A stretch of DNA of 64,000 nt from an uncultured virus (IMG/VR IMGVR_UViG_3300031627_000893) (lineage: Duplodnaviria > Heunggongvirae > Uroviricota > Caudoviricetes). The position numbers were made by a program, and so were the translations under genes. The notes beneath the pieces were generated by a model. That model had not been told where the DNA came from, did not search any database, and was given only the letters and a program-made list of their open reading frames with translations. This document shows positions 1-64,000 of this stretch, piece after piece. Within the stretch, counting starts at the first letter, position 1; each line of letters begins with the position of its first letter. Where the stretch lies: IMG/VR virus record IMGVR_UViG_3300031627_000893; one strand, given 5' to 3'.

Positions 1-2
1 GA

Positions 3-3000
3 AATCAAAGTAGCCGTAGAGAAATCGGCGGAAGAAGAATTTAAAGTTACAGAAACTCCGCTGTAGATTTGAGCTCCAGATGCATAGTTTAGTGTATTAA
101 CCCCCCCCGTTATTGACACTAGTGAAGCACCTCCGCTTTGGACAGGGTTGTTGAAAGTTATATTAGTGCCTGTCGATTGACTTATCAGTATTTGGTTTGC
201 GAGTGTACCCGCGTCTCCAGTTATGTATACCGTTCCCCCTGAAACTATTGTGGGATAATGAAAATTATTATTAACTACCGTATTTGACAACCCTGATTCA
301 ATTGTTTGGCTGAAACTATTGTTTACAGTAACCGCGCTAGAAGCATCTGTTATATGGAAATGAGATGTCCCCCCTGTTACTCCCACCGCGTCTATGCCAC
401 TAAAGTGACCTACGCTGTCTAGCAAACTCACACTTTGCGGGTTATGCATTGTGCTAGTGCCGCCCGTAATCTCGACCTTGTTTGCCCCGCTTATCGTAAT
501 CGTATTTCCTGACCCACTTATCTGATAGGTATTATTTTTCCCACTTAAATTAAACGTGGTTGTTGACGTATTGAATGAAACTACCGAATTGAATATTCCA
601 CTTATAGAGGAAGTGAATATGCTATTATCTCCTCCGGTAATACTAATCGTGGTTCCAGTAAAACGGTTCGTTCCACCCGTTATATACGCGTTGGTAATCC
701 CGCCATTTATCGTAGTGGTTGAATTCGATACTATAGCAGACCCATTGATGTTACTTATTGTCGAATTCGGAATATTATTCGTACCTCCAGAAATTGTAAC
801 CGTGGCTCCAGTAAAGTTGGCTGTTCCACCAGTGATCTGGACCAGCGGAATAGTTGAACTAAACGAATTAGTTCCTTGAGTCACGTATACTGGATCATTG
901 AAAGTTCCAGTGAACGAATTGTTTCCTGAGGTAAAGTTAGAGGACGTAATGCTTGATACGTTTAACGATCCAGCAGTTACAGTGCCACTTGTAATGTTTA
1001 TGGTCGTACCTGTTACGTTATTAACTCCTCCAGTGATATTAGCTGTTGTCGAGGTTACCGTATTAACTCCGCCAGATATTATGCCTCCGCTTAGCGTAAT
1101 AGTCGTGGAGGAAGAGAACGTGTTCGTCCCTCCAACCACAGAGATGTTGTCTCCCGTAATTGAGTAATTGCTCCCTCCCTCAACAGTACCTGATACATTA
1201 ATCCTAGCTGCGTTAAGAGTATTAGTTCCTCCGTTTACGACTACGCTATTTCCTGTTATCGACCCAGTATTATTTGTTATGGTCAGGTTCTCTAAGTCTC
1301 CTTGGAAATTAGAGACATTTGAATGTATCGTGTTTATTCCGCCAGATATCGTTACGCTACCCGCACCAGTGTTAGTCAGAGTATTCGTTCCTCCCGTTAT
1401 CACAATAGGAGCAGTTCCAGTATAAAACAGAGACCCGCTTATTAGCTTAACTAGATCTTGATCTCCATTAAGCGTAATATTTTGTGGGTTATTTATGGTG
1501 TCAGCCGTATTAAGAGTGACTGTAGTACCATCGTTTATAGTGTTTGTGCCTCCAGTTACCGTGAGCGTAGTAATGTTGCCAGTAACGCTATTAGTTCCGC
1601 TAGTAATACTAAACGTAGAGTTCGGGGCAGAAAGGTTTAAAGTATTAGTCGAGTTATCGGCAGTTATAGTCGAGCCACTGATAAATGCCGTGGAGTTGCT
1701 TACTGTACTCGTGCCTCCACTAATGTGAACTGTTCCTCCGCTTACCGAAAACGTTTCCCCTGTAGCGTAAACCGTGCTGCTGTTTATTACGTTTGACCCG
1801 TTAGTTACAGTTATACCGCTTACGCTATTTATCGTATTCGTACCGTTGTTAATAGCTACGGTATTATTGGCGTTGAACGTAAGCTCAGTAGAGGATGACG
1901 TAGTAACGTTTACCGTCGAGGAAGTAGCTGTAATGTTACCTGAAACATTTAAACCTGTTACGGACGCTCCAGATTCTATACTAATCGTGTTCGTCCCCTC
2001 TTCCACGGTGAAGCTGAATGGAGAGCTTCCATAATTCCTTATGGTCGCGGAGCCTCCAGAGGTGTTGTTAAGCGTTACGGAAGTCGGATTGTTCACCGTT
2101 CCGTTTTGATATTCGGTTATGTTTACCGTACCGCCCGAAATAGAAGCTGTTCCTGTAAAGTTTACAGTTGACGATGTGATTTGCTGTACCGTGCCTGTGA
2201 CTATGTTCGTTGTGCCACCCTCTATAGTGAATGAATTCCCAGTTATGTGAGATGTACCACTGTATATGGAATTTATTCCACTAGTTATATACTGGTTGCC
2301 GCCAGTAATTGTATTTACGCTGTTATTTAAATTTAAGCTGCTATTCGGAGCGTTAATGTTATTGTAATTAACTCCGCTAAAGTTGAACGTTGCGTTCGTT
2401 CCCGTAATGGTGTTTGTCCCTCCGCTGAACGTAAAGAATCCCCCGCCAGTTGCGGTAATCGTATTGGTGGAATCATGTATAGTATTAACTCCGCCCAATA
2501 TCGTGCCAGATGTTAGTGCTGATATGGTGGTAGTGCCCTGATTAAAATATCCAGTATGGACAGTTGTGATCTGACTCGAAGTTCCTTGATGTATGTGAGC
2601 GTTCTGAACGTTCGTAAAAGTGCCTGATGAAATTCCGGTAACAGACATGCTACTCACGGACCCAGCTACATCAACGGTTCCTCCAGTTATGAAAATATTA
2701 GAAGAAGTAGAATCTATAGTTACAGTTTCGGTTCCGGTTATATTATACGTAGCAGTACCTCCGCTTTGCGTAATCGACCCCGAGTCCCCTATTGATATAG
2801 TTGAAACTCCCCCATTTATACTCGCAATCGTGCCACATGTGACCGTATTGGTTCCACTAGTGATAGTAACTGTTCCACTGTTAATGGTGTTTGCAGCGGA
2901 AGTGGTTATCTCAACAGTGGAGTTGTTAATCGTATTTGTGCCAGATATTAATGCTATAGTGCCAGTAGAAGTATTAAATGTTCCATTTGTTAAAACCTCT

Positions 3001-6000
3001 ATATCGAAATCAGAATTATAGGCTTGTATGATTCCTCCCGTAATATTTACGTCCGAATCATGGATAGATAAATTTTCCCCACTGATATAGGAGACGCCGC
3101 TAATAACTTGAAAGCCTGTACCGTAATTGTATATCTCAGCTACAGAGTTTATTGCGGTTCCGCTTACTAGGTGAAGTAAAGTTCGGGCATCGTTTCCAGA
3201 TGTGAATACATTAGTCACCCCGTTTATGTTCACCCTATCGTTTTCATAAACGTCATTAGTAGATGACGAAATAGCTACGTCACTACCGGATATACGCACA
3301 AATGAATTATCAACTGAAGTAGTCCCCCCTGTTATGCCTACTGTTCCAGTATTAACAGTGTTCACGCCTCCTGTTATATATATCGGGGAACCAGCAGTAC
3401 CACTTGCACTATTATCTATAGTGTTTATGCCGCCTGTGATTTGAGTTAATCCGCCAAGCTGATTGTTGTAAGTATTAACTCCTCCTGTAATGTATATCTG
3501 TATTCCTGTTAGATTATTATTTCCTCCGTAAATGTAGTTGTTAGCACCCGTATCTATTAAGACCAGACCCGTATTTAATATCGTGTTTACGGACGTACCA
3601 GAAATCTGAACTAAACCAGTCCAGTTGGAGGTAAAGAAGTTATGCGAATCTTGGATTCCTACGCTCGGATTCTCACCCGTTACATGAACTGAGTTCGTGC
3701 TATCGTAAATATTTATATTCGTGTTATCTCCGCCTGTGATATAAACGACACCAGTATGGATGTAGTTATTACCTCCTGTTATTTTAATTTCTATATGCCC
3801 ACTGTTATCTCTAACGACTGTATTCCCATAATATATCTCTACTAAATTTCCATTAGTGGTATTTATAAAATTCCTACCCGCCTGAACCGTAACCCCTGTG
3901 CTATTTATTGTATTGACCCCGTGATGAACCGTGCTCGGGGAGTTTATTAAGTTGTGTCCGCTCTGAACGTAAATTAAGTTTCCACTTCCGTGGTGAATGG
4001 AAACTCCGGTATGTCCGGTGGGAATATAGATTGTAGAATTAGAAGCAACTACTTCAAGGTTCGACGGGTTGCTCTGGTTTAAAAACGTAGAGTTGGTATT
4101 CGTTAGAGAGACATTAACGTCTTGGCCTGTTATATACTGTACCCCTGTATATATATTCACCGTTTGGGGAGCGAGTCCAGAAGAGTAGTAATTACCACTG
4201 TATACGTTCACTACACCCGCCTGTGAGGAGGTAATGTTTCCAGAGTTATTTATATACCCGTAATACGCAGTTAACGCGCCGTAAGAATTAAGGATTCCTG
4301 AGTTGTATGCCGTTGTGTCTCCAGTTACATCGACATCTGCACCTTGATTTAGTACCAAGTAATTCGTGGAATTTATCAGCGTATAATTTGTCCCTGTGGC
4401 GTTGTTGACCACTGAGCCAGATATAGTAATATTGTGACCCGATACCACTACATCGCTGTTATAGATTTTAGGGTCAGCTACATGTGATACATCTATTGTG
4501 CCGCTTGATAAGGTAACATAGATATTAGAATGGCTTCCCGAATCAAACCCTGTCGCATAGAATGTCTGAGCAGTAACTCCGCTTATTACGTTTGCGGACA
4601 CGTACATGTTATCTCCGGTTAAACTAACTGTTCCACCGCTGGTATGTACTGATTGAGCTCCAGTTATATATATGTTCTGGAGATTCGAATAATCGTTTCC
4701 TGTTATTACCCCAGAACCATGTACCTCTGGCTTAATCTCGTTAGTTATATATACCACCGAAGGTGATGTTATTGTTACTTCTCCACTATTAGTAAAGTTA
4801 GCAGAAGATCCGCTCCTAAAGATAAAGTCCGTTCCGGTTATTACGTTCGTTCCACCGAGGATATCTATAGTACTGTTGTATATATTGTTAGTACCAGAGC
4901 CGAATATATCCGTATAGCCAGTCGTTATGGTCAGATTACCAACGCCTCCAGCAGCAACAGTTACAACATTCGTACTGTAAGACAAATCTGCTCCGGTTAT
5001 GGAAGTGGCATTTATAGTGTTTAGTCCACCCGAAATCGTAGAAGGAGCACCAGTGAAAGTATTAATACCTCCTACAATATTCGTAGTCTCACTATTGATC
5101 TCATTGCTACGAGCGTTTATTACGTTTATTACGTTGCCGCTTCCTATCACAGACGAGCTAACTGATGATATGTTGGCGGTTGCCCCAGCGTAAACATTAA
5201 CTCCGCTCATGGAGCCCGTTATGGTAGCTACTCCTCCATGTAAATTTATGTTTTCTCCAGAAGTAGTAGAAGTCCCGCCATAAACATTAACTGCGCTGGT
5301 CGAGTCTATGTTAATGTCTACCCCAACAATGCCACCTACATGACTTCCACTAACTCCCGTTGCGACAGCTATTAAGCTTCCCGAAGTAAAAGTTACTGAA
5401 CCATTTCCAGTTATGTTTACGGTATGCGCTCCAGAAACCGACACTTCACTGGCGGAGAGATTTATATTCGTGCCGCTTATGTAATTCGGACCTCCTGTAA
5501 TACTTATTGTACCGCCAGAAAAGTTGTATTTGTTTCCAGTCCCAATAATAGTCAGAGCACCAGAGAAAATATTGCTCAGGTAATTAGTGCCTCCCGAAAT
5601 AGTAACGTTTTCGCCCGAAACCCAGTTGGTACTGTTCGATATCGTAACGTTTGTGCCTGTTACTGGGGCATAAAGATTTGTAGCATGTGTGTTGTCTATC
5701 GTTATTTCGCAACCGCTCTGAATATGAATCGCATGAGGCTCAAGCCCAGAATTCGTGTTGTAGATATGAGATGAACCAGAATATATATTAACGGTATCGA
5801 TGCCGCTTATATTAGTTATTCCACTATATATATTTACATTTCCAGTCCAGACTCCCCCTGTTTTATTAAGGATATCTATGTAAGTAGTCCCTGATCCGTA
5901 ATTCAAAAGGTTGATCTCTACACCCGTCATGAAGTTGTACGCACCAGTGGAGTATACTGTCCAATAAGCATTGGTGACCGCAGTATTGTATGCGCTCACA

Positions 6001-9000
6001 TACATTCCGGTTAGAGTATGAATGGATGACCTATCGATTTCTATCATCCCACCAGAAATCAAATCGATTCCAGTCGCATTAATAACACCAGAGTTATATA
6101 TATGGGTAAATCCGTTTCCACCTACGGTAATTGCAGCGTTCCTTGGCACTTCTAATTTTACGTTACCGCTCTGCAAATTAAAATTGGTTGCGGTTACAGA
6201 CCCGCTATTACCATGATAATTAAGATTGCCTACTCCGTGAGCGGTGAGTGTCCCATCCGTTTGGTAAATCCTGCCTCCAGTAATCGACACTAAGCCTCCA
6301 GATTGGTTAGTAACATGAGTTACGACTTGCTGATTTCTTTTGTCTTGTATCGTTACATAGCCGTTATTGCTATTGTATACATTAATATCTTCGCCGCTCT
6401 GATAGACGTGAGCATTTCCGCCCGTGCCGACCGAAACATCAACGTCGCTAGATGAGATATTAGCGGTTAGCCCTGTCTGATATATTTTAACCCCTGTAGA
6501 GAGAGAAAGGTTTACAACTTCAGCATTGTATACAGTAGTGTTAGATGTACCCCCTTCAGCGTAAGAATCCGTTGTTATGGGGACAGTGATCGTATTCGTT
6601 CCGCCAGAAATCGTGATGAGTTGAGACGCAGAAGTGGCTAATGGAATAGTAAAAAAACCAGAATGCGTATTTACAAATATGTCACCACTAGTCGTTTCTA
6701 GACCGACTAAGTCAATAACATTGCCAGTGATCTTAACGTCTGACCCAAATAAATTAAATGTAGAGCTATCAGAACTTGACGCTACACTGTTATTACTTCC
6801 GGTTATGTTGATAGTAGCGTTTGTTCCGGGAACAATAGTATGCGGTCCGCCTTCCATGTGGATTTGAGCACTGTTTCCAACTCCAACGTTAGAAACACTA
6901 CCGCCACTAACGATAGTAAGGTTCGTCGCAGATACAGTCGAGTTACCGCCTATGTCCCCATATATGTATATTCCCGTACCCGTAATTCCCGGAGAAGTGA
7001 CATTGGTTAAAGAGTTAACTCCTCCATGGATTAAGGTATCGTTGCTGGTGGAACCTCCCCCCATTGCGCGTAAGTCGAACGAATTCGTACCACCCGAAAC
7101 ATTGAGATGCGTACCTGTTCCGAAACTAAATGAACCACTAACAGGTCTCGTAATCGCTACGCTATCAGAATTCGAAATTGTAAATGACGTATTATTTGCG
7201 TCAGGAATACTAAGCGTTCCTGAAATCGCGTTTAAAGTCCCTGAGTTTACAATTGATATCGTGTTGCCTTGTTGAAAGGCGAGTGTATTTCCAGCGACAA
7301 CGTTTACAGTCGAGCTCCCAGAGGTAATATTAAATGTAGATGCGTCTATTCCAGAAACGATAACTGTGGAGTTATCTATATCGTAGTTATCCCCAGTAGT
7401 GTGTACGGTACTGCTGGTGATGGTTGTCGAGTCGCCAGTAAAGAATACTAAATTAGCATTGCTAATAGTATTCGTGCCCTGATTTAAATTTACATTTTTG
7501 GACTGTGTAAAAGTAAGGGTATTCGTGCCTCCAGCTATAGTTATGTCCCCAGAAGCAACTTCTCCTGTTATAAATAATGTGCCGCTATTAACAGTGATAT
7601 CATTCGTACCAGAAACCACAACGCTTCCGCCTAGGTTCTGAATATTAATTTCTCCGCTATTTCTATCTATGATGGCCCTGTTCTGATTATATATCGTCAG
7701 ATTTTCCGTTTTCTCGATAACAAACAAGTAACCGGATATTACAGCGTCCACCTTGCCGCCATGATAAGTATTAAAAAGCGTAGTCGAGCCAACCCCGTTG
7801 TTATGTAAGGTGATCGCCCCAGAAGTATTCGAATAGTTAATAGTACTCGTCCCACCGTTAACGATTAGTGAACCGGGACTGGATACGTTATTGATGTTAT
7901 TTACCGCTCCTACGCTTCCGCTTATATTGACTCCAGTACCGTAAACATTTACTACCTCAAAAGTATTTCCGGTAATGGATGCGCTATCTCCGCTTATTAC
8001 TGCTCTGGCATAACTATCGACTATTGACTGTATGTCTGTGCCGTTTATTTTTAGGGAACCCGTAATGTTTACGTCTTTATGCAGATTAAGCTGCTTTAGT
8101 ACGAAATCATTTTTGAAAATTTCTACTTCTGGGACTTCACCGTTATACAACGCTACAGACTCTACCCCTCCTTTGAAAAAGTTCTTACTAGTTTGGTTGT
8201 AGTAACGGGCCGCTATCGAAAGAGGCTGTTCTGAGTAAGAAATAGTTTTACCCGCGAAGTCGCTTCTACCGGATACAAACTTACCCCCTGTGTATACAAT
8301 GTGATTAGTCCCGTCCCATTTAGTGAATACATTGTGGTACTCGTTTGCTGATATGTTAGATGCTGCTACTTTCGATTCTGTCCCGTCCGTAAATCTAATG
8401 GTTGAAATAACCTTATTAGTACTAGTGTAAGTGTGCCCTATTGAAAGCTTTGTCGCGTTATAAGATTTACCAGCTATTACGTCAGCAGAGCCACTCCCAT
8501 TATAGTCTGGCCTAAAGTAAGTCCCTAAGCCAAACTTTTGTGGGTTAAGCCCTTCGGAATTATCTACGTTTATGAACTTATCTGCCGAAGCATCAAATCT
8601 GAATTCATTTGAGTAGAAAACGCTTTCTCCATTTGCTCCCGAGATGGAACCCTTATGGCCTTTATGTGTTAGGTCGTGCCAAAAGGTTCCACTTCTGGGG
8701 TACGAGTTTAAATTGGTAGCATCTAGATCTAATACTAGTCCAGTCTTTAAAATAGACTGTTTAAGATGATCTATTTTCGAAGCTATAGGAATTCCGCTCT
8801 CTAAGTAAGTCCCGCTTTCTGTTGAGAAGTCGCCTTGTTGAGTCGAAATGTGCCCAGTCCCTGCGGTTACGTGCCCTTCTACGTTTAAGTCCCCGCCCTC
8901 AAATATGTGAACGTCCCCGTATAAAAACGAGGGTCCTTCGACTAGTTGACCTGTCCCTCTAATCCTGAACTTGTTGCTAAGAGAGTCTTCGCCATATAAG

Positions 9001-9074
9001 CTACTTACACTAACTACGACATCTATTGGGGTAATCCCAACGTCTGGCACATAACCTGTGATAATAGTTGCCAT
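3..9074 (-). CDS. Giant tail fibre/adhesin-like protein (>3000 aa, 3' end outside window): partial IPT/TIG domain, LamG/concanavalin-like domain, then very long [TS]GG[TV]NT beta-solenoid repeats
   Basis: ATG at 9074 with GGGAG at 9082-9086. Hand translation gives MATIITGYVPDVG... and later GLVLDLDATNLNSYPRSGTFWHDL (LamG-like, ~8100-8750). The same frame is open at positions 3-60 (GVSVTLNSSSADFSTATLI). Its absence from the ORF track is consistent with no stop inside the window. Only the ends and sample stretches were translated by hand. Confidence 0.85.
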   Translation of the reverse strand, partial: MATIITGYVPDVGITPIDVVVSVSSLYGEDSLSNKFRIRGTGQLVEGPSFLYGDVHIFEGGDLNVEGHVTAGTGHISTQQGDFSTESGTYLESGIPIASKIDHLKQSILKTGLVLDLDATNLNSYPRSGTFWHDLTHKGHKGSISGANGESVFYSNEFRFDASADKFINVDNSEGLNPQKFGLGTYFRPDYNGSGSADVIAGKSYNATKLSIGHTYTSTNKVISTIRFTDGTESKVAASNISANEYHNVFTKWDGTNHIVYTGGKFVSGRSDFAGKTISYSEQPLSIAARYYNQTSKNFFKGGVESVALYNGEVPEVEIFKNDFVLKQLNLHKDVNITGSLKINGTDIQSIVDSYARAVISGDSASITGNTFEVVNVYGTGVNISGSVGAVNNINNVSSPGSLIVNGGTSTINYSNTSGAITLHNNGVGSTTLFNTYHGGKVDAVISGYLFVIEKTENLTIYNQNRAIIDRNSGEINIQNLGGSVVVSGTNDITVNSGTLFITGEVASGDITIAGGTNTLTFTQSKNVNLNQGTNTISNANLVFFTGDSTTITSSTVHTTGDNYDIDNSTVIVSGIDASTFNITSGSSTVNVVAGNTLAFQQGNTISIVNSGTLNAISGTLSIPDANNTSFTISNSDSVAITRPVSGSFSFGTGTHLNVSGGTNSFDLRAMGGGSTSNDTLIHGGVNSLTNVTSPGITGTGIYIYGDIGGNSTVSATNLTIVSGGSVSNVGVGNSAQIHMEGGPHTIVPGTNATINITGSNNSVASSSDSSTFNLFGSDVKITGNVIDLVGLETTSGDIFVNTHSGFFTIPLATSASQLITISGGTNTITVPITTDSYAEGGTSNTTVYNAEVVNLSLSTGVKIYQTGLTANISSSDVDVSVGTGGNAHVYQSGEDINVYNSNNGYVTIQDKRNQQVVTHVTNQSGGLVSITGGRIYQTDGTLTAHGVGNLNYHGNSGSVTATNFNLQSGNVKLEVPRNAAITVGGNGFTHIYNSGVINATGIDLISGGMIEIDRSSIHTLTGMYVSAYNTAVTNAYWTVYSTGAYNFMTGVEINLLNYGSGTTYIDILNKTGGVWTGNVNIYSGITNISGIDTVNIYSGSSHIYNTNSGLEPHAIHIQSGCEITIDNTHATNLYAPVTGTNVTISNSTNWVSGENVTISGGTNYLSNIFSGALTIIGTGNKYNFSGGTISITGGPNYISGTNINLSASEVSVSGAHTVNITGNGSVTFTSGSLIAVATGVSGSHVGGIVGVDINIDSTSAVNVYGGTSTTSGENINLHGGVATITGSMSGVNVYAGATANISSVSSSVIGSGNVINVINARSNEINSETTNIVGGINTFTGAPSTISGGLNTINATSITGADLSYSTNVVTVAAGGVGNLTITTGYTDIFGSGTNNIYNSTIDILGGTNVITGTDFIFRSGSSANFTNSGEVTITSPSVVYITNEIKPEVHGSGVITGNDYSNLQNIYITGAQSVHTSGGTVSLTGDNMYVSANVISGVTAQTFYATGFDSGSHSNIYVTLSSGTIDVSHVADPKIYNSDVVVSGHNITISGSVVNNATGTNYTLINSTNYLVLNQGADVDVTGDTTAYNSGILNSYGALTAYYGYINNSGNITSSQAGVVNVYSGNYYSSGLAPQTVNIYTGVQYITGQDVNVSLTNTNSTFLNQSNPSNLEVVASNSTIYIPTGHTGVSIHHGSGNLIYVQSGHNLINSPSTVHHGVNTINSTGVTVQAGRNFINTTNGNLVEIYYGNTVVRDNSGHIEIKITGGNNYIHTGVVYITGGDNTNINIYDSTNSVHVTGENPSVGIQDSHNFFTSNWTGLVQISGTSVNTILNTGLVLIDTGANNYIYGGNNNLTGIQIYITGGVNTYNNQLGGLTQITGGINTIDNSASGTAGSPIYITGGVNTVNTGTVGITGGTTSVDNSFVRISGSDVAISSSTNDVYENDRVNINGVTNVFTSGNDARTLLHLVSGTAINSVAEIYNYGTGFQVISGVSYISGENLSIHDSDVNITGGIIQAYNSDFDIEVLTNGTFNTSTGTIALISGTNTINNSTVEITTSAANTINSGTVTITSGTNTVTCGTIASINGGVSTISIGDSGSITQSGGTATYNITGTETVTIDSTSSNIFITGGTVDVAGSVSSMSVTGISSGTFTNVQNAHIHQGTSSQITTVHTGYFNQGTTTISALTSGTILGGVNTIHDSTNTITATGGGFFTFSGGTNTITGTNATFNFSGVNYNNINAPNSSLNLNNSVNTITGGNQYITSGINSIYSGTSHITGNSFTIEGGTTNIVTGTVQQITSSTVNFTGTASISGGTVNITEYQNGTVNNPTSVTLNNTSGGSATIRNYGSSPFSFTVEEGTNTISIESGASVTGLNVSGNITATSSTVNVTTSSSTELTFNANNTVAINNGTNTINSVSGITVTNGSNVINSSTVYATGETFSVSGGTVHISGGTSTVSNSTAFISGSTITADNSTNTLNLSAPNSTFSITSGTNSVTGNITTLTVTGGTNTINDGTTVTLNTADTINNPQNITLNGDQDLVKLISGSLFYTGTAPIVITGGTNTLTNTGAGSVTISGGINTIHSNVSNFQGDLENLTITNNTGSITGNSVVVNGGTNTLNAARINVSGTVEGGSNYSITGDNISVVGGTNTFSSSTTITLSGGIISGGVNTVTSTTANITGGVNNVTGTTINITSGTVTAGSLNVSSITSSNFTSGNNSFTGTFNDPVYVTQGTNSFSSTIPLVQITGGTANFTGATVTISGGTNNIPNSTISNINGSAIVSNSTTTINGGITNAYITGGTNRFTGTTISITGGDNSIFTSSISGIFNSVVSFNTSTTTFNLSGKNNTYQISGSGNTITISGANKVEITGGTSTMHNPQSVSLLDSVGHFSGIDAVGVTGGTSHFHITDASSAVTVNNSFSQTIESGLSNTVVNNNFHYPTIVSGGTVYITGDAGTLANQILISQSTGTNITFNNPVQSGGASLVSITGGVNTLNYASGAQIYSGVSVTLNSSSADFSTATLI

Positions 9075-11276
9075 TTATACACTCCCACTTACACCAAACA
9101 CTGCCTCGAAATCTCCGAACTTAATCGCATCTATGTATTCTATTCCTTCTCCTGAGATATAGAACATTTCTCCGGGGCGGCCAAAAGAGATACTGATCCC
9201 TTCAGGCTGCGGAAGACCTTCGTACTCAAAGTATTGTGTGGAGATTGCCTTTTGACCACCTCTTGATTCCGCGAGTATGTAGCCTGATGTGTTGAGTCCA
9301 GAAAAGAAGCTGGGTATCTCAAATGAAAAATGATCATTTCCAGAACTGGAAATAGTTGACTGAACTCCGCTGGGGGCAGTTAACCCACTAAACCTTACTC
9401 CAGTAACCGATATCAAATTCGTTCCGAATACGTTTACCTCTGCGCTAGTTCGTCCGAACGTAGGGTCTATCGACCCAATAGATGGGTTTGGTAAAACGAA
9501 ATTAAACGTTTCTGAATAGTTGAACAATCTACTAGCGTCCATCCTACCTGCACCAGTAAGCACACCAGTAACGAGAGTCCTTATAAATTCGGTCTCATCC
9601 GTAAACGTTAACATCGTATTATCGTAAGCTTGGATGTCGTCCTCGTAAGCTCTCGCATTTATTAGTCCTATTACTCCGGTCCCAACAAACGGATAATTAG
9701 ACCCTGTAGGTTGGCCTGTAATTACATTTTGCCCCAGAGTAAAATTTTGCGTTCCGGTAGGCGAGATTTGCCACGAAGTAAACTGGTTGTCTCCAGTCGC
9801 CACTATATGAGTAGAGAACAAACTATTAACGCCAGACGTTACTATCACGTCTAGGTCAAGGACTACATCGTTCGGGCTGCTTTGGTTTAAGGACCAAGCA
9901 TCTATAAGCTTCGGCTCGGAGGAAAATCTAGAAGGGACTATAGTGTCCATCGGCGTGTAGGTCAAATTCGGGCTCGTGGTCAAAACTATAACGCCGTCGA
10001 TAGCACCAGTAGGAACATTAAATATAATTCCGCTATCCCCTTGATGCTGAATGTTGTCCGCGCTAATCAATCCCACTTCTGAGTCTGGCGTGAAATTGCC
10101 TTGAAAGAAGACGTCTGGCTTGGCTAAATACTTGCCGGTCAGTAGCACACCATCACCCGCTTGTCCTCTTGTCGGGAAAATCCCAGAAGGCTGCGGCGGG
10201 TTCAAGATTTCAAAAGTGTCGCTAGATAAAGAGCATCCTCCTTGATTACAAATCCGTAGCTTACCATCTATTGCTCTTGTTGGAACGGTAAAAGTTATGG
10301 TGCTGGTGGAAGCCGTATACTCATACCCTCTATGAGAGACTCCTGTCTCTGTGTTCATGCTAACTCCGGTAATGGAACCGAACCTATAGCCAGATACGGT
10401 CATTTGCGATAAAGCAAAACCACTTAAAGGGGTAAATCCACTAATAACAGGAGGGAGAGGCGATACATAAAATGGGCTAGTGGACGTAGCGATTCCTCCT
10501 GTCGCAAATATAGAAATATAGTTCGCCTCAAATGATCCAGAAGGAATCGTGATCCTAACAGAATCGTGGTCTACCGCTACTGCGCTTCCAGATAAATTAC
10601 CTGCTATATTTGGCTTCTTACCAAAGTACACTCCGGTCACGTTTATAAACTGATTGCCCAATGCTGTGACATTACTTCCTTCGTACCCAGTAACAGCAGA
10701 AAGACCTGTTATCTGAGGAGCACCAATCATCTTGAATCCGTTAACAAGAACCCCCGAAGTGTCATCATTCTGTATCGCTATGTTGTAATCTACTGGGCCA
10801 GAGAGAAGTCCAGAAGCTTTTACCGGATTAGAAGAATACAAGCCTTGATAATTCGGCAGGGTAAATCTCCCTGCTGTAAATCCGGCATTAAACCCATTAG
10901 AAATAAAAGAAGCTTCTAGCGAATCTACAAATATTTTAGTACTGTCAGAAACCAGACCACTTCCTTCTAAAGTAACTACTTCGTTATAAGTACCACTTGT
11001 AGGAGTCGCTGAGCCTATTAAAGGCCCAAAGGAAGAATACAAAGCCTTGTCTCCTGTTACTGTTGGATAGTCCCCAGAGAAATGGACTAGCATATCATAA
11101 AACCCTATCGGAATCCCTGTCGGCAAATCAAAGTATACGTAGCCAATCCTAGTGGTAGTATTTTCGCTTTGAGAGACTATATTTAAGTCAATTATGGTAA
11201 CAGGATCTACTTCTCTTTGCACCTGAATACCAGATACATTGATCATCCCGACTCCCTGTATGTAACTCCTAGCCAT
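9075..11276 (-). CDS. IPT/TIG (Ig-like) repeat virion protein
   Basis: Repeats such as PQITGLSAVTGYEGSNVTALGNQFINVTGVYFG, PVISGFTPLSG...VSGYRF and PSIGSIDPTFG...VFGTNL. Confidence 0.8.
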   Translation of the reverse strand: MARSYIQGVGMINVSGIQVQREVDPVTIIDLNIVSQSENTTTRIGYVYFDLPTGIPIGFYDMLVHFSGDYPTVTGDKALYSSFGPLIGSATPTSGTYNEVVTLEGSGLVSDSTKIFVDSLEASFISNGFNAGFTAGRFTLPNYQGLYSSNPVKASGLLSGPVDYNIAIQNDDTSGVLVNGFKMIGAPQITGLSAVTGYEGSNVTALGNQFINVTGVYFGKKPNIAGNLSGSAVAVDHDSVRITIPSGSFEANYISIFATGGIATSTSPFYVSPLPPVISGFTPLSGFALSQMTVSGYRFGSITGVSMNTETGVSHRGYEYTASTSTITFTVPTRAIDGKLRICNQGGCSLSSDTFEILNPPQPSGIFPTRGQAGDGVLLTGKYLAKPDVFFQGNFTPDSEVGLISADNIQHQGDSGIIFNVPTGAIDGVIVLTTSPNLTYTPMDTIVPSRFSSEPKLIDAWSLNQSSPNDVVLDLDVIVTSGVNSLFSTHIVATGDNQFTSWQISPTGTQNFTLGQNVITGQPTGSNYPFVGTGVIGLINARAYEDDIQAYDNTMLTFTDETEFIRTLVTGVLTGAGRMDASRLFNYSETFNFVLPNPSIGSIDPTFGRTSAEVNVFGTNLISVTGVRFSGLTAPSGVQSTISSSGNDHFSFEIPSFFSGLNTSGYILAESRGGQKAISTQYFEYEGLPQPEGISISFGRPGEMFYISGEGIEYIDAIKFGDFEAVFGVSGSV

Positions 11277-13154
11277 CTAATTAAAAGAGCAAGTTATGAT
11301 TGTCGTATTGTTCATTCCGATTTGAGTAACAGTTCCAGCGGCCTCAACTACATCTATAAATTTTCCTGAATCATGCACCTCTATTAGGTTGCTTTTGTAA
11401 AGATACACTTTACCATCTCTTGCTAAAGTGGGAATAGTACCTGTGATAACCGTCGAGCTAACTAAATCAAATACGCCTGTGACTGGGTCAGAAGTAGCAG
11501 AAACCCCTGCGAACAACACAGACACGTCATTAGGAGCCGAAGCATTTGCGCTAAATTTAGTAGCGAAAAAGTTCGTTCCTGAAATTGTGAGCGGCTGATC
11601 TACAGTAGCTAATTCTTGAGGATGAAATCCTGTTATTATAGGGGGTTGATTAACGTGAAACTCGCTCAAACCATAGTTCCCTCTGCTGTCGGTGACTTTA
11701 ACCTGTCCTCCTACATCAGCATTAGGTGTAGTCACTATTATGCTGGACCCATCTGTTACAGAAAACCCAACCGATTGATTATTTATTTTTACGGTTTGCG
11801 CGTTCGAAAAAGCAGCACCAGCTAAAACTGCCGTTTGGCCCAACTCGGTAAGAACCTGCGGGGTCATACTGATCACTTTTGGATGAGGATAGAAAGTCTG
11901 AACCGTCTTAATATTTTGGCTTTTCTCGTCTGAGACTACCGCAATGGTTCCCACATCTGCGCCTTCTGGAACTGTCGCTATTATTTTCGTAGTGTCTATG
12001 ACTTCGAAGCTCGATACTTTAGTATTGTTAGGACCAAACTTTACGCTAGATATCCTGCTAAAAAATGTCCCATCGATTTGAACTTGTTTATTAATCTCGG
12101 CTTCCGTATTAGAAGCATTCAATGAAGCCGTCATTGGCTCAAAATTAATAATATACCGAACACTAGCCTCGGTCACCCCGTCTGTTCCCATTATGGTAAC
12201 GACTCGGTGCAAAGCCGATGCGCCAACTGGAACCTTGGCTGTTATGGTAGTCGCACTCTTAGATAGAATTTTCGCTTTTACTCCTCCGAAACTTACTGAG
12301 GTCGTGCCATGAAGTCTTTGGCCGTTTATCGTTACAATCGTTCCCTCTTTAAATGTGGTAGGAGCATAAGAAGTTATCTCGGGCTCTCTGCTTATAAAAT
12401 TTTGCTTTATCGACAGCGAAGAAGAAAGACTATTATTTGCTGAAACGTTTAAGGTCTTTTTTCCTAGTTTACCTTTTACAAAATAAGATTCCTTTACTAT
12501 CTGAGATATTGGGTCTTTAAGGTTTATCTGTATTTTGGAGTCATTACCGAACACAGATAGGTCGCCGCTTAAATTATCTATTGAAAGTGATGCGGCAACT
12601 GTTTTCTGCCCCCATCTTACCTCTCTTGGGGTAACCTCTCCCGCGACGTAAACAGGCGCGAGTTCACAGTTGAACGTAAATGAGGCTCTTTGAATCGAGT
12701 CTAAATTCCCCACACCGCTTGAAAAATTAGATATTTCAGCGTCGGAAAAATTAAGAAGAGATTCGTTTGAAGCTTGTTCAAATGTCGGAGAAAATTCCCC
12801 TTTCAATTCATCAAAAAATGCTACTGTAGCGTCTACCGAAACTGGATTCGCTGGTGTAGCATTAAATCTATATGAAGTTAAATACCCAGATTGAAAATTA
12901 AGCCCTCCAAAGCTTCCTGAGATAGCCCCTATCTCGTCGTATATAAAGTCTTTTACAAAATCAGATCCGGTCAATAAATAGTTGAACTCTAAAGTCCCTC
13001 CTATTCCTCCGGCTGGTGAGTACTTGAAAGAATGCCTATTATCTATTTTGTACTGGGGAGACAAATCAGTGTTAAAGTCTACAGTCGCCCCTCTAACGAA
13101 CAATCCCCGTCCGTTTAGCTGAATCTTACTATTCTTATAGGTATAGTAGGGCAT
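11277..13154 (-). CDS. Tail-tube-like N-terminal domain fused to IPT/TIG repeats
   Basis: First ~255 aa resemble the neighbouring tube-like proteins (IQRASFTFNCELAPVYVAGEVTPREV). They are followed by PEITSYAP...G...TINGQRL...VSFGG-type IPT repeats. Confidence 0.7.
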   Translation of the reverse strand: MPYYTYKNSKIQLNGRGLFVRGATVDFNTDLSPQYKIDNRHSFKYSPAGGIGGTLEFNYLLTGSDFVKDFIYDEIGAISGSFGGLNFQSGYLTSYRFNATPANPVSVDATVAFFDELKGEFSPTFEQASNESLLNFSDAEISNFSSGVGNLDSIQRASFTFNCELAPVYVAGEVTPREVRWGQKTVAASLSIDNLSGDLSVFGNDSKIQINLKDPISQIVKESYFVKGKLGKKTLNVSANNSLSSSLSIKQNFISREPEITSYAPTTFKEGTIVTINGQRLHGTTSVSFGGVKAKILSKSATTITAKVPVGASALHRVVTIMGTDGVTEASVRYIINFEPMTASLNASNTEAEINKQVQIDGTFFSRISSVKFGPNNTKVSSFEVIDTTKIIATVPEGADVGTIAVVSDEKSQNIKTVQTFYPHPKVISMTPQVLTELGQTAVLAGAAFSNAQTVKINNQSVGFSVTDGSSIIVTTPNADVGGQVKVTDSRGNYGLSEFHVNQPPIITGFHPQELATVDQPLTISGTNFFATKFSANASAPNDVSVLFAGVSATSDPVTGVFDLVSSTVITGTIPTLARDGKVYLYKSNLIEVHDSGKFIDVVEAAGTVTQIGMNNTTIITCSFN

Positions 13155-13156
13155 TT

Positions 13157-13993
13157 TTAATAATTCCTATTCACGGCCACTTTCGTCCTGACTACATCGC
13201 CAACTTGAGCTTGTATTGATGTTCTAACTATTACGGAACCTGAAATATCGAATGACAGTTGCTCAGAGTTGCTGCTATCGCACAAATAATTCACAGTAAG
13301 AGCATCGAAAGTTTTATCCGCTGAAAATTGACTCATGGCCTCGCCCACTGGTTGCCCAGAAAAAGTTACATGATGGAATTCCTCTCTAGTAAACACTGCT
13401 AATTCCGAAGCGTTTAGCAATTGAACCTGTTTAGGATATTTTGATCCTATCGTATATATAGGATTCCACGCGGCTCTGAAGTTGTATTGTAAGTCTAAAG
13501 TGGGAAGCTGGAAGTAGTTCCCTGAATTAGAAGCAAAAGTAGTCCACCCATTGCTAAATGAACTAGATTTATTATAATTTACTTTTTGTACCCCAGTTTT
13601 CTTTGGCTGTAAGTAGCCCGATGTAGGAGTGAATCCCACGAAAGTTACGGATGCTTTTGTTATTTTGTTCGGAACAAAATTAGTTCTGTAGTCTTGCAGG
13701 AAATACTCCCCAGACACACCACCTACCTCTATAACATAAGGAGAGGCTTGATAATCGTCCTCTCTAAATTGCTTCAGAGAATTTACTATCTCTAAATTAG
13801 GCTCGTTATCTACTTCTACAAAATACGATAAGTCAAGCGTATGCCTAATCGAGTCAGTTACGGGTTGACTTAGCTCTCCTCGCTTTTCTAGGATATAGGC
13901 TGGGTCAAGGTAATTCTGAGAAGATATAGTAGCCTGTTCGACAAGAATCCCCGTGCCGTTAACTACTGCATCTATGTTGTCGAAATACAACAC
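13157..13993 (-). CDS. Tail-tube-like structural protein (paralogue)
   Basis: GTG start with purine-rich RBS. YNFRAAWNPIYTIGSKYPKQV matches the paralogue motif. Confidence 0.6.
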   Translation of the reverse strand: MLYFDNIDAVVNGTGILVEQATISSQNYLDPAYILEKRGELSQPVTDSIRHTLDLSYFVEVDNEPNLEIVNSLKQFREDDYQASPYVIEVGGVSGEYFLQDYRTNFVPNKITKASVTFVGFTPTSGYLQPKKTGVQKVNYNKSSSFSNGWTTFASNSGNYFQLPTLDLQYNFRAAWNPIYTIGSKYPKQVQLLNASELAVFTREEFHHVTFSGQPVGEAMSQFSADKTFDALTVNYLCDSSNSEQLSFDISGSVIVRTSIQAQVGDVVRTKVAVNRNY

Positions 13994-14025
13994 TACCTTT
14001 TCCCTTTTCCCTTATTTAGTTACAC

Positions 14026-14331
14026 CTAATTCGGACGCTTTATAAATCCTCTATACATTAAATCCATTGTTGTCGGCCCATTGGCGGAAGTCGAATATGA
14101 TTCCCCCACAAGATGAACGTTTCCCAAATGATACTCTACAACGGTAGAATCAGAATACATGTCGTTAAGTTTCACGGTCAAGTTTCCTGTCTTATCTACA
14201 CAGGGATACCCAGTGGAATTAAAAGCCACATATCCATTGTCCATAACGTCGATATTGAACTTGCACTCGATTGGCACTGGATACTTCAAAACTACTTCTT
14301 TTGGGTCTTTATTGCCTAATCCGTATATCAC
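14026..14331 (-). CDS. C-terminal part of a split tail-tube-like gene
   Basis: (RQV)IYGLGNKDPKEVVLKYPVPIECKFNID continues the tube motif begun in the upstream ORF, but in another frame. Confidence 0.55.
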   Translation of the reverse strand: MIYGLGNKDPKEVVLKYPVPIECKFNIDVMDNGYVAFNSTGYPCVDKTGNLTVKLNDMYSDSTVVEYHLGNVHLVGESYSTSANGPTTMDLMYRGFIKRPN

Positions 14332-14888
14332 TTGCCTGTGATATACGATATTTGGAAACTATTTATCCTATTCGAACTCAAATCGCTGAACTCTATCTCT
14401 ATAGAACCCGGAGATATGAATTTTAAATCGCTAGAGCTTCCTTGATGTGGCAGAGAAGCTAGATGTGCGTCTACCGTCGCATCCCCTGTTCCCAGCCTAC
14501 CTGCACCCCCGAAAGCCCTTATGACACTCTGAGTGGTCGGCATTTGACCAATACTACATGAAACAGAATGAGAGAACAAAAAGCCGGAACGAAAGCTAAA
14601 ATTATCTACATGATTTCTTTTATCCTTTAAAACATAGCCATTAAAAGGATTTTCTCCGGTTTTATCTAAAAAGTAGTCTTTACCAACTATGAATGTATCT
14701 ACGCTAATTTCAGCTTGTGTAGATCCATCTGGAGCAAAACTAACCTCTTCTACGCCCAAGAATCTTATTGGGGTTTTAGGAATCTGATAGCTAATAGTAG
14801 CATTCTGAACACCAGAAACCTCAACATTATTTAAGAAAAGATGCTGCCTCCCTCTGGTTGTTATAGAGCTCTTATTAAAATTTATCAT
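14328..14888 (-). CDS. N-terminal part of a split tail-tube-like gene (probable true start ATG 14888)
   Basis: AGAGG RBS before MINFNKSS. VSGVQNATISYQIPKTPIRFLG and FRSGFLFSHSVSCSIG match tube paralogues. Ends at INSFQISYITGK*. Confidence 0.6.
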   Translation of the reverse strand: MINFNKSSITTRGRQHLFLNNVEVSGVQNATISYQIPKTPIRFLGVEEVSFAPDGSTQAEISVDTFIVGKDYFLDKTGENPFNGYVLKDKRNHVDNFSFRSGFLFSHSVSCSIGQMPTTQSVIRAFGGAGRLGTGDATVDAHLASLPHQGSSSDLKFISPGSIEIEFSDLSSNRINSFQISYITGK

Positions 14889-14970
14889 AACCTCTATATT
14901 ATTACACTGTCTTAAAAAAAAAGATAAAAACAATCGAATCAGTGTAATAATTACTTAGGAGAAAGGCATT
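14889..14970. promoter_or_regulatory. Divergent promoter region with back-to-back GTGTAAT motifs
   Basis: ttacac at 14902-14907 (minus strand) and gtgtaa at 14942-14947 (plus strand), in an AT-rich gap between divergent genes. Confidence 0.6.
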
Positions 14971-15516
14971 ATGGCTTCTGTATATAGTTTGGATGAATGG
15001 AAAGAGGACGACGATTTCGAGCAGTATGATTTCTGTTACAGGGACATCACATCGGCCAACGGGATCACTGCCAGAAAATTCTTCTATGCTAGGGCCAAAA
15101 TAACCGATAGCGACACCGCACCAGAGAGCGATACTGCTAAATTCTTCGGTTATAAGAATGACGCCCAAGGAACAGAACGGGCAGAATTTATTTTCGTTCC
15201 GTCTTACTCTAATCAAGCTAATTCTTCGCCTAGAACCAACGTAATCCAATTCGGGGACGGATACGAATCTAGACAGGCGGATGGGCTTTCCAGTAATTTG
15301 CTTTCAATTAACCTCTCTTTTGATCTCAGAACGGAAAGAGAAGCTACAGCTATACTCCATTTCCTTAGACAAAGGAATGCTGAAGAGTCTTTTATATTCT
15401 CCGCTCCGCCGCCTTATAACGCCGAAAAGCTATACGTTTGTAGGCAATGGCAAAGCACATTTAATTTCTTTGACAACTATACCATAAGCGCAGCCTTTAA
15501 CGAGGTTATTAACTGA
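14971..15516 (+). CDS. Minor tail protein, lambda gpM-like (distal tail)
   Basis: FGDGYESRQADGL motif characteristic of the gpM family; first gene of an M-L-K-I-J order. Confidence 0.8.
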   Translation: MASVYSLDEWKEDDDFEQYDFCYRDITSANGITARKFFYARAKITDSDTAPESDTAKFFGYKNDAQGTERAEFIFVPSYSNQANSSPRTNVIQFGDGYESRQADGLSSNLLSINLSFDLRTEREATAILHFLRQRNAEESFIFSAPPPYNAEKLYVCRQWQSTFNFFDNYTISAAFNEVIN

Positions 15517-15538
15517 TAAATCGATACTCTACGAATAA

Positions 15539-16576
15539 ATGGCTACTCTGAATCAGTATAAAGACGCACAAAGCCGACTATACGGAAGTGTTTTTTCTTT
15601 AGAGCCTTCAGCATTAATAACTATGTTTGAAATTGACTTATCAGACATACTTTTCGAAATGGGCCTTATAGCAGAAATAAAAGACACTAATAAGCATCAA
15701 AGGGTTTTCCTTTTTCATGGTGAGCAAAAAGTAGGGGCCAACTCTATAACTTGGCAGGGACAAAGATATGAAGCTCTGCCCGTTCAAGCGACAGGGTTTG
15801 AAAGTAATTCTACCGGAACTCTCCCAAAGCCAAAATTAGATTTTATCAGCAGCGAGGAAACTAAAGATTATTTTAATTTAATGAAAATCCAAATGTCCGA
15901 GCTAGGGGATTTAGTCGGAGCCAAGGTCACGAGGATAAGAACTTTAGCGAAGTTTCTAGATGCGGAGAATTTTAGCGACTCAAACCCCGATATACCTAAA
16001 CCGAAAGGTTTCATACCAGATCAAAACGCTGAGTTCCCAAGAGATGTATATTTCATAGAAAGAAAATTAATAGAAAATAAGTCTATAATGTCATTCGAAA
16101 TGACATCTATTCTAGATGTAGAGAACATTCGTTTACCTCTTAGGGTAATGTACTCGAACAGATGCACTTTTACTTATAGAGGTGAAGGATGTTGTTACGA
16201 ATTCAAAGATCGTAGAACCTCGGAGCATACTGGATGTACTTACATGCCTAATAACGCAAAGCCAATAGCTGAAATCACAGACGAGGACATCTCTCAAATT
16301 GAAGAAGTCAAAGGCAATCCGTTATCGGATCAAGGCATTTATTCGAGCACCACCTCGTACAGCGTGGGAAACTACACTCACGTAGAAAAGGACAATATAA
16401 AATATTATTACGTATGTAAGAAGTCTAGCCTCGGGAATCCGCCTACAGACTCCGACTATTGGGCCGCAGATAAGTGCTCTAAGACTATCAAAGGCTGTAG
16501 ATTAAGATGGGAATCGTACGTTAATCTTGGCAACTTGCCATTCGGGGGCTTTCCCGCTTTAGGGAGAATAAAGTAA
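15539..16576 (+). CDS. Minor tail protein, lambda gpL-like
   Basis: ITWQGQRYEALPVQATGFE, DLVGAKVTRIRT, CTFTYRGEGC, DKCSKTIKGC and LPFGGFP (Fe-S-type cysteines). Confidence 0.9.
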   Translation: MATLNQYKDAQSRLYGSVFSLEPSALITMFEIDLSDILFEMGLIAEIKDTNKHQRVFLFHGEQKVGANSITWQGQRYEALPVQATGFESNSTGTLPKPKLDFISSEETKDYFNLMKIQMSELGDLVGAKVTRIRTLAKFLDAENFSDSNPDIPKPKGFIPDQNAEFPRDVYFIERKLIENKSIMSFEMTSILDVENIRLPLRVMYSNRCTFTYRGEGCCYEFKDRRTSEHTGCTYMPNNAKPIAEITDEDISQIEEVKGNPLSDQGIYSSTTSYSVGNYTHVEKDNIKYYYVCKKSSLGNPPTDSDYWAADKCSKTIKGCRLRWESYVNLGNLPFGGFPALGRIK

Positions 16577-17304
16577 TGAGAATAGAAAATAAAATCTTGT
16601 CAGATATTAGAGAGCACTGTTACTCCGAGTCTTACCAAGAATCGTGCGGAATCGTATACGAGCATAAAGATTCTAAAAAGCAAAAAATATTCAGATGCCC
16701 GAATACAGCCGAGGACTCGAAGGAAATGTTTAGGATTGATCCTTTAAATTTTTTAGAGTGTCTTGAGTTAGGAGAGCCGATTTGCATATACCATTCTCAC
16801 CCAAGCGGCGGAGAGATGTCAGCTTACGACCTGTCCAACTCAAACGGGCATCAAATGCCTTATATAATGCTCAATCTGGAAAATAACAATTTTTATTATA
16901 GCGATAGTTCTTTAAACGAATTCTTAGGAAGAGAGTTTCAGTACGGAGTAAACGATTGCTTTTCTGTAATAGAAGATTACTACAAGGAAGTACTAAATAT
17001 CGATTTCAAGGGCGATTGTCCCCGATCAACGGAAGAACAAGATTTTCGTGAAGATTTTAATATTATAGATGAAGGGCCTCTAGCCTTGGGTTTTAAAAAA
17101 ATTTGTTTTAACTCTCCATCCGAGTTGCAAAAGTACGACCTTCTGGTTTTCAGGCTGTCTAAAAAGCCTGGGCATCTTGGCCTAAGCTTATCTCCCAGCT
17201 TTTTTCTTCATCAAATGGCAGAAAAACTATCTTGTGTAGAATTGTTTAGCGAATCACATCAAAAAAGAACAGAATATATCTGGAGGCACGAGAAATTATC
17301 ATGA
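16576..17304 (+). CDS. Tail tip assembly protein, lambda gpK-like (JAB/MPN + NlpC/P60)
   Basis: ESCG...IYHSHP...S..D JAB motif; GVNDCFSV...GHLGL...FLHQ NlpC/P60 motif. Confidence 0.9.
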   Translation: MRIENKILSDIREHCYSESYQESCGIVYEHKDSKKQKIFRCPNTAEDSKEMFRIDPLNFLECLELGEPICIYHSHPSGGEMSAYDLSNSNGHQMPYIMLNLENNNFYYSDSSLNEFLGREFQYGVNDCFSVIEDYYKEVLNIDFKGDCPRSTEEQDFREDFNIIDEGPLALGFKKICFNSPSELQKYDLLVFRLSKKPGHLGLSLSPSFFLHQMAEKLSCVELFSESHQKRTEYIWRHEKLS

Positions 17305-18032
17305 GCGAAACGGTCAGAGTAAGACTGCATGGAGAGTTAGCTGAAGTCATCGGATACGAATGGCATTTATGCGTATCCTCTGTCGGGGAAGCCATGAGAG
17401 CAATAGAGAACATAAGTGGCAGAAAGCTTTTTAAGCATCTTTTAAAAAGAGATAAAGCTAATGTAAAATACGAGGTGGTAGTAGATAAGAAGAAGATGTC
17501 TTTCGCCGGAATCAATCAAGAGAAAATAGACGAAAAAGAGATTCAAGGATCAGAGATATGCATTAACAGAAAAATGAAAACCTTGGACATCGTACCCGTG
17601 TTTGAGGGGGCCAAAAAGTTTTGGAAAAAGATAAAAGAAATAGTAACTATAATTGTTGGAATAGCTTTAATAATCGGTGGGCTTTATGTTGGGGGGCCAT
17701 TAGGATACGCTATGATTTCTGCTGGTCTTGCTCTTGTTGCAGCGGGAGTATCCGCTCTGCTTTCTGAACCTCCAGAACCCACGTTAGCAAGGGATATAGA
17801 ATTGAAGGGGCCTAATTCTTATATATTTACAGATGTAGTGAACTCGAATAAAGAAGGAAAACCTGTCCCCATAGGATACGGTAGACTCGACATTGGATCA
17901 TATGTTATTCAAGCGACTTACGATACAGTAAATGTCGCGGCAATAGAGACGCCCACTAACACTAGTCAGATATCTTCCCTTGCTACTACCAAGACAGTCG
18001 TAACTAAAAGTAGCGACCAAGTTTTTACTTAG
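17301..18032 (+). CDS. Tail assembly protein, lambda gpI-like
   Basis: VRLHGEL...SVGEAMRAI, a hydrophobic Gly/Ala stretch, and EGKPVPIGYGRL.IGS. Confidence 0.85.
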   Translation: MSETVRVRLHGELAEVIGYEWHLCVSSVGEAMRAIENISGRKLFKHLLKRDKANVKYEVVVDKKKMSFAGINQEKIDEKEIQGSEICINRKMKTLDIVPVFEGAKKFWKKIKEIVTIIVGIALIIGGLYVGGPLGYAMISAGLALVAAGVSALLSEPPEPTLARDIELKGPNSYIFTDVVNSNKEGKPVPIGYGRLDIGSYVIQATYDTVNVAAIETPTNTSQISSLATTKTVVTKSSDQVFT

Positions 18033-18035
18033 GCC

Positions 18036-21000
18036 ATGATACTTCGTAACAATGACAACCGACTTTACCCTTGGCTGATAAACGGCAAGTCTGTTCCTAT
18101 GCCTTTTGGCGGGAACATGCTCTTCGCCATTCCAGACGAAGAGGACGAAGGCATAACCCTCCAAGTAGACAAGAGCGGGGGAGATCTTGATCGGGCTATT
18201 TCCGTTAGTGACGCCACAGTGGTAGATCTGTTGTGCGAAGGGGAAATCGAAGGACTTAACGAGTACGAACTTATCGGCACTGGGGTAGCAGGAAAAGTAG
18301 GCTATGATTCTGTAACTAAAAAAACTTTTGCAGCTATACGAACCGAGGCAGTGCCGGATGAAGGTCCGGTCCCTTTATGGATTACGGATGGAGTAAAATT
18401 TTTGCGATCCATAAAATGGAACGGTTTACCAGTAGTGAATGGTTTAGATCAATTTAATTACCAACAAGTAAACATATCTACAACCCACGGCTTAGCTGAC
18501 GGAGGCATTAATTACGGATTAAGTGAAGAACTAGACATATTCAGGTCGATTGGCGAGAGACTAAGGGGACACAAAGAAAACTTTGAGGAATTTGCAAAAG
18601 TCTATAGGATAGATAATAAGAACGCTAAGGGTTGCACTGTCACGATAAAGTTTCAAGGATTACAATACACCGAGAAAAAGTCTGAAGAGGAATACGGAGA
18701 TGTAAGGGATACTACCGTAGATTATGAAATATTTTACAGGTCAGTACACGATAACAAAGTCACTGTTAATCCTATAGACATACAGTTTGTTTCCGGCGGC
18801 AAGGTTACCGTCACTGGTAAGATAACGGCTCCTTACTTAAAGAGCACAACCATTGACTTCTCTGGTATTCCGAACGTTTACACCGAAGGCCATATTGGAT
18901 GGGAAGTTAAAATAGTAAGATATACTGAAGACTCTCTTTCCACCGAAATCACAAACACTACTATCGTCGATAGCATTTCTGAAATTTATGGGCAAACATA
19001 CAGGTATCCCCATTCGGTTGCCGTGCAAACTAAATTCAGTGCCGAGTTTTTCACTAGAATTCCTACGAGAAATTTCGACGCTAGGCTGATGAAGGTTAAA
19101 ATACCCGCTGACTATAATTCTGTTCTCCGACGTTACGGTCAGACTTATAACGGCGTAGCCAATCCTTACTGGAAAGGAGATTTTAAAGCAGAGAAAACAT
19201 GGACTGATAATCCGGTATGGTGTTACTACGATCTAATAACGAATAAAAGATATGGGCTAGGAAAGTACATCAATGAAGACTCTCTCGATAAATGGACTCT
19301 TTATGAGATATCCAAATACTGCGACACTATGGTCCCTGATGGATACGGAGGAGTAGAGCCTAGATTCACCTGTAATATGCTGATAAACAGCAGGACAGAG
19401 GCGTTTAGGCTAATTAACGACCTATCCAGTGTATTTAGAGGTCTTGCGTTTTATTACGGAGGTCAAATACACACGGTGATAGACGAGCCCAAAAGCCCAA
19501 TAACTTTGTTTACAAATTCGAATGTTGTTAGCGGCGAATTTGTATATTCTTCTAGCTCAAAAAAAGCTAGGGCGACTGTAGCGATAGTCACCTACAGGGA
19601 TAAGAGAGACGATTTTAAAAGAAATGTAGAGTACGTTGAGGACGTACAAGGAATTAGGAAATTCGGGATAAGATACAAGGAAATATCGGGAGTAGGAATA
19701 ACTAGTAGAGGACAAGCCAGAAGGCTTGGCTTATGGAGTATATACACAGCGGCACTGGATACTGAGACCGTGGCTTTCGATACAGGGATAGAGGCTTCCA
19801 TACTAAGACCCGGAGATGTTATTAGGGTTCAAGACGCTAACAAAACTACTAAGCGATACTGCGGAAGATGCACTGTCGCAAGTGACGCGATAACATTCAC
19901 TTTAGACGATAGCTCTGATGACTTTACGATAAATCGCTCTAGCAGCAGCACTTACAATTTTGAAATAATAGTTCCGGCGTACAGGATAGACTCGGGGCAA
20001 ATAGATTTGACTGGGAAGTATACGAGCAATGACACCCGCGCTTCTGACTTGGCTAAGTCTCAAGTCGTCGTTTTTAAAATAACTGGGAATCAAATATCCA
20101 GTTCAAACCCGCGAGTCGTAACTCTTAACACCAACCAATTGAATCAGACGCTTAAAACTGCGATGAGCAAAGAGTTCATAACAGGAAAAGATCTGACTTG
20201 GGTTCTGGAGCCTACTGGAAACACGGTCACCTTATCAGGGGAAAACGATCAAGCCAGTAAGCTATTCAGGATCTTAAACCTACATGAAAAGGAAGGAGGC
20301 TCTCACTTCAGCGTCTCCGCCTTAGAGCATAACCCAAATAAATTTTCTAATATAGACAACGACGAATCCTACGATTTGCCTATCTCAAATCCAAGCGTGA
20401 ATCCTCCTCTAGCTGTAGAACTAGAGAGCCAGAACCATACCACTAACACCAAAAAAATAAAGTATACGATCATCCCGTCTGATGAGGTCGGCGTCTACGG
20501 GTATTTGGTGTACGCCAAAAAAGCAGAGAATTGGGACGGAGATGACTTTACGCAAACAGATAGCTCTCTGGGATCGAGCGATGCGGCGTTGTCATCGATC
20601 CCTAATGATGAGTTTCTAATAGGCAGTCTCAGCTTAGGAGACTTAACGAATTTTTATATCCCGTCATCCAGTGCTACTTACTATTTCAGAGTTTATTCTC
20701 AAAATAGATTAGGAACTCCGTCTTCTACAAGCGCACCGAATAGCGTAACAGTAACTGGGGTTAATCCGATTTATGATACCGAAATTCAAAGATTGTCTTT
20801 GGTTAGCGCGTTATCTTCAGATCAGGCTTTGAGTCAAGCGGCAGGGACGACAACCACTCAGATTACCGATGTCTCAGAGCCTATTATTACTTGGGAGACT
20901 TCAGTTGCAGGGCTAAACGCTGACATAAGCTACGGCTATAAAATAACCATACGTGCGCCATCCAGAGATAACAGGCCGAGTACTGTGATATATAAGACCA

Positions 21001-22166
21001 TAGATCTGTCAGAGTCAGAAATGAGCCCTGAAAATTTAAGGTACAAATATACATATGCCGACCAAGTTTCTGCGGCGAGTTCCTTCAACAGCGTACCAAT
21101 CAGAGATTACGATGTAGTTGTTGAAGCGATAAATGGCATTGGCGAAAGTAGTGCAGGAACAATAGGCTCAAATGGGGCTACCAATCCAGTTGGCTATGAC
21201 ATCTTAAATATTAGAAACCCTCAGATTTCGAAGATACCATTGACTCCAGAAACTAGCCTAGAAGAATGCTTAACGACCGGAAGTACGGCTTCGTTCTGTA
21301 CTCAACAATGGCTTAACGCCGACAAAGAAATCATCATTAGCCTACTCAAGGCTCCATCCCTTTTCTTAGAGAATACGACTATCGTTGGCGGACTTTTGCT
21401 GTTTTCCGCAAACGATTTTCAAGCCGCAATAGATAACGAGAATATCAAAAGCGAGACTTGGAGGACCAATAATGGAATCATTACTCAAACTTTTTTAAAC
21501 AACGGCAACGGCACGGACTCAATCACGATACCTACCAACCTAACCGACAAAAAAGGCTATATGGCTATAGCTTTAGCTGACGATTTAGATATGTTGTTAA
21601 GGAAAAACGCTTTAAACGGCAATGAGGACAAACTGCTGGACTCTATATTCCCTCAACTTTCAAATTCTGTATTCGTTAAGGATAATGTCGATCCTCCAAA
21701 AGATGTAGTGGTTGAAAGCGTTGACTTCGATATATCCTCTGATACTACAGTGGATTTGCCACCGTCCTGCATTTTAGTCACCGGGTACATTAGATATAGC
21801 ATGAACCAAGAAAATGGGGCCAGAGCAGTAGTGCAACTAAAAACAGGGGCGGGAATTCAGCAGACTATTGACCTCGGAGGTGCTACCGGAGGGGACAGAA
21901 CTGGTAATGTATTTGGAGACGATGCCATGAAATTGACCTACACTACAACCGGAAGCAAGAAAAGCCCTTCGAGGACGGTGTATTATAATGTAGACACAAA
22001 TGTTAGCGTTGATAAAGGAATGGTAGTCCAAGACTCTTTCTGCTTCGCCATACCACAAATGAGTCCGCCCATTGATAATATTAGAATTTTTAAAGGCAAC
22101 GGAGCCAATCCCATGGTGGGCAAGGTTCAACAATTTGTTAGATTTATTAACCCTTTACTCGCTTAG
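18036..22166 (+). CDS. Central tail tip / host-specificity protein, lambda gpJ-like
   Basis: DLLCEGEIEGL, WTDNPVWCYYDLITNKRYGLG, YCDTMVPDGYGGVEPRFTCN, LRPGDVI, and a fibronectin-III-like YYFRVYSQN segment. Confidence 0.9.
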   Translation: MILRNNDNRLYPWLINGKSVPMPFGGNMLFAIPDEEDEGITLQVDKSGGDLDRAISVSDATVVDLLCEGEIEGLNEYELIGTGVAGKVGYDSVTKKTFAAIRTEAVPDEGPVPLWITDGVKFLRSIKWNGLPVVNGLDQFNYQQVNISTTHGLADGGINYGLSEELDIFRSIGERLRGHKENFEEFAKVYRIDNKNAKGCTVTIKFQGLQYTEKKSEEEYGDVRDTTVDYEIFYRSVHDNKVTVNPIDIQFVSGGKVTVTGKITAPYLKSTTIDFSGIPNVYTEGHIGWEVKIVRYTEDSLSTEITNTTIVDSISEIYGQTYRYPHSVAVQTKFSAEFFTRIPTRNFDARLMKVKIPADYNSVLRRYGQTYNGVANPYWKGDFKAEKTWTDNPVWCYYDLITNKRYGLGKYINEDSLDKWTLYEISKYCDTMVPDGYGGVEPRFTCNMLINSRTEAFRLINDLSSVFRGLAFYYGGQIHTVIDEPKSPITLFTNSNVVSGEFVYSSSSKKARATVAIVTYRDKRDDFKRNVEYVEDVQGIRKFGIRYKEISGVGITSRGQARRLGLWSIYTAALDTETVAFDTGIEASILRPGDVIRVQDANKTTKRYCGRCTVASDAITFTLDDSSDDFTINRSSSSTYNFEIIVPAYRIDSGQIDLTGKYTSNDTRASDLAKSQVVVFKITGNQISSSNPRVVTLNTNQLNQTLKTAMSKEFITGKDLTWVLEPTGNTVTLSGENDQASKLFRILNLHEKEGGSHFSVSALEHNPNKFSNIDNDESYDLPISNPSVNPPLAVELESQNHTTNTKKIKYTIIPSDEVGVYGYLVYAKKAENWDGDDFTQTDSSLGSSDAALSSIPNDEFLIGSLSLGDLTNFYIPSSSATYYFRVYSQNRLGTPSSTSAPNSVTVTGVNPIYDTEIQRLSLVSALSSDQALSQAAGTTTTQITDVSEPIITWETSVAGLNADISYGYKITIRAPSRDNRPSTVIYKTIDLSESEMSPENLRYKYTYADQVSAASSFNSVPIRDYDVVVEAINGIGESSAGTIGSNGATNPVGYDILNIRNPQISKIPLTPETSLEECLTTGSTASFCTQQWLNADKEIIISLLKAPSLFLENTTIVGGLLLFSANDFQAAIDNENIKSETWRTNNGIITQTFLNNGNGTDSITIPTNLTDKKGYMAIALADDLDMLLRKNALNGNEDKLLDSIFPQLSNSVFVKDNVDPPKDVVVESVDFDISSDTTVDLPPSCILVTGYIRYSMNQENGARAVVQLKTGAGIQQTIDLGGATGGDRTGNVFGDDAMKLTYTTTGSKKSPSRTVYYNVDTNVSVDKGMVVQDSFCFAIPQMSPPIDNIRIFKGNGANPMVGKVQQFVRFINPLLA

Positions 22167-22193
22167 AGAATATAATAACAGGAGGAAACTAAA

Positions 22194-23093
22194 ATGGCCA
22201 AAGTAGTAGATTATTTCGCTTCAATTAAATCTGGGACCGATAGGGTCGTAGGCCAAGCCGATAATGACTGGGAGACAGTCAGGGACGGTAGTCACTTGAA
22301 ATTCGTAAACGATCCTGTTCACTACCTAGTGGCTAGTACTAAAAAATATTTTTTCATTAAATCCTTCACCTCTGATGACGGGAAATCGATTCTAATACCA
22401 GAAGACACTGGAATAGAAATGATGCTCAACGATACCGTTACGATAAGCTACAAGGATTATGAGGTTATCGATGTTACGAGTGTCACGGATGGAGGTTCTG
22501 GGTACTCTCTCGGGGACTCATTGCAGTTGAGTAGTTTCAGTCCAAGCTTAAACAGTTTTAATAACGCACTAGGAGTCGCTTTGTTTAAGGTCGATAGTGT
22601 AGACAAAGACGGTAAAATTACTTCGCTGAACGTCGATGACAAGGGCTCCTATCATTCCCCAATTACAGATGAAGAAGTCAGCTTGACTGGGGGCTCTGGG
22701 TCTTCAGCGAAAGTAAAACTTTTAGGCAATCTAAAAGAGAATAGGAATTCCATCGAAAGATCTATAGTGTCGGTAGACAGAGGGGCTGACGGAGGCACTA
22801 GAGTCTTCCTTAACTACAGCGTTCCGAAACTAATTACAGATGGTAAAGCGTCTGTTCATAAATGGGAGCTAAGGTTAAGCTCCGATTACAAAGGAACAGA
22901 CAAAATCGAACAAGTATGCACAATTACTAGAGACTTTACTCTAAAATTTGGATTTCCTCTAATGGCTGCTAACTCGATGAACGGGGACGTAGCTCACAAT
23001 GAATCTGTACGGAAAATAGATACGTTAGTATCTGACCTGCAAAATAAAGTCCAAGCCTTGGAAGAAAAGATTAATTCCTTGGAGAATAAATAA
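22194..23093 (+). CDS. Hypothetical virion protein with C-terminal coiled coil
   Basis: GGAGG RBS; VTDGGSGYSLGD motif seen in tail/baseplate proteins; heptad C-terminus. Confidence 0.5.
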   Translation: MAKVVDYFASIKSGTDRVVGQADNDWETVRDGSHLKFVNDPVHYLVASTKKYFFIKSFTSDDGKSILIPEDTGIEMMLNDTVTISYKDYEVIDVTSVTDGGSGYSLGDSLQLSSFSPSLNSFNNALGVALFKVDSVDKDGKITSLNVDDKGSYHSPITDEEVSLTGGSGSSAKVKLLGNLKENRNSIERSIVSVDRGADGGTRVFLNYSVPKLITDGKASVHKWELRLSSDYKGTDKIEQVCTITRDFTLKFGFPLMAANSMNGDVAHNESVRKIDTLVSDLQNKVQALEEKINSLENK

Positions 23094-23095
23094 GT

Positions 23096-26000
23096 TTATT
23101 TAAAAAGAAGCCCACCGGGTCTCTGCTCTTTCAGTATCACATCAACCACACCAAACTTAATCTTCTCGGATAACTCCTTGTCCTTCTCTGCTCTTGCTCT
23201 CATATCTTCGATGTCGTTTCCTGTCCCGCCTTCTGTGGCCCGTCCAGATGTTTCTGTCTTTGAGGAGGAACCACCAGCATCATCCATGCTGACCGAAATA
23301 TTTATATTATTCGTTACGTTAGATGGGGTACTAGAGCCTTGCGCGTTAATGGTATTAGATGGACCGCCTTGTCTGTCCGATTCTTGAGCAGTTTGTTGCT
23401 CTTCAATAGCGGTTCTCACGCCCCTAACTTCATTTATAAGCTCTGTCACAGAATCGCTCAACCCTAGCCCTCCAGCACCAGCGTCTGTGCCTACGAAGCT
23501 CCCTTCTGATGCCCGATCTGAAGTCACGTACCCGCCATCTGCGTAGCCTTTTGTTCTGCCACCTCCATTTATCCTCTTTAAAATGCCCATGTTCCGAGCG
23601 GCGTCATCTGCGTTAACTACGAATTCGCCTTCTGTAAGCATCGCGGGGACCGTATCTGTACCTAATTCTGCCCCGAAAACAGATCCCCCTTTGCTGAAGC
23701 CTCCAGCCTTTTTGTAATTAAAGTCGTACCACTCTTGCTGATCGTACATCGATCCAGTTTCTTGACTGGGTGTGTACTTCTTGTGCGTGAATAATTTCGA
23801 AAACCAGCTTTTTTCCCCTTTTGCTCGGGACTTGTTAGCGGCATCCATCTTGCTCGAGACTGTTTTATTCTCTCCCGCAATAACACCGGAGACCTCCTTT
23901 ATGAATTCCTCTTTTTCTAATTTTTTCTTAGCGTCGTCAGCGGCCTGTTTCGCAATATTCTTCTTCTCATTCTGCGCGTTCCATTCTTGCATTCTCGGTA
24001 ATGCCTCGTTCGTCATTATCCCTGACCCAAATCCAGCTACCGCACCTGTTATGGCTCCCTTTTTGCCACCCATAAGCCCTCCTGCTAATGCGCCTAGTGC
24101 AGTTTGCCCCCCAGTTGAAGCCATCGCGTTTCCCACCGACGCCAGAGTTTCATTTTTCGATCCCTTTAGCCCTTGCGTTCCGATAAGCATTGCAGCATCG
24201 AGCCAAGCCCCCGTGATCATAGCGTCTTTTTCGTCTTCCCACGTATCGAAAGCTGCTTTATTAGCCTTTTCTCTCTCGTAATTTTCTTTGTTATAAGAGA
24301 ACAGTGCTTCTTGTCTGTCGAACTTTATCCTGTTTTGAGGATTGATTCCTCTATCCTCTTGACCAATTTGAGATAAACTTTCGCTTACATTCATTACGCC
24401 CGAAGTGGGCTGTCTTGCGGATAATTCATCGTCAACATTTGTATCTCTGAAGAAATCGAATTGGTTTCTAGCCACGGAATTGATTGAGCCTCCTTTAGCT
24501 AATCTTTGTCCGCTATTTATTGCTCTTAAAATGTGAGAGTTCCTTTCGGCGTCTCTTGCATTAACAACAAACTCCCCTTCGGTGAGCATTGCTGGGACTT
24601 TATCTATTCCCTTTCTCCCATGCACAGTGCCCCCATTGGAAAATCCTTTTCTTTTATACCCTTTCCCTTGGGTCTTTTGTGGGTTGGAGTAGTCAGGCCC
24701 CATAAGTGCCCCAAAAAAGCTGTCCCAAGCCATGTCATGGGTTATTGACGTTATCTTAGTGAGTATGCTTGTAGCCATATCACCGAATGCATCCTTGCTG
24801 CTTTTAGCTCCGGTAGCGAAATCATGAAACGCGCCCTTAAATGAATCTTTCATTGTGGTGGCTGTCTCTGTGATAAGTCTTTGATAATCGCGCAGTTGAT
24901 CCATGTCATTATACGCGAATTGAGATTTAAATAAGTCTCCCGTTGACCCTATATCGAAAGTCCCAGACTGAGCTTGTTGGTCGTACATTATCTTTTTACT
25001 TGCCGCCAAATCCCTGCCGGATATCTCTCCTCTTCGGAATCTTCCTTCCACATCGGCTTCCTTCATTGCAGTAGCAATTGCTAATACTCTCTGCTCAAAA
25101 GAAACACTCGCCTTATCGGCTGCTAAAATAGCTATTTTGAGCTTCTCATTTACTCTGGTGTGTTGTTCTGTCCATTTTGCCGATTCCTCGGCTTGTCTGC
25201 TCGTGTCTGAGCCATAATCAACGGGTTTGTACATAGCCTGATTATACGTCTCCCCGATCCCCGCCAAACGCTGATCGTTGATATGTCCTTCAGCCATCCC
25301 CGCACCTCGCAACATGTCCCTTATGCTACTAGTAGTGCCTACAGGCGACACAGGTCTTCCTGCAAAATCCCTATTAGTAGAGTAGGCGTTCGTTGTTGCG
25401 GCGGCACTGCCGCCACGTCCGCCTCCGCCAAAATTCTTTATTTGCTTGATGAAGGATTCTATTTTCCCTCTTATCATAGTCGTATAGTAATCAGAGCCTC
25501 GGCCTCCCGGATGTTCTCGATTCGTATAGAAATCAGATCCTCGGCCTCCCGGATGTGTTCGATTAAACCCAGAGTCTCTTGCTCCCCCAGATTGGCCAGA
25601 AGCGGATCGAGCATCGGTATATTGCGTTCCTTCCGTATATTGACCACCACGAACAGGAGCATTGCCTAGGCTATTACTAATTCTTGCGTCTCGCTTTTGC
25701 GATTCTTCCCAAGCTCTCGGTCCACTCCACGGCCCTCTGGTGTCTTTATCTGCTTTCAAGTAACTCTGATATCCTGACGACCAAGGGGACTTTGTTCCAG
25801 CAGCATCATGCTCTTCTTGTCTACTAAGATTTCTATCGTGATGAGTAGTCGCTTGTCCTCCTTTTTTCTTCTCATCCGCTCTTTGCTTGGATATATCAGC
25901 GAACCATTGGTAAAATTTGGCTCCCATCGATACCGGAGGCGTAGTGAATTGCTGCGCTGGGGCGTATGATGGTCTCAAATCAGACGCTGGAGGCATTCCG

Positions 26001-29000
26001 TAGCCTTCCCGAACGGAGGTTTCAGCCCCGACATAAGGCACTCCAGATCGCCCAGATGCTCCTCGTCTTCCGACGTTCCCTTGGGCTCCGACACTACCGT
26101 AGCCGCCACCGCTGCCACTAGCACTACCAGAACCTCCATTAGCCCCATAAGGTAGTCCGGTATCCGGGTCGATGTCCCCCACTCCAAAAGGCAGCCCGGT
26201 AGCTTTATCAATGCCTCCCACTCTACCACCTGAGCCCTTTTTACGGCTCAACTTTTCAATATTTGCTCTCAAAATCGCCAGTTCAGCATTTAGTTTTTTT
26301 ACTGATGCAGTTTCGTCATCGTAAATTTTTTTCTGTTCAAGGACGACATCTTTCAGCATCTCGCGATGCTGCTTTAGCTGTGTAAGCAACACTAGTTGTT
26401 TATCAGTCGTTTGATCTTTGTAATCGGGGTAAATCAACCCATTTTTGTCTGTTGCTTCTCTGGCAACCTTATCCGCCGCTTTGCTATTTTCGATTTTTCG
26501 AATCTGAAATTCCATCTCTTTCAGTGTCGTGACCAAGAAGTCCATCCCTCCTTGGACATCAAAATCACTGCTTAACATTTGAGTGGTCCTGTCCCTCATC
26601 TGTTGTCCTGTCAACATAGGGTAAAGCTCTTGTTCTTTGCTCCCGACGAAATCAGAGTCAAGTCGCTTCCCCTGATTGATCATCTGATAAGCGTTCATCA
26701 CCTCTGTCCGCAAGAGAGACTCTGCTGATAGTTTCTTTTGACCCGATCTATCTTTTTCGGTTTCCTTGACTTCTTGATTTCTTATTTCCACTAATGCATC
26801 CAACTTATTTTTTACGTCAAGGCCGTAGTTAGGATCAAAAACAGATTCAAGAGCCCTTTTAAATCTTACCTCATTCTCGGCGTTATCCGTAATCAAAGCT
26901 TCATTGGCGGATTGTATCTTCGCTTTTATATCTTGCAATGATTGAGGTATGCCCCCCTTTAACACTGACTGAACCTGTTGTTCTGCGGCAACCATGTTTC
27001 CCTTTTTCGTCATCATCTCATCGGTGATGCTCCCGTGGCCTAAGCCACTTGCGTCCATCTCTCTAGCTGCCCGAGCCATTTGCTCGGCTCGAGATGATAT
27101 CGAGCTTTCTATTAGTCCCTTGGGTAAGTCCTTAGACGCGACCCCCATGTAATTCTTTAGAAAATCAGCTTCTTTAAAATCTTGCATTCCGCTTCCGATA
27201 GATCGCCCTACCCCCATTTTGTTAGTGTTACGCCGCCCTTCTCTGAGATCATCCATTCTTGATAAAGCCGAAAATGGGCCTGATTTAAATTCAGCTACCC
27301 CTCCTTGCCTTTCTAAATTCCTTTGTATCTCAAGCGATTTGATAGCGTACTCGTTTCTTAAACTTTGAAGAGTGATAGAGTGGTCTATTTTTTGCGCGAC
27401 AAGAGCTAAATTGACATCAGAGTCTATCCTGAGACCTTTTAAGGTTTCTAATACTTGGACCTGCAATGCTCTACCTGCATCACCCCCGCTTAGAACTGTG
27501 CTATCTCTTACTGTGGCTGTAACAGAGCTCAATAAGTCGCTCCCTACAACTCCGCCCTTTTGTCCTGCTTGAGCGAGTTCAAAAATTCTATTTAATTCCC
27601 TCTGTTCAGCAGATGTTTTCTGCTGCAAAAGCTTTTGAGTAGACACCTCTTGGTCTGTCGCTCCCCCACCCAAGCCCTGAATGTAACTAGTTTGCCTAGT
27701 CCCTGCTTTAGCTATCCCCGCGACTATGGCATCGAATGTCCCCAAGGTCGTCTTATTTTCTTGCTTCCTTAAATTCATTTGACCCGCCGAACCAATCTTC
27801 CGCATAGTTAATTGGTTAGCGTTATCCAAATTAGCTTCTTTGGTCAAAAATGGAGATAGCGTTCTTTGGCCCAAGGCCATAGTCTCAAGATTCATACTGG
27901 CCTTGTTTCCAAGATCATTAAGCCCCAAAGACTGTGTCCCGCCTAAAAACTTTCCAAAATTCTTCACTGCGTTCCTCATGGAAAATTCAACTCTTTCAGA
28001 GACGGCAGCTAAATCTTGAGCAGCAATCTTCGCATTTGCTGCAAAATCTCTATTCTTTTTGGATATGCTTTTAAACAAGTCTGCCCAGTCGTTCGCCGAC
28101 TTCAATTCATGCCCAAAATTTGCGAACGCCTTTTGTATTTTCATGAAGTCCTTGGTCCTCATACCCAGCATTTCATTTTGTTGCTCGGGAGATACTCCAA
28201 CTTCCTTCATCTGAGTCCTCAAGTCCATGGAATTGTTTGCTCTATCTGACCCTTCAAACATTTTAATTATGTCTTTGGCCTCCATGTCTTTGATATTGCT
28301 TGACTGGATCAAAGAATTGGCAAACTTATCGAACATCACTTTGCCCTCAGGGCTATCCAGCTTACTGAAAACATCTCCAGCAGACTTACGTAATGCTTCT
28401 GTATGGTTCATCCCTTCCCCAATCAATCGTTCTGCTTCATTTCCCGTCTCACCGCCGAGACCTAGCATAGTTCCCTTGACCGTGTGTTCTAGATACGCCA
28501 TGATTCCACCAGAAGAGTTGCTCTCTTTAAATTTTTGAAATTCTACTGCCCCTCCTAATCCTTCTGCTCTATCGCGAAGCCTTGATCCTACTCGTGCTAT
28601 GTTGTCTGTCAGGGTCTGCATGTCCCCACTAAACCCTTGCATCACGTTGGCTCTCTCTGAATCTGGAATTGCGGCTAAAGATAGCGAAAACTGCTTCCTT
28701 CTTCTCCCCATCTCTACCGCCCCTATGGAGTCAGTAGCGTCATTTAGCCCCCTTACGTAACCAGCGTACGTTCTTGTGACTTGTTGAGTGCCTGAATTAA
28801 ACTTATTTAAAGTATTTTTAGATTCCTCAAAAACTTTAAGCAATTCCCCTGTCGCATTGGTATACTCATTCACTATGGAATTCACGCCCATCGCTAACCC
28901 AATTGTGCCACCTATTACCGCTCCCGCCGCAGCACCCGGTGCACCCCCAGTTGACCCTATCATAGCTCCCATACCTGCCATTGACCCCATACTACCGAGT

Positions 29001-32000
29001 GCGCCTACTCCCGCTCTACCCCTTCTAGCCGATTCGTTGTCTCCCGGAAACATACCTTGTCCCACCATTCCAGCTACAATTGGAGCGGCCATGGTGATTC
29101 CTAGACCCATTCTCCCCATCCCCGCTGCAAGTTTCATGGCCCTTTGATTCTTGTAAGGATTATTCGTCTTCGGGTCTCTTAGTGTTCCTTTTTTTGCATC
29201 ATCCGCAGCCTGTAGGGATTTAATCCTTGATTGATTTGCGTTGCTTTGATTGATGGCGGCAGTCCTAATCACAGTCCGTTGATTTTTCTCATTCTGCGCG
29301 TTTATTTTTTGCTGCTCTTGTAGATTTATCCTATTTTGTTGTGTTTGCTGTTCGAAGTTAGCCGACGCATTTCTACGAGCATTAAGCTCTTTTCTCCTCT
29401 CATCCTGCTCGACCTTGGATGTCCCTTGCTGCTGTTTTCTCTCCTTATCAGTTAACGTGCCGCCTTCCGATATTGGTTTGCCTTCTACTGACTTCTCTAA
29501 AAAAGCGGTGGTCGCACCTCTAACTTTTGCGTCGGTGGAGAAACCAAGGTTTACGCCTTGGGTTTGGGCCATTCTGTATGTAGACGAGGAGGTTCCCGTA
29601 GGAGATGTTAATGTTTTAGTAAGGCTCTTTTGCTCGTTAGTCAAAGTTGACAACTGTTTATTCGTCTTCGACGCCTCGGCCTCAATCCCTTTTAATATCT
29701 TCTGCTGCACTTTCATATCGGATTTGGACTCTGCTACTGCTCTTCTGTTTTTTTCCGCATCTTCTTGGTGTCCTTGGATTTGTTCAGCCTTATTTGTCCC
29801 TTGCCCCATCCCCATAAAGCCCATAGCGGCGAAACTCAAAGCTGTCGCACCAGTCATCCCTGAATCTCCCCCCATGAAGAAGTTAGGCACTCCGCCTTCG
29901 GCTGCTCCAGTTCTCCTTAAAGTCGAGGGGGATTGACCAGCATTCAGATGCTGACTAATCGCATTACCCAAACTGCCTTGATTGCTACTGTAAACTCCGA
30001 CTCCTACTCGGTTGTCGTATCCAATCATCGGCTTCGCAGCGGACCCCGATTCCTTTATTCCCATTCTCTCCGCTGAAACTGCCCTCTCTAACGGGTTATT
30101 AAAGTTGGGAACAAATCCCCCGCTAAATCTACGCATCATCGCCAAACGCTGAAGAAGAATGTTCTTGGTCCCTGTACTCCCTGTAATTTTCGAAGGGTCT
30201 ATCCCTTTTATCTGTTTTCTAAGTTCCGAATCCTTTACATCGCCAAACCACTCAGAGGAAGAACGACTAGGGTCTCTCAATGAAGCTAACTCTCGAACTT
30301 GAGATCCGAACATATCCCCTTTAAGCCCACCTTGAGCTCTATAACGTAATGCTCCACCCGAATCTATTTGAACGACCTTGCCCTTCTTATCTACCATCAT
30401 GTTGTCTTGAGACATACCAATCGCATCCCAGTCAGCCATCAGCGCAATCTTCGCTGCACGACTTTGGATTTGCTTCATGATGTTATCTTTTTCTCCGGGT
30501 AAAGCAGACCTCATGTAAGTCCCCAGAGAAGTCCCACCTTCCAAATATTTAGAGAGCATGAAAGATCTTCCCTGTGGCGTCTTGTTCAGCGAATGATCTG
30601 GAACTGGGACTCCTAAAGATCTGTATATTTTATTAGCTTCAAATTCATTTATGATGTGACCATTAGAAGCACCAAATTTACGGACAAGTTTTTCTCCAGA
30701 CGGATCTAGCATTAACTCAGCACCAGTTGATCCTCCCAAATTGGCTAGTTTCTGCAAATTAAAGTTAGGCACGAATCCCGAAGAAAAATAGTCATCTTTC
30801 GGGATCGGGTAAGCCTTTTCTTGCTCCGAATGGGTTTTAAAACTACCCGGTTTCCCAAACCCTTTTATTTCATTAGAAGGCCAATCTTTGTAGCCTAACT
30901 TCATAAGACTGGTTTTAGCACTCCCCGTACCTGCTCCTTGCTTAAACATCGACGGCATTAGCAAGGAAATCTCTCTTTCGTGATCGAAACCATATCTCGC
31001 TCCGCTTCCTGTTGGTCCTGAGATACCAAACTTTTGGGGATCGAAACCTAGCGGTCTTCCTTGAGCCATGTTATACAGAGAATTTAAAGAACCCTCTTTT
31101 TTATAGAGTGCTTCTATCTCTTTTTGCCCGAATATGTCTTTGCCGGAAAGTCTAGTTTTAGCCATGTACCCATAACCCTTGTCAGAGCCATGTCTCATAG
31201 CGAACGTACTAGCAACGTGTTTATTCGTGGACGCAGACATGAAAGGATCAAGACCAGAATTGTTAAAGCCAGTCACTGACATATTGCCATCTGACGAATT
31301 CCCTATGTGTTTCGAAAGAGCTTTTTTAAGCTGATCGGGGGTTGACGGCATTCCGATATTCGGTATCCTCCCTTGCCATATGCCCATCCTCCCAGATAAT
31401 GCATCCTGAACAGTCCCCGCTCCTCCGCCAAGAGCTTCAGGGAGCCTTTGCCTTGCTAGTGCTCTCCTTCCTTCGATACCTCTGTAAACTTCCGTCATAC
31501 CGAAATTCGGAATATGACCTTTCCCTAGAGTTTTATTGAAGAACCTTTCTCCTGGCCAAGGGTTACCATTGCCGGTGAAACCGTGCCCATCGCCTTGTCC
31601 TTTTCTGCTTAATCCCATCCATTTATAGTAGCTTCTAGCTTTTTCCCTAAAGCTCCCTTGACCGGGTTCGTTTTTTATCCTATCTATAACTGCACGACGT
31701 ATTTCTTGCGATTTATCCTTCCTTCCTACGTCAAAATCACCCGTTAATTTTTTTATTCCTAATTTTTTCAGGATTTTTGCTCCTCTTGGTGTCATTAACG
31801 TCTTGATCACGGGCGGACCAACTATGGTGGGAGCGTGAAGAGTATGAAATTTCTCAATCTGGCCTAGGTTCTCTCCAGTCCTCGCGAATTCGGCTCTCCG
31901 TTCCGAGTTTGTCATCTTACTTATCTGATCGACTCTTGCGCTCCTCTGCTTTATCTGATTAATTAATCCCTTCAATCCTCCTACCCCCGACATGTATCCT

Positions 32001-35000
32001 ATGTTTAGCTGTCCGCCATGATCACTAATGCCGCTTTGCCAACTTGAGCGATGGATGGTCCCCGGAAACTTCGTGGCGCGTTGGGCTAAGGCTCCCATGT
32101 TCAAGGAGAAATTCGGAACATGACCTCCTGCTAGAGTCTTATTGAATTCCCTTCCTCCCGAATATCCAGAGCCTAGATGTCCCCCGGTTTTGCTGAGCCA
32201 CTTCGGATTAAGAGGCGTCGAGCTCTCCGGTTTTTTTAATCCTAGCCATTTATAGTAGCTTTTACTTTTTTTCAGAAAGCTCCCTTGACCGGGTTCATCT
32301 TTTATTCGTTGGACAAGTGCCTTGCGTATATAAGGCATTTTGGCGTTAAAATTACCCGTTAAATTTTTTATCCCTAACCCTTTAAGGATAGCCACTCCTC
32401 TTGGTGTCATCAACGACTTGATCACTTTTGGGCCAACTATGTTGGGAGCATGAAGAGTAGTATAAGCACCAGGCCCATTTCCATACTCAGCCGCGTTTTG
32501 CCTATTCCTTATCTTATTAATTAATCCCTTCATTCCCCCTACCTTTGACAGCCAGTCTATGGTTAGCGTTGAAGTGTCACTTCTTCCGGCAGAAAGAAAA
32601 TTACTCGGGGAAGCCTCCGAATGGGTCCGAAGGTAGCTCGGCTTTTGGCGTCCGGGTAGCGGTGGTAGCGGTGGGTCCATTGGCGACGGTAGCGGTGGTC
32701 GTGGGTCTCCGCCAACCAAACGGTCGAACCTTCGCGGTGGTAGGAGGCCAAAATTCGGGATATGACCTTTCCCTAGAGTTTTTTCGAACATCCTGACGCC
32801 CCTGCTATGGCCTTTCCGTTTTTTCATTCCCAGCCATTTATAGTAGCTTTTAGTTTTTTGCAGGAAGCTCCCGTGACCGGGTTCGTTTTTTATTCTATCT
32901 ACAATTGCGCGACGAAAATCACTGTAAGGCTCCTTCGCTGACTGACCAATGTCAAAATCACCCGTTAATTTTTTTATCCCTAACCTTTTAAGGACAGACG
33001 CTCCTCTTGGCGTTATTAACGACCTGATTACCTGCGGACCAACTATGGTGGGAGCGTTAAGAGTATGATAAGGCTGAATATTCGGTACGGCTGTTCCTGT
33101 CCTAACGAATATGTCTCTCCGTTCCGCTTTTGACATCTTGCTTATCCTCTCAGCGTATGCCTTCCTATCTTTTATCTGAGTAGCTAATCCCTTCATTCCC
33201 CCTACACCTGACATGTAGCCTATGTCTAACTCTCCCAATCGCAATTCCCGACCGCCACTTGCCCGATCAACGTCAGAACTACTAGCCCAGTCTGAGCGTC
33301 TCCTTTGAGCTGCGAACTTCGTGGGTGGCTTCGCGTTCGTCTGCGTTGACCAAAATGGCTTCGGCGGAGCAGCGATTCGAGTGGCTTGGCCCCGTTGAAA
33401 GGCTCCCATCATATTGAAATTCGGAACGAAGCCTCCAGAATAAGTCAGAAGACCTTTCTCGTGAAGCTTGATGAGACGTGGGTCTCTAAGGGCGGGAACC
33501 CCCAGTATCCCCTGAGATTGCCCTTCGATTTCCTGTTGGGCCCTTATCTGGTTTTTTTCGGGGGTCTCTCTCGGACGACCGCCCAACCTCGAAAGAGGCA
33601 CTTCTTTAATACCCGTTATTGCTCGAGGATCAGTGATATGCAGACTAGGCAATATATCAGAATACTTCAGGTGTTTAGATGTTTGGTAAGCCTTATGACT
33701 CAGTCCTTCATATACGTTTCTATAATTGAAGGCTCTTATTCCTCTCTGCGCCTCTAACTCTTTGAAGAACGCTTGGCGGTTGGGAGCCCAATTAGTAGAC
33801 ATCCCCAACTCATCTAACCCTAGTCTTTCCTCGAATGCCAGTTTAGCTTTCGGGTTATTCGCATATCCTTGTTTATTAAAGCCACCCGGAGTTCTCATCA
33901 AACCCCTGTTCACGGCCCACTCTGCCAAGTCGTCTATTCCTCTACCCCCGAAATCAGGAGACCTAGCTATCTGGTTCTTCTGTAAATTAGTAGTTATTTC
34001 ATATAATGAACGTCCTCCTCCCTCTCCCTCTAATTGCTTGAAGATTCCTTCCCGCATCCCTCGCTGACCAGCGACATGAAGACCCCCGAAATCAGAATGG
34101 GTATAGAAATTATTCTGCCAATTTTTTATCTTACCTATTTTGCCGTAGTGCAAAAAGCTCAATGGGTTAAAGTTCGGTACGAAGCCTTCGGCTCCCATCT
34201 GCTGACCCATCGCACGGCCAATTCTATCTGGTCGGCTACTTGAGTATGGGTCTATCCCTGTCTTAGCAATAGATTTGATCCTATGCTTTTTACCTGCCTT
34301 GCTATCCTTTGGCGGACTAATAAAAGGTTGCTTGAAGCCGCCTAAAAAATCAACTTTCTCTGCATCGTTGTAGGTCACCTTACCTACCCCAGCCATACTA
34401 AAGCTCTTGACCTCGCCCGGACTGTAGCCTCCAGCATAAGCGTTTACCCTTTCTGCCGTCCTGTTCTGCGCGTTAGTTTCGGGTATGTGTCCAGACGCTC
34501 TCCCTCTCCCTCCTCCCATTTGGAAGCCTCCTGTTTTCGAGTTCTGTATCATCCCCCCTCTCATTCCCATCGCGGCGACATTCATCCCGAGAAGAGAATT
34601 CTGCTGCATCGCCACGCCTTGGGCTCTTATAGAGGCTAAGATGTCTTTTTGAACCATAGCCATCGAACTCGTCCTTGAAAGAGATAGTTGGATTAACTGA
34701 GGATTTTGAGCCAACATTTCGTTGATCTGCTTTTGGAGCGTCCTCTGCTGTGTGGTTGCGTCATTTATGCCTATGATTTGCCTTAGCGCGATTCCCGAAA
34801 ACTTTATAGCACTACCCAATGTTTTCGCTATGGCTACCACCGCTATACCTAATCCGGGTCCAGATATAGCCGCCCCTAACCCTTTGATAAGACCTTTCCC
34901 GATATTAGCTCCTAATCCTTCCGCCCCTTCTTTTGGGGTAAGAGCCTCCGATATCTTACCTCCTATATTTAAAATATTCTTCAGGGCTGGGCCCACCAAG

Positions 35001-36157
35001 TCCTTACCTATTACTGCTCCAAATTCTTTGAACGACTCTGTAACTTTATTGACTAACGCTGATATCGTAAGATTTAATTGAGCATTTCTCTGTAGCGCAG
35101 AATTATTATTCCTCAACGCTATCTCTTGCGCTTGATCAAAGAGACTGTACTCTTTCGATAAGTCGGAAATTGCTGCCATCAATTGGTTAACTTGATACAA
35201 GCCACCAGCCATGATCTTGACTTGCTGCTGTTGAGATTGGCCTAGACCATCGTACGCCTTGGCTGTATTCTTCAAGATTTGCAAACTGTTAAGCCATTGT
35301 CCGTTTTGTTCTTTTACCTTAATACCCATCGCATCTAACTGCTCCATGGCCTTGGGCCTTTGGATCTTGACAAAAATGGACTTAATTGCGTTACCAATAA
35401 CAGGAGCGTTAAGAGCGGTCTTTTGTTTAATCACTGTTATCAACGCGCCAAGCTCCTCGAAAGAAACACCAGCAGTAGCAGCGGCAGAAGCTGATCTTTT
35501 CAGGGCCTCCGCCAAGTCCCCAGTGCTTACGGCAAAATTAGCATCCAAGTTAGCAAGTTTATTAACGACCTGAGTAGAGGTGAGACCAGCGGCGGTAAAA
35601 GTATTCATCGCGGCAGTGAGAGCTTCAACTGCTGCTTTGGAATCTAAACCAGAAAGACGGACTAATACCATCGCGTCCCTAACCCTTATCATAACCTGCT
35701 CGGTGGTAAGACCTTGCCGTGCTAACTCATTAGCAGAATCAGCTACAGTACCAAAAGCCTGACCCGTATCTTTGGCTATTGCGAATAATTTACTGCGAAA
35801 ATCTGAAAGCTCCGATGTCGTCCCTTTTAAAAGAACATTGATTTGGGCTAGTCTTTTCTCTACATCAATTGTACTCGAAACTAACTCCTTCATTGCCGAG
35901 CCAACAGCATATATAGCTCCAGCGGAAGCCCCAAAAGCAAAAACACGAGCATTGGCAGCAGCCATTGACTTCCCAAACTGATCTGCTCCTTGAGTCATTG
36001 ACCCAAGAGCCATCTTAGAAGCACCCGAATCGGAAGATGAAATAGGGTTAAATTTTGCCTTTTTCTCTATCCTGTTAAGAGAACTCTTAACATTCCTCTC
36101 TAGACCCCTAGTGTCTAGTCTTGCTCTAACGTCAATAGTTGCTACTGGTGCTGCCAT
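23096..36157 (-). CDS. Tape measure protein (4353 aa) with an inserted array of effector-like cassettes
   Basis: TP901-like TMP core (ELARQG...LDANFAVSTGDLAEAL...IGNAIKSIF), position after tube and chaperone genes, Gly-rich hydrophobic segments, and C-terminal VPAMLTEGEFVVNA repeats. Confidence 0.92.
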   Translation of the reverse strand: MAAPVATIDVRARLDTRGLERNVKSSLNRIEKKAKFNPISSSDSGASKMALGSMTQGADQFGKSMAAANARVFAFGASAGAIYAVGSAMKELVSSTIDVEKRLAQINVLLKGTTSELSDFRSKLFAIAKDTGQAFGTVADSANELARQGLTTEQVMIRVRDAMVLVRLSGLDSKAAVEALTAAMNTFTAAGLTSTQVVNKLANLDANFAVSTGDLAEALKRSASAAATAGVSFEELGALITVIKQKTALNAPVIGNAIKSIFVKIQRPKAMEQLDAMGIKVKEQNGQWLNSLQILKNTAKAYDGLGQSQQQQVKIMAGGLYQVNQLMAAISDLSKEYSLFDQAQEIALRNNNSALQRNAQLNLTISALVNKVTESFKEFGAVIGKDLVGPALKNILNIGGKISEALTPKEGAEGLGANIGKGLIKGLGAAISGPGLGIAVVAIAKTLGSAIKFSGIALRQIIGINDATTQQRTLQKQINEMLAQNPQLIQLSLSRTSSMAMVQKDILASIRAQGVAMQQNSLLGMNVAAMGMRGGMIQNSKTGGFQMGGGRGRASGHIPETNAQNRTAERVNAYAGGYSPGEVKSFSMAGVGKVTYNDAEKVDFLGGFKQPFISPPKDSKAGKKHRIKSIAKTGIDPYSSSRPDRIGRAMGQQMGAEGFVPNFNPLSFLHYGKIGKIKNWQNNFYTHSDFGGLHVAGQRGMREGIFKQLEGEGGGRSLYEITTNLQKNQIARSPDFGGRGIDDLAEWAVNRGLMRTPGGFNKQGYANNPKAKLAFEERLGLDELGMSTNWAPNRQAFFKELEAQRGIRAFNYRNVYEGLSHKAYQTSKHLKYSDILPSLHITDPRAITGIKEVPLSRLGGRPRETPEKNQIRAQQEIEGQSQGILGVPALRDPRLIKLHEKGLLTYSGGFVPNFNMMGAFQRGQATRIAAPPKPFWSTQTNAKPPTKFAAQRRRSDWASSSDVDRASGGRELRLGELDIGYMSGVGGMKGLATQIKDRKAYAERISKMSKAERRDIFVRTGTAVPNIQPYHTLNAPTIVGPQVIRSLITPRGASVLKRLGIKKLTGDFDIGQSAKEPYSDFRRAIVDRIKNEPGHGSFLQKTKSYYKWLGMKKRKGHSRGVRMFEKTLGKGHIPNFGLLPPRRFDRLVGGDPRPPLPSPMDPPLPPLPGRQKPSYLRTHSEASPSNFLSAGRSDTSTLTIDWLSKVGGMKGLINKIRNRQNAAEYGNGPGAYTTLHAPNIVGPKVIKSLMTPRGVAILKGLGIKNLTGNFNAKMPYIRKALVQRIKDEPGQGSFLKKSKSYYKWLGLKKPESSTPLNPKWLSKTGGHLGSGYSGGREFNKTLAGGHVPNFSLNMGALAQRATKFPGTIHRSSWQSGISDHGGQLNIGYMSGVGGLKGLINQIKQRSARVDQISKMTNSERRAEFARTGENLGQIEKFHTLHAPTIVGPPVIKTLMTPRGAKILKKLGIKKLTGDFDVGRKDKSQEIRRAVIDRIKNEPGQGSFREKARSYYKWMGLSRKGQGDGHGFTGNGNPWPGERFFNKTLGKGHIPNFGMTEVYRGIEGRRALARQRLPEALGGGAGTVQDALSGRMGIWQGRIPNIGMPSTPDQLKKALSKHIGNSSDGNMSVTGFNNSGLDPFMSASTNKHVASTFAMRHGSDKGYGYMAKTRLSGKDIFGQKEIEALYKKEGSLNSLYNMAQGRPLGFDPQKFGISGPTGSGARYGFDHEREISLLMPSMFKQGAGTGSAKTSLMKLGYKDWPSNEIKGFGKPGSFKTHSEQEKAYPIPKDDYFSSGFVPNFNLQKLANLGGSTGAELMLDPSGEKLVRKFGASNGHIINEFEANKIYRSLGVPVPDHSLNKTPQGRSFMLSKYLEGGTSLGTYMRSALPGEKDNIMKQIQSRAAKIALMADWDAIGMSQDNMMVDKKGKVVQIDSGGALRYRAQGGLKGDMFGSQVRELASLRDPSRSSSEWFGDVKDSELRKQIKGIDPSKITGSTGTKNILLQRLAMMRRFSGGFVPNFNNPLERAVSAERMGIKESGSAAKPMIGYDNRVGVGVYSSNQGSLGNAISQHLNAGQSPSTLRRTGAAEGGVPNFFMGGDSGMTGATALSFAAMGFMGMGQGTNKAEQIQGHQEDAEKNRRAVAESKSDMKVQQKILKGIEAEASKTNKQLSTLTNEQKSLTKTLTSPTGTSSSTYRMAQTQGVNLGFSTDAKVRGATTAFLEKSVEGKPISEGGTLTDKERKQQQGTSKVEQDERRKELNARRNASANFEQQTQQNRINLQEQQKINAQNEKNQRTVIRTAAINQSNANQSRIKSLQAADDAKKGTLRDPKTNNPYKNQRAMKLAAGMGRMGLGITMAAPIVAGMVGQGMFPGDNESARRGRAGVGALGSMGSMAGMGAMIGSTGGAPGAAAGAVIGGTIGLAMGVNSIVNEYTNATGELLKVFEESKNTLNKFNSGTQQVTRTYAGYVRGLNDATDSIGAVEMGRRRKQFSLSLAAIPDSERANVMQGFSGDMQTLTDNIARVGSRLRDRAEGLGGAVEFQKFKESNSSGGIMAYLEHTVKGTMLGLGGETGNEAERLIGEGMNHTEALRKSAGDVFSKLDSPEGKVMFDKFANSLIQSSNIKDMEAKDIIKMFEGSDRANNSMDLRTQMKEVGVSPEQQNEMLGMRTKDFMKIQKAFANFGHELKSANDWADLFKSISKKNRDFAANAKIAAQDLAAVSERVEFSMRNAVKNFGKFLGGTQSLGLNDLGNKASMNLETMALGQRTLSPFLTKEANLDNANQLTMRKIGSAGQMNLRKQENKTTLGTFDAIVAGIAKAGTRQTSYIQGLGGGATDQEVSTQKLLQQKTSAEQRELNRIFELAQAGQKGGVVGSDLLSSVTATVRDSTVLSGGDAGRALQVQVLETLKGLRIDSDVNLALVAQKIDHSITLQSLRNEYAIKSLEIQRNLERQGGVAEFKSGPFSALSRMDDLREGRRNTNKMGVGRSIGSGMQDFKEADFLKNYMGVASKDLPKGLIESSISSRAEQMARAAREMDASGLGHGSITDEMMTKKGNMVAAEQQVQSVLKGGIPQSLQDIKAKIQSANEALITDNAENEVRFKRALESVFDPNYGLDVKNKLDALVEIRNQEVKETEKDRSGQKKLSAESLLRTEVMNAYQMINQGKRLDSDFVGSKEQELYPMLTGQQMRDRTTQMLSSDFDVQGGMDFLVTTLKEMEFQIRKIENSKAADKVAREATDKNGLIYPDYKDQTTDKQLVLLTQLKQHREMLKDVVLEQKKIYDDETASVKKLNAELAILRANIEKLSRKKGSGGRVGGIDKATGLPFGVGDIDPDTGLPYGANGGSGSASGSGGGYGSVGAQGNVGRRGASGRSGVPYVGAETSVREGYGMPPASDLRPSYAPAQQFTTPPVSMGAKFYQWFADISKQRADEKKKGGQATTHHDRNLSRQEEHDAAGTKSPWSSGYQSYLKADKDTRGPWSGPRAWEESQKRDARISNSLGNAPVRGGQYTEGTQYTDARSASGQSGGARDSGFNRTHPGGRGSDFYTNREHPGGRGSDYYTTMIRGKIESFIKQIKNFGGGGRGGSAAATTNAYSTNRDFAGRPVSPVGTTSSIRDMLRGAGMAEGHINDQRLAGIGETYNQAMYKPVDYGSDTSRQAEESAKWTEQHTRVNEKLKIAILAADKASVSFEQRVLAIATAMKEADVEGRFRRGEISGRDLAASKKIMYDQQAQSGTFDIGSTGDLFKSQFAYNDMDQLRDYQRLITETATTMKDSFKGAFHDFATGAKSSKDAFGDMATSILTKITSITHDMAWDSFFGALMGPDYSNPQKTQGKGYKRKGFSNGGTVHGRKGIDKVPAMLTEGEFVVNARDAERNSHILRAINSGQRLAKGGSINSVARNQFDFFRDTNVDDELSARQPTSGVMNVSESLSQIGQEDRGINPQNRIKFDRQEALFSYNKENYEREKANKAAFDTWEDEKDAMITGAWLDAAMLIGTQGLKGSKNETLASVGNAMASTGGQTALGALAGGLMGGKKGAITGAVAGFGSGIMTNEALPRMQEWNAQNEKKNIAKQAADDAKKKLEKEEFIKEVSGVIAGENKTVSSKMDAANKSRAKGEKSWFSKLFTHKKYTPSQETGSMYDQQEWYDFNYKKAGGFSKGGSVFGAELGTDTVPAMLTEGEFVVNADDAARNMGILKRINGGGRTKGYADGGYVTSDRASEGSFVGTDAGAGGLGLSDSVTELINEVRGVRTAIEEQQTAQESDRQGGPSNTINAQGSSTPSNVTNNINISVSMDDAGGSSSKTETSGRATEGGTGNDIEDMRARAEKDKELSEKIKFGVVDVILKEQRPGGLLFK
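29879..34186 (-). repeat. Eight G[FHG][VI]PNF delimiter motifs within the TMP
   Basis: Motifs at 34169-34186, 33416-33433, 32750-32767, 32108-32125, 31502-31519, 30761-30778, 30101-30118 and 29879-29896. Confidence 0.9.
31520..33415 (-). repeat. Tandem triplication of a ~200-220-aa domain within the TMP
   Basis: Three copies of GVGG.KGL...TL.AP.IVGP.VI..L.TPRG...LGIK.LTG.F...RIK.EPG.GSF...SYYKW.G, also similar at the DNA level (e.g. ccatttatagtagctt in each copy). Confidence 0.9.
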
Positions 36158-36193
36158 TATACCTTATCCCTTAGGTATTATTACACCTTTTTT

Positions 36194-37258
36194 TTACTTT
36201 ACGTTGTGTATTTTCATTAGCTCATAAATGTCTAGTTTTCCGCCTTTCTTGGCTGCTTCTTTAGATAAACTTATATATTCTCCTTGATCTTCCCCTAAAC
36301 CAAGCCTCTCCAGATCCTCTTTCGTCGCCCCGACAAGGCTAGTAGCACCACCCGCTTTTTCTTTACCCTCTAATGGGTCCTTCCCCTTGGCGTCTAGGCT
36401 CTCTATAACCTTCATCGCCTCTTCTCCCTGTTCAAAGAATTCTGTTAACTTGTCTGGATCATCATACATCTCATCAGGCGGCTTGTTCTTAGAGTTTTGC
36501 AGCATATTCTTATAGTTCTTCCCAAAACTATAAAGTTGAACTTGATAGAACGTTAGATTGACGATTGGCTTACCGAAAAAATAATAAGGGTTATCTTCAG
36601 ATACATAAAAAAAGTTTAAAAAGAATCCAGAGAGAGCAATGCGTTTTAAAGTTTCTGATGAGAACTTTGTATTGACGGCGTTATAGTTAGCGACTAAATC
36701 CGATAACTCCTTAGCGGATAAGTAGTCAAAGTCTTCGCAGCTAAAAAAAGGTTCTTTCAAGTCTCTGTCTTTATACAAAGATGAAAAAACATAGTACTCG
36801 TTTGTTTTCTTTTGAGCATACTTTTCCGAAGTAAACCCAATAAGCTCCTCTCTTTTAGCCAAACTTTCAAAAAAAGTTTTGTTATTAGCCTCTATTTGAA
36901 CCTCTATTTCGTTTTTTTGGTCTTGTATGAAAAGCTTTTTCTTACTTATTTCTAAGCTTTTAATGAAGCCCTCAAGCTCCTTCATGTCCTCTTCGTCTTT
37001 AGAAGTCCAAAGTTCCTCCCCGTCTAAAAACTTTAGTTGATCCCCCTCTTTGACGAGACCCATCGTCTCTGATTTGTTCGTAGCCTCTGAATGCACCTCG
37101 TCTACTCTAGCGGAGTCCATAGACGTGAAGTGTTTTATGTAACAATCTTCTCCCTTGAAATAATCAAACGCACTATATCCAAAAATTATATCGTTATATA
37201 TAAACCTAAGCTTCTCCTTAGGAATCTCAAATTTTTTCTTTTTACTTTCGCTTTTCAT
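36194..37258 (-). CDS. Putative tail assembly chaperone (pre-TMP)
   Basis: Lies immediately upstream of the TMP; charged helical composition. Confidence 0.5.
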   Translation of the reverse strand: MKSESKKKKFEIPKEKLRFIYNDIIFGYSAFDYFKGEDCYIKHFTSMDSARVDEVHSEATNKSETMGLVKEGDQLKFLDGEELWTSKDEEDMKELEGFIKSLEISKKKLFIQDQKNEIEVQIEANNKTFFESLAKREELIGFTSEKYAQKKTNEYYVFSSLYKDRDLKEPFFSCEDFDYLSAKELSDLVANYNAVNTKFSSETLKRIALSGFFLNFFYVSEDNPYYFFGKPIVNLTFYQVQLYSFGKNYKNMLQNSKNKPPDEMYDDPDKLTEFFEQGEEAMKVIESLDAKGKDPLEGKEKAGGATSLVGATKEDLERLGLGEDQGEYISLSKEAAKKGGKLDIYELMKIHNVK

Positions 37259-37284
37259 AAAAAAACCCCACCTAAGTGGGGTTT
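37259..37284 (-). terminator. Intrinsic terminator-like hairpin
   Basis: Minus strand AAACCCCAC-TTAG-GTGGGGTTT followed by a T-run that abuts the next ATG. Confidence 0.65.
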
Positions 37285-37300
37285 CATGGTCTAGTGCTTA

Positions 37301-38329
37301 TCAATTTTCGGTCCCTTTATCTTCGGGCTCTTCTGACTCTTCGGACTCTTCGGACTCTTCGGACTCTTCGGACTCTTCGGGTGGCATTTCATCCTTGGAC
37401 TCTTCAGCTTCCTTTTCAGCTTCGACTTCCTTTTCGGCTTCGACTTCCTTTTCCATCTCTTCTGTCTTGGCTATGACATCCTTTTGGGCTTCTTCCATCT
37501 TCTCTTCCTCTTCTTTTATAAGATCACTAAAGGCTTCATCTATGTCTTCTTTTGGAATTCCGCCTCCAGCTTCCGAAGTGGAATCTTCCAGCATCTGCTC
37601 TGATTTGGATAGAGCCTCGAATTCTTCTTGAGTACTCGCTCTTCCAACGTACCAATAACTTATGTAATAGGAATAAGTCCTTAAAACTTCGTCGATGTAA
37701 TCGTTCCCTTCTTCTTCTAGGGCATCATAAACCGTTAGTTTTTCTTCCGAATTTCCATCCCCGAAAAAGGGAATCTCATCCCCAGCTTCTGAGGTTTCGT
37801 AAGACAAATTCAAAACCCACCACATAATCGTTTTCGTCCGCGCTCTGTTTTCGGCGGTTTGATCGAAAAAACTAGCTTGAGCAGTTTCGAAGTCCTGTAT
37901 TTTAGCTCTACACCCGATCAACGCTCTTACGGCTGCGTTGTATTTCTCACGTTCTTCTTCCGTCTGCTCTGCTTTCGGGATTATCTGTAAGCGAGTAACC
38001 TCGTTTTGTAGCTCAAACATAGTGAAGTAAAGCCCAGAATATTGCTCTTGATCGGCCTCGCTTAACACTCCTCCATCGTTATCGAACCTTTTGGCTAACA
38101 TTGCCCTCGTGAGCATCCCTGCCTTAATTCCTTCGGACAGCTTAACGCCAAAATATAATTCAGCCTCGTCAAACATCACCCGCGTAGGTTTTTTAAGGAA
38201 AAAAGACCTTTCCTTATTCGTCTCTACGGTCTTCTTGACTGTGACCTCGTTACCGTCTGCATCTTTACTCTTTTCTTCTTCCTCTCTGAGAACAGGCTGA
38301 GTAAGTGTAAATTCGTATAATTTTTTCAT
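37301..38329 (-). CDS. Putative tail assembly chaperone with acidic low-complexity C-terminus
   Basis: Lies between tail tube and TMP; ends in EVEAEK and ESE repeats. Confidence 0.5.
   Translation of the reverse strand: MKKLYEFTLTQPVLREEEEKSKDADGNEVTVKKTVETNKERSFFLKKPTRVMFDEAELYFGVKLSEGIKAGMLTRAMLAKRFDNDGGVLSEADQEQYSGLYFTMFELQNEVTRLQIIPKAEQTEEEREKYNAAVRALIGCRAKIQDFETAQASFFDQTAENRARTKTIMWWVLNLSYETSEAGDEIPFFGDGNSEEKLTVYDALEEEGNDYIDEVLRTYSYYISYWYVGRASTQEEFEALSKSEQMLEDSTSEAGGGIPKEDIDEAFSDLIKEEEEKMEEAQKDVIAKTEEMEKEVEAEKEVEAEKEAEESKDEMPPEESEESEESEESEESEEPEDKGTEN
37321..37380. repeat. 9-nt tandem repeat (cttcggact)n encoding ESE
   Basis: Directly visible, about 5-6 imperfect copies. Confidence 0.85.
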
Positions 38330-38562
38330 TCTTGTTTTTGTTTAAGTGTTATATTGAGTTTCGAGAAGTTTTCTTCTAGATCTCTAATAGTGTCATTCCC
38401 ATAATCGAGAACTCTTTTTCTGGCTCTCTGGTACGATTGGTCATTAACCTTATTACCATCTTCATCCTTAATATCCTCAAGGATGAATAGAAACTGTTTG
38501 TATAAACCAGTTACTTTTCTGGATATTTGAAATCTAACGAATTCGCCACAATCTTCACGCAT
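38326..38562 (-). CDS. Small hypothetical protein
   Basis: 78-aa ORF with AAGG RBS, overlapping the start of the next gene. Confidence 0.65.
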   Translation of the reverse strand: MREDCGEFVRFQISRKVTGLYKQFLFILEDIKDEDGNKVNDQSYQRARKRVLDYGNDTIRDLEENFSKLNITLKQKQE

Positions 38563-38619
38563 AGAATACCTTTCACCTTTTTCCTACTTCTATTATACAC
38601 TCGAAACCAAAAAAAACAT

Positions 38620-38651
38620 AAAAAAAAAACCCCACCTTTCGGCGGGGTTTT
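38620..38651 (-). terminator. Intrinsic terminator after major tail tube gene
   Basis: Minus strand CCCCGCC-GAAA-GGTGGGG followed by a long T-run. Confidence 0.85.
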
Positions 38652-38674
38652 GTTCAGTTTAAGGCTGAGAGTTA

Positions 38675-39928
38675 TTATTGCTCGGCACTGGCGTCTTGAG
38701 CTAATCCCAAGTTACCGGGCGCGATACCGCTGATATACAACCCTTGGTTCGCTTGATTCGGTCCTCCAACTTGAGTGGAGAATTCAAAGGTCACAGACTT
38801 GTTAGATCCAATATCGGAGCTAAACGACTGAGAGTTGACCTTCGCGTTCTTCAATCTGTACTGCACGAATATGTCCTTAGTGGACGCACCAGCACAGTTA
38901 GTCGGACGCAACAGATTCACCTGAAGGTCGTAAGACTCATCACAATTTACAAGATCGTTCAGAGAACCCACGGACAAGTCAGCAACTAAAGCGTCGATAG
39001 ACATGGACGCCGTTATTGGGAACGTGATTTCACGACTAAACGCATATCTGCTACCCAGTTTCAAGATGGGTTCACGAGGCATATCCAGAGAGATGTTATA
39101 GCTCTGAATTTTAGCGTGTTCAGTATTCGTGCCGTCACCGAGCTTCGCACCGGGAGCATCGTAGATGCTTACTCCGAGATCTTCTCCAACGTCGATGGAC
39201 TCCGCTTGACGCTTAGTGAATGAGAAGGTGATGTCTCCGGGTCGGAGCACACTCACCATCAAATCACCCGTGTCAACAGAACCAGTAGCAGTCGGAAGCT
39301 GGAAGTCGAAATCATTATCGCTAATTCGCAGTCCGTTTACTGGATCGATAGCTGGGTTGTCTCCAGAAATGTCGTTCTGGAAAGTCATGTTGAGAGCTTC
39401 AACATTAACCGAGCAAGTTGGGAAACCTCCCACAGCAGCTTCGGTAGAGTAGGACGACAAAAACCCGTTTCCGACTCCAATAGTAGATGAAGAGAAAAGG
39501 GCAGAATCGCTATCTGTAGTGTCGCCGATTGCGTCCACGCCTTCCTTGGAAGTGCGAATAAAATAGTTTTTATCGTCTTGGTTTTTGTCGATAATGTTCT
39601 TCACGCAAGTGTTTGAACCATCGATAACAAAGCCGAGAGCTTGTTCATTGGCAAGGTTGCTCAAGAGATAAGAGAAGTCCAAAGACACCGTTGGGGTATC
39701 TAAGTTAACTCTATCAATAGCGGCCAACTCGCCGAATTGGTTGACATCCGTCCGATCAATGTTGAACGAATAGTTCGCGCTTTGAATTCGGTGTAGCTGC
39801 TTGATTGTGTTCCAACCAGCAGTAGCACTTAAAGTAGCCACGCCAGTGTATTGTTGCCCTGTTGCGGGAGTTGGCCCTACAAAAAGGGCTTCGCTTTGAT
39901 AAATGACTCTATTTCTTCCGTAACCCAT
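38675..39928 (-). CDS. Major tail tube protein (putative)
   Basis: Lies between neck genes and chaperones/TMP; GGAGA RBS; own terminator; internal duplication (IQSANYSFNIDR / IQSYNISLDMPR). Confidence 0.7.
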   Translation of the reverse strand: MGYGRNRVIYQSEALFVGPTPATGQQYTGVATLSATAGWNTIKQLHRIQSANYSFNIDRTDVNQFGELAAIDRVNLDTPTVSLDFSYLLSNLANEQALGFVIDGSNTCVKNIIDKNQDDKNYFIRTSKEGVDAIGDTTDSDSALFSSSTIGVGNGFLSSYSTEAAVGGFPTCSVNVEALNMTFQNDISGDNPAIDPVNGLRISDNDFDFQLPTATGSVDTGDLMVSVLRPGDITFSFTKRQAESIDVGEDLGVSIYDAPGAKLGDGTNTEHAKIQSYNISLDMPREPILKLGSRYAFSREITFPITASMSIDALVADLSVGSLNDLVNCDESYDLQVNLLRPTNCAGASTKDIFVQYRLKNAKVNSQSFSSDIGSNKSVTFEFSTQVGGPNQANQGLYISGIAPGNLGLAQDASAEQ

Positions 39929-40027
39929 GATTAATATCTCCAGTTAAAAGTTGTTTTTTTTGTACGCCTTAAACCTTTGTACCTATTACATTTTTTAGAA
40001 CGGAATGAGAACTTTTTTAAAAAAAAA

Positions 40028-40900
40028 CTAGCATTCCTGCCTCGGAAACCTTTCCTTGGTCAACTCAAAGTCAATGACAGATGTGTAAATTTCTGGGTTT
40101 AAGTCTTGAATATCTCCACCGTCTGGTATACCTGCCCCAAAACGAGATACCCTCACATCATTTATATACACAAATTTATCCGTATGTGTCGTACCTGTTG
40201 CGAAATTTCTGTAGTCATAGAGGTTACCGTCCCTAAAATCACCGAAAAAGTTGAAAGGCATATCTGCCTCGGAAAAAAGAGGGATCAATTCGAACTTTTG
40301 ATCTCTAAAAATGCTGCAAACTCCGTCTATGTCGAATTGGGAATCAGAGAAGACTAAGGCTCTGACACTTACCGTAGTTTGGTCATGACCCCCAAAAGCG
40401 AACGCTTGGTTAGAACTCCCATTATTTTTAATAAATACCGCTGGGATAGTGTTATCCTTACTTCTAGTTCCGGTGGTTATGTTCTGGAAGGTTTTAGGTC
40501 TCACTTCGAACTTGGTCTCGTATATGAGCTCTCCTTCATTTTTGTCGGTTAATTGTATCGAAAAATCTTTAATGCAATAGTCTCCACTGATAGTGCCAGT
40601 AGGTTTCTGACTAAAGTAAACCCTGCCTTGTTCGTAGTTTATAGCAGATAAATTGCTTGTCCCTGTAGGGGTAAAAGTCCCGTCTATGTAAACTCCGCTC
40701 ATAACGGTAACGTCCCCTACTGACTTGTCAGACACGAAAGGCTTGTATGGAGCAGAGTAAGCATAATAACCATTGTACAAACTATCTGCCTCGTAGAGAT
40801 CACTCTTATGGTTTTCGAAAGCTTCTCCTCGCCTTGTCAAGGTATGGTCAAACCACAAGAAAAAACTAGACATTACTTGATTGTCAAATTGAGGTTTCAT
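40028..40900 (-). CDS. Putative tail terminator / neck protein
   Basis: Synteny upstream of tail tube; IPAVFIK...IDFEL pattern. Confidence 0.45.
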   Translation of the reverse strand: MKPQFDNQVMSSFFLWFDHTLTRRGEAFENHKSDLYEADSLYNGYYAYSAPYKPFVSDKSVGDVTVMSGVYIDGTFTPTGTSNLSAINYEQGRVYFSQKPTGTISGDYCIKDFSIQLTDKNEGELIYETKFEVRPKTFQNITTGTRSKDNTIPAVFIKNNGSSNQAFAFGGHDQTTVSVRALVFSDSQFDIDGVCSIFRDQKFELIPLFSEADMPFNFFGDFRDGNLYDYRNFATGTTHTDKFVYINDVRVSRFGAGIPDGGDIQDLNPEIYTSVIDFELTKERFPRQEC

Positions 40901-41661
40901 TACTTTCCAAATCCTAAAGACCCTTTTAATCTATCAAAGAACCCTTTAAATGTTTTATCGTAATCGGTATAAGTAAACGAATGCTTCCCTGCTCTGACTC
41001 CTCTAATCACTACCCCCGTTGATCTGTACAGGGCGTTGGCCAGTATTGGAGTCGTGTATGGGGTGGTCTTAAATTTTGCTGATGGACTATGGATTCTCTT
41101 AACTTGTAGGCCCGTGCCACTTAAACTGTTTGCATTCGGGCCGAAGCCCTTCTTCCGGTAGAGATAGTATTTTAAGTTATCAAAGCCCTTCTCAACGCCG
41201 TGTATCCAGCTTCTCCCTCCCATCCAGTCAGGGGATGAGTTTACTGCTATTTCTTCTATCTCGTCAGATGACGGAAGATAGGCTGGAAAATGAAAAGTAA
41301 CAGTGCCAGTTTTTTTATTTACATCTTTCTTTCCTTTAAACATCCCCGCTACAGAATATCTCTCAAGAGCGGCTCTTACTTCTCTTGTCGGATCAGATCC
41401 TTCAGTAAATCCAATAAATGAGAATAGATTTCCGCTTTGTCCGCCTTTACCTTTTATTCCCTTTAAAATACCTGAGAGAGATTGCGATTTGGGCCCAGCC
41501 TTAATTTCTTGTGTCACTGGGTGATCGTCGAACTCTTTAAGCATTATCTCTTTAGTCTCATGGTTTATCATCGCCGCCGTAGCTTTTGCTGCTGACCAAG
41601 CCACGTTCCCCATGCCTTTGGTGACTATAGATACGAGAGCATTTCTGTTTACCTTAGCCAT
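40900..41661 (-). CDS. Putative tail completion / neck protein (basic)
   Basis: Synteny; Lys-rich. Confidence 0.4.
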   Translation of the reverse strand: MAKVNRNALVSIVTKGMGNVAWSAAKATAAMINHETKEIMLKEFDDHPVTQEIKAGPKSQSLSGILKGIKGKGGQSGNLFSFIGFTEGSDPTREVRAALERYSVAGMFKGKKDVNKKTGTVTFHFPAYLPSSDEIEEIAVNSSPDWMGGRSWIHGVEKGFDNLKYYLYRKKGFGPNANSLSGTGLQVKRIHSPSAKFKTTPYTTPILANALYRSTGVVIRGVRAGKHSFTYTDYDKTFKGFFDRLKGSLGFGK

Positions 41662-42098
41662 TATCTGGTCTCCTCCAAATGATAAACGTAAAGCCTAAAT
41701 CCGAAAAAGTATTTAATCGCAGGGCCCGATTTCACCCTAAAAGTATTCTCGTCAACGGTTACTCTTTCCACCTTAGCTTGTTTCAAGTAGAGGTGCGCCG
41801 GTTCTTCAACTTTTATCCTAACGTTACCATCATAATAGTTAGATTTCGTTTGCTCTAAGTTGTTCCCTTCCATTTCGTCATCGTAACGAATCATTCCGTC
41901 GAAAACCCCGCTTATAGGAATAAAAGATGTGGTTATTTGGTTTTGCGGTTTGTAACCTGCATACAAAGTAGTATTGACTTGGGAAACTATCTTCTTCGGC
42001 TCTCTGTGAACAGTAAACGGCCTTTTAAAGGTATCAAAAAGATTTTTGAAATCACCTGTAAAAGAATCTACATCCGTTTGTGTCAACAGAGAGGCCAT
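41661..42098 (-). CDS. Putative head closure protein
   Basis: 145 aa, beta-rich, located after a putative adaptor. Confidence 0.45.
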   Translation of the reverse strand: MASLLTQTDVDSFTGDFKNLFDTFKRPFTVHREPKKIVSQVNTTLYAGYKPQNQITTSFIPISGVFDGMIRYDDEMEGNNLEQTKSNYYDGNVRIKVEEPAHLYLKQAKVERVTVDENTFRVKSGPAIKYFFGFRLYVYHLEETR

Positions 42099-42100
42099 TT

Positions 42101-42595
42101 TTATTTATTGCTGTTCGTTCTGTTCATGTGTCCGTAACCAGCGTTGTATTGCCCCTCGATAGTATCGTCTCCAGCGACTTGCACAGGATGCGCTTGTCCT
42201 AGTTTATATCTGTTTACCATATCGATTAGCTGATCGTAAGCCGATTTCCTATAGGATAGCCAAGTCTTTCCAAGTTCGGATTTGTTAACTTTTTTAATCC
42301 TAGACCCGTCAGATTCCAACTCTACTACAGCGTCTGTAGATGCGTTAATTAAAGTAGCCCTTAACTGAACATCGTAATAGTGGACACTGTACATTTGTTT
42401 TAGAATCGCGGCTTCATCGATCCCTATCTGAGGGGTCACCTCGTAGTCGCTGATACTGATCTCATACGAAGTATAAATCATCGTATTCAATTCCCCTATA
42501 TTGGTTCTAAGCCAAAAAGTAATTGGGGAAATAGACAGAGAAGAGGGCTCCCCCAATTCTCGATAAATTTCATCTGCTATACTGGCTACGTTCAT
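42101..42595 (-). CDS. Putative head-tail adaptor
   Basis: 164 aa, helical N-terminus (IADEIYRELG), synteny. Confidence 0.45.
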   Translation of the reverse strand: MNVASIADEIYRELGEPSSLSISPITFWLRTNIGELNTMIYTSYEISISDYEVTPQIGIDEAAILKQMYSVHYYDVQLRATLINASTDAVVELESDGSRIKKVNKSELGKTWLSYRKSAYDQLIDMVNRYKLGQAHPVQVAGDDTIEGQYNAGYGHMNRTNSNK

Positions 42596-42624
42596 GTTTT
42601 TATTTACACTCTTATTTGAGTTTT

Positions 42625-43458
42625 TTATTTTGATTTATTCTTACCGTAGTCTCCGTTCACAGAATATACGTTATTTCCGCAAAATACACTGAAAAATGAG
42701 CCCACAGTACCAACATATATGGTGTTTACTTTTCCTTCTACGTATTCTTTCTTACCTTTGTAATGCTCCGCTCGGAATACTTGTCCGTCCACTAATACCG
42801 GATGGTCATTAGTTATGTGCAGTTCGTCTTCTATTATGTAGTACCCTTCTCTTGGGTGATCTTTTATTAAAGACTCTACTTGAGTCAGCCCATCCTCGGT
42901 ATGAATGAAATCCCCGATTTTCAAATCCTCCACTCTCACCAAAGAGCCAGAAGCGTGTTTAACCAACATGTCAGGTAACAGACAGAATTTACCCGGACCA
43001 CCGGGACCACCACCGCCACCGTAATCATCCAAAACCACACAAATGTCATTATCGGAAGCGCATACGACACAGCCAGTATATGGTCCACCATAAGCGTAAC
43101 TGTCTGGATTACCTGTGGCATTGAGGCTAAGAACCTTAGCGCAATACGCGCTGTCACTAACGTATTGGTTTACTGCAACTGTCATACCTTGTCCATCCCA
43201 GACCTGATACGCTCCGCTTGTTTCGCCATCTAAATCAGTCAGTAATGTACACGCGCAATCACTTTCTTCGTCAAACTCGAGGATTCTAACATTAAATTTT
43301 GTCGTGGTTGCTGCGTATTTGTCGTAAAACTTGACCCAGCTTCCTCCCTGTCTTTTATAGGCTTCTTCAGCCTCTGTCCAACTTCCTCCGCTCTTGGAAT
43401 AAAGGTTAGTAACATTCGTCCAAGAACCTCCGTTTTTTATATAATTCGGATTAGACAT
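42625..43458 (-). CDS. Virion protein with C-terminal Hint (intein-like) domain
   Basis: N-terminal Y.K.GGSW repeats and a Cys-rich region, a Gly linker, then CLLPDMLV...VEDLKIGD...ITNDHPVLV...VYSVN. Confidence 0.75.
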   Translation of the reverse strand: MSNPNYIKNGGSWTNVTNLYSKSGGSWTEAEEAYKRQGGSWVKFYDKYAATTTKFNVRILEFDEESDCACTLLTDLDGETSGAYQVWDGQGMTVAVNQYVSDSAYCAKVLSLNATGNPDSYAYGGPYTGCVVCASDNDICVVLDDYGGGGGPGGPGKFCLLPDMLVKHASGSLVRVEDLKIGDFIHTEDGLTQVESLIKDHPREGYYIIEDELHITNDHPVLVDGQVFRAEHYKGKKEYVEGKVNTIYVGTVGSFFSVFCGNNVYSVNGDYGKNKSK

Positions 43459-43464
43459 TAGGCT

Positions 43465-45507
43465 TTAGGTTTTAAACCAAACATCTCCGTTATCACCTCC
43501 ACTAGGACTGCTAGAAGATACTGTTATATTAATACTTGGCCCAGTTGCGCCAGTAGGACCTGTTCCCCCAGCGGGTCCAGCGGGACCAGTAGATCCGCCA
43601 CCACCAGCAGGGCCAGTAGCCCCTGTCGCCCCGCTAGGACCTGCGGGACCTGTGGGTCCTGTGGGCCCATTTAAGTCGTCTACTGTTCTCCATCCTACCC
43701 GCCCTTTGTCCGCAGCAGATAAAGTCAATATTTGTGCATTGCTGCCAGAGGCTGCATGTAAATAAACGTTTCCGCTTACCGCTAATCTTTCTGATTTTGC
43801 GGCGTTTGTGAACCCGACCATCAAGCTAGAGGTGCTCTCCGCGCCTATTGAAACATCACCGTCTCGGTCTAACTGAAGCCACAATGCATCGTCATCGAAA
43901 GACTGAATAGTGTTCGGTCTTTGTGATCCCGTTCCTATAGCGAGTTGCCCAGCCAATATGCCTCCAGAAGCATAAGGTATGTTAGGCACTTTTATAAGAG
44001 AGCTACTAGGATTGCTTGTGGTACTATAAACGAGACTAGTCGCTCCTGCGAAAGCACCATTATTATTATATTGAAATTCTCTATTGGAGCCCGAAGGAGT
44101 TCCTCCGCCTCCTGCTCCAGCAGGACCAGCGGGTCCAGTTGAACCAGCGGGACCAGCGGGACCAGCGGAGCCTGTAGCTCCAGTAGGACCAGCCGAACCG
44201 GCGGAACCAGCGGGTCCAGCGGGGCCTGAAGAACCTGTAGCACCAGTAGGACCACTTGAACCGGGTACACCCGCAGGACCAGCGGGACCAGCAGGGCCAG
44301 AAGATCCAACAATAGAAATTCCAGAAGCACCTGAGGGTCCAGTAGGTCCAGCGGAACCAGCGGGACCTGTGGGACCACTGGCTCCACCGGGACCAGCGGG
44401 ACCAAGGCCACCAGCGGGACCAGCGGGACCAGCGGAACCCGTAGCTCCAGAAGGACCAGTCGAACCAGCCGAACCAGCGGGTCCAGTCGAACCAGCGGGA
44501 CCAGTCGAACCAGCGGGACCAGCGGAGCCTGTAGCTCCAGTAGGACCAGCCGAACCAGCCGAACCAGCGGGTCCAGTCGAACCAGCGGGTCCAGTAGGTC
44601 CAGCGGAACCAGCGGGACCACTTGAACCGGGTGCACCCGCAGGACCAGCGGGACCAAGGCCACCAGCGGGACCAGAAGGACCAGCCGCCCCAGAAGGACC
44701 AGTCGAACCAGCCGAACCAGCGGGTCCAGTCGAACCAGCGGGACCAGTCGAACCAGCGGGACCAGCGGAACCCGTAGCTCCAGAAGGACCAGTCGAACCA
44801 GCCGAACCAGCGGGACCAGTCGAACCAGCGGGTCCAGTCGAACCAGCGGGACCAGTCGAACCAGCGGGACCAGCGGAGCCTGTAGCTCCAGTAGGACCAG
44901 CCGAACCAGCGGGACCAGCCGAACCAGCGGGACCAGCGGGTCCAGTCGAACCTCCAGCTCCCGGAATTCCTGAAGGTCCAGTAGGACCAGCCGAGCCATC
45001 CGAGCCATCGTTACCGGGGTTACCTTGGGGTCCTTGCGGACCAGCGGGACCAGCAGGTCCTCCATCTGGCCCAATAGCTCCTGAAGGGCCAACTGAACCA
45101 GAAGGACCAGTAGGTCCAGCAGGGCCAAGATTTCCTTGAGATCCTGTTGACCCTGATGGTCCAATAGGGCCCACAGGACCAGTAGAACCCACAGGACCAG
45201 TAGAACCCACAGGACCAGCAGAGCCTATAGATCCAGTCGCCCCAGAAGGACCAGTGGAACCTACTGATCCTTGAGGTCCCTGAATGCCTTGAACTCCTTG
45301 AGGCCCTTGAGACCCGGTAGGCCCAGTAGGACCAACAGGTCCTCCAGCGGGTCCTTGGGGTCCTTGGGGCCCTTGCGGACCAGCAGGACCAGAAGAACCA
45401 GCGGGACCCGAACTACCTGCGGGACCAGTAGACCCAGCAGGGCCGCTAGTCCCAGAGGGACCTGAAGGTCCGACTTCCCCTACTTGTCTGTTAATCCAAT
45501 TAGCCAT
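43465..45507 (-). CDS. Collagen-like (Gly-X-Y) fibre protein
   Basis: Long GPAGST triplet runs; [10 protein letters not shown] motif; C-terminal [12 protein letters not shown]. Confidence 0.9.
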
Positions 45508-45508
45508 T

Positions 45509-45904
45509 TTAAATATCTATATAAGTTGCAGTAGCTGTGACACGATTGCCGTGCCTTCCACTGGCGGCAAGTTTGTCCCCGTAACCCAATATGAATTTTT
45601 CACTCTGAAATTGAAAAGTTTCATAACCAGTGATATCCAAATTTTTAACGATAGTATTCCTATCAGACGCAAACTCGCCGCTGCCTAAAGCGTAAATAGA
45701 AATGTGCTCAGTACCCGCAGTATAATTGCAAAAATATAAACCTACAGAGGCTTGTTTCGTAGAGTCAGTACCGGAAACTATATCGGTTACTATAGCCCCC
45801 GTAAAACCTTGACCTGTCGGGTTTGCTGGGAACCTATGGTCTGTCTCTCCCAAATCGGGAGCGATACCGCTTCCTGTTCCTAAAATGACGCTTCTGAAAC
45901 TCAT
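45509..45904 (-). CDS. Small virion-associated protein
   Basis: 131-aa ORF between the fibre genes; AAGGA RBS. Confidence 0.55.
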
Positions 45905-45939
45905 TTTTCCTTATACCTTTTTAACAATTACACCCAATT

Positions 45940-48174
45940 TTAACCAAGAATTATACTATATTTTATAATTTGTCTGGTCAGATCTGCACTATCTAAAGCT
46001 CCAGACACAGTCAAGGTCCCTCCAACTATAGCAGTAGTAGTGGTCACTGTGCCTCCCGATACCGTTAAAGAGCCCCCTACTGAAGTATTGCCAAAAACTA
46101 CAGAATTACCACTATTAACTATTCCGCCTGAACCGAAATTAGTTGTTGTATTTATACTCGCTGGAAACTGTATGCCCCCAGTGCCCAGAACAAGTAAAGT
46201 CGTTGAATCACCAGATTGGATTACTTCATTTATAAGAGGCGTTCTTCTTACTATGAAATTATTATCAACATTCCTTAATTCGACTACGTCTTCACCTACC
46301 ATATAAATGCTATCGCCTTTAACAAATAAATCCTTCCAAGGTTTAACCACAGAGCCTATGTCGAAAATTCCGCTCTCCTTAGGCATAAGATCTCCACTAA
46401 TATGTACTCCGCTATAAAGAGATATTGTGTTCCCGCTCTCGATGACTAACCCGCCAGAACTAATTACTATTCCGCTAGTTATCCCTGATGTTAGGGTTAC
46501 TGATGGCCCAGAAGGACCGACGTTCCCCTGCTCTCCTTTATCTCCAGTTCTAGCAAAAGTTATTACTATATTCTCATCGTTATCAAGCGAACTAACACTT
46601 CCGTCTATATACGTACAGTTAACTTCAAAGTAGCCAACGTTCTCTGTTATCGAATTTACGACATAAATAACAAACTTATCGCTATCGTCTTCGTGAGATA
46701 CTTTAAAGTGACCTTTTACCGTGCTGGTGGAATCGTCTATCGTTCTCAAAAAAGATTGTATATCGTTTGAGTATATATCTTTATCGTCTATATAGAGAGT
46801 AGTCGCTAATGCTAAATTAGAGTTATTAAATCTTAGATCCCCTGCTGCTCCACCGGGAGACGGATCAGCATTCGTCGTGCTGGTATCGAACGTATACCGG
46901 AAAGAAGCTCCGCCAAAACTGCCCTGTGGGCCAGTCGGCCCAATAGATCCTGTGCTTCCTGTAGGACCGATGCTTCCTCCCGCGCCAACGGAACCTGCGG
47001 GACCCGTAATCCCAGTCGCTCCAGAAGGACCAGTCGGGCCAATCGGACCAATAACACCGGAATGACCAGACGGCCCAATAGGACCCGTGACAGTAGAAGA
47101 TGCTCCCACAAGTCCACTAGCACCAGAGGGTCCGGTTGAGCCAATAGACCCAGCGGGACCAGTAGGCCCAGCGGGACCAGCAGCCCCAACAGGGCCAACG
47201 GAACCTGTAACACCAGAAGGCCCAACGGGACCAGCAGGTCCGATAGGTCCAGCCACAGTTGAAGGCGAACCCGTAGCACCGGATGGGCCAGTTAACCCTC
47301 TCGGGCCAGTAGGCCCAATAACGCCAGTCGCACCGGAAGGTCCAGTAGATCCTAATGGCCCTATAGGACCTATAGGACCTGTAACACCTAATGGCCCCTG
47401 AATTCCTTGAGCTCCTTGAGGTCCTTGAGCTCCTACTCCACCAGCAAGACCGACAGGGCCTTGTACTCCACTAGGGCCAGTAGAACCTACGGGGCCAGTA
47501 GGCCCAATATCCCCATCGTCTCCTTTATCTCCTTCGGGACCAGCAGGGCCGAGAGGACCGATAGGACCGACAGTGCCTTGCGATCCTTGAGGACCTCTCG
47601 ATCCAGCAGGGCCAGTGACACCAACGGAACCAGTGGGGCCAACGGACCCGACATTTCCTTGAGATCCTTGAGGCCCAGTTGATCCGCTCGGACCGCTAGA
47701 ACCAGCGGGTCCAGTGGGTCCAGTTACTCCTATAGCCCCAGATGGTCCAGCGGGACCAGCGACAGTAGACGCCGTACCTGTTGGGCCTACAGGGCCCGTT
47801 AAACCAGTGGCTCCAGATGGGCCAATAGAACCAGCGGGACCTACAGGACCCGTAGGCCCTATAGAGCCAATCCCCCCGCTAGGTCCAGTTGGTCCGGTGG
47901 GACCTAGACCCGTACCGCGAGGACCCGCAACTCCTGACGGCCCAGTAAGACCGATGCCGCCTGAAGGTCCGATAGGACCAGTCGGGCCAAGCGGACCTTG
48001 AGGACCCTGCACGGGAATAGAAACAGTTGCTGTTTGAGAATCAGAAGGACCGATAACGGAAGAGGACGTAGTGGCGACTTGGGTAGTTATAGTCGCCGAA
48101 TTAGAAGAGCTCGTACTGGTTACGCTCGATAACGCGCCAGTAGAGATCGTTGCGGTTATAACTTGGTCAGGCAT
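45940..48174 (-). CDS. Collagen-like (Gly-X-Y) fibre protein
   Basis: Long G-X-Y run, then a globular domain ([17 protein letters not shown]...FARTGDKG) and GDLMP...FDIGS...WKDL motif. Confidence 0.9.
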
Positions 48175-48533
48175 CAGGTGGTTACTTCAGGAGAAACGTT
48201 AACTTTGCCTTGCAGGATTCTAGTCACTGTCCCAGCAGCATTGTACATTTCCACATCGTAAACACCTTGAATTACTGGTAATGACGCGGTTTGGATTGCG
48301 GTCAGATTTATATCAACTAAACCACTAGGAAGAGCAGCATAGCTTGGGGCAACTCCACTCACAACATCTGGATCTAAGTCTATTAGAGACCCAGAGTGTC
48401 CATATGACATCCTAGCTGTTCCTCTAGTGGTGTAGCCGCTCAGGTTAATAGCGTTGGAATCAGAATCCTTGACTGCGACTCTTGCTGAATAAGTAGCTCC
48501 TTGTACAATATCGAGATTAGCGGACGTAGCCAT
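48174..48533 (-). CDS. Small virion structural protein (fibre attachment type)
   Basis: NLDIVQGAT...INLSGY...GVYDVE...[14 protein letters not shown] pattern typical of small proteins preceding fibres. Confidence 0.65.
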
Positions 48534-48576
48534 GTCATTTTTAAATTACACTTTTTCCCCTTGAAAATCTTCCAAT

Positions 48577-48614
48577 AAAAACAAAACCGCCAAGAACTTT
48601 ACTCCTCGACGGTT
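48577..48614 (-). terminator. Possible intrinsic terminator
   Basis: Minus strand CCGTCGAGGA-GTAAAG-TTCTTGGCGG-TTTTGTTTT; the stem needs several G-U pairs. Confidence 0.45.
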
Positions 48615-48648
48615 CGTGTTGTGAAATGTTTATTAGAGTTTTATCAAA

Positions 48649-49041
48649 CTAACTGCCTTCCCGAAGGATTCTTTTCACTGTATCGCTTGGCTCTATATCG
48701 TCTTTATTCTCAATAGGAGTAGAAAATTGGCCAACATGCCGCGCAAATTCCCTAATGCACCTTTTTGTCAAGATGCCCCTGTCATCGACAGGAATGAGCC
48801 CTACTTTAGTAGCGTGAACATGCAACTCGCTTTTGGCCATTCCTCCCAAAGTTTTTTCATATTCACTCTGATCTAGAGTGCCGTATTTCGACGACCCATC
48901 AGATCCCCAGATTTGCTCTAGGGAAGTAGGCTGAAATTCCTCTGGCTTATCAACCTTTCCGTGAGTTTGATTCAATTCGTCTATTTTTGTTGGTTTAGAA
49001 GCTTTAGCCGTGCTTTTTTTAGGTTTTTTTCTAGAAGTCAT
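48649..49041 (-). CDS. Hypothetical protein (probable start ATG 49041)
   Basis: AAGG RBS before MTSRKK; the upstream extension in the ORF track begins immediately after a terminator T-run. Confidence 0.65.
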   Translation of the reverse strand: MTSRKKPKKSTAKASKPTKIDELNQTHGKVDKPEEFQPTSLEQIWGSDGSSKYGTLDQSEYEKTLGGMAKSELHVHATKVGLIPVDDRGILTKRCIREFARHVGQFSTPIENKDDIEPSDTVKRILREGS

Positions 49042-49101
49042 AATCTTGCCTTTTCCCTGTACTCTCTCTTTATAGTACCCTGAAAGAATAAAAAAAAACA
49101 T

Positions 49102-49129
49102 AAAAAAAAGCCTCCCCGAAGGGAGGCTT
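49102..49129 (-). terminator. Intrinsic terminator after major capsid gene
   Basis: Minus strand GCCTCCC-TTCG-GGGAGGC-TTTTTTTT. Confidence 0.9.
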
Positions 49130-49148
49130 GTGATTTTTTTCGTTATGA

Positions 49149-50285
49149 TTAGACGACAACGCCGACAATCGCACGAGCGTCGATACAGACACGACCCTCT
49201 TCCATGTAGCCCCAGAAGCCAGTCTTCTCATGACGAGAAAGGAACTGGTCATCAGGCTGAGCGGTGAACGTGCCACCAGTCTCAGACTGTTGAGCAACCG
49301 GACGGATGAAGGCATCGCGAGAGGCATCCACACCCACAATAATCTCGTCGGTAGCAGCAAACGCTGAACCGCCAGAGGATGGGAACGTGGTAGAACCAGC
49401 GAAAGTATCAAACAAGGTGTTGTACTTCTGTCCAACTCCGAGTTCGTGAACTTCGCTAATAGCCATGCCGTAGAGCTCTTGAGCTCCAGCACCATTCCAG
49501 ATGCCATCACGGATACTATCCGATAGAGCGATACCAGTGCTATCCTTATCGGCAGTGCCGACAGCCGCACGAGTATTCATCGGTTGGTAAACGAACGCAC
49601 GGATTTGCTCCATGATTTCAGGACTTACGAATAAGTCAGTAAGACCACGGGTTTCAGCAGGAGTGCCACCAGCAAAAGACTGGTTGAGACGCTTGTGAAG
49701 GGTCATCAGTCTGTTAAGCTCGTCTAGAGTAAAGACGTTATCCGTAACGGCCTGAATACCATGATTCAGAGCACCGGAAGCGGAACTAGCTTTACCGTCC
49801 TTTGTAGACGCCTCGGCCAAAGCTTTCATCACGACAGCCCAAGCATTACGCTCTTGCTTAACAAGAACTTCTTGAGCCATACGTTCAACGGCTTTACCGA
49901 CAACGTCCAAACGACCACGACGAGCATACTTTTTGAGAAAGGAGACTGCGCTATCGAGACGATAGGTAGCAATTTTCATTTCCTTCATGCCTTCAACTTG
50001 TGAGCTCGGTAGGCCACCAGCCATACCTTGACTCCAAGTCTTAACAAGACCAGCATCTTCGTTGTAGTACAAATCAAGAGGATAGCTAGGGCTATCATCT
50101 TCGTCATAATTTACATCGCTGTAAATAGCACCAGCCGTAGCAGCTTGAGCGATCACCTTTTGGATCACAGGACCAATAAAAGCCGCGAAAGCCTGAGTGG
50201 CTTGTCTCGACGCTTCAAGGTCTTTGGAGCCCATCGCTTTGATGAGCTCAACCTGCTTGGGAGTATTCTTTAATTTCAAGTTCAT
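49149..50285 (-). CDS. Major capsid protein (HK97 fold, putative)
   Basis: 378 aa after protease and decoration genes; GGAGA RBS; strong terminator; C-terminal GFWGYMEEGRVCIDARAIVGV. Confidence 0.8.
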   Translation of the reverse strand: MNLKLKNTPKQVELIKAMGSKDLEASRQATQAFAAFIGPVIQKVIAQAATAGAIYSDVNYDEDDSPSYPLDLYYNEDAGLVKTWSQGMAGGLPSSQVEGMKEMKIATYRLDSAVSFLKKYARRGRLDVVGKAVERMAQEVLVKQERNAWAVVMKALAEASTKDGKASSASGALNHGIQAVTDNVFTLDELNRLMTLHKRLNQSFAGGTPAETRGLTDLFVSPEIMEQIRAFVYQPMNTRAAVGTADKDSTGIALSDSIRDGIWNGAGAQELYGMAISEVHELGVGQKYNTLFDTFAGSTTFPSSGGSAFAATDEIIVGVDASRDAFIRPVAQQSETGGTFTAQPDDQFLSRHEKTGFWGYMEEGRVCIDARAIVGVVV

Positions 50286-50305
50286 TTTAAAATTCTCCGA
50301 TTATA

Positions 50306-50848
50306 TTAGAGGTTGAGTTTAATGAGAACGTCTCCGTTGTCGTCTTTAGTCCCGAGGAACTTACCGACTGCAACAGTACCGTCCGATACATTAGTGAACA
50401 ATCCACTATTATGGCAGTAAGCTTTCGATCCAGGAGTGATAGTACCACCTTGCTGGTTCACACCGTTCACCAAGAAGATTCCCTTGGTTGCGATAGGAAC
50501 AGCTTGGCCACTGACCACTACGTTCATTTCGGCAGCTTTCTGCGGGTTATAGATTAGTTTCTCGCCGTTCTCGTCTGTTTCAGCAACGCCGTAAAGAAGC
50601 ATACCTACGGGAGTGTCACCAGAGGTGGCATTCTCGCAAAGAGCAGCAACGTTATAACGCTGGGAAATGACGTTCCCGGGAGCGAAGTCAGAAACTCCAT
50701 GAGCGAGACCAAGCTCGTCCGTAGATTCCCAACCAGCAGTTGACTTCACTTTGACAAGTGTTGCCTTGTCAGCGGAAGAACCATCGAATGCAAAGAGATT
50801 GATGACATCATGCTCATCATAGTCTCTAAAGGGTTTAAGATTTGGCAT
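50306..50848 (-). CDS. Capsid decoration/cement protein (putative)
   Basis: Lies between protease and MCP; small Gly/Val-rich beta protein. Confidence 0.6.
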   Translation of the reverse strand: MPNLKPFRDYDEHDVINLFAFDGSSADKATLVKVKSTAGWESTDELGLAHGVSDFAPGNVISQRYNVAALCENATSGDTPVGMLLYGVAETDENGEKLIYNPQKAAEMNVVVSGQAVPIATKGIFLVNGVNQQGGTITPGSKAYCHNSGLFTNVSDGTVAVGKFLGTKDDNGDVLIKLNL

Positions 50849-50875
50849 CTTTTTATTTCTCCAATTTAGTTTTTA

Positions 50876-52381
50876 TTATAGTTTGATATCAAAGCCATCT
50901 ACAGAGAAAGCGTCTTGATATTTGTCCATTAGCGAAGCTTCTTCCGAAACAGAGTTCGGGACTTCAGTGTTCTCTTCGGCTACCGTAGAATCCAAAGCTT
51001 CTTCAACTTCGTTCACGGGCTCCTCAGGGGTCACCTCAGGCAATTCTTCTGAACTAGCAGTCGCCACAGATTCCTCTGCAACCTCGGCTTGTCCTTCAGA
51101 TTTTTCAGCAACAGACGCAATGATTTCCTTATCCTTCGCAATCATAAGTACTTTCATTTTTTCCACGTATGCGGCAAAATTATTGTCGTCCAAGTCTTTA
51201 ATGTCGGAAGCAAGAAGCTCACGATCACCATCGTTAAGCTCGAACTTCTCGTCTAAAAGACTCATTCTTTCGGTAAATCTTTCTTCGGCGGCTTTCGCTT
51301 CTTTTTCGGCAACGATAGAGTCCAAATCAGACTTGATTTTATCGAAATCGGTTTTGAGCGTATTATGCTCTTTAACCAGAGTTTCGTGTTTTGCGTTAGC
51401 AGCTTCAGCAGCCTCTTCAAGAGCGGATTTTTCGTCCGCGTATTTCTCAGAGGCGTCTTTCAACTGCTCTTGAATATAATCAGTGACAGCAGCAGCTTTC
51501 AATTGCTGCATACTCTCATCAGTTATGTCGTTGAGGCTTTCTATTTTCATGATTGTTTCCCTATACAGGTTATTTTCTATTACATTGATACTATTAGATT
51601 GTGAAATTTTTTCGGTTTTTTCTTCTTTAGAGTCAGGCTGGACCTCAATCTTAACAGCCACTCCTATAACTTCAGCCGCAGGAGATTCAGTCAGTCCAAT
51701 GCCTAAGGGCAGTACTTTCCCTGTGACTTTCCTATGAACTTCTGTCGTCTTATTTATGACTCCTGATCCGCCAAGAGCTTTGAGATGCTCTCTAATAGAG
51801 TCCATTTCATTTTGATCGGTGACTACAGTCGCGTCTTCTAAATTCTTGTTTCCTATAGCTGACGTGACCAATTCGTACTGATTAAATCCTAGCTCCCAAC
51901 TAGCACTAATAGACTGATAATGCTCACTAGAAGGGTCACTGGCGTCTTCGATCATGTTCGTTAGCGTGTTATTAACGATCTTCCAAACCACTCCGCCGAG
52001 AGTTATATTAAATGGGAATCGTCCGCCTTTTACTTCCTCTTCGGTTAAAGGCTTGTCTGTTCCGAATTCGCTGTAGCCAACCGACAGGATAGTACCCACA
52101 ACTCTATCCCTTTGGTGCTCTAGGTTTATTGGCTTGTTAATAAAATTGTTAGCCATGGAGATAGCTGTATTAGCGTCAACTGCGTCTCCGTTTTTATTAA
52201 TCCTATTTACAACACATGCGTTAAAGGCTATTGGGAGCAGATCAACGTTAGCTTCTGTATCTATGTCCGGCACAAAACTTCCGATATCGACTAAACTAGC
52301 TAAAGCTAAGTACTTATCTTTGTCTTCAGCCACAAGAGCTTTAACGTTTGAACTAAAAGAAGTAATAAATTCGAATTTCAT
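50876..52381 (-). CDS. Prohead maturation protease with C-terminal scaffold-like coiled coil
   Basis: NKNGDA...FINKPINLEH...VVGTI...SASWE protease-like motifs; acidic coiled-coil C-terminal half. Confidence 0.7.
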   Translation of the reverse strand: MKFEFITSFSSNVKALVAEDKDKYLALASLVDIGSFVPDIDTEANVDLLPIAFNACVVNRINKNGDAVDANTAISMANNFINKPINLEHQRDRVVGTILSVGYSEFGTDKPLTEEEVKGGRFPFNITLGGVVWKIVNNTLTNMIEDASDPSSEHYQSISASWELGFNQYELVTSAIGNKNLEDATVVTDQNEMDSIREHLKALGGSGVINKTTEVHRKVTGKVLPLGIGLTESPAAEVIGVAVKIEVQPDSKEEKTEKISQSNSINVIENNLYRETIMKIESLNDITDESMQQLKAAAVTDYIQEQLKDASEKYADEKSALEEAAEAANAKHETLVKEHNTLKTDFDKIKSDLDSIVAEKEAKAAEERFTERMSLLDEKFELNDGDRELLASDIKDLDDNNFAAYVEKMKVLMIAKDKEIIASVAEKSEGQAEVAEESVATASSEELPEVTPEEPVNEVEEALDSTVAEENTEVPNSVSEEASLMDKYQDAFSVDGFDIKL

Positions 52382-52671
52382 TATTTGCTCACAGTCGTGT
52401 TCATTGTTAGGTAGGTTGCTGAAACATTTCCAGCGGTACTATAAATAGCAGTGTTTTCCTCTATGGCTATAGGCGCGTTAAGGGCTATAGCTCCTGCGGG
52501 GATGTGAATGATTACGGCTCCTGCCGAGTTGGTTTTCTTGAGGGTCGTGGCTGCTGAAGCCATCAAGTCCACAAGAACGTATGACTTACCCGCACCCGGT
52601 GCGCTTAACAATTCTCCAGCACCCGCTACGTTAGCTACTGGCAATACTCTTCCTCTATAATTAGTGCTCAT
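52381..52671 (-). CDS. Small hypothetical (virion?) protein
   Basis: 96 aa, start/stop overlaps with both neighbours. Confidence 0.6.
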   Translation of the reverse strand: MSTNYRGRVLPVANVAGAGELLSAPGAGKSYVLVDLMASAATTLKKTNSAGAVIIHIPAGAIALNAPIAIEENTAIYSTAGNVSATYLTMNTTVSK

Positions 52672-53267
52672 TTTAAGTAGATCCTGTGATCCTCCTGATC
52701 ATCCACTATGTAGAGATCAGAAAGAGAATTAAACTCGTACTCTAGATTTAAGTCTTCGATTTGATTTTTTGCTATTCTGAAATCAACGTCTTCAGGCTGA
52801 TCCCCACTAGCCCCTTCGGATTTGTTCCTTAGGTAGTGATTTACACAGGCAAAGCACAGAACTGTCTTTTTTTTGCCTATAATTTTATGTTCTTCACAAT
52901 ATAACGCTGCTTGTACGAAACATTCTTTTATTTTGTTTGAGAAAACTTTTTTACCAGAGTTCTCATAATTGAACTTTTTCATCAATTTCTGAAAGGCAAC
53001 TATAAGCTTTTTCGAGAATTCGATGCACTCTTCGTCTGATTTTAATACAGGGAAAGAAGATTCTATAGCCGTCTTCTCTTCTGCCGCTTCAACCGCTTTT
53101 TCTTCTGGCTTGGGTTCAACGATCTCCGCTTTCTCCTCGACTTGTTCTGAGCACTCTTTTTCTTTAAGCTTTTTATATAGGTCGAGATACTTTTCTTTTT
53201 GAGAGAAAGATATGGACGATCCTTTATAGATCTTCAATAAGTCTGATGTGTTCGTCTTTTTCGCCAT
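52668..53267 (-). CDS. Hypothetical protein
   Basis: 199-aa ORF preceded by a GTGTAA motif. Confidence 0.65.
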   Translation of the reverse strand: MAKKTNTSDLLKIYKGSSISFSQKEKYLDLYKKLKEKECSEQVEEKAEIVEPKPEEKAVEAAEEKTAIESSFPVLKSDEECIEFSKKLIVAFQKLMKKFNYENSGKKVFSNKIKECFVQAALYCEEHKIIGKKKTVLCFACVNHYLRNKSEGASGDQPEDVDFRIAKNQIEDLNLEYEFNSLSDLYIVDDQEDHRIYLK

Positions 53268-53323
53268 GTTCCCGACAAAGTTTACACTTCAATTAAGCAA
53301 AACCCTTTAACTTTTTTGGAGTC

Positions 53324-53641
53324 TTATGTTTTTTTTTGTTTTTTAGAAGAAGCTCTTTTAGGGGCTGCTTTTTTTGAAGCTGTTTTTTTTTCGACCGTTT
53401 TTTTCGGCGCAGCTTTCTTGGAGGAGGACTTCTTCGTGGGTTTCCTGACTGGTTTACGAGTGGACGCCTTTTTACCTACCTTTGCACGAAGCGTATCTTC
53501 ACGATATTGATGATCGATTTCTGGTCTGTCTTCATTGCCTTTTATAAAGTCTTTGAGTATTTGGCAGATCATCCAAGCAATGAGCGTTACTAGGATCACA
53601 CCTAAGTAATACATTACTAATTGAAACCAATCTAAGCTCAT
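53324..53641 (-). CDS. Membrane protein with Lys/Ala-rich histone-H1-like tail
   Basis: N-terminal TM helix; KKAAPKK repeats. Confidence 0.6.
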   Translation of the reverse strand: MSLDWFQLVMYYLGVILVTLIAWMICQILKDFIKGNEDRPEIDHQYREDTLRAKVGKKASTRKPVRKPTKKSSSKKAAPKKTVEKKTASKKAAPKRASSKKQKKT

Positions 53642-53654
53642 CCCTCATCTCTCT

Positions 53655-53873
53655 TTAGTCTTGAGGAAGTCCACCCGCATACCATCCCTCTGGAAGTTTG
53701 ACTTTATTCTTCGAGAGAATCCATTCCCCATCTTTGAGGACGTATACTTTTCCAGAGGGAAAATCAGGGCCTATCCTAATTAATTGAGATTGCGTATCCA
53801 CGAAAACTACGCGGGTTGACCCACAGCCTACGAGTAGTAAACTAACCAGAGTTAGAATTGCTATCTTCTTCAT
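53655..53873 (-). CDS. Lipoprotein, putative o-spanin (Rz1-like)
   Basis: MKK + hydrophobic stretch + LVGC lipobox; overlaps the 3' end of the upstream gene. Confidence 0.6.
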   Translation of the reverse strand: MKKIAILTLVSLLLVGCGSTRVVFVDTQSQLIRIGPDFPSGKVYVLKDGEWILSKNKVKLPEGWYAGGLPQD

Positions 53874-54138
53874 TTTTTCGCTTTCTTACTTCTGCTTTTA
53901 GCCGCTGTTCCCAGAAATTTAGAGGTTCTTTCTTTTCAGTTGCGTCCTTTTCTAAGACCAACTTCTTCGGAGCGGCCTTCTCGCTTTTCGATTCAGCCTC
54001 TTGCTCTTCTATTCGTCTACGCCATTTGTCTTTGAGGCTTTGCGGAGTAGCATCAGCGTCACTCGCCTTAGTGTCCTTCTTCACTTCTGAAGAAAGCCAT
54101 TCTAAGAGAGCTTTAAATAACGCTGACAACCACGCCAT
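53842..54138 (-). CDS. Putative i-spanin-like lysis accessory protein
   Basis: Amphipathic N-terminal helix and charged C-terminus; lies between holin and lipoprotein. Confidence 0.4.
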   Translation of the reverse strand: MAWLSALFKALLEWLSSEVKKDTKASDADATPQSLKDKWRRRIEEQEAESKSEKAAPKKLVLEKDATEKKEPLNFWEQRLKAEVRKRKNEEDSNSNSG

Positions 54139-54142
54139 AGTA

Positions 54143-54358
54143 TTAACCTTGTTTTTTGGCCATACCTCTGGAAATGGTATACCCTAAAGCTGCGGCTGCT
54201 GAACAGACGAATCCGAATACTTTATCCGCGCCTGTTGCCCCCTCCGGGTCCACGAGACCTGCTCCCCATGCGAGTGACGCTAAAGTCACGCAAACTGTGA
54301 CCCAAAATTCGGTGCTCTTATAACCTGGTTTTGCTTCTTCTTTTTTACTAGTAGCCAT
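54143..54358 (-). CDS. Putative holin
   Basis: 71 aa, two hydrophobic helices, PGYKSTEFW...GYTISRG, basic C-terminus. Confidence 0.6.
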   Translation of the reverse strand: MATSKKEEAKPGYKSTEFWVTVCVTLASLAWGAGLVDPEGATGADKVFGFVCSAAAALGYTISRGMAKKQG

Positions 54359-54482
54359 AATGTTTTATTGTATTTATTGTTTAACTAGAGAAATAAGACA
54401 AATCAGGTCCAGTTTCTCGTTTCGGACTTTTTGAGTCCAAAAGTATTATTCGCTAATGTCTAAATAAATCTAAATTTTTATA

Positions 54483-55622
54483 CTATGTGTTTACGAACCC
54501 ACTCAAAAATAAACCTTTGCTTAAATCTAGCGGATCTAAATCCACAGTAAATCCGAGAGCTACCGTCTTGTTACTCCCAACAGAGCTATCATAAGAAGCC
54601 CGATCTAGCCTCGCGTTTTTCAGCACGTATTTATTGGAGATGCTTCTTTCGTTTAGCCCACCGGACACGCAATTTAAAAAAGAATACATATTCAACTCTA
54701 CGTCATATCTTTCGTCATCATTAAGTAATGCGAAGACGCTGCCTGTCGCCGCATTCGCTACAAGACCGTTGACACCTAAAGTTGCTATAACTGGGCTAAC
54801 GATCTCGTAATCTATTGGTATCTTATACCCTATAGACTCTATTCCTCTTCTCTGCAAATCTAACTCCAAATTAAAATTTTGAATTTTTACATCATTAAAC
54901 GAAATTCCAATATCATCTATATTGCTATCGTCTAATTTGGTTATAGATAGCTCGATGTCCCTAGGGCTTAAAATCGAAACCCCTGTGGCTTCGTAAGTTG
55001 GGAGCACGACTCTTTGCGTTGGTAAATCTCTAGTCTTCTTAAAGTTTATTATTGGCATGTTAATAGTGCCAGTCGAATTAAAATACTGAACATCACAGGC
55101 TTGAAACGAAAATGAATTCGTAATTAGGCTGTTAACCCCGCCTTGAGAAGCCCATTTGTTAATATAGCATTTACTGAAACCCGCCACGGAAGTGAGACCG
55201 TTGACGTTGTCTGCTACATCTACTCCTTCTTCCGAAAGAGAAACATAAAAGTTCTTCCTATCTAGATTCCTGTTCTCGTTAGATGAAAATCCCTCTATCA
55301 AAGAAGTGCCGAAAGTATTGGATAACGAGTCTGCTACGTTTGTAGAATTATGATTTAAGTTGAGCCCAATCGCTTTCTCGTTCCTAAAGCTTCCGCACAA
55401 GTACGAGATCTCTCCCTCAACAGTCGGACTTTGTATTATGGGTCCTCCTATCAAACCAGCCTTTCCGGCCTGAGATACGTCCGCTCTTGAAATCTCTATT
55501 GAGTAAGACAGCGACTGAACCCTCTCTAAGGGCTCTACTGAATCGGTAAGAAGAGCCCCACTGATTATTGGAGGACCAACATAAGCAGCTTCCGACTGGT
55601 ATGTTACTCTATTTCTTGACAT
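54483..55622 (-). CDS. Tail tube protein paralogue
   Basis: SRNRVTYQSEAAYVGP vs GRNRVIYQSEALFVGP, and YDSSVGSNKTV vs FSSDIGSNKSV, in 38675..39928. Confidence 0.75.
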   Translation of the reverse strand: MSRNRVTYQSEAAYVGPPIISGALLTDSVEPLERVQSLSYSIEISRADVSQAGKAGLIGGPIIQSPTVEGEISYLCGSFRNEKAIGLNLNHNSTNVADSLSNTFGTSLIEGFSSNENRNLDRKNFYVSLSEEGVDVADNVNGLTSVAGFSKCYINKWASQGGVNSLITNSFSFQACDVQYFNSTGTINMPIINFKKTRDLPTQRVVLPTYEATGVSILSPRDIELSITKLDDSNIDDIGISFNDVKIQNFNLELDLQRRGIESIGYKIPIDYEIVSPVIATLGVNGLVANAATGSVFALLNDDERYDVELNMYSFLNCVSGGLNERSISNKYVLKNARLDRASYDSSVGSNKTVALGFTVDLDPLDLSKGLFLSGFVNT

Positions 55623-57546
55623 CGCCGCTCACTTTACTTGCGAATACAATTGCAGCTAGGTAGTCATTTAATCCGTGCTCTAGAGCTACCTCTGAAATAT
55701 CGTCAACCCTGCTTTGATTTTTGTCACAAGGCTTCTTCACGTAATCCTTAGCTTTGGCAATCCAGTTTTCAGTATCTTCGTTGCACATAACTAAGGTTGA
55801 TATGAAGCCAGAAACTTCCTTCTGACTATCGCTAAGCTCTTTAATTTTGTGGTTTCGTTTCAGCAAACCATCGACTTTCGATTCGAGCTTTTGGGCTAGG
55901 ATCATATTCTCTTTGATTTTAGAAACGCTAAAGTGATAATCAGCAGCGGCTTCTTTTTGAACTGTTTTTTGATTAGGATTGTCTCCCTTGCCTATGGGGG
56001 AAACTTCCTTTGTCGATTGGGGGGCTCCTTCTGTTCCTTCTGGTCTGCCTGTGACACCTCCGCCGCCGTTCAAAGGCTGGTAAAGACCTTCTTCTCTTAA
56101 CTTTTTAAACTTCCTTTGGGAATCTTCGGACTCCTTGGCGTCAGGCAACCTTCCGCTCTGTATCGCCTCGAACCCTTGCTCTGGAGTAAGCACTCCAATT
56201 TCAACTAGTCTACTGAAAATTCTAGAGGTCACCGCGCCTTCGCCTAAATGTATCGAATCAAATATAGGGGTAGGATAACTTCTGAAGCCCAATTCTTTGC
56301 ATAGCCTTTTGATTTCTGGGAGTAAAAAACCGCTCAAGAACTCTTGTTGAGCTCTCTCTAGCCTTTTTAGAAAGACCTCCATCTTTGTCATTTGATTTGA
56401 GTACTTCTCGGAACCAAACAGTATATTGTTTAGGCCGATTAAAATATCCTTATCTACGATCTCGTACTTTTTGGGGTCGAGTAAGTCAGCGATTTTCGGA
56501 ATAATAAACTCCGCTTTCGTTGTGTAGTCGGCTATCAAAACTCTTCCAACAGATTCGTTCCTAAATAGCTCCTGCATGTTAATTAAATTTTGCTGATTGA
56601 CGCCTCCCTTATCTGGCTCGTCTCCCATCGTAATAAGAAGGACTGCTTGGCTCACAGTGCGAGTTATAGCCATGTCCATTTTCTTCATTTCTTTCTTCCA
56701 GTTTAAATCTTCTAAAACCGGAAAACCCATAGGAATCGCAAAGGGCTCGTAGTCCTGCTTCTTATAAAAAATTGTATAAAGTCTATCTAGGTCAATTGGA
56801 ATAGCCACACTGATGTCGCTCGTTCCCATGTTTTTGCTGTTAACTCTTTCTTTAGTCAGCGGGTCTAGAGCTTCGTACATCTGCCTGTCTTCGTCGGTCT
56901 TAGGATGTCTTAGTCTTTCGACCTCAAAAGCAGTAAGGATTTTTTTGTAGTTTGGGGTAGTGTAAGTAAGCGTACCGTTAATTTGTATTTCTGACGGATT
57001 CAACATTACGTAACGAACTGGAATTTTGAATTTGTCATTAACAGCAGCCAAAGAGGAAAGCTTTCGCGCTTCTTCCCCCTCGATCACACCATCGAATCTA
57101 TAAACGAATACGTTTCCTGATCTAAAATACTCTCTATAAAACTTATCCTGTATAGCGTCTACGTCTATCTTCCGAAGAAAAGCTTCAATGAAATCTCTAG
57201 ATTTTTTGTTGCCGCCGCGAAGAAATAAATTCCCGATTGAGAACTCCGTCATCAAATCTATCGTGTTCCTGAAAACGGCGAAATTATAGTAAGCTTTCTG
57301 GCATAAGATAACTGCGTCTTTAATATCTAAGCTCGAACGGTTCTGGTAATTCTGATTCCGAAATGGGATTATGCCGTCATCAATGTTCTTGTATACATTA
57401 GTTCGCTCGATATAGGCGGACCTGTTCGCTCTTTGCCTAGTAGAAGTCGAATGGGAAGCTTTTGCCTCGTGCCCTACCATTAAAGGTTTGGTTTCAGGAT
57501 TCTTCTTCCTTCTCGGCTTTTTTTGCGGTTTTTCGTCTTCTTTCAT
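55609..57546 (-). CDS. Portal protein
   Basis: Follows terminase; size; FRSGNVFVY and KQDYEPFAIP motifs. Confidence 0.8.
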   Translation of the reverse strand: MKEDEKPQKKPRRKKNPETKPLMVGHEAKASHSTSTRQRANRSAYIERTNVYKNIDDGIIPFRNQNYQNRSSLDIKDAVILCQKAYYNFAVFRNTIDLMTEFSIGNLFLRGGNKKSRDFIEAFLRKIDVDAIQDKFYREYFRSGNVFVYRFDGVIEGEEARKLSSLAAVNDKFKIPVRYVMLNPSEIQINGTLTYTTPNYKKILTAFEVERLRHPKTDEDRQMYEALDPLTKERVNSKNMGTSDISVAIPIDLDRLYTIFYKKQDYEPFAIPMGFPVLEDLNWKKEMKKMDMAITRTVSQAVLLITMGDEPDKGGVNQQNLINMQELFRNESVGRVLIADYTTKAEFIIPKIADLLDPKKYEIVDKDILIGLNNILFGSEKYSNQMTKMEVFLKRLERAQQEFLSGFLLPEIKRLCKELGFRSYPTPIFDSIHLGEGAVTSRIFSRLVEIGVLTPEQGFEAIQSGRLPDAKESEDSQRKFKKLREEGLYQPLNGGGGVTGRPEGTEGAPQSTKEVSPIGKGDNPNQKTVQKEAAADYHFSVSKIKENMILAQKLESKVDGLLKRNHKIKELSDSQKEVSGFISTLVMCNEDTENWIAKAKDYVKKPCDKNQSRVDDISEVALEHGLNDYLAAIVFASKVSGDVKK

Positions 57547-57561
57547 CTTTTTTTATTACAC

Positions 57562-59385
57562 TTAAATCATTATAGGACGGAAAGTATTTGTTTTCACCTC
57601 TAAATTCATCGACGTAATGTCAAAATATACCTTCGCTGCCCAGTTCGCCATGAGTAATGTCGTATAGTTATCTCTCCTCGCTCTGTTCGGTGAAGTATTT
57701 CGCTTTAAGTGCTGTGGCAAATCAAAGGTTTGGTTTCCCTTAGCAGTGCTTTTCACTTCTATCAAAGCGCATTGCTTCTTCACTTGGTATATAAGATCAT
57801 CCTGAGTTTCAATCAACTCTAAAATATTATCCTCACCGACTAGGTCCATATTTATCCTAAGTTTGCTTTGCGAGTCAAAAGCCTTATTGTCAGCCGTTGA
57901 TTTCGACGCAAACCAAATTCTCTTGTGATCTATAGCCGCCTGTAAAAGCTCATTAGACTTCCTTAGCCAACTACTATTAAACACTTGCTTGTAACAAATC
58001 GTGTGGTTTTCTTTATTAAATACAGCTTTCGCTTTTTTAATTTCTTTTATGTAATCCAATCCTTCTTTATCCGTATTGATATCGAAGAAGTTTAATACGT
58101 TGTCTCTAAAAAGTTCCGACTCATTACACCCATCTATGAATTGAAAACCAGCGTTATCTATGCATATCATTTCTATGTTAAAGTTTTCGACTACATAGCT
58201 AAAGTATTTTATGTGATCTTTTAGATCTCCTCCTGCTACAGCGTAATTGTGTACTACTGTAGTCTGTTTAGACTCCATATCTAACTCAAGAATGCACATA
58301 GCAAAGTAGTCAGAGCTTGGGCTGTTTGAAAAAGAAGGATCAATGGCGACTAAATATTTCTGATTAGATTTGCCTCTTATTAGGGTATGAGGACTTTCTC
58401 CGTCAGGGATAGTACATTCGTGCATCTTTCTCCCACTGAAGTAAGAATCACTCCCATCCGTGAATTGAGCGCAATACTCTCTTTGAAAAGACGAGTGGCT
58501 TTGTCCGCCGTTTTGAGCTTCTTCGATTATTGTAGAATCGATCATATGATCTGGAAGAGATTCCCAGCCTAGTTGAGATATAAAATATGTCGCATCTCTG
58601 ATCACGGAATCATCATATATATTCTGCATCCATTCTTTGTAAGTTTTATACAAATTCTCAAAAGTATAAGAAGCTGATGAAAGAGCTATCATCTTTGAGT
58701 TGTTCTGGAACTTCATCCTGTCTTCTTCTTTCATTAGCCCTTTCTCTATAAGGCCGTTCTCCATTTCCCTGATTTCGATACGCTCCTTCATGTCTTGAGG
58801 GGCAACCAAAAACGGCATGAGCACGGTTTTGATTGTATCCTCAGGAAGCAACAGAAACTCGTCGAGGACTAAAACGTTAGCTCTAAATCCGCGAATCTTT
58901 TCTCCACTCAAAGGGATCGCTGTTATGGAGCCTCCGTTTATTTGCCACTCAAAGGCGTCGTTCCGTTTTGCCTTCGCTCCGAATGCTTGTTGGAGTAAAG
59001 AAGCTCCCTTTGTGTCCACTAACTTTTCTAGATTGTTGAAGATAAATCTCGCGGTACGGAAAGTGGGACCCGCAATAAGAATCTTTGTCTTCGGCTCAAA
59101 GATACATTGCAAGAAGCAAAAGACCGAGGCTATAAACGTCTTACCGCAACCGCGCCCCCAGACGCACATAGAGAAGTTCCGGTTCATCATTCCCTTTAAG
59201 GTGATCTCCTGAAACTCAGCTAATTTAATTCCAGATATTAACTCGGTAGTAAAGCCGAGATTACCTCGCAGAAATTTAGCCAAAGACACCTTCGCGGCTG
59301 TGTCATCTAACTCCCCCTTTAGGCTGAGTATTTCTTTGTTAACGTCCGGTAATGGGCGATTATATTTTTCTGGGCAATACCACAT
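57562..59385 (-). CDS. terL: Terminase large subunit
   Basis: Walker A GRGCGKT, Walker B LVLDE, FQREYCAQF, RNase H-like AIDPS...D. Confidence 0.92.
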   Translation of the reverse strand: MWYCPEKYNRPLPDVNKEILSLKGELDDTAAKVSLAKFLRGNLGFTTELISGIKLAEFQEITLKGMMNRNFSMCVWGRGCGKTFIASVFCFLQCIFEPKTKILIAGPTFRTARFIFNNLEKLVDTKGASLLQQAFGAKAKRNDAFEWQINGGSITAIPLSGEKIRGFRANVLVLDEFLLLPEDTIKTVLMPFLVAPQDMKERIEIREMENGLIEKGLMKEEDRMKFQNNSKMIALSSASYTFENLYKTYKEWMQNIYDDSVIRDATYFISQLGWESLPDHMIDSTIIEEAQNGGQSHSSFQREYCAQFTDGSDSYFSGRKMHECTIPDGESPHTLIRGKSNQKYLVAIDPSFSNSPSSDYFAMCILELDMESKQTTVVHNYAVAGGDLKDHIKYFSYVVENFNIEMICIDNAGFQFIDGCNESELFRDNVLNFFDINTDKEGLDYIKEIKKAKAVFNKENHTICYKQVFNSSWLRKSNELLQAAIDHKRIWFASKSTADNKAFDSQSKLRINMDLVGEDNILELIETQDDLIYQVKKQCALIEVKSTAKGNQTFDLPQHLKRNTSPNRARRDNYTTLLMANWAAKVYFDITSMNLEVKTNTFRPIMI

Positions 59386-60347
59386 TATAAATTGGATATA
59401 TCGTACATGTATTGAAGGTCTATCTTAGAATAATAATCAGGATTAGCGAATACTTTTTGAGCCACCCTAGACGACTCCTCTCTTCCATCAACGAATAAAA
59501 ATTGTATATGACTAAATTCCTGACACAAGTCTCTCATTTGTTTTAGAATATAGCCGGGGTTCATTTTCGTATCTTTATGGATTCTCTCTTTTGATCTCAC
59601 TTCTCTCTGCTTTTTAAAGCTCATCGCATTAGAGAAAACAGACTCCACTAAAACTACTAAAAATGCCTGAGAGTCAGCAGCCTTCATGATCTCGTTTCTA
59701 AACCTATTAAAGTGCTTTGGACTTAGCGTCCCCACAAAGTCAGCCAAGGATTTTCTTTCTATGTATAACAGACACTTTTCATAAGCATTACTAGCGCAGT
59801 AATCCCCAAATTTTAGAGTCCTTACTTCTGTGTCCTTGGACCCAAATTCGAGGGGCAACTGTTCTCTCGTGTCTATATATATCGTGAAATCATTGTCCTC
59901 TGCTGGTCTCTCTACGTCTAAGTAATATTTAAATTTATTTATGAGGCCGACACTGGAACAAAAGTCATAATAGCCATCGAAAAGTTTTTCACATTCCGAA
60001 ACCGTAGGCCACATCAAGCTTCTAAGCTCTACCTCGCTTAGCGAAAACCTGACTTTACCATCTTTAACCCTATCGTTAAAAAGCTTAGAGCAGAACTTCC
60101 TTACTTCATTAATGTCCGTAATCTTTCTCCAAGTCTTGAAGTTAGTTGCTGATACAAAATGCTTTTTCTTGTAACTCTCTTTGTTCGTAAACTCTATTTT
60201 CTCGCCAGTAAGAAGATCTTTTTTCGGAAAAAATTTCTCGTAATACTCCTTAGTCTTAATGCTATGAGCCTTTAAATGAAAATGTAGAGACTTGTCAGAA
60301 TCAAATCTCTTACTACAGATCATACATTTATGTTTTCTGCTATCCAT
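59385..60347 (-). CDS. C2H2 zinc finger + ERCC4/XPF-type nuclease
   Basis: CMIC...H...H; IYIDTREQ, GDY and IERKS..D motifs. Confidence 0.8.
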   Translation of the reverse strand: MDSRKHKCMICSKRFDSDKSLHFHLKAHSIKTKEYYEKFFPKKDLLTGEKIEFTNKESYKKKHFVSATNFKTWRKITDINEVRKFCSKLFNDRVKDGKVRFSLSEVELRSLMWPTVSECEKLFDGYYDFCSSVGLINKFKYYLDVERPAEDNDFTIYIDTREQLPLEFGSKDTEVRTLKFGDYCASNAYEKCLLYIERKSLADFVGTLSPKHFNRFRNEIMKAADSQAFLVVLVESVFSNAMSFKKQREVRSKERIHKDTKMNPGYILKQMRDLCQEFSHIQFLFVDGREESSRVAQKVFANPDYYSKIDLQYMYDISNL

Positions 60348-61443
60348 TTAGAATCTCGTTTTCCCCGATCCCCATAACACGAGCTTTTATCTCGTCCATT
60401 GTGGTTATCCTATCAACCTCTTTCAAAATAGATTGTTTCCTCAGGTCTGCTAGTTGAACCATTTTTTTTCTAGTTTCTTCCTCTTTCCAAGCTTCAACCA
60501 AGTTTAGAATACTAGCGTTATCTTGATGCTGTTTGGACAGCCTTTTGCTTCTCTTCTCTTTTAGGTCATCCAGTAACTTCTGTTGCCGATTAACACATTG
60601 GTTATACTCTGTCTGTGCGGAGCTTATCGCGTCGGACAATCCCATCGATATTCTGCGTCCATCGGTGTCTTCCGCAGCGTTATCCAGCATTGTGGATAAT
60701 CTGTTAATTCTTATCTGAATGTTGGAAGATATTACGACCTCAGTAGACAGCACGATATACTGGTCAACTTCCTCTTGCGTTAGATCCGACTTATCGTTCG
60801 TATACCTCACAAAGCTAGACTCGAAGAGATCTCTCTCTACCTTTGTCCCGTAAGTACTCGCTTGGTGAATAAACCTGTATGCGCTCATGTACGACATACA
60901 TGCTTCGACATCTCTTTTTATTTTCGGGGTTATTTTATCTTTGTCGATCTGAGGATTTACATATTTGTTAATTCTCGCGAAAGTAGTTACAAAGGTTTTA
61001 GGCGGCTTGAATCCTTGGGTCGTGTTTTCTTCCTCGTTCACGCCAATGGCCTCGACGGGCAGACTTCTTATATACTCGAATATAGCCTTAGTCTCCTGAT
61101 GTAAGTTAGTTAAGGAGTCATCTTTAAAAACGATCTTAGCGATTTCAACTCCGCTCATTAAAGCCACGTTGTTGCGCGTAAATTCTTTTTGCTCTTCTGT
61201 TAAAACGATTTTCTTCTTTTTAACGTAGTCGTGACCGCTTGAGGGTTTTATGTCTCTACTCAACAAGGCTTCGGTTACTGCTTTCCCGTACTGACTCCTG
61301 CCGTCTTTCAACTCGTCTGATATATCTGGGAAAATGTGCCCAATTAAGTCCTTCCTAGATAATTTTTCATCAGACTGGCTATTCCAATAATCGACTAAAG
61401 AATTGGTTTGCTCTTCGGTTAAGGTTATTTTTTCTTTACTCAT
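60340..61443 (-). CDS. Hypothetical helical protein (possible packaging/terminase-small-subunit role)
   Basis: Operon position; C-terminal coiled coil; function inferred from position only. Confidence 0.4.
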   Translation of the reverse strand: MSKEKITLTEEQTNSLVDYWNSQSDEKLSRKDLIGHIFPDISDELKDGRSQYGKAVTEALLSRDIKPSSGHDYVKKKKIVLTEEQKEFTRNNVALMSGVEIAKIVFKDDSLTNLHQETKAIFEYIRSLPVEAIGVNEEENTTQGFKPPKTFVTTFARINKYVNPQIDKDKITPKIKRDVEACMSYMSAYRFIHQASTYGTKVERDLFESSFVRYTNDKSDLTQEEVDQYIVLSTEVVISSNIQIRINRLSTMLDNAAEDTDGRRISMGLSDAISSAQTEYNQCVNRQQKLLDDLKEKRSKRLSKQHQDNASILNLVEAWKEEETRKKMVQLADLRKQSILKEVDRITTMDEIKARVMGIGENEILNG

Positions 61444-61444
61444 T

Positions 61445-62143
61445 TCAAAAATCTATGCCTCCTTTACTGAGGAAGTTCTTGGCTTTGGCGAGGATTTTTT
61501 TCTGAATGTTTTTGATCTGCTTGTACCCCGGACTCCTGTTTACTTCTGTTGTCTTATATCCCATCTTCTTTGCTGCCTCGTTTTCGGAGAGCCCATCTAT
61601 GTATATCATTTTATATACCTTCCACTCTAAAGGCTTCAAAAGCTTTTCCATAGCTTTATGCAACTTAAAGGTTGCTCTTTCGACGTCGAAGCCGCTATCA
61701 AACTTAGAGTATACTTCTTGTATGTGATTTTCTATAGCGACTGGTAACTTAGCGTCGTAGCAAGATTTTTTATTCTTTACCCAATTAGAGTAAAGCGGAC
61801 ACGCATCGCATTGACTTTCGTATATCGCGCATAAATTGTAATCTTGCGCTGCTGCACATTTGAGACATGGCCTTGAGAAATTTCCATAGTTGTTTCTTAT
61901 AAGGTTTTTTATTTGGTTCGTTATGATTCTGTTTAGCCAAGGAGAGAGAGGTTTTTTAGGGTCGTACAAATGCCATTTTTTGAAGATATGTATTCTTATT
62001 ATCTGGGAAACGTCATCGTAATCCATCCAATTTAATATGGATAGATTCCATTTGCCTCTCCTCTTCCTTATCTCTAGGTCTATAAGATCTATAAAATCTT
62101 CGTAGACAGGAGGAGCTTCAGGTTTTGCTTTTTTACGGGGCAA
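61445..62143 (-). CDS. Phage-encoded sigma-70-family (ECF-like) factor with Cys-rich insert
   Basis: Region 2-like DDVSQ...YDPKKPLSPWLNRIITNQIKN; region 4-like LKPLEWKVY...GLSENEAAKKMG; TTG start. Confidence 0.75.
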   Translation of the reverse strand: MPRKKAKPEAPPVYEDFIDLIDLEIRKRRGKWNLSILNWMDYDDVSQIIRIHIFKKWHLYDPKKPLSPWLNRIITNQIKNLIRNNYGNFSRPCLKCAAAQDYNLCAIYESQCDACPLYSNWVKNKKSCYDAKLPVAIENHIQEVYSKFDSGFDVERATFKLHKAMEKLLKPLEWKVYKMIYIDGLSENEAAKKMGYKTTEVNRSPGYKQIKNIQKKILAKAKNFLSKGGIDF

Positions 62144-62145
62144 AA

Positions 62146-62556
62146 TTACAAGTTACGTCTAGGATTTGAGCCACCCTCTTCGGAGTACTGTTTTAGAAAG
62201 TCTTCTTCTGAGGCTCTGGGCTCTTCCCCTCTAGGCCCGAACTCACTAGTGCTAGAAGCAGGTCCTCCCATTAATTGTTTCAAAGATTGCTTTTTGGCTA
62301 CTGATACCTCGAACTCTAACTTTGTCATATCTGGGATCGAAGTGATTTCTGAGTTGCCGCCTTCCTCTATACCGAAAGCATCCTTATCTTTAGTCGCTTG
62401 AGGCTCAACTGGACGCTCCTTACCCCGGACTGGTTTTATGGGCTCTGTCTCCTGATGCCCAAAAACAGAGAATTTATGTCCGCAATTAGGACAAAAGTTC
62501 GGAGGACTTACACCGTATTCCATCGGTTTTGAACAATCTGTACAGTATTTTTTCAT
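62146..62556 (-). CDS. Zinc-ribbon protein
   Basis: YCTDC...FCPNCG. Confidence 0.7.
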   Translation of the reverse strand: MKKYCTDCSKPMEYGVSPPNFCPNCGHKFSVFGHQETEPIKPVRGKERPVEPQATKDKDAFGIEEGGNSEITSIPDMTKLEFEVSVAKKQSLKQLMGGPASSTSEFGPRGEEPRASEEDFLKQYSEEGGSNPRRNL

Positions 62557-62626
62557 AAGTATACTATTATTAGACCTTTTTCTTCAAAAATCTAATCAAA
62601 AAATTAAAAGAGTGTAATATTCATAG

Positions 62627-62950
62627 ATGAAGAATAGACCATCCTTTAAGTTTAAAAACTCTCAAGGGGTAGAGTATGAGGTTTACTTCAGAAAACCTAA
62701 CGAAAGACTTTATGGTGAGGCTGATGGAGTATGCATAGATCCGAAGGAAGAAAAGCCCAAAATAGAGATCAGTCCGTACTTGACTAAAAAGACAGAACTG
62801 AACACTTGTATACATGAATTCTGTCACGCCTTCTTCTGGGACAAATCAGAAGCAGAGGTAAATAAATTTGCAAATACTATGGCTAGATTTCTGTACACTA
62901 GATGCTCTTGGAGAAAAACGGAGGCGAGGAAACGTGACTCAAAAAAATAA
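62627..62950 (+). CDS. Small HExxH metallopeptidase-like protein
   Basis: IHEFCHA motif with downstream E..VN. Confidence 0.65.
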   Translation: MKNRPSFKFKNSQGVEYEVYFRKPNERLYGEADGVCIDPKEEKPKIEISPYLTKKTELNTCIHEFCHAFFWDKSEAEVNKFANTMARFLYTRCSWRKTEARKRDSKK

Positions 62951-63101
62951 AAAAGCAAAGAACAAGCTTCTAGAGATTGGTAAATTGTCCCTGACAATGT
63001 GCACAAGTGATAATGATAATCACGATGTAGCAAGAAAAATCAACAAACTCGCTCGTGAAGTGTATAATATGTTCGATAAGGGAGAACCAGATCCTAAGTA
63101 G
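62934..63101 (+). CDS. Small hypothetical protein (probable GTG start 62934)
   Basis: GAGGA RBS before GTG; in frame with track ORF 62868..63101. Confidence 0.45.
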   Translation: MTQKNKKAKNKLLEIGKLSLTMCTSDNDNHDVARKINKLAREVYNMFDKGEPDPK

Positions 63102-63166
63102 GAAGGCTTTAGCCGTAAAAACTCTTTCTCTCTTATTCCTTTTGCAAAGATAAAAAAAGAAATCAT

Positions 63167-63346
63167 ATGAAAAAACTAGTACTCTCATTATTGGTGTTGG
63201 CTGGAATCGCCTCCATCGGATGCACCACAACCCTGAGCGTTGGCCCTAAAGCTAATGAAGGAGATGGTTGGGCCGATGCTTCCGTTAAAAAGGATAGCAT
63301 CAGCTTGACTATTCCATTCGTTTCTGCTGAATTGAAAGCGGATTAA
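63167..63346 (+). CDS. Small lipoprotein (59 aa, not in ORF track)
   Basis: Hand translation MKKLVLSLLVLAGIASIGCTTTLSVGPK...ELKAD*; signal peptide with lipobox Cys; followed by a terminator. Confidence 0.75.
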   Translation: MKKLVLSLLVLAGIASIGCTTTLSVGPKANEGDGWADASVKKDSISLTIPFVSAELKAD

Positions 63347-63367
63347 CGATTATCACTGCTGCTCGAC

Positions 63368-63401
63368 AAATCCCCTTAGGACCCCCTGAGGGGATTTTTT
63401 T
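63368..63401 (+). terminator. Intrinsic terminator
   Basis: AAATCCCCTTAGG-ACCC-CCTGAGGGGATTT followed by a T-run. Confidence 0.8.
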
Positions 63402-63411
63402 AAATTTAGAT

Positions 63412-63876
63412 ATGTTTGACCTAAGTACTCAGTATCCGAGCCCAGAAGCGATCCTCGTCGCTGTAAGCGGCTATTTTGACCCATTCCATGTAGGCCATCT
63501 AGAATATCTCGAGCAATCAAAGAAACTCGGGACGGATTTGATCGTAATTGTCAATAACGACGAACAAGCAAAATTAAAAAAAGGTGAGTCCTTTATGAAT
63601 GAGGATGACAGGCTTAGGATCATTAACGCTCTATATGTTGTCGATTATGCAATAATATCAAAAGATAAAGATCTGTCGGTATGTAAAACTCTCGAGATAA
63701 TCAGACCCTCAATATTCGCTAATGGCGGAGACAGAAAAGAGGAAGAAATCCCCGAATCCCAAATTTGTAGAGAATTAGGAATAGAAATGGTGGACGGTTT
63801 AGGGGAGAAGATAAGGTCTTCCTCGGAAATCGCGGAACAGATACGGGAGTTGTCAGCCCGAGCCCAGTTGGAGTAA
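63412..63876 (+). CDS. Cytidylyltransferase-like HIGH-motif nucleotidyltransferase (TagD/RfaE-type)
   Basis: VSGYFDPFHVGH...LIVIVNND...FANGGDR...SSS. Confidence 0.85.
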   Translation: MFDLSTQYPSPEAILVAVSGYFDPFHVGHLEYLEQSKKLGTDLIVIVNNDEQAKLKKGESFMNEDDRLRIINALYVVDYAIISKDKDLSVCKTLEIIRPSIFANGGDRKEEEIPESQICRELGIEMVDGLGEKIRSSSEIAEQIRELSARAQLE

Positions 63877-64000
63877 GAGGTAACGAGAAAAAGGGTTTTC
63901 TCGTCAACGTAAGTACAAGCCGTCAACTATAAGTGAAAAAGTCATCTTCTTATGAACTGTTTAACCCACAAAAACAATAAAACTGACTCAAGAAGAGTAT

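Follow-up and report, generated by a model that had tools for sequence, protein, structure and literature searches.

What happens in the first minutes of infection, both host take-over and escape from defence, is decided by phage proteins that reach the cell ahead of any phage gene expression. Such pre-made effectors have so far been tied mainly to the head: T4 Alt, the N4 virion RNA polymerase, MuF and polyvalent proteins. Tape measure proteins (TMPs) with embedded peptidoglycan-hydrolase motifs or domains are found in mycobacteriophage TM4 and in T5 (pb2). Both phages and conjugative elements have polyvalent proteins, among them MuF-fused effectors (Iyer et al. 2017, PMC5512222). That work mentions tape measure proteins 0 times; it also summarises T4 Alt, an ADP-ribosyltransferase (ART) packed into the virion and injected. 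A TMP-borne case is gp96 of Thermus phage P23-45, a 5002-aa TMP fused to the virion RNA polymerase (Chaban et al. 2024, PMC10770324), which shows that a TMP can deliver an enzyme. In the partly accessible literature examined, this polymerase was the only TMP-borne cytoplasmic enzyme found.

Here we describe a TMP of an uncultured marine tailed phage with seven extra modules, one of them a clear protein kinase by prediction, each fenced by the same short peptide. Polyvalent proteins, to which the proposed effector array is akin, are large, associated with the virion and made of ART, kinase, GNAT and further effector domains in a row, with domains extensively shuffled between relatives; a truncated kinase without the C-terminal subdomain is among them, and our kinase unit is similarly short (PMC5512222). 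They differ in their association with head, portal or MuF modules and in their presumed injection along with the DNA, whereas here the carrier is the TMP. The conserved fencing peptide around each module is likewise a feature of the TMP array, missing from 78 of the 79 loci outside TMPs that resemble the kinase unit. P23-45 gp96 is alike in being a giant TMP whose enzyme acts in the cytoplasm ahead of phage gene expression; it differs in having a single N-terminal enzyme rather than an internal array, and the accessible text does not describe a repeated delimiting motif or cassette exchange (PMC10770324). Hydrolase-bearing TMPs (TM4, T5 pb2, SPbeta YomI) also hold extra functional domains that are ejected with the TMP, but these have cell-wall targets, number one or two and lack P-N-F fencing. 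With T4 Alt there is a precedent for delivering a ready-made, host-modifying ART at infection, as proposed here for a candidate ART unit (U5), although Alt is a separate, head-packaged protein and U5 only a candidate. In the literature searched, with most subscription journals outside the reach of the search, neither the motif nor TMP effector arrays were described.

Results

The window, that is, the whole stretch of 64,000 nucleotides analysed, holds a single ORF (by ORF call) that encodes the TMP:

23096..36157, minus strand: tape measure protein gene, 4353 aa, with a PF10145 match of 91.7 bits
35216..35776, minus strand: PF10145 (PhageMin_Tail) domain, aa 128-314, Pfam match

The PF10145 score compares with a Pfam cutoff of 33.2, and the domain was found at the equivalent position in all 12 N-termini of related ORFs tested. 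Four PHROG TMP families (phrog_4211, 14917, 167 and 28) matched the N-terminal ~700 aa only, the best with an E-value of 4e-43 and the others more weakly. Judged by its domains, the 4353-aa ORF is a TMP. Lambda-like minor tail, tail assembly and central fibre J genes are located at 15539-22166, tail fibre genes at 43465-48174 and the terminase at 57562-59385; thus the TMP gene sits among the tail genes of a tailed phage. The tip genes, convergent with the TMP gene, lie on the opposite strand. For the two genes upstream of the TMP, PDB sequence searches gave nothing useful. Among isolated phages, tblastn with the TMP N-terminus found only SPbeta-like and Lactococcus 949-like TMPs (25-28% identity). 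The nearest record (G001) is without a TMP. A genome scan of GTDB returned a single locus, rejected as a chance match in a 138-aa ORF, and no prophage host was found in that scan.

The sequence G-x-[VI]-P-N-F occurs eight times in the TMP (aa 658, 909, 1131, 1345, 1547, 1794, 2014 and 2088), with spacings of 251, 222, 214, 202, 247, 220 and 74 aa, where 0.003 copies are expected from the protein's own composition. The relaxed pattern G-x-[VIL]-P-x-[FYL] revealed no extra copy elsewhere in the TMP. A degenerate copy, S-G-H-I-P-E-T at aa 555-561, lies further upstream, and 7 of 61 related ORFs have a G-phi-[VI]-P-E copy 85-104 aa upstream of the first PNF. Every unit ends in A-[AS]-x-G-[FYLH]-[IV]-P-N-[FY], with G, P and N near-invariant among related ORFs. 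The codons differ among the eight copies, and the motif DNA is not conserved between them. The array consists of an opening unit (U0), six cassettes (U1-U6) and a closing unit (U7), all of them basic (pI 9.5-10.8):

34475..34492, minus strand: degenerate motif G-H-I-P-E-T, aa 556-561, start of the array, from sequence
34169..34468, minus strand: U0, conserved 100-aa opening unit, aa 564-663, ending in motif 1 (34169-34186); 56% identity to P0002 and L058
33416..34168, minus strand: U1, cassette with no fold assigned, aa 664-914, ending in motif 2 (33416-33433); absent from L003
32750..33415, minus strand: U2, basic paralogous cassette, aa 915-1136, ending in motif 3 (32750-32767); by paralogy
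32108..32749, minus strand: U3, basic paralogous cassette with a Pro-rich leader, aa 1137-1350, ending in motif 4 (32108-32125); by paralogy
31502..32107, minus strand: U4, basic paralogous cassette, aa 1351-1552, ending in motif 5 (31502-31519); by paralogy
30761..31501, minus strand: U5, candidate R-S-E ADP-ribosyltransferase, aa 1553-1799, ending in motif 6 (30761-30778); by aligned triad
30101..30760, minus strand: U6, atypical protein kinase domain, predicted, aa 1800-2019, ending in motif 7 (30101-30118); by residues and fold
29879..30100, minus strand: U7, conserved 74-aa closing unit, aa 2020-2093, ending in motif 8 (29879-29896); by alignment A9
29801..29878, minus strand: Gly/Met-rich hydrophobic stretch, aa 2094-2119, directly following the array; from reading the sequence
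28868..29131, minus strand: hydrophobic Gly-rich segments, aa 2343-2430; Kyte-Doolittle windows >1.2

U6 has a predicted bilobal kinase fold. Its residues G-G-S1810, K1827, E1838, D-W-D1911, D1918-N1919 and I-D1932-S-G-G fit, by pattern, a Gly-rich loop, the ATP-binding Lys, the helix-C Glu, the catalytic Asp/Asn and the metal-binding Asp; G-G-S1810, K1827, E1838, D1911, D1918-N1919 and D1932 show little or no variation in the family alignment. All catalytic residues are kept, and dN is 0 against a near-identical relative. U6 is predicted to be an intact-looking atypical protein kinase. No Pfam family matched it at E<=10 and no Pfam kinase family reached its cutoff, while family members gave sub-threshold matches only, to HipA, actin-fragmin kinase, RIO and PI3/PI4 kinase. 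Its closest known counterparts, Helicobacter pylori CtkA and other atypical kinases (RIO, PI4K type II, CotH, actin-fragmin kinase), differ from it, with ~13-16% identity and no Pfam family at cutoff. Among 45 homologous proteins, 29 carry PF04233 and ten PF03496, and one (P0038) also has Zeta_toxin and ART-PolyVal domains. Domain matches show that the predicted kinase family of U6 is otherwise carried by MuF- and ART-bearing phage proteins, and is common to these and to the TMP array.

U5 presents its putative triad in order (Y1558-R1559-G, F-M-S1641-A-S1643 and E1727-R-E1729). [YF]RG is aligned in eight of nine related units, S-x-S and E-x-E in all nine. The elements are ~85-90 aa apart; in C3-like ARTs the spacing is roughly half of this. 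Pfam gave no match, hhalign against PF03496 regions gave 5.8%, a profile of the family found nothing significant in the PDB, and the all-helical AF2 model is unreliable (pLDDT 32-72). U5 is a candidate ADP-ribosyltransferase on the basis of its aligned triad. For U1, ESM features lie nearest to ART-PolyVal clusters (neighbours carry PF18760; score 0.90, 160 shared features), which we treat as a lead only: Pfam found nothing at E<=10, PF18760 included, hhalign with the ART-PolyVal protein P0038 gave 0.1%, and the AF2 model is unreliable (pLDDT <50). Its sole homologue is in P0003 (71% identity).

U2 is 53% identical to U4 and 47% to U3, with a pI of 10.8 and a net charge of +26. The moderate-confidence core of U2-U4 in AF2 models is mostly helical and strongly basic. 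The Pfam search detected no GNAT family in them at E<=10; for comparison, a true GNAT cassette in the relative L051 scored 29.7 bits. The ESM atlas had no usable match for U4. U0, 56% identical to the matching units of P0002 and L058, belongs to a family found in 26 loci and has weak similarity to U7 (E 0.021). U7, modelled as helix-strand-strand-helix (pLDDT 65-90), is the anchor of the clade, with relatives in 54 viral and ten metagenome loci; a further word-indexed search with it added only P0053 and P0054. Both end units are small, conserved and non-enzymatic in appearance.

A sequence-only reading had proposed a TMP with an array of ART-like (U1), GNAT-like (U2-U4), R-S-E ART (U5) and kinase-like (U6) domains bounded by the motif. 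Its TMP identity was borne out by the PF10145 match, its motif copies and spacings were matched exactly, its coordinates (29879-34186) run from the last base of motif 8 to the first base of motif 1, its degenerate upstream SGHIP is the S-G-H-I-P-E-T copy, and its paralogy of U2-U4 and its kinase both held. The ART and GNAT assignments fared less well: the first leans on the ESM lead in U1 and the aligned triad in U5, and the paralogues lack a Pfam GNAT match. Its proposal that domain boundaries coincide with the motif agrees with U6 and U7, whose confidently folded parts fall between motifs in AF2 models.

Related TMPs were then compared. U1 is absent from the near-identical relative L003, the indel junction falling within eight identical bases of motif codons, and similarity breakpoints between relatives coincide with motifs. 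Unit number varies freely. The comparison shows that units are gained, lost and replaced in-frame at the motif, one case being a pair of phages whose flanks are 98-99% identical, and that such arrays occur across a clade of metagenomic TMPs. Thus the motif is retained while the cassettes between the conserved flanks change in number and type, in line with the sequence-only reading. The peptide is retained where the adjoining unit is ~30% identical, and it sits in low-confidence linkers (AF2) whose length upstream of the motif varies (a 24-nt in-frame deletion in run X8; gaps in P0003). Independent marine assemblies bridge both ends of U1 (X2, records 7 and 8; X5, record 16; X8, record 23; X9, record 32), and the arrangement is therefore not an assembly artefact of the window. 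Contigs of four marine runs contained no joint skipping U1, although data of this kind do not demonstrate the absence of the shorter form.

U1-U5 gave no Pfam, PHROG or NCBIfam matches, these three collections yielded nothing usable for any of the eight units, and a phmmer search of PDB sequences with the whole array was equally unproductive. Among 1.84 billion representatives, U1-U5 had only five sequence relatives, all fragments of related TMPs. Links of U2 and U5 to many other units in untrimmed iterative HMM searches were discarded as drift via the shared motif flank; they were lost when the last 14 residues were removed. Relatives carry a GNAT cassette and a GHKL-like cassette, and at E<=0.01 no Pfam family suggested an enzyme for 45 of the 47 representative units of relatives. 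Against the near-identical relative, dN/dS is ~0.8-1.3 in U2-U5, which fits an arms race and equally fits relaxed constraint on dispensable linkers.

Discussion

We think it probable, with some reserve, that this is a marine siphovirus TMP with an acquired polyvalent-like array of motif-fenced cassettes, carried in the tail and acting in the host before phage gene expression. The array would have been acquired between the conserved N-terminal TMP domain and the hydrophobic/helical ruler part, and would resemble a polyvalent protein made of U0, U1, the basic paralogues U2-U4, the ART candidate U5, the atypical kinase U6 and U7. A TMP occupies the tail tube and is the first to exit it at infection, so the cassettes would travel with it and act early, with host proteins or nucleic acids as targets, to take over the host or counter its defences. 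Chemistry that depends on ATP and NAD would place their site of action in the cytoplasm. The motif may be a linear inter-domain signal, read as peptide, which each unit must carry to be tolerated in the TMP; the protein could be processed there, or the tube, a chaperone or neighbouring chains could dock to it. That it looks like the recombination boundary would follow from selection for products that stay in-frame and run from motif to motif. Against an enzyme array stands the confirmed enzyme fold in only one of the four cassette families of the window. Moreover, the tail lumen is ~4 nm wide, and three copies each of seven folded domains of 200-250 aa are hard to fit; they would thus need to be stored unfolded or staggered.

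A rather doubtful reading makes the motif a protease site and the TMP a polyprotein, with a phage or host protease cutting at or beside G-phi-[IV]-P-N-[FY] and freeing the cassettes as enzymes, either inside the virion or once ejected. The strict conservation of a short linear peptide at each unit boundary, its position in low-confidence linkers and the variable length of these linkers would suit it, and TMP processing is known for lambda gpH and T5 pb2. However, no protease was recognised within the window, and we know of no cleavage or autoprocessing signature that matches P-N-F. For P23-45, the authors suggest that the RNA polymerase fused to the TMP remains at the TMP pore (PMC10770324), which also counts against release. 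The units are unlikely to be mainly structural filler that tunes tail length or fills the lumen, with the motif as a packing or registration element and the kinase as an occasional passenger. Most units are without a recognisable enzyme family, U0 and U7 look non-enzymatic, and unit number is freely variable. A negatively charged tube lumen would suit basic units such as these. But filler hardly accounts for the intact kinase residues, the GNAT and GHKL-like cassettes of relatives, the occurrence of the kinase family with MuF and ART domains, or the R / S-x-S / E-x-E triad retained in the U5 family.

We regard it as very improbable that the motif persists only as a DNA-level recombination anchor, that is, as microhomology for shuffling with no peptide role. 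The U1 junction and the breakpoints at motifs are what such an anchor would leave, and the anchor proposed by the sequence-only reading is borne out to the extent that a cassette indel junction lies inside motif codons. Since motif DNA is not conserved between copies, a purely DNA-level anchor cannot explain the motif's persistence; the peptide is kept beside strongly diverged units, and the near-invariant G, P and N point to selection on protein. Least probable of the readings considered is that the cassettes act in the cell envelope, like TMP wall hydrolase domains, helping the tail to breach it. TMPs with embedded hydrolases are established, and SPbeta YomI, matched by our N-terminus, is annotated as a 'putative transglycosylase', yet Pfam, PHROG and NCBIfam found no hydrolase family in any unit of the window, and kinase, ART and GNAT need ATP, NAD or acetyl-CoA, all cytoplasmic.

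Returning to an array of host-acting cassettes, we offer a bolder version tentatively. The P-N-F peptide might be a universal cargo adaptor of a second effector-delivery route, via the tail rather than the head, such that any motif-flanked domain could ride in the TMP and, before the DNA arrives, be set free or exposed in the host. In this way marine siphoviruses could field fast-changing host-modifying and anti-defence enzymes, with kinase and ART having moved between the head (MuF) and tail (TMP) routes. If true, the tail lumen would be a general cargo hold in a marine phage clade with variable TMP arrays, which would account for those TMPs that exceed the length needed for a ruler by thousands of residues, and the defined adaptor peptide would be testable by proteomics and engineerable for cargo delivery. 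The kinase family, present in both MuF and TMP contexts, gives a tangible example of an effector exchanged between two routes of delivery.

Towards the C-terminus of the TMP, the peptide V-P-A-M-L-T-E-G-E-F-V-V-N occurs twice in the sequence:

24560..24598, minus strand: copy 1, aa 3854-3866
23612..23650, minus strand: copy 2, aa 4170-4182

The same peptide is present in the relative P0002.

A tape measure protein divided by a conserved peptide

The window encodes a tape measure protein (TMP) that carries, within its length, an array of modules fenced by a conserved peptide. Its gene and the surrounding structural genes are as follows.

23096-36157, minus strand: TMP ORF, 4353 aa
aa 128-314 of the TMP: PF10145 domain (91.7 bits)
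15539-22166, plus strand: lambda-like minor tail, tail assembly and J genes
43465-48174, minus strand: two genes for collagen-like tail fibres
57562-59385: terminase, in the structural region of a tailed phage

Matches to PHROG tape-measure families were confined to the N-terminal ~700 residues of the TMP. A script located G-x-[VI]-P-N-F at aa 658, 909, 1131, 1345, 1547, 1794, 2014 and 2088, with spacings of 251, 222, 214, 202, 247, 220 and 74, which confirms the observation of the sequence-only reading to the exact figure. Given the composition of the TMP, 0.003 copies would be expected. A degenerate copy, G-H-I-P-E-T, stands at aa 556, and no further motif copy was found in the other 2900 residues of the protein. 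The units delimited in this way, each ending in a motif, are termed U0 to U7. In AF2 models the motifs fall in low-confidence linkers (pLDDT 46-70). Codons differ among the eight copies of the window TMP, and what is conserved is the peptide.

A clade of related tape measure proteins

The P-N-F motif is not confined to the window gene but is shared by a clade. A word-indexed search with the array as query returned one long relative, P0002 (3606 aa), which is 67% identical to the window TMP over the N-terminal 664 residues and carries five motif copies plus G-H-V-P-E-T. Its unit content is unlike that of the window, the order being U0, a 263-aa unit (34% identity to U5), a unique 346-aa unit, a U6-like unit (71%) and a U7-like unit (71%).

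Anchoring the search on the conserved last unit, U7, together with its pair of motifs (alignment A2), we retrieved 57 stretches in 54 IMG/VR loci and a further 10 metagenome loci. In 54 of the 54 IMG/VR loci the ORF at the U7 match, in some cases cut by contig ends, measured 1506-4527 aa and contained 2 to 10 x-x-[VILM]-P-N-F motifs. Where the N-terminus of these ORFs was intact, the first motif lay near residue 540-650, and PF10145 was found at the same position in all 12 related N-termini tested. Altogether, 199 units sort into 50 similarity families. Two small units conserved throughout the clade, U0 and U7, bracket every array, and their mutual similarity is weak (E 0.021). The motif consensus is A-[AS]-x-G-[FYLH]-[IV]-P-N-F-[ANS] (228 distinct contexts); among 61 distinct ORFs, G-phi-[VI]-P is followed by NF (259), NY (24), SF (13), ET (5) or NL (5). 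No close TMP was found among the isolated phages in the collection, and no prophage of this kind in GTDB genomes.

Modules are exchanged at the peptide

Among related TMPs, modules are exchanged at the peptide. The expectation that number and type of cassettes vary between homologues was borne out: at the motif, they differ by the gain, loss or replacement of units. The TMP of IMG/VR contig L003 is 98-99% identical to that of the window up to residue 664-674 and then continues straight into U2, U1 being absent. In the DNA of L003, the left flank is identical to that of the window's motif 1 and the motif codons are identical to those of motif 2, which places the crossover inside the shared GGCTTCGT. 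A full phmmer pass with U1-U5 over 1.84 billion representatives returned five proteins, all fragments: P0003, in which an unrelated unit comes after a U1-like one, P0005 with a U2-like and then a U7-like unit, P0007 with a U5-like unit leading directly into U7, and P0004 and P0006 as U5-like fragments. The array of locus L058 comprises U0, a U5-like unit and U7 only, and both P0009 and L069 carry other units ahead of U6-U7.

Contigs from four independent marine metagenome runs (X2, X5, X8 and X9) bridge both ends of U1; no joint skipping it was seen in them, and in one of the four runs the linker ahead of motif 2 is shortened in frame by 24 nt. Comparison with L003 gave dN/dS values of 0.10 for the N-terminal domain, 0 (dN = 0) for U6-U7 and 0.8-1.3 for U2-U5 (30761-33415). 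Many of the differences between the window and L003 lie in Pro-rich leaders, and the change in U2-U5 looks partly like frame-shifted or indel-rich leader segments.

U6 belongs to an effector-associated kinase family

The clear case among the modules of the array is U6, a kinase whose family is associated with effectors. Its family alignment retains G-S, K, E, W-D, D-N, D-x-G-G and R-A-Q-G-x-K, and its AF2 model (93 alignment rows) reached pLDDT 92-98. Foldseek comparison of the model with the PDB gave at least 500 matches at E<=1e-3, of which the best 50 are all kinases, and the highest-ranking matches in BFVD are to large phage proteins annotated as portal or ART (ADP-ribosyltransferase). On the basis of the retained residues, the model and these matches, U6 is an atypical protein kinase whose active site looks intact; the kinase-like assignment of the sequence-only reading thus holds.

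U6 was the sole unit matched in isolated phages (tblastn). The matched proteins are large, annotated as ADP-ribosyltransferase or hypothetical; one of them is gp129 of Yersinia phage fHe-Yen8-01, a particle-associated protein. A search among longer proteins gave 45 homologues of U6, 29 with a MuF domain (PF04233) and 10 with an ART exoenzyme domain (PF03496); an ART domain beside the U6-like kinase was confirmed in 10 of 10 checked. The usual companions of the family are MuF and ART domains. At least 567 U6-related stretches are present in IMG/VR. The P-N-F motif is absent from 78 of the 79 U6-like loci examined, the remaining one, L069, being another TMP. In four MuF-type proteins (P0010, P0012, P0015 and P0017) a U6-like kinase directly precedes a PF03496 ART domain. 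Since the ART candidate U5 directly precedes the kinase in the TMP, the same pair would be present in reversed order.

Other modules of the array

U5 had been read as an R-S-E ADP-ribosyltransferase. The signature was upheld: Y/F-R-G is aligned in eight of nine units of the family and S-x-S and E-x-E in all nine, the window residues being R1559, S1641/S1643 and E1727/E1729. However, Pfam gave no match, hhalign scored U5 at 5.8% against true PF03496 regions, and the AF2 model was unreliable (pLDDT 32-72). U5 is regarded as a candidate R-S-E ADP-ribosyltransferase. For U1, with P0003 as its one homologue and an unusable AF2 model, language-model neighbours in ART-PolyVal clusters (score 0.90, 160 shared features) are the sole lead towards an ART-PolyVal-like module.

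U2-U4, described earlier as three paralogous GNAT-like candidates, are indeed paralogous (47-53% identity), but nothing supported a GNAT assignment; their core has a moderate-confidence, mostly helical fold (AF2). They are strongly basic (pI 10.5-10.8, net charge +20 to +26), with variable, Pro-rich leaders. A true GNAT cassette lies between motifs in a related TMP (L051:8486-9037; PF00583, 29.7 bits versus a cutoff of 20.7), and another has a GHKL ATPase-like cassette between motifs (L015:7613-9340; HATPase_c, 24 bits, just below cutoff).

Proposed function of the array

Because TMPs occupy the tail tube and leave it first on expulsion, the modules would reach the host together with the TMP. 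The cofactors needed for kinase, ART and GNAT reactions are cytoplasmic, so the modules would act inside the cell. Enzymes borne by a TMP have a precedent in the TMPs that carry wall hydrolases. Another is the RNA polymerase fused to the TMP of phage P23-45, which acts inside the cell (PMC10770324), as the modules are proposed to do. The paper on polyvalent proteins (PMC5512222) already covers the concept of injected proteins with several effectors and describes a truncated kinase; it never mentions tape measure proteins, whereas the carrier in the window is one. We lean towards the effector-array reading as a whole. The motif resembles a short linear signal recognised by a partner, which may be a protease, a chaperone, the tube or neighbouring chains; that it is itself a cleavage site we consider rather unlikely. 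No description of the P-N-F motif or of such TMP arrays was found in a literature search with most subscription journals outside its scope, and the motif-fenced cassette architecture is apparently undescribed.

Further features of the window

The TMP has another short conserved motif, V-P-A-M-L-T-E-G-E-F-V-V-N, in two copies towards its C-terminus (aa 3854 and 4170; 24560-24598 and 23612-23650, minus strand); P0002 likewise has two. The tail tip genes (M/L/K/I/J-like) and a head-decoration-like gene (15539-23093, plus strand) are convergent with the TMP gene instead of following it on its own strand; siphovirus tail modules are not usually ordered in this way. Local G+C rises to 0.52-0.57 in the collagen-like fibre genes, against about 0.42 elsewhere. 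The tail region is followed immediately downstream by an ORF (3-9074, minus strand; at least 3024 aa) that extends past the window start and contains no Pfam family at E<=0.001. One further gene encodes a probable surface-binding virion protein:

11277-13154, minus strand: 625-aa protein with IPT/TIG domains (PF01833, 79.7 bits)

An ERCC4-type nuclease-like gene (59385-60347, minus strand) directly adjoins the terminase, with a sigma-factor-like gene nearby (61445-62143, minus strand). When 29800-34700 of the window was sampled, the phage or close strains were detected in seawater and marine metagenomes of several studies, half or more of the sampled words being present in nine runs.
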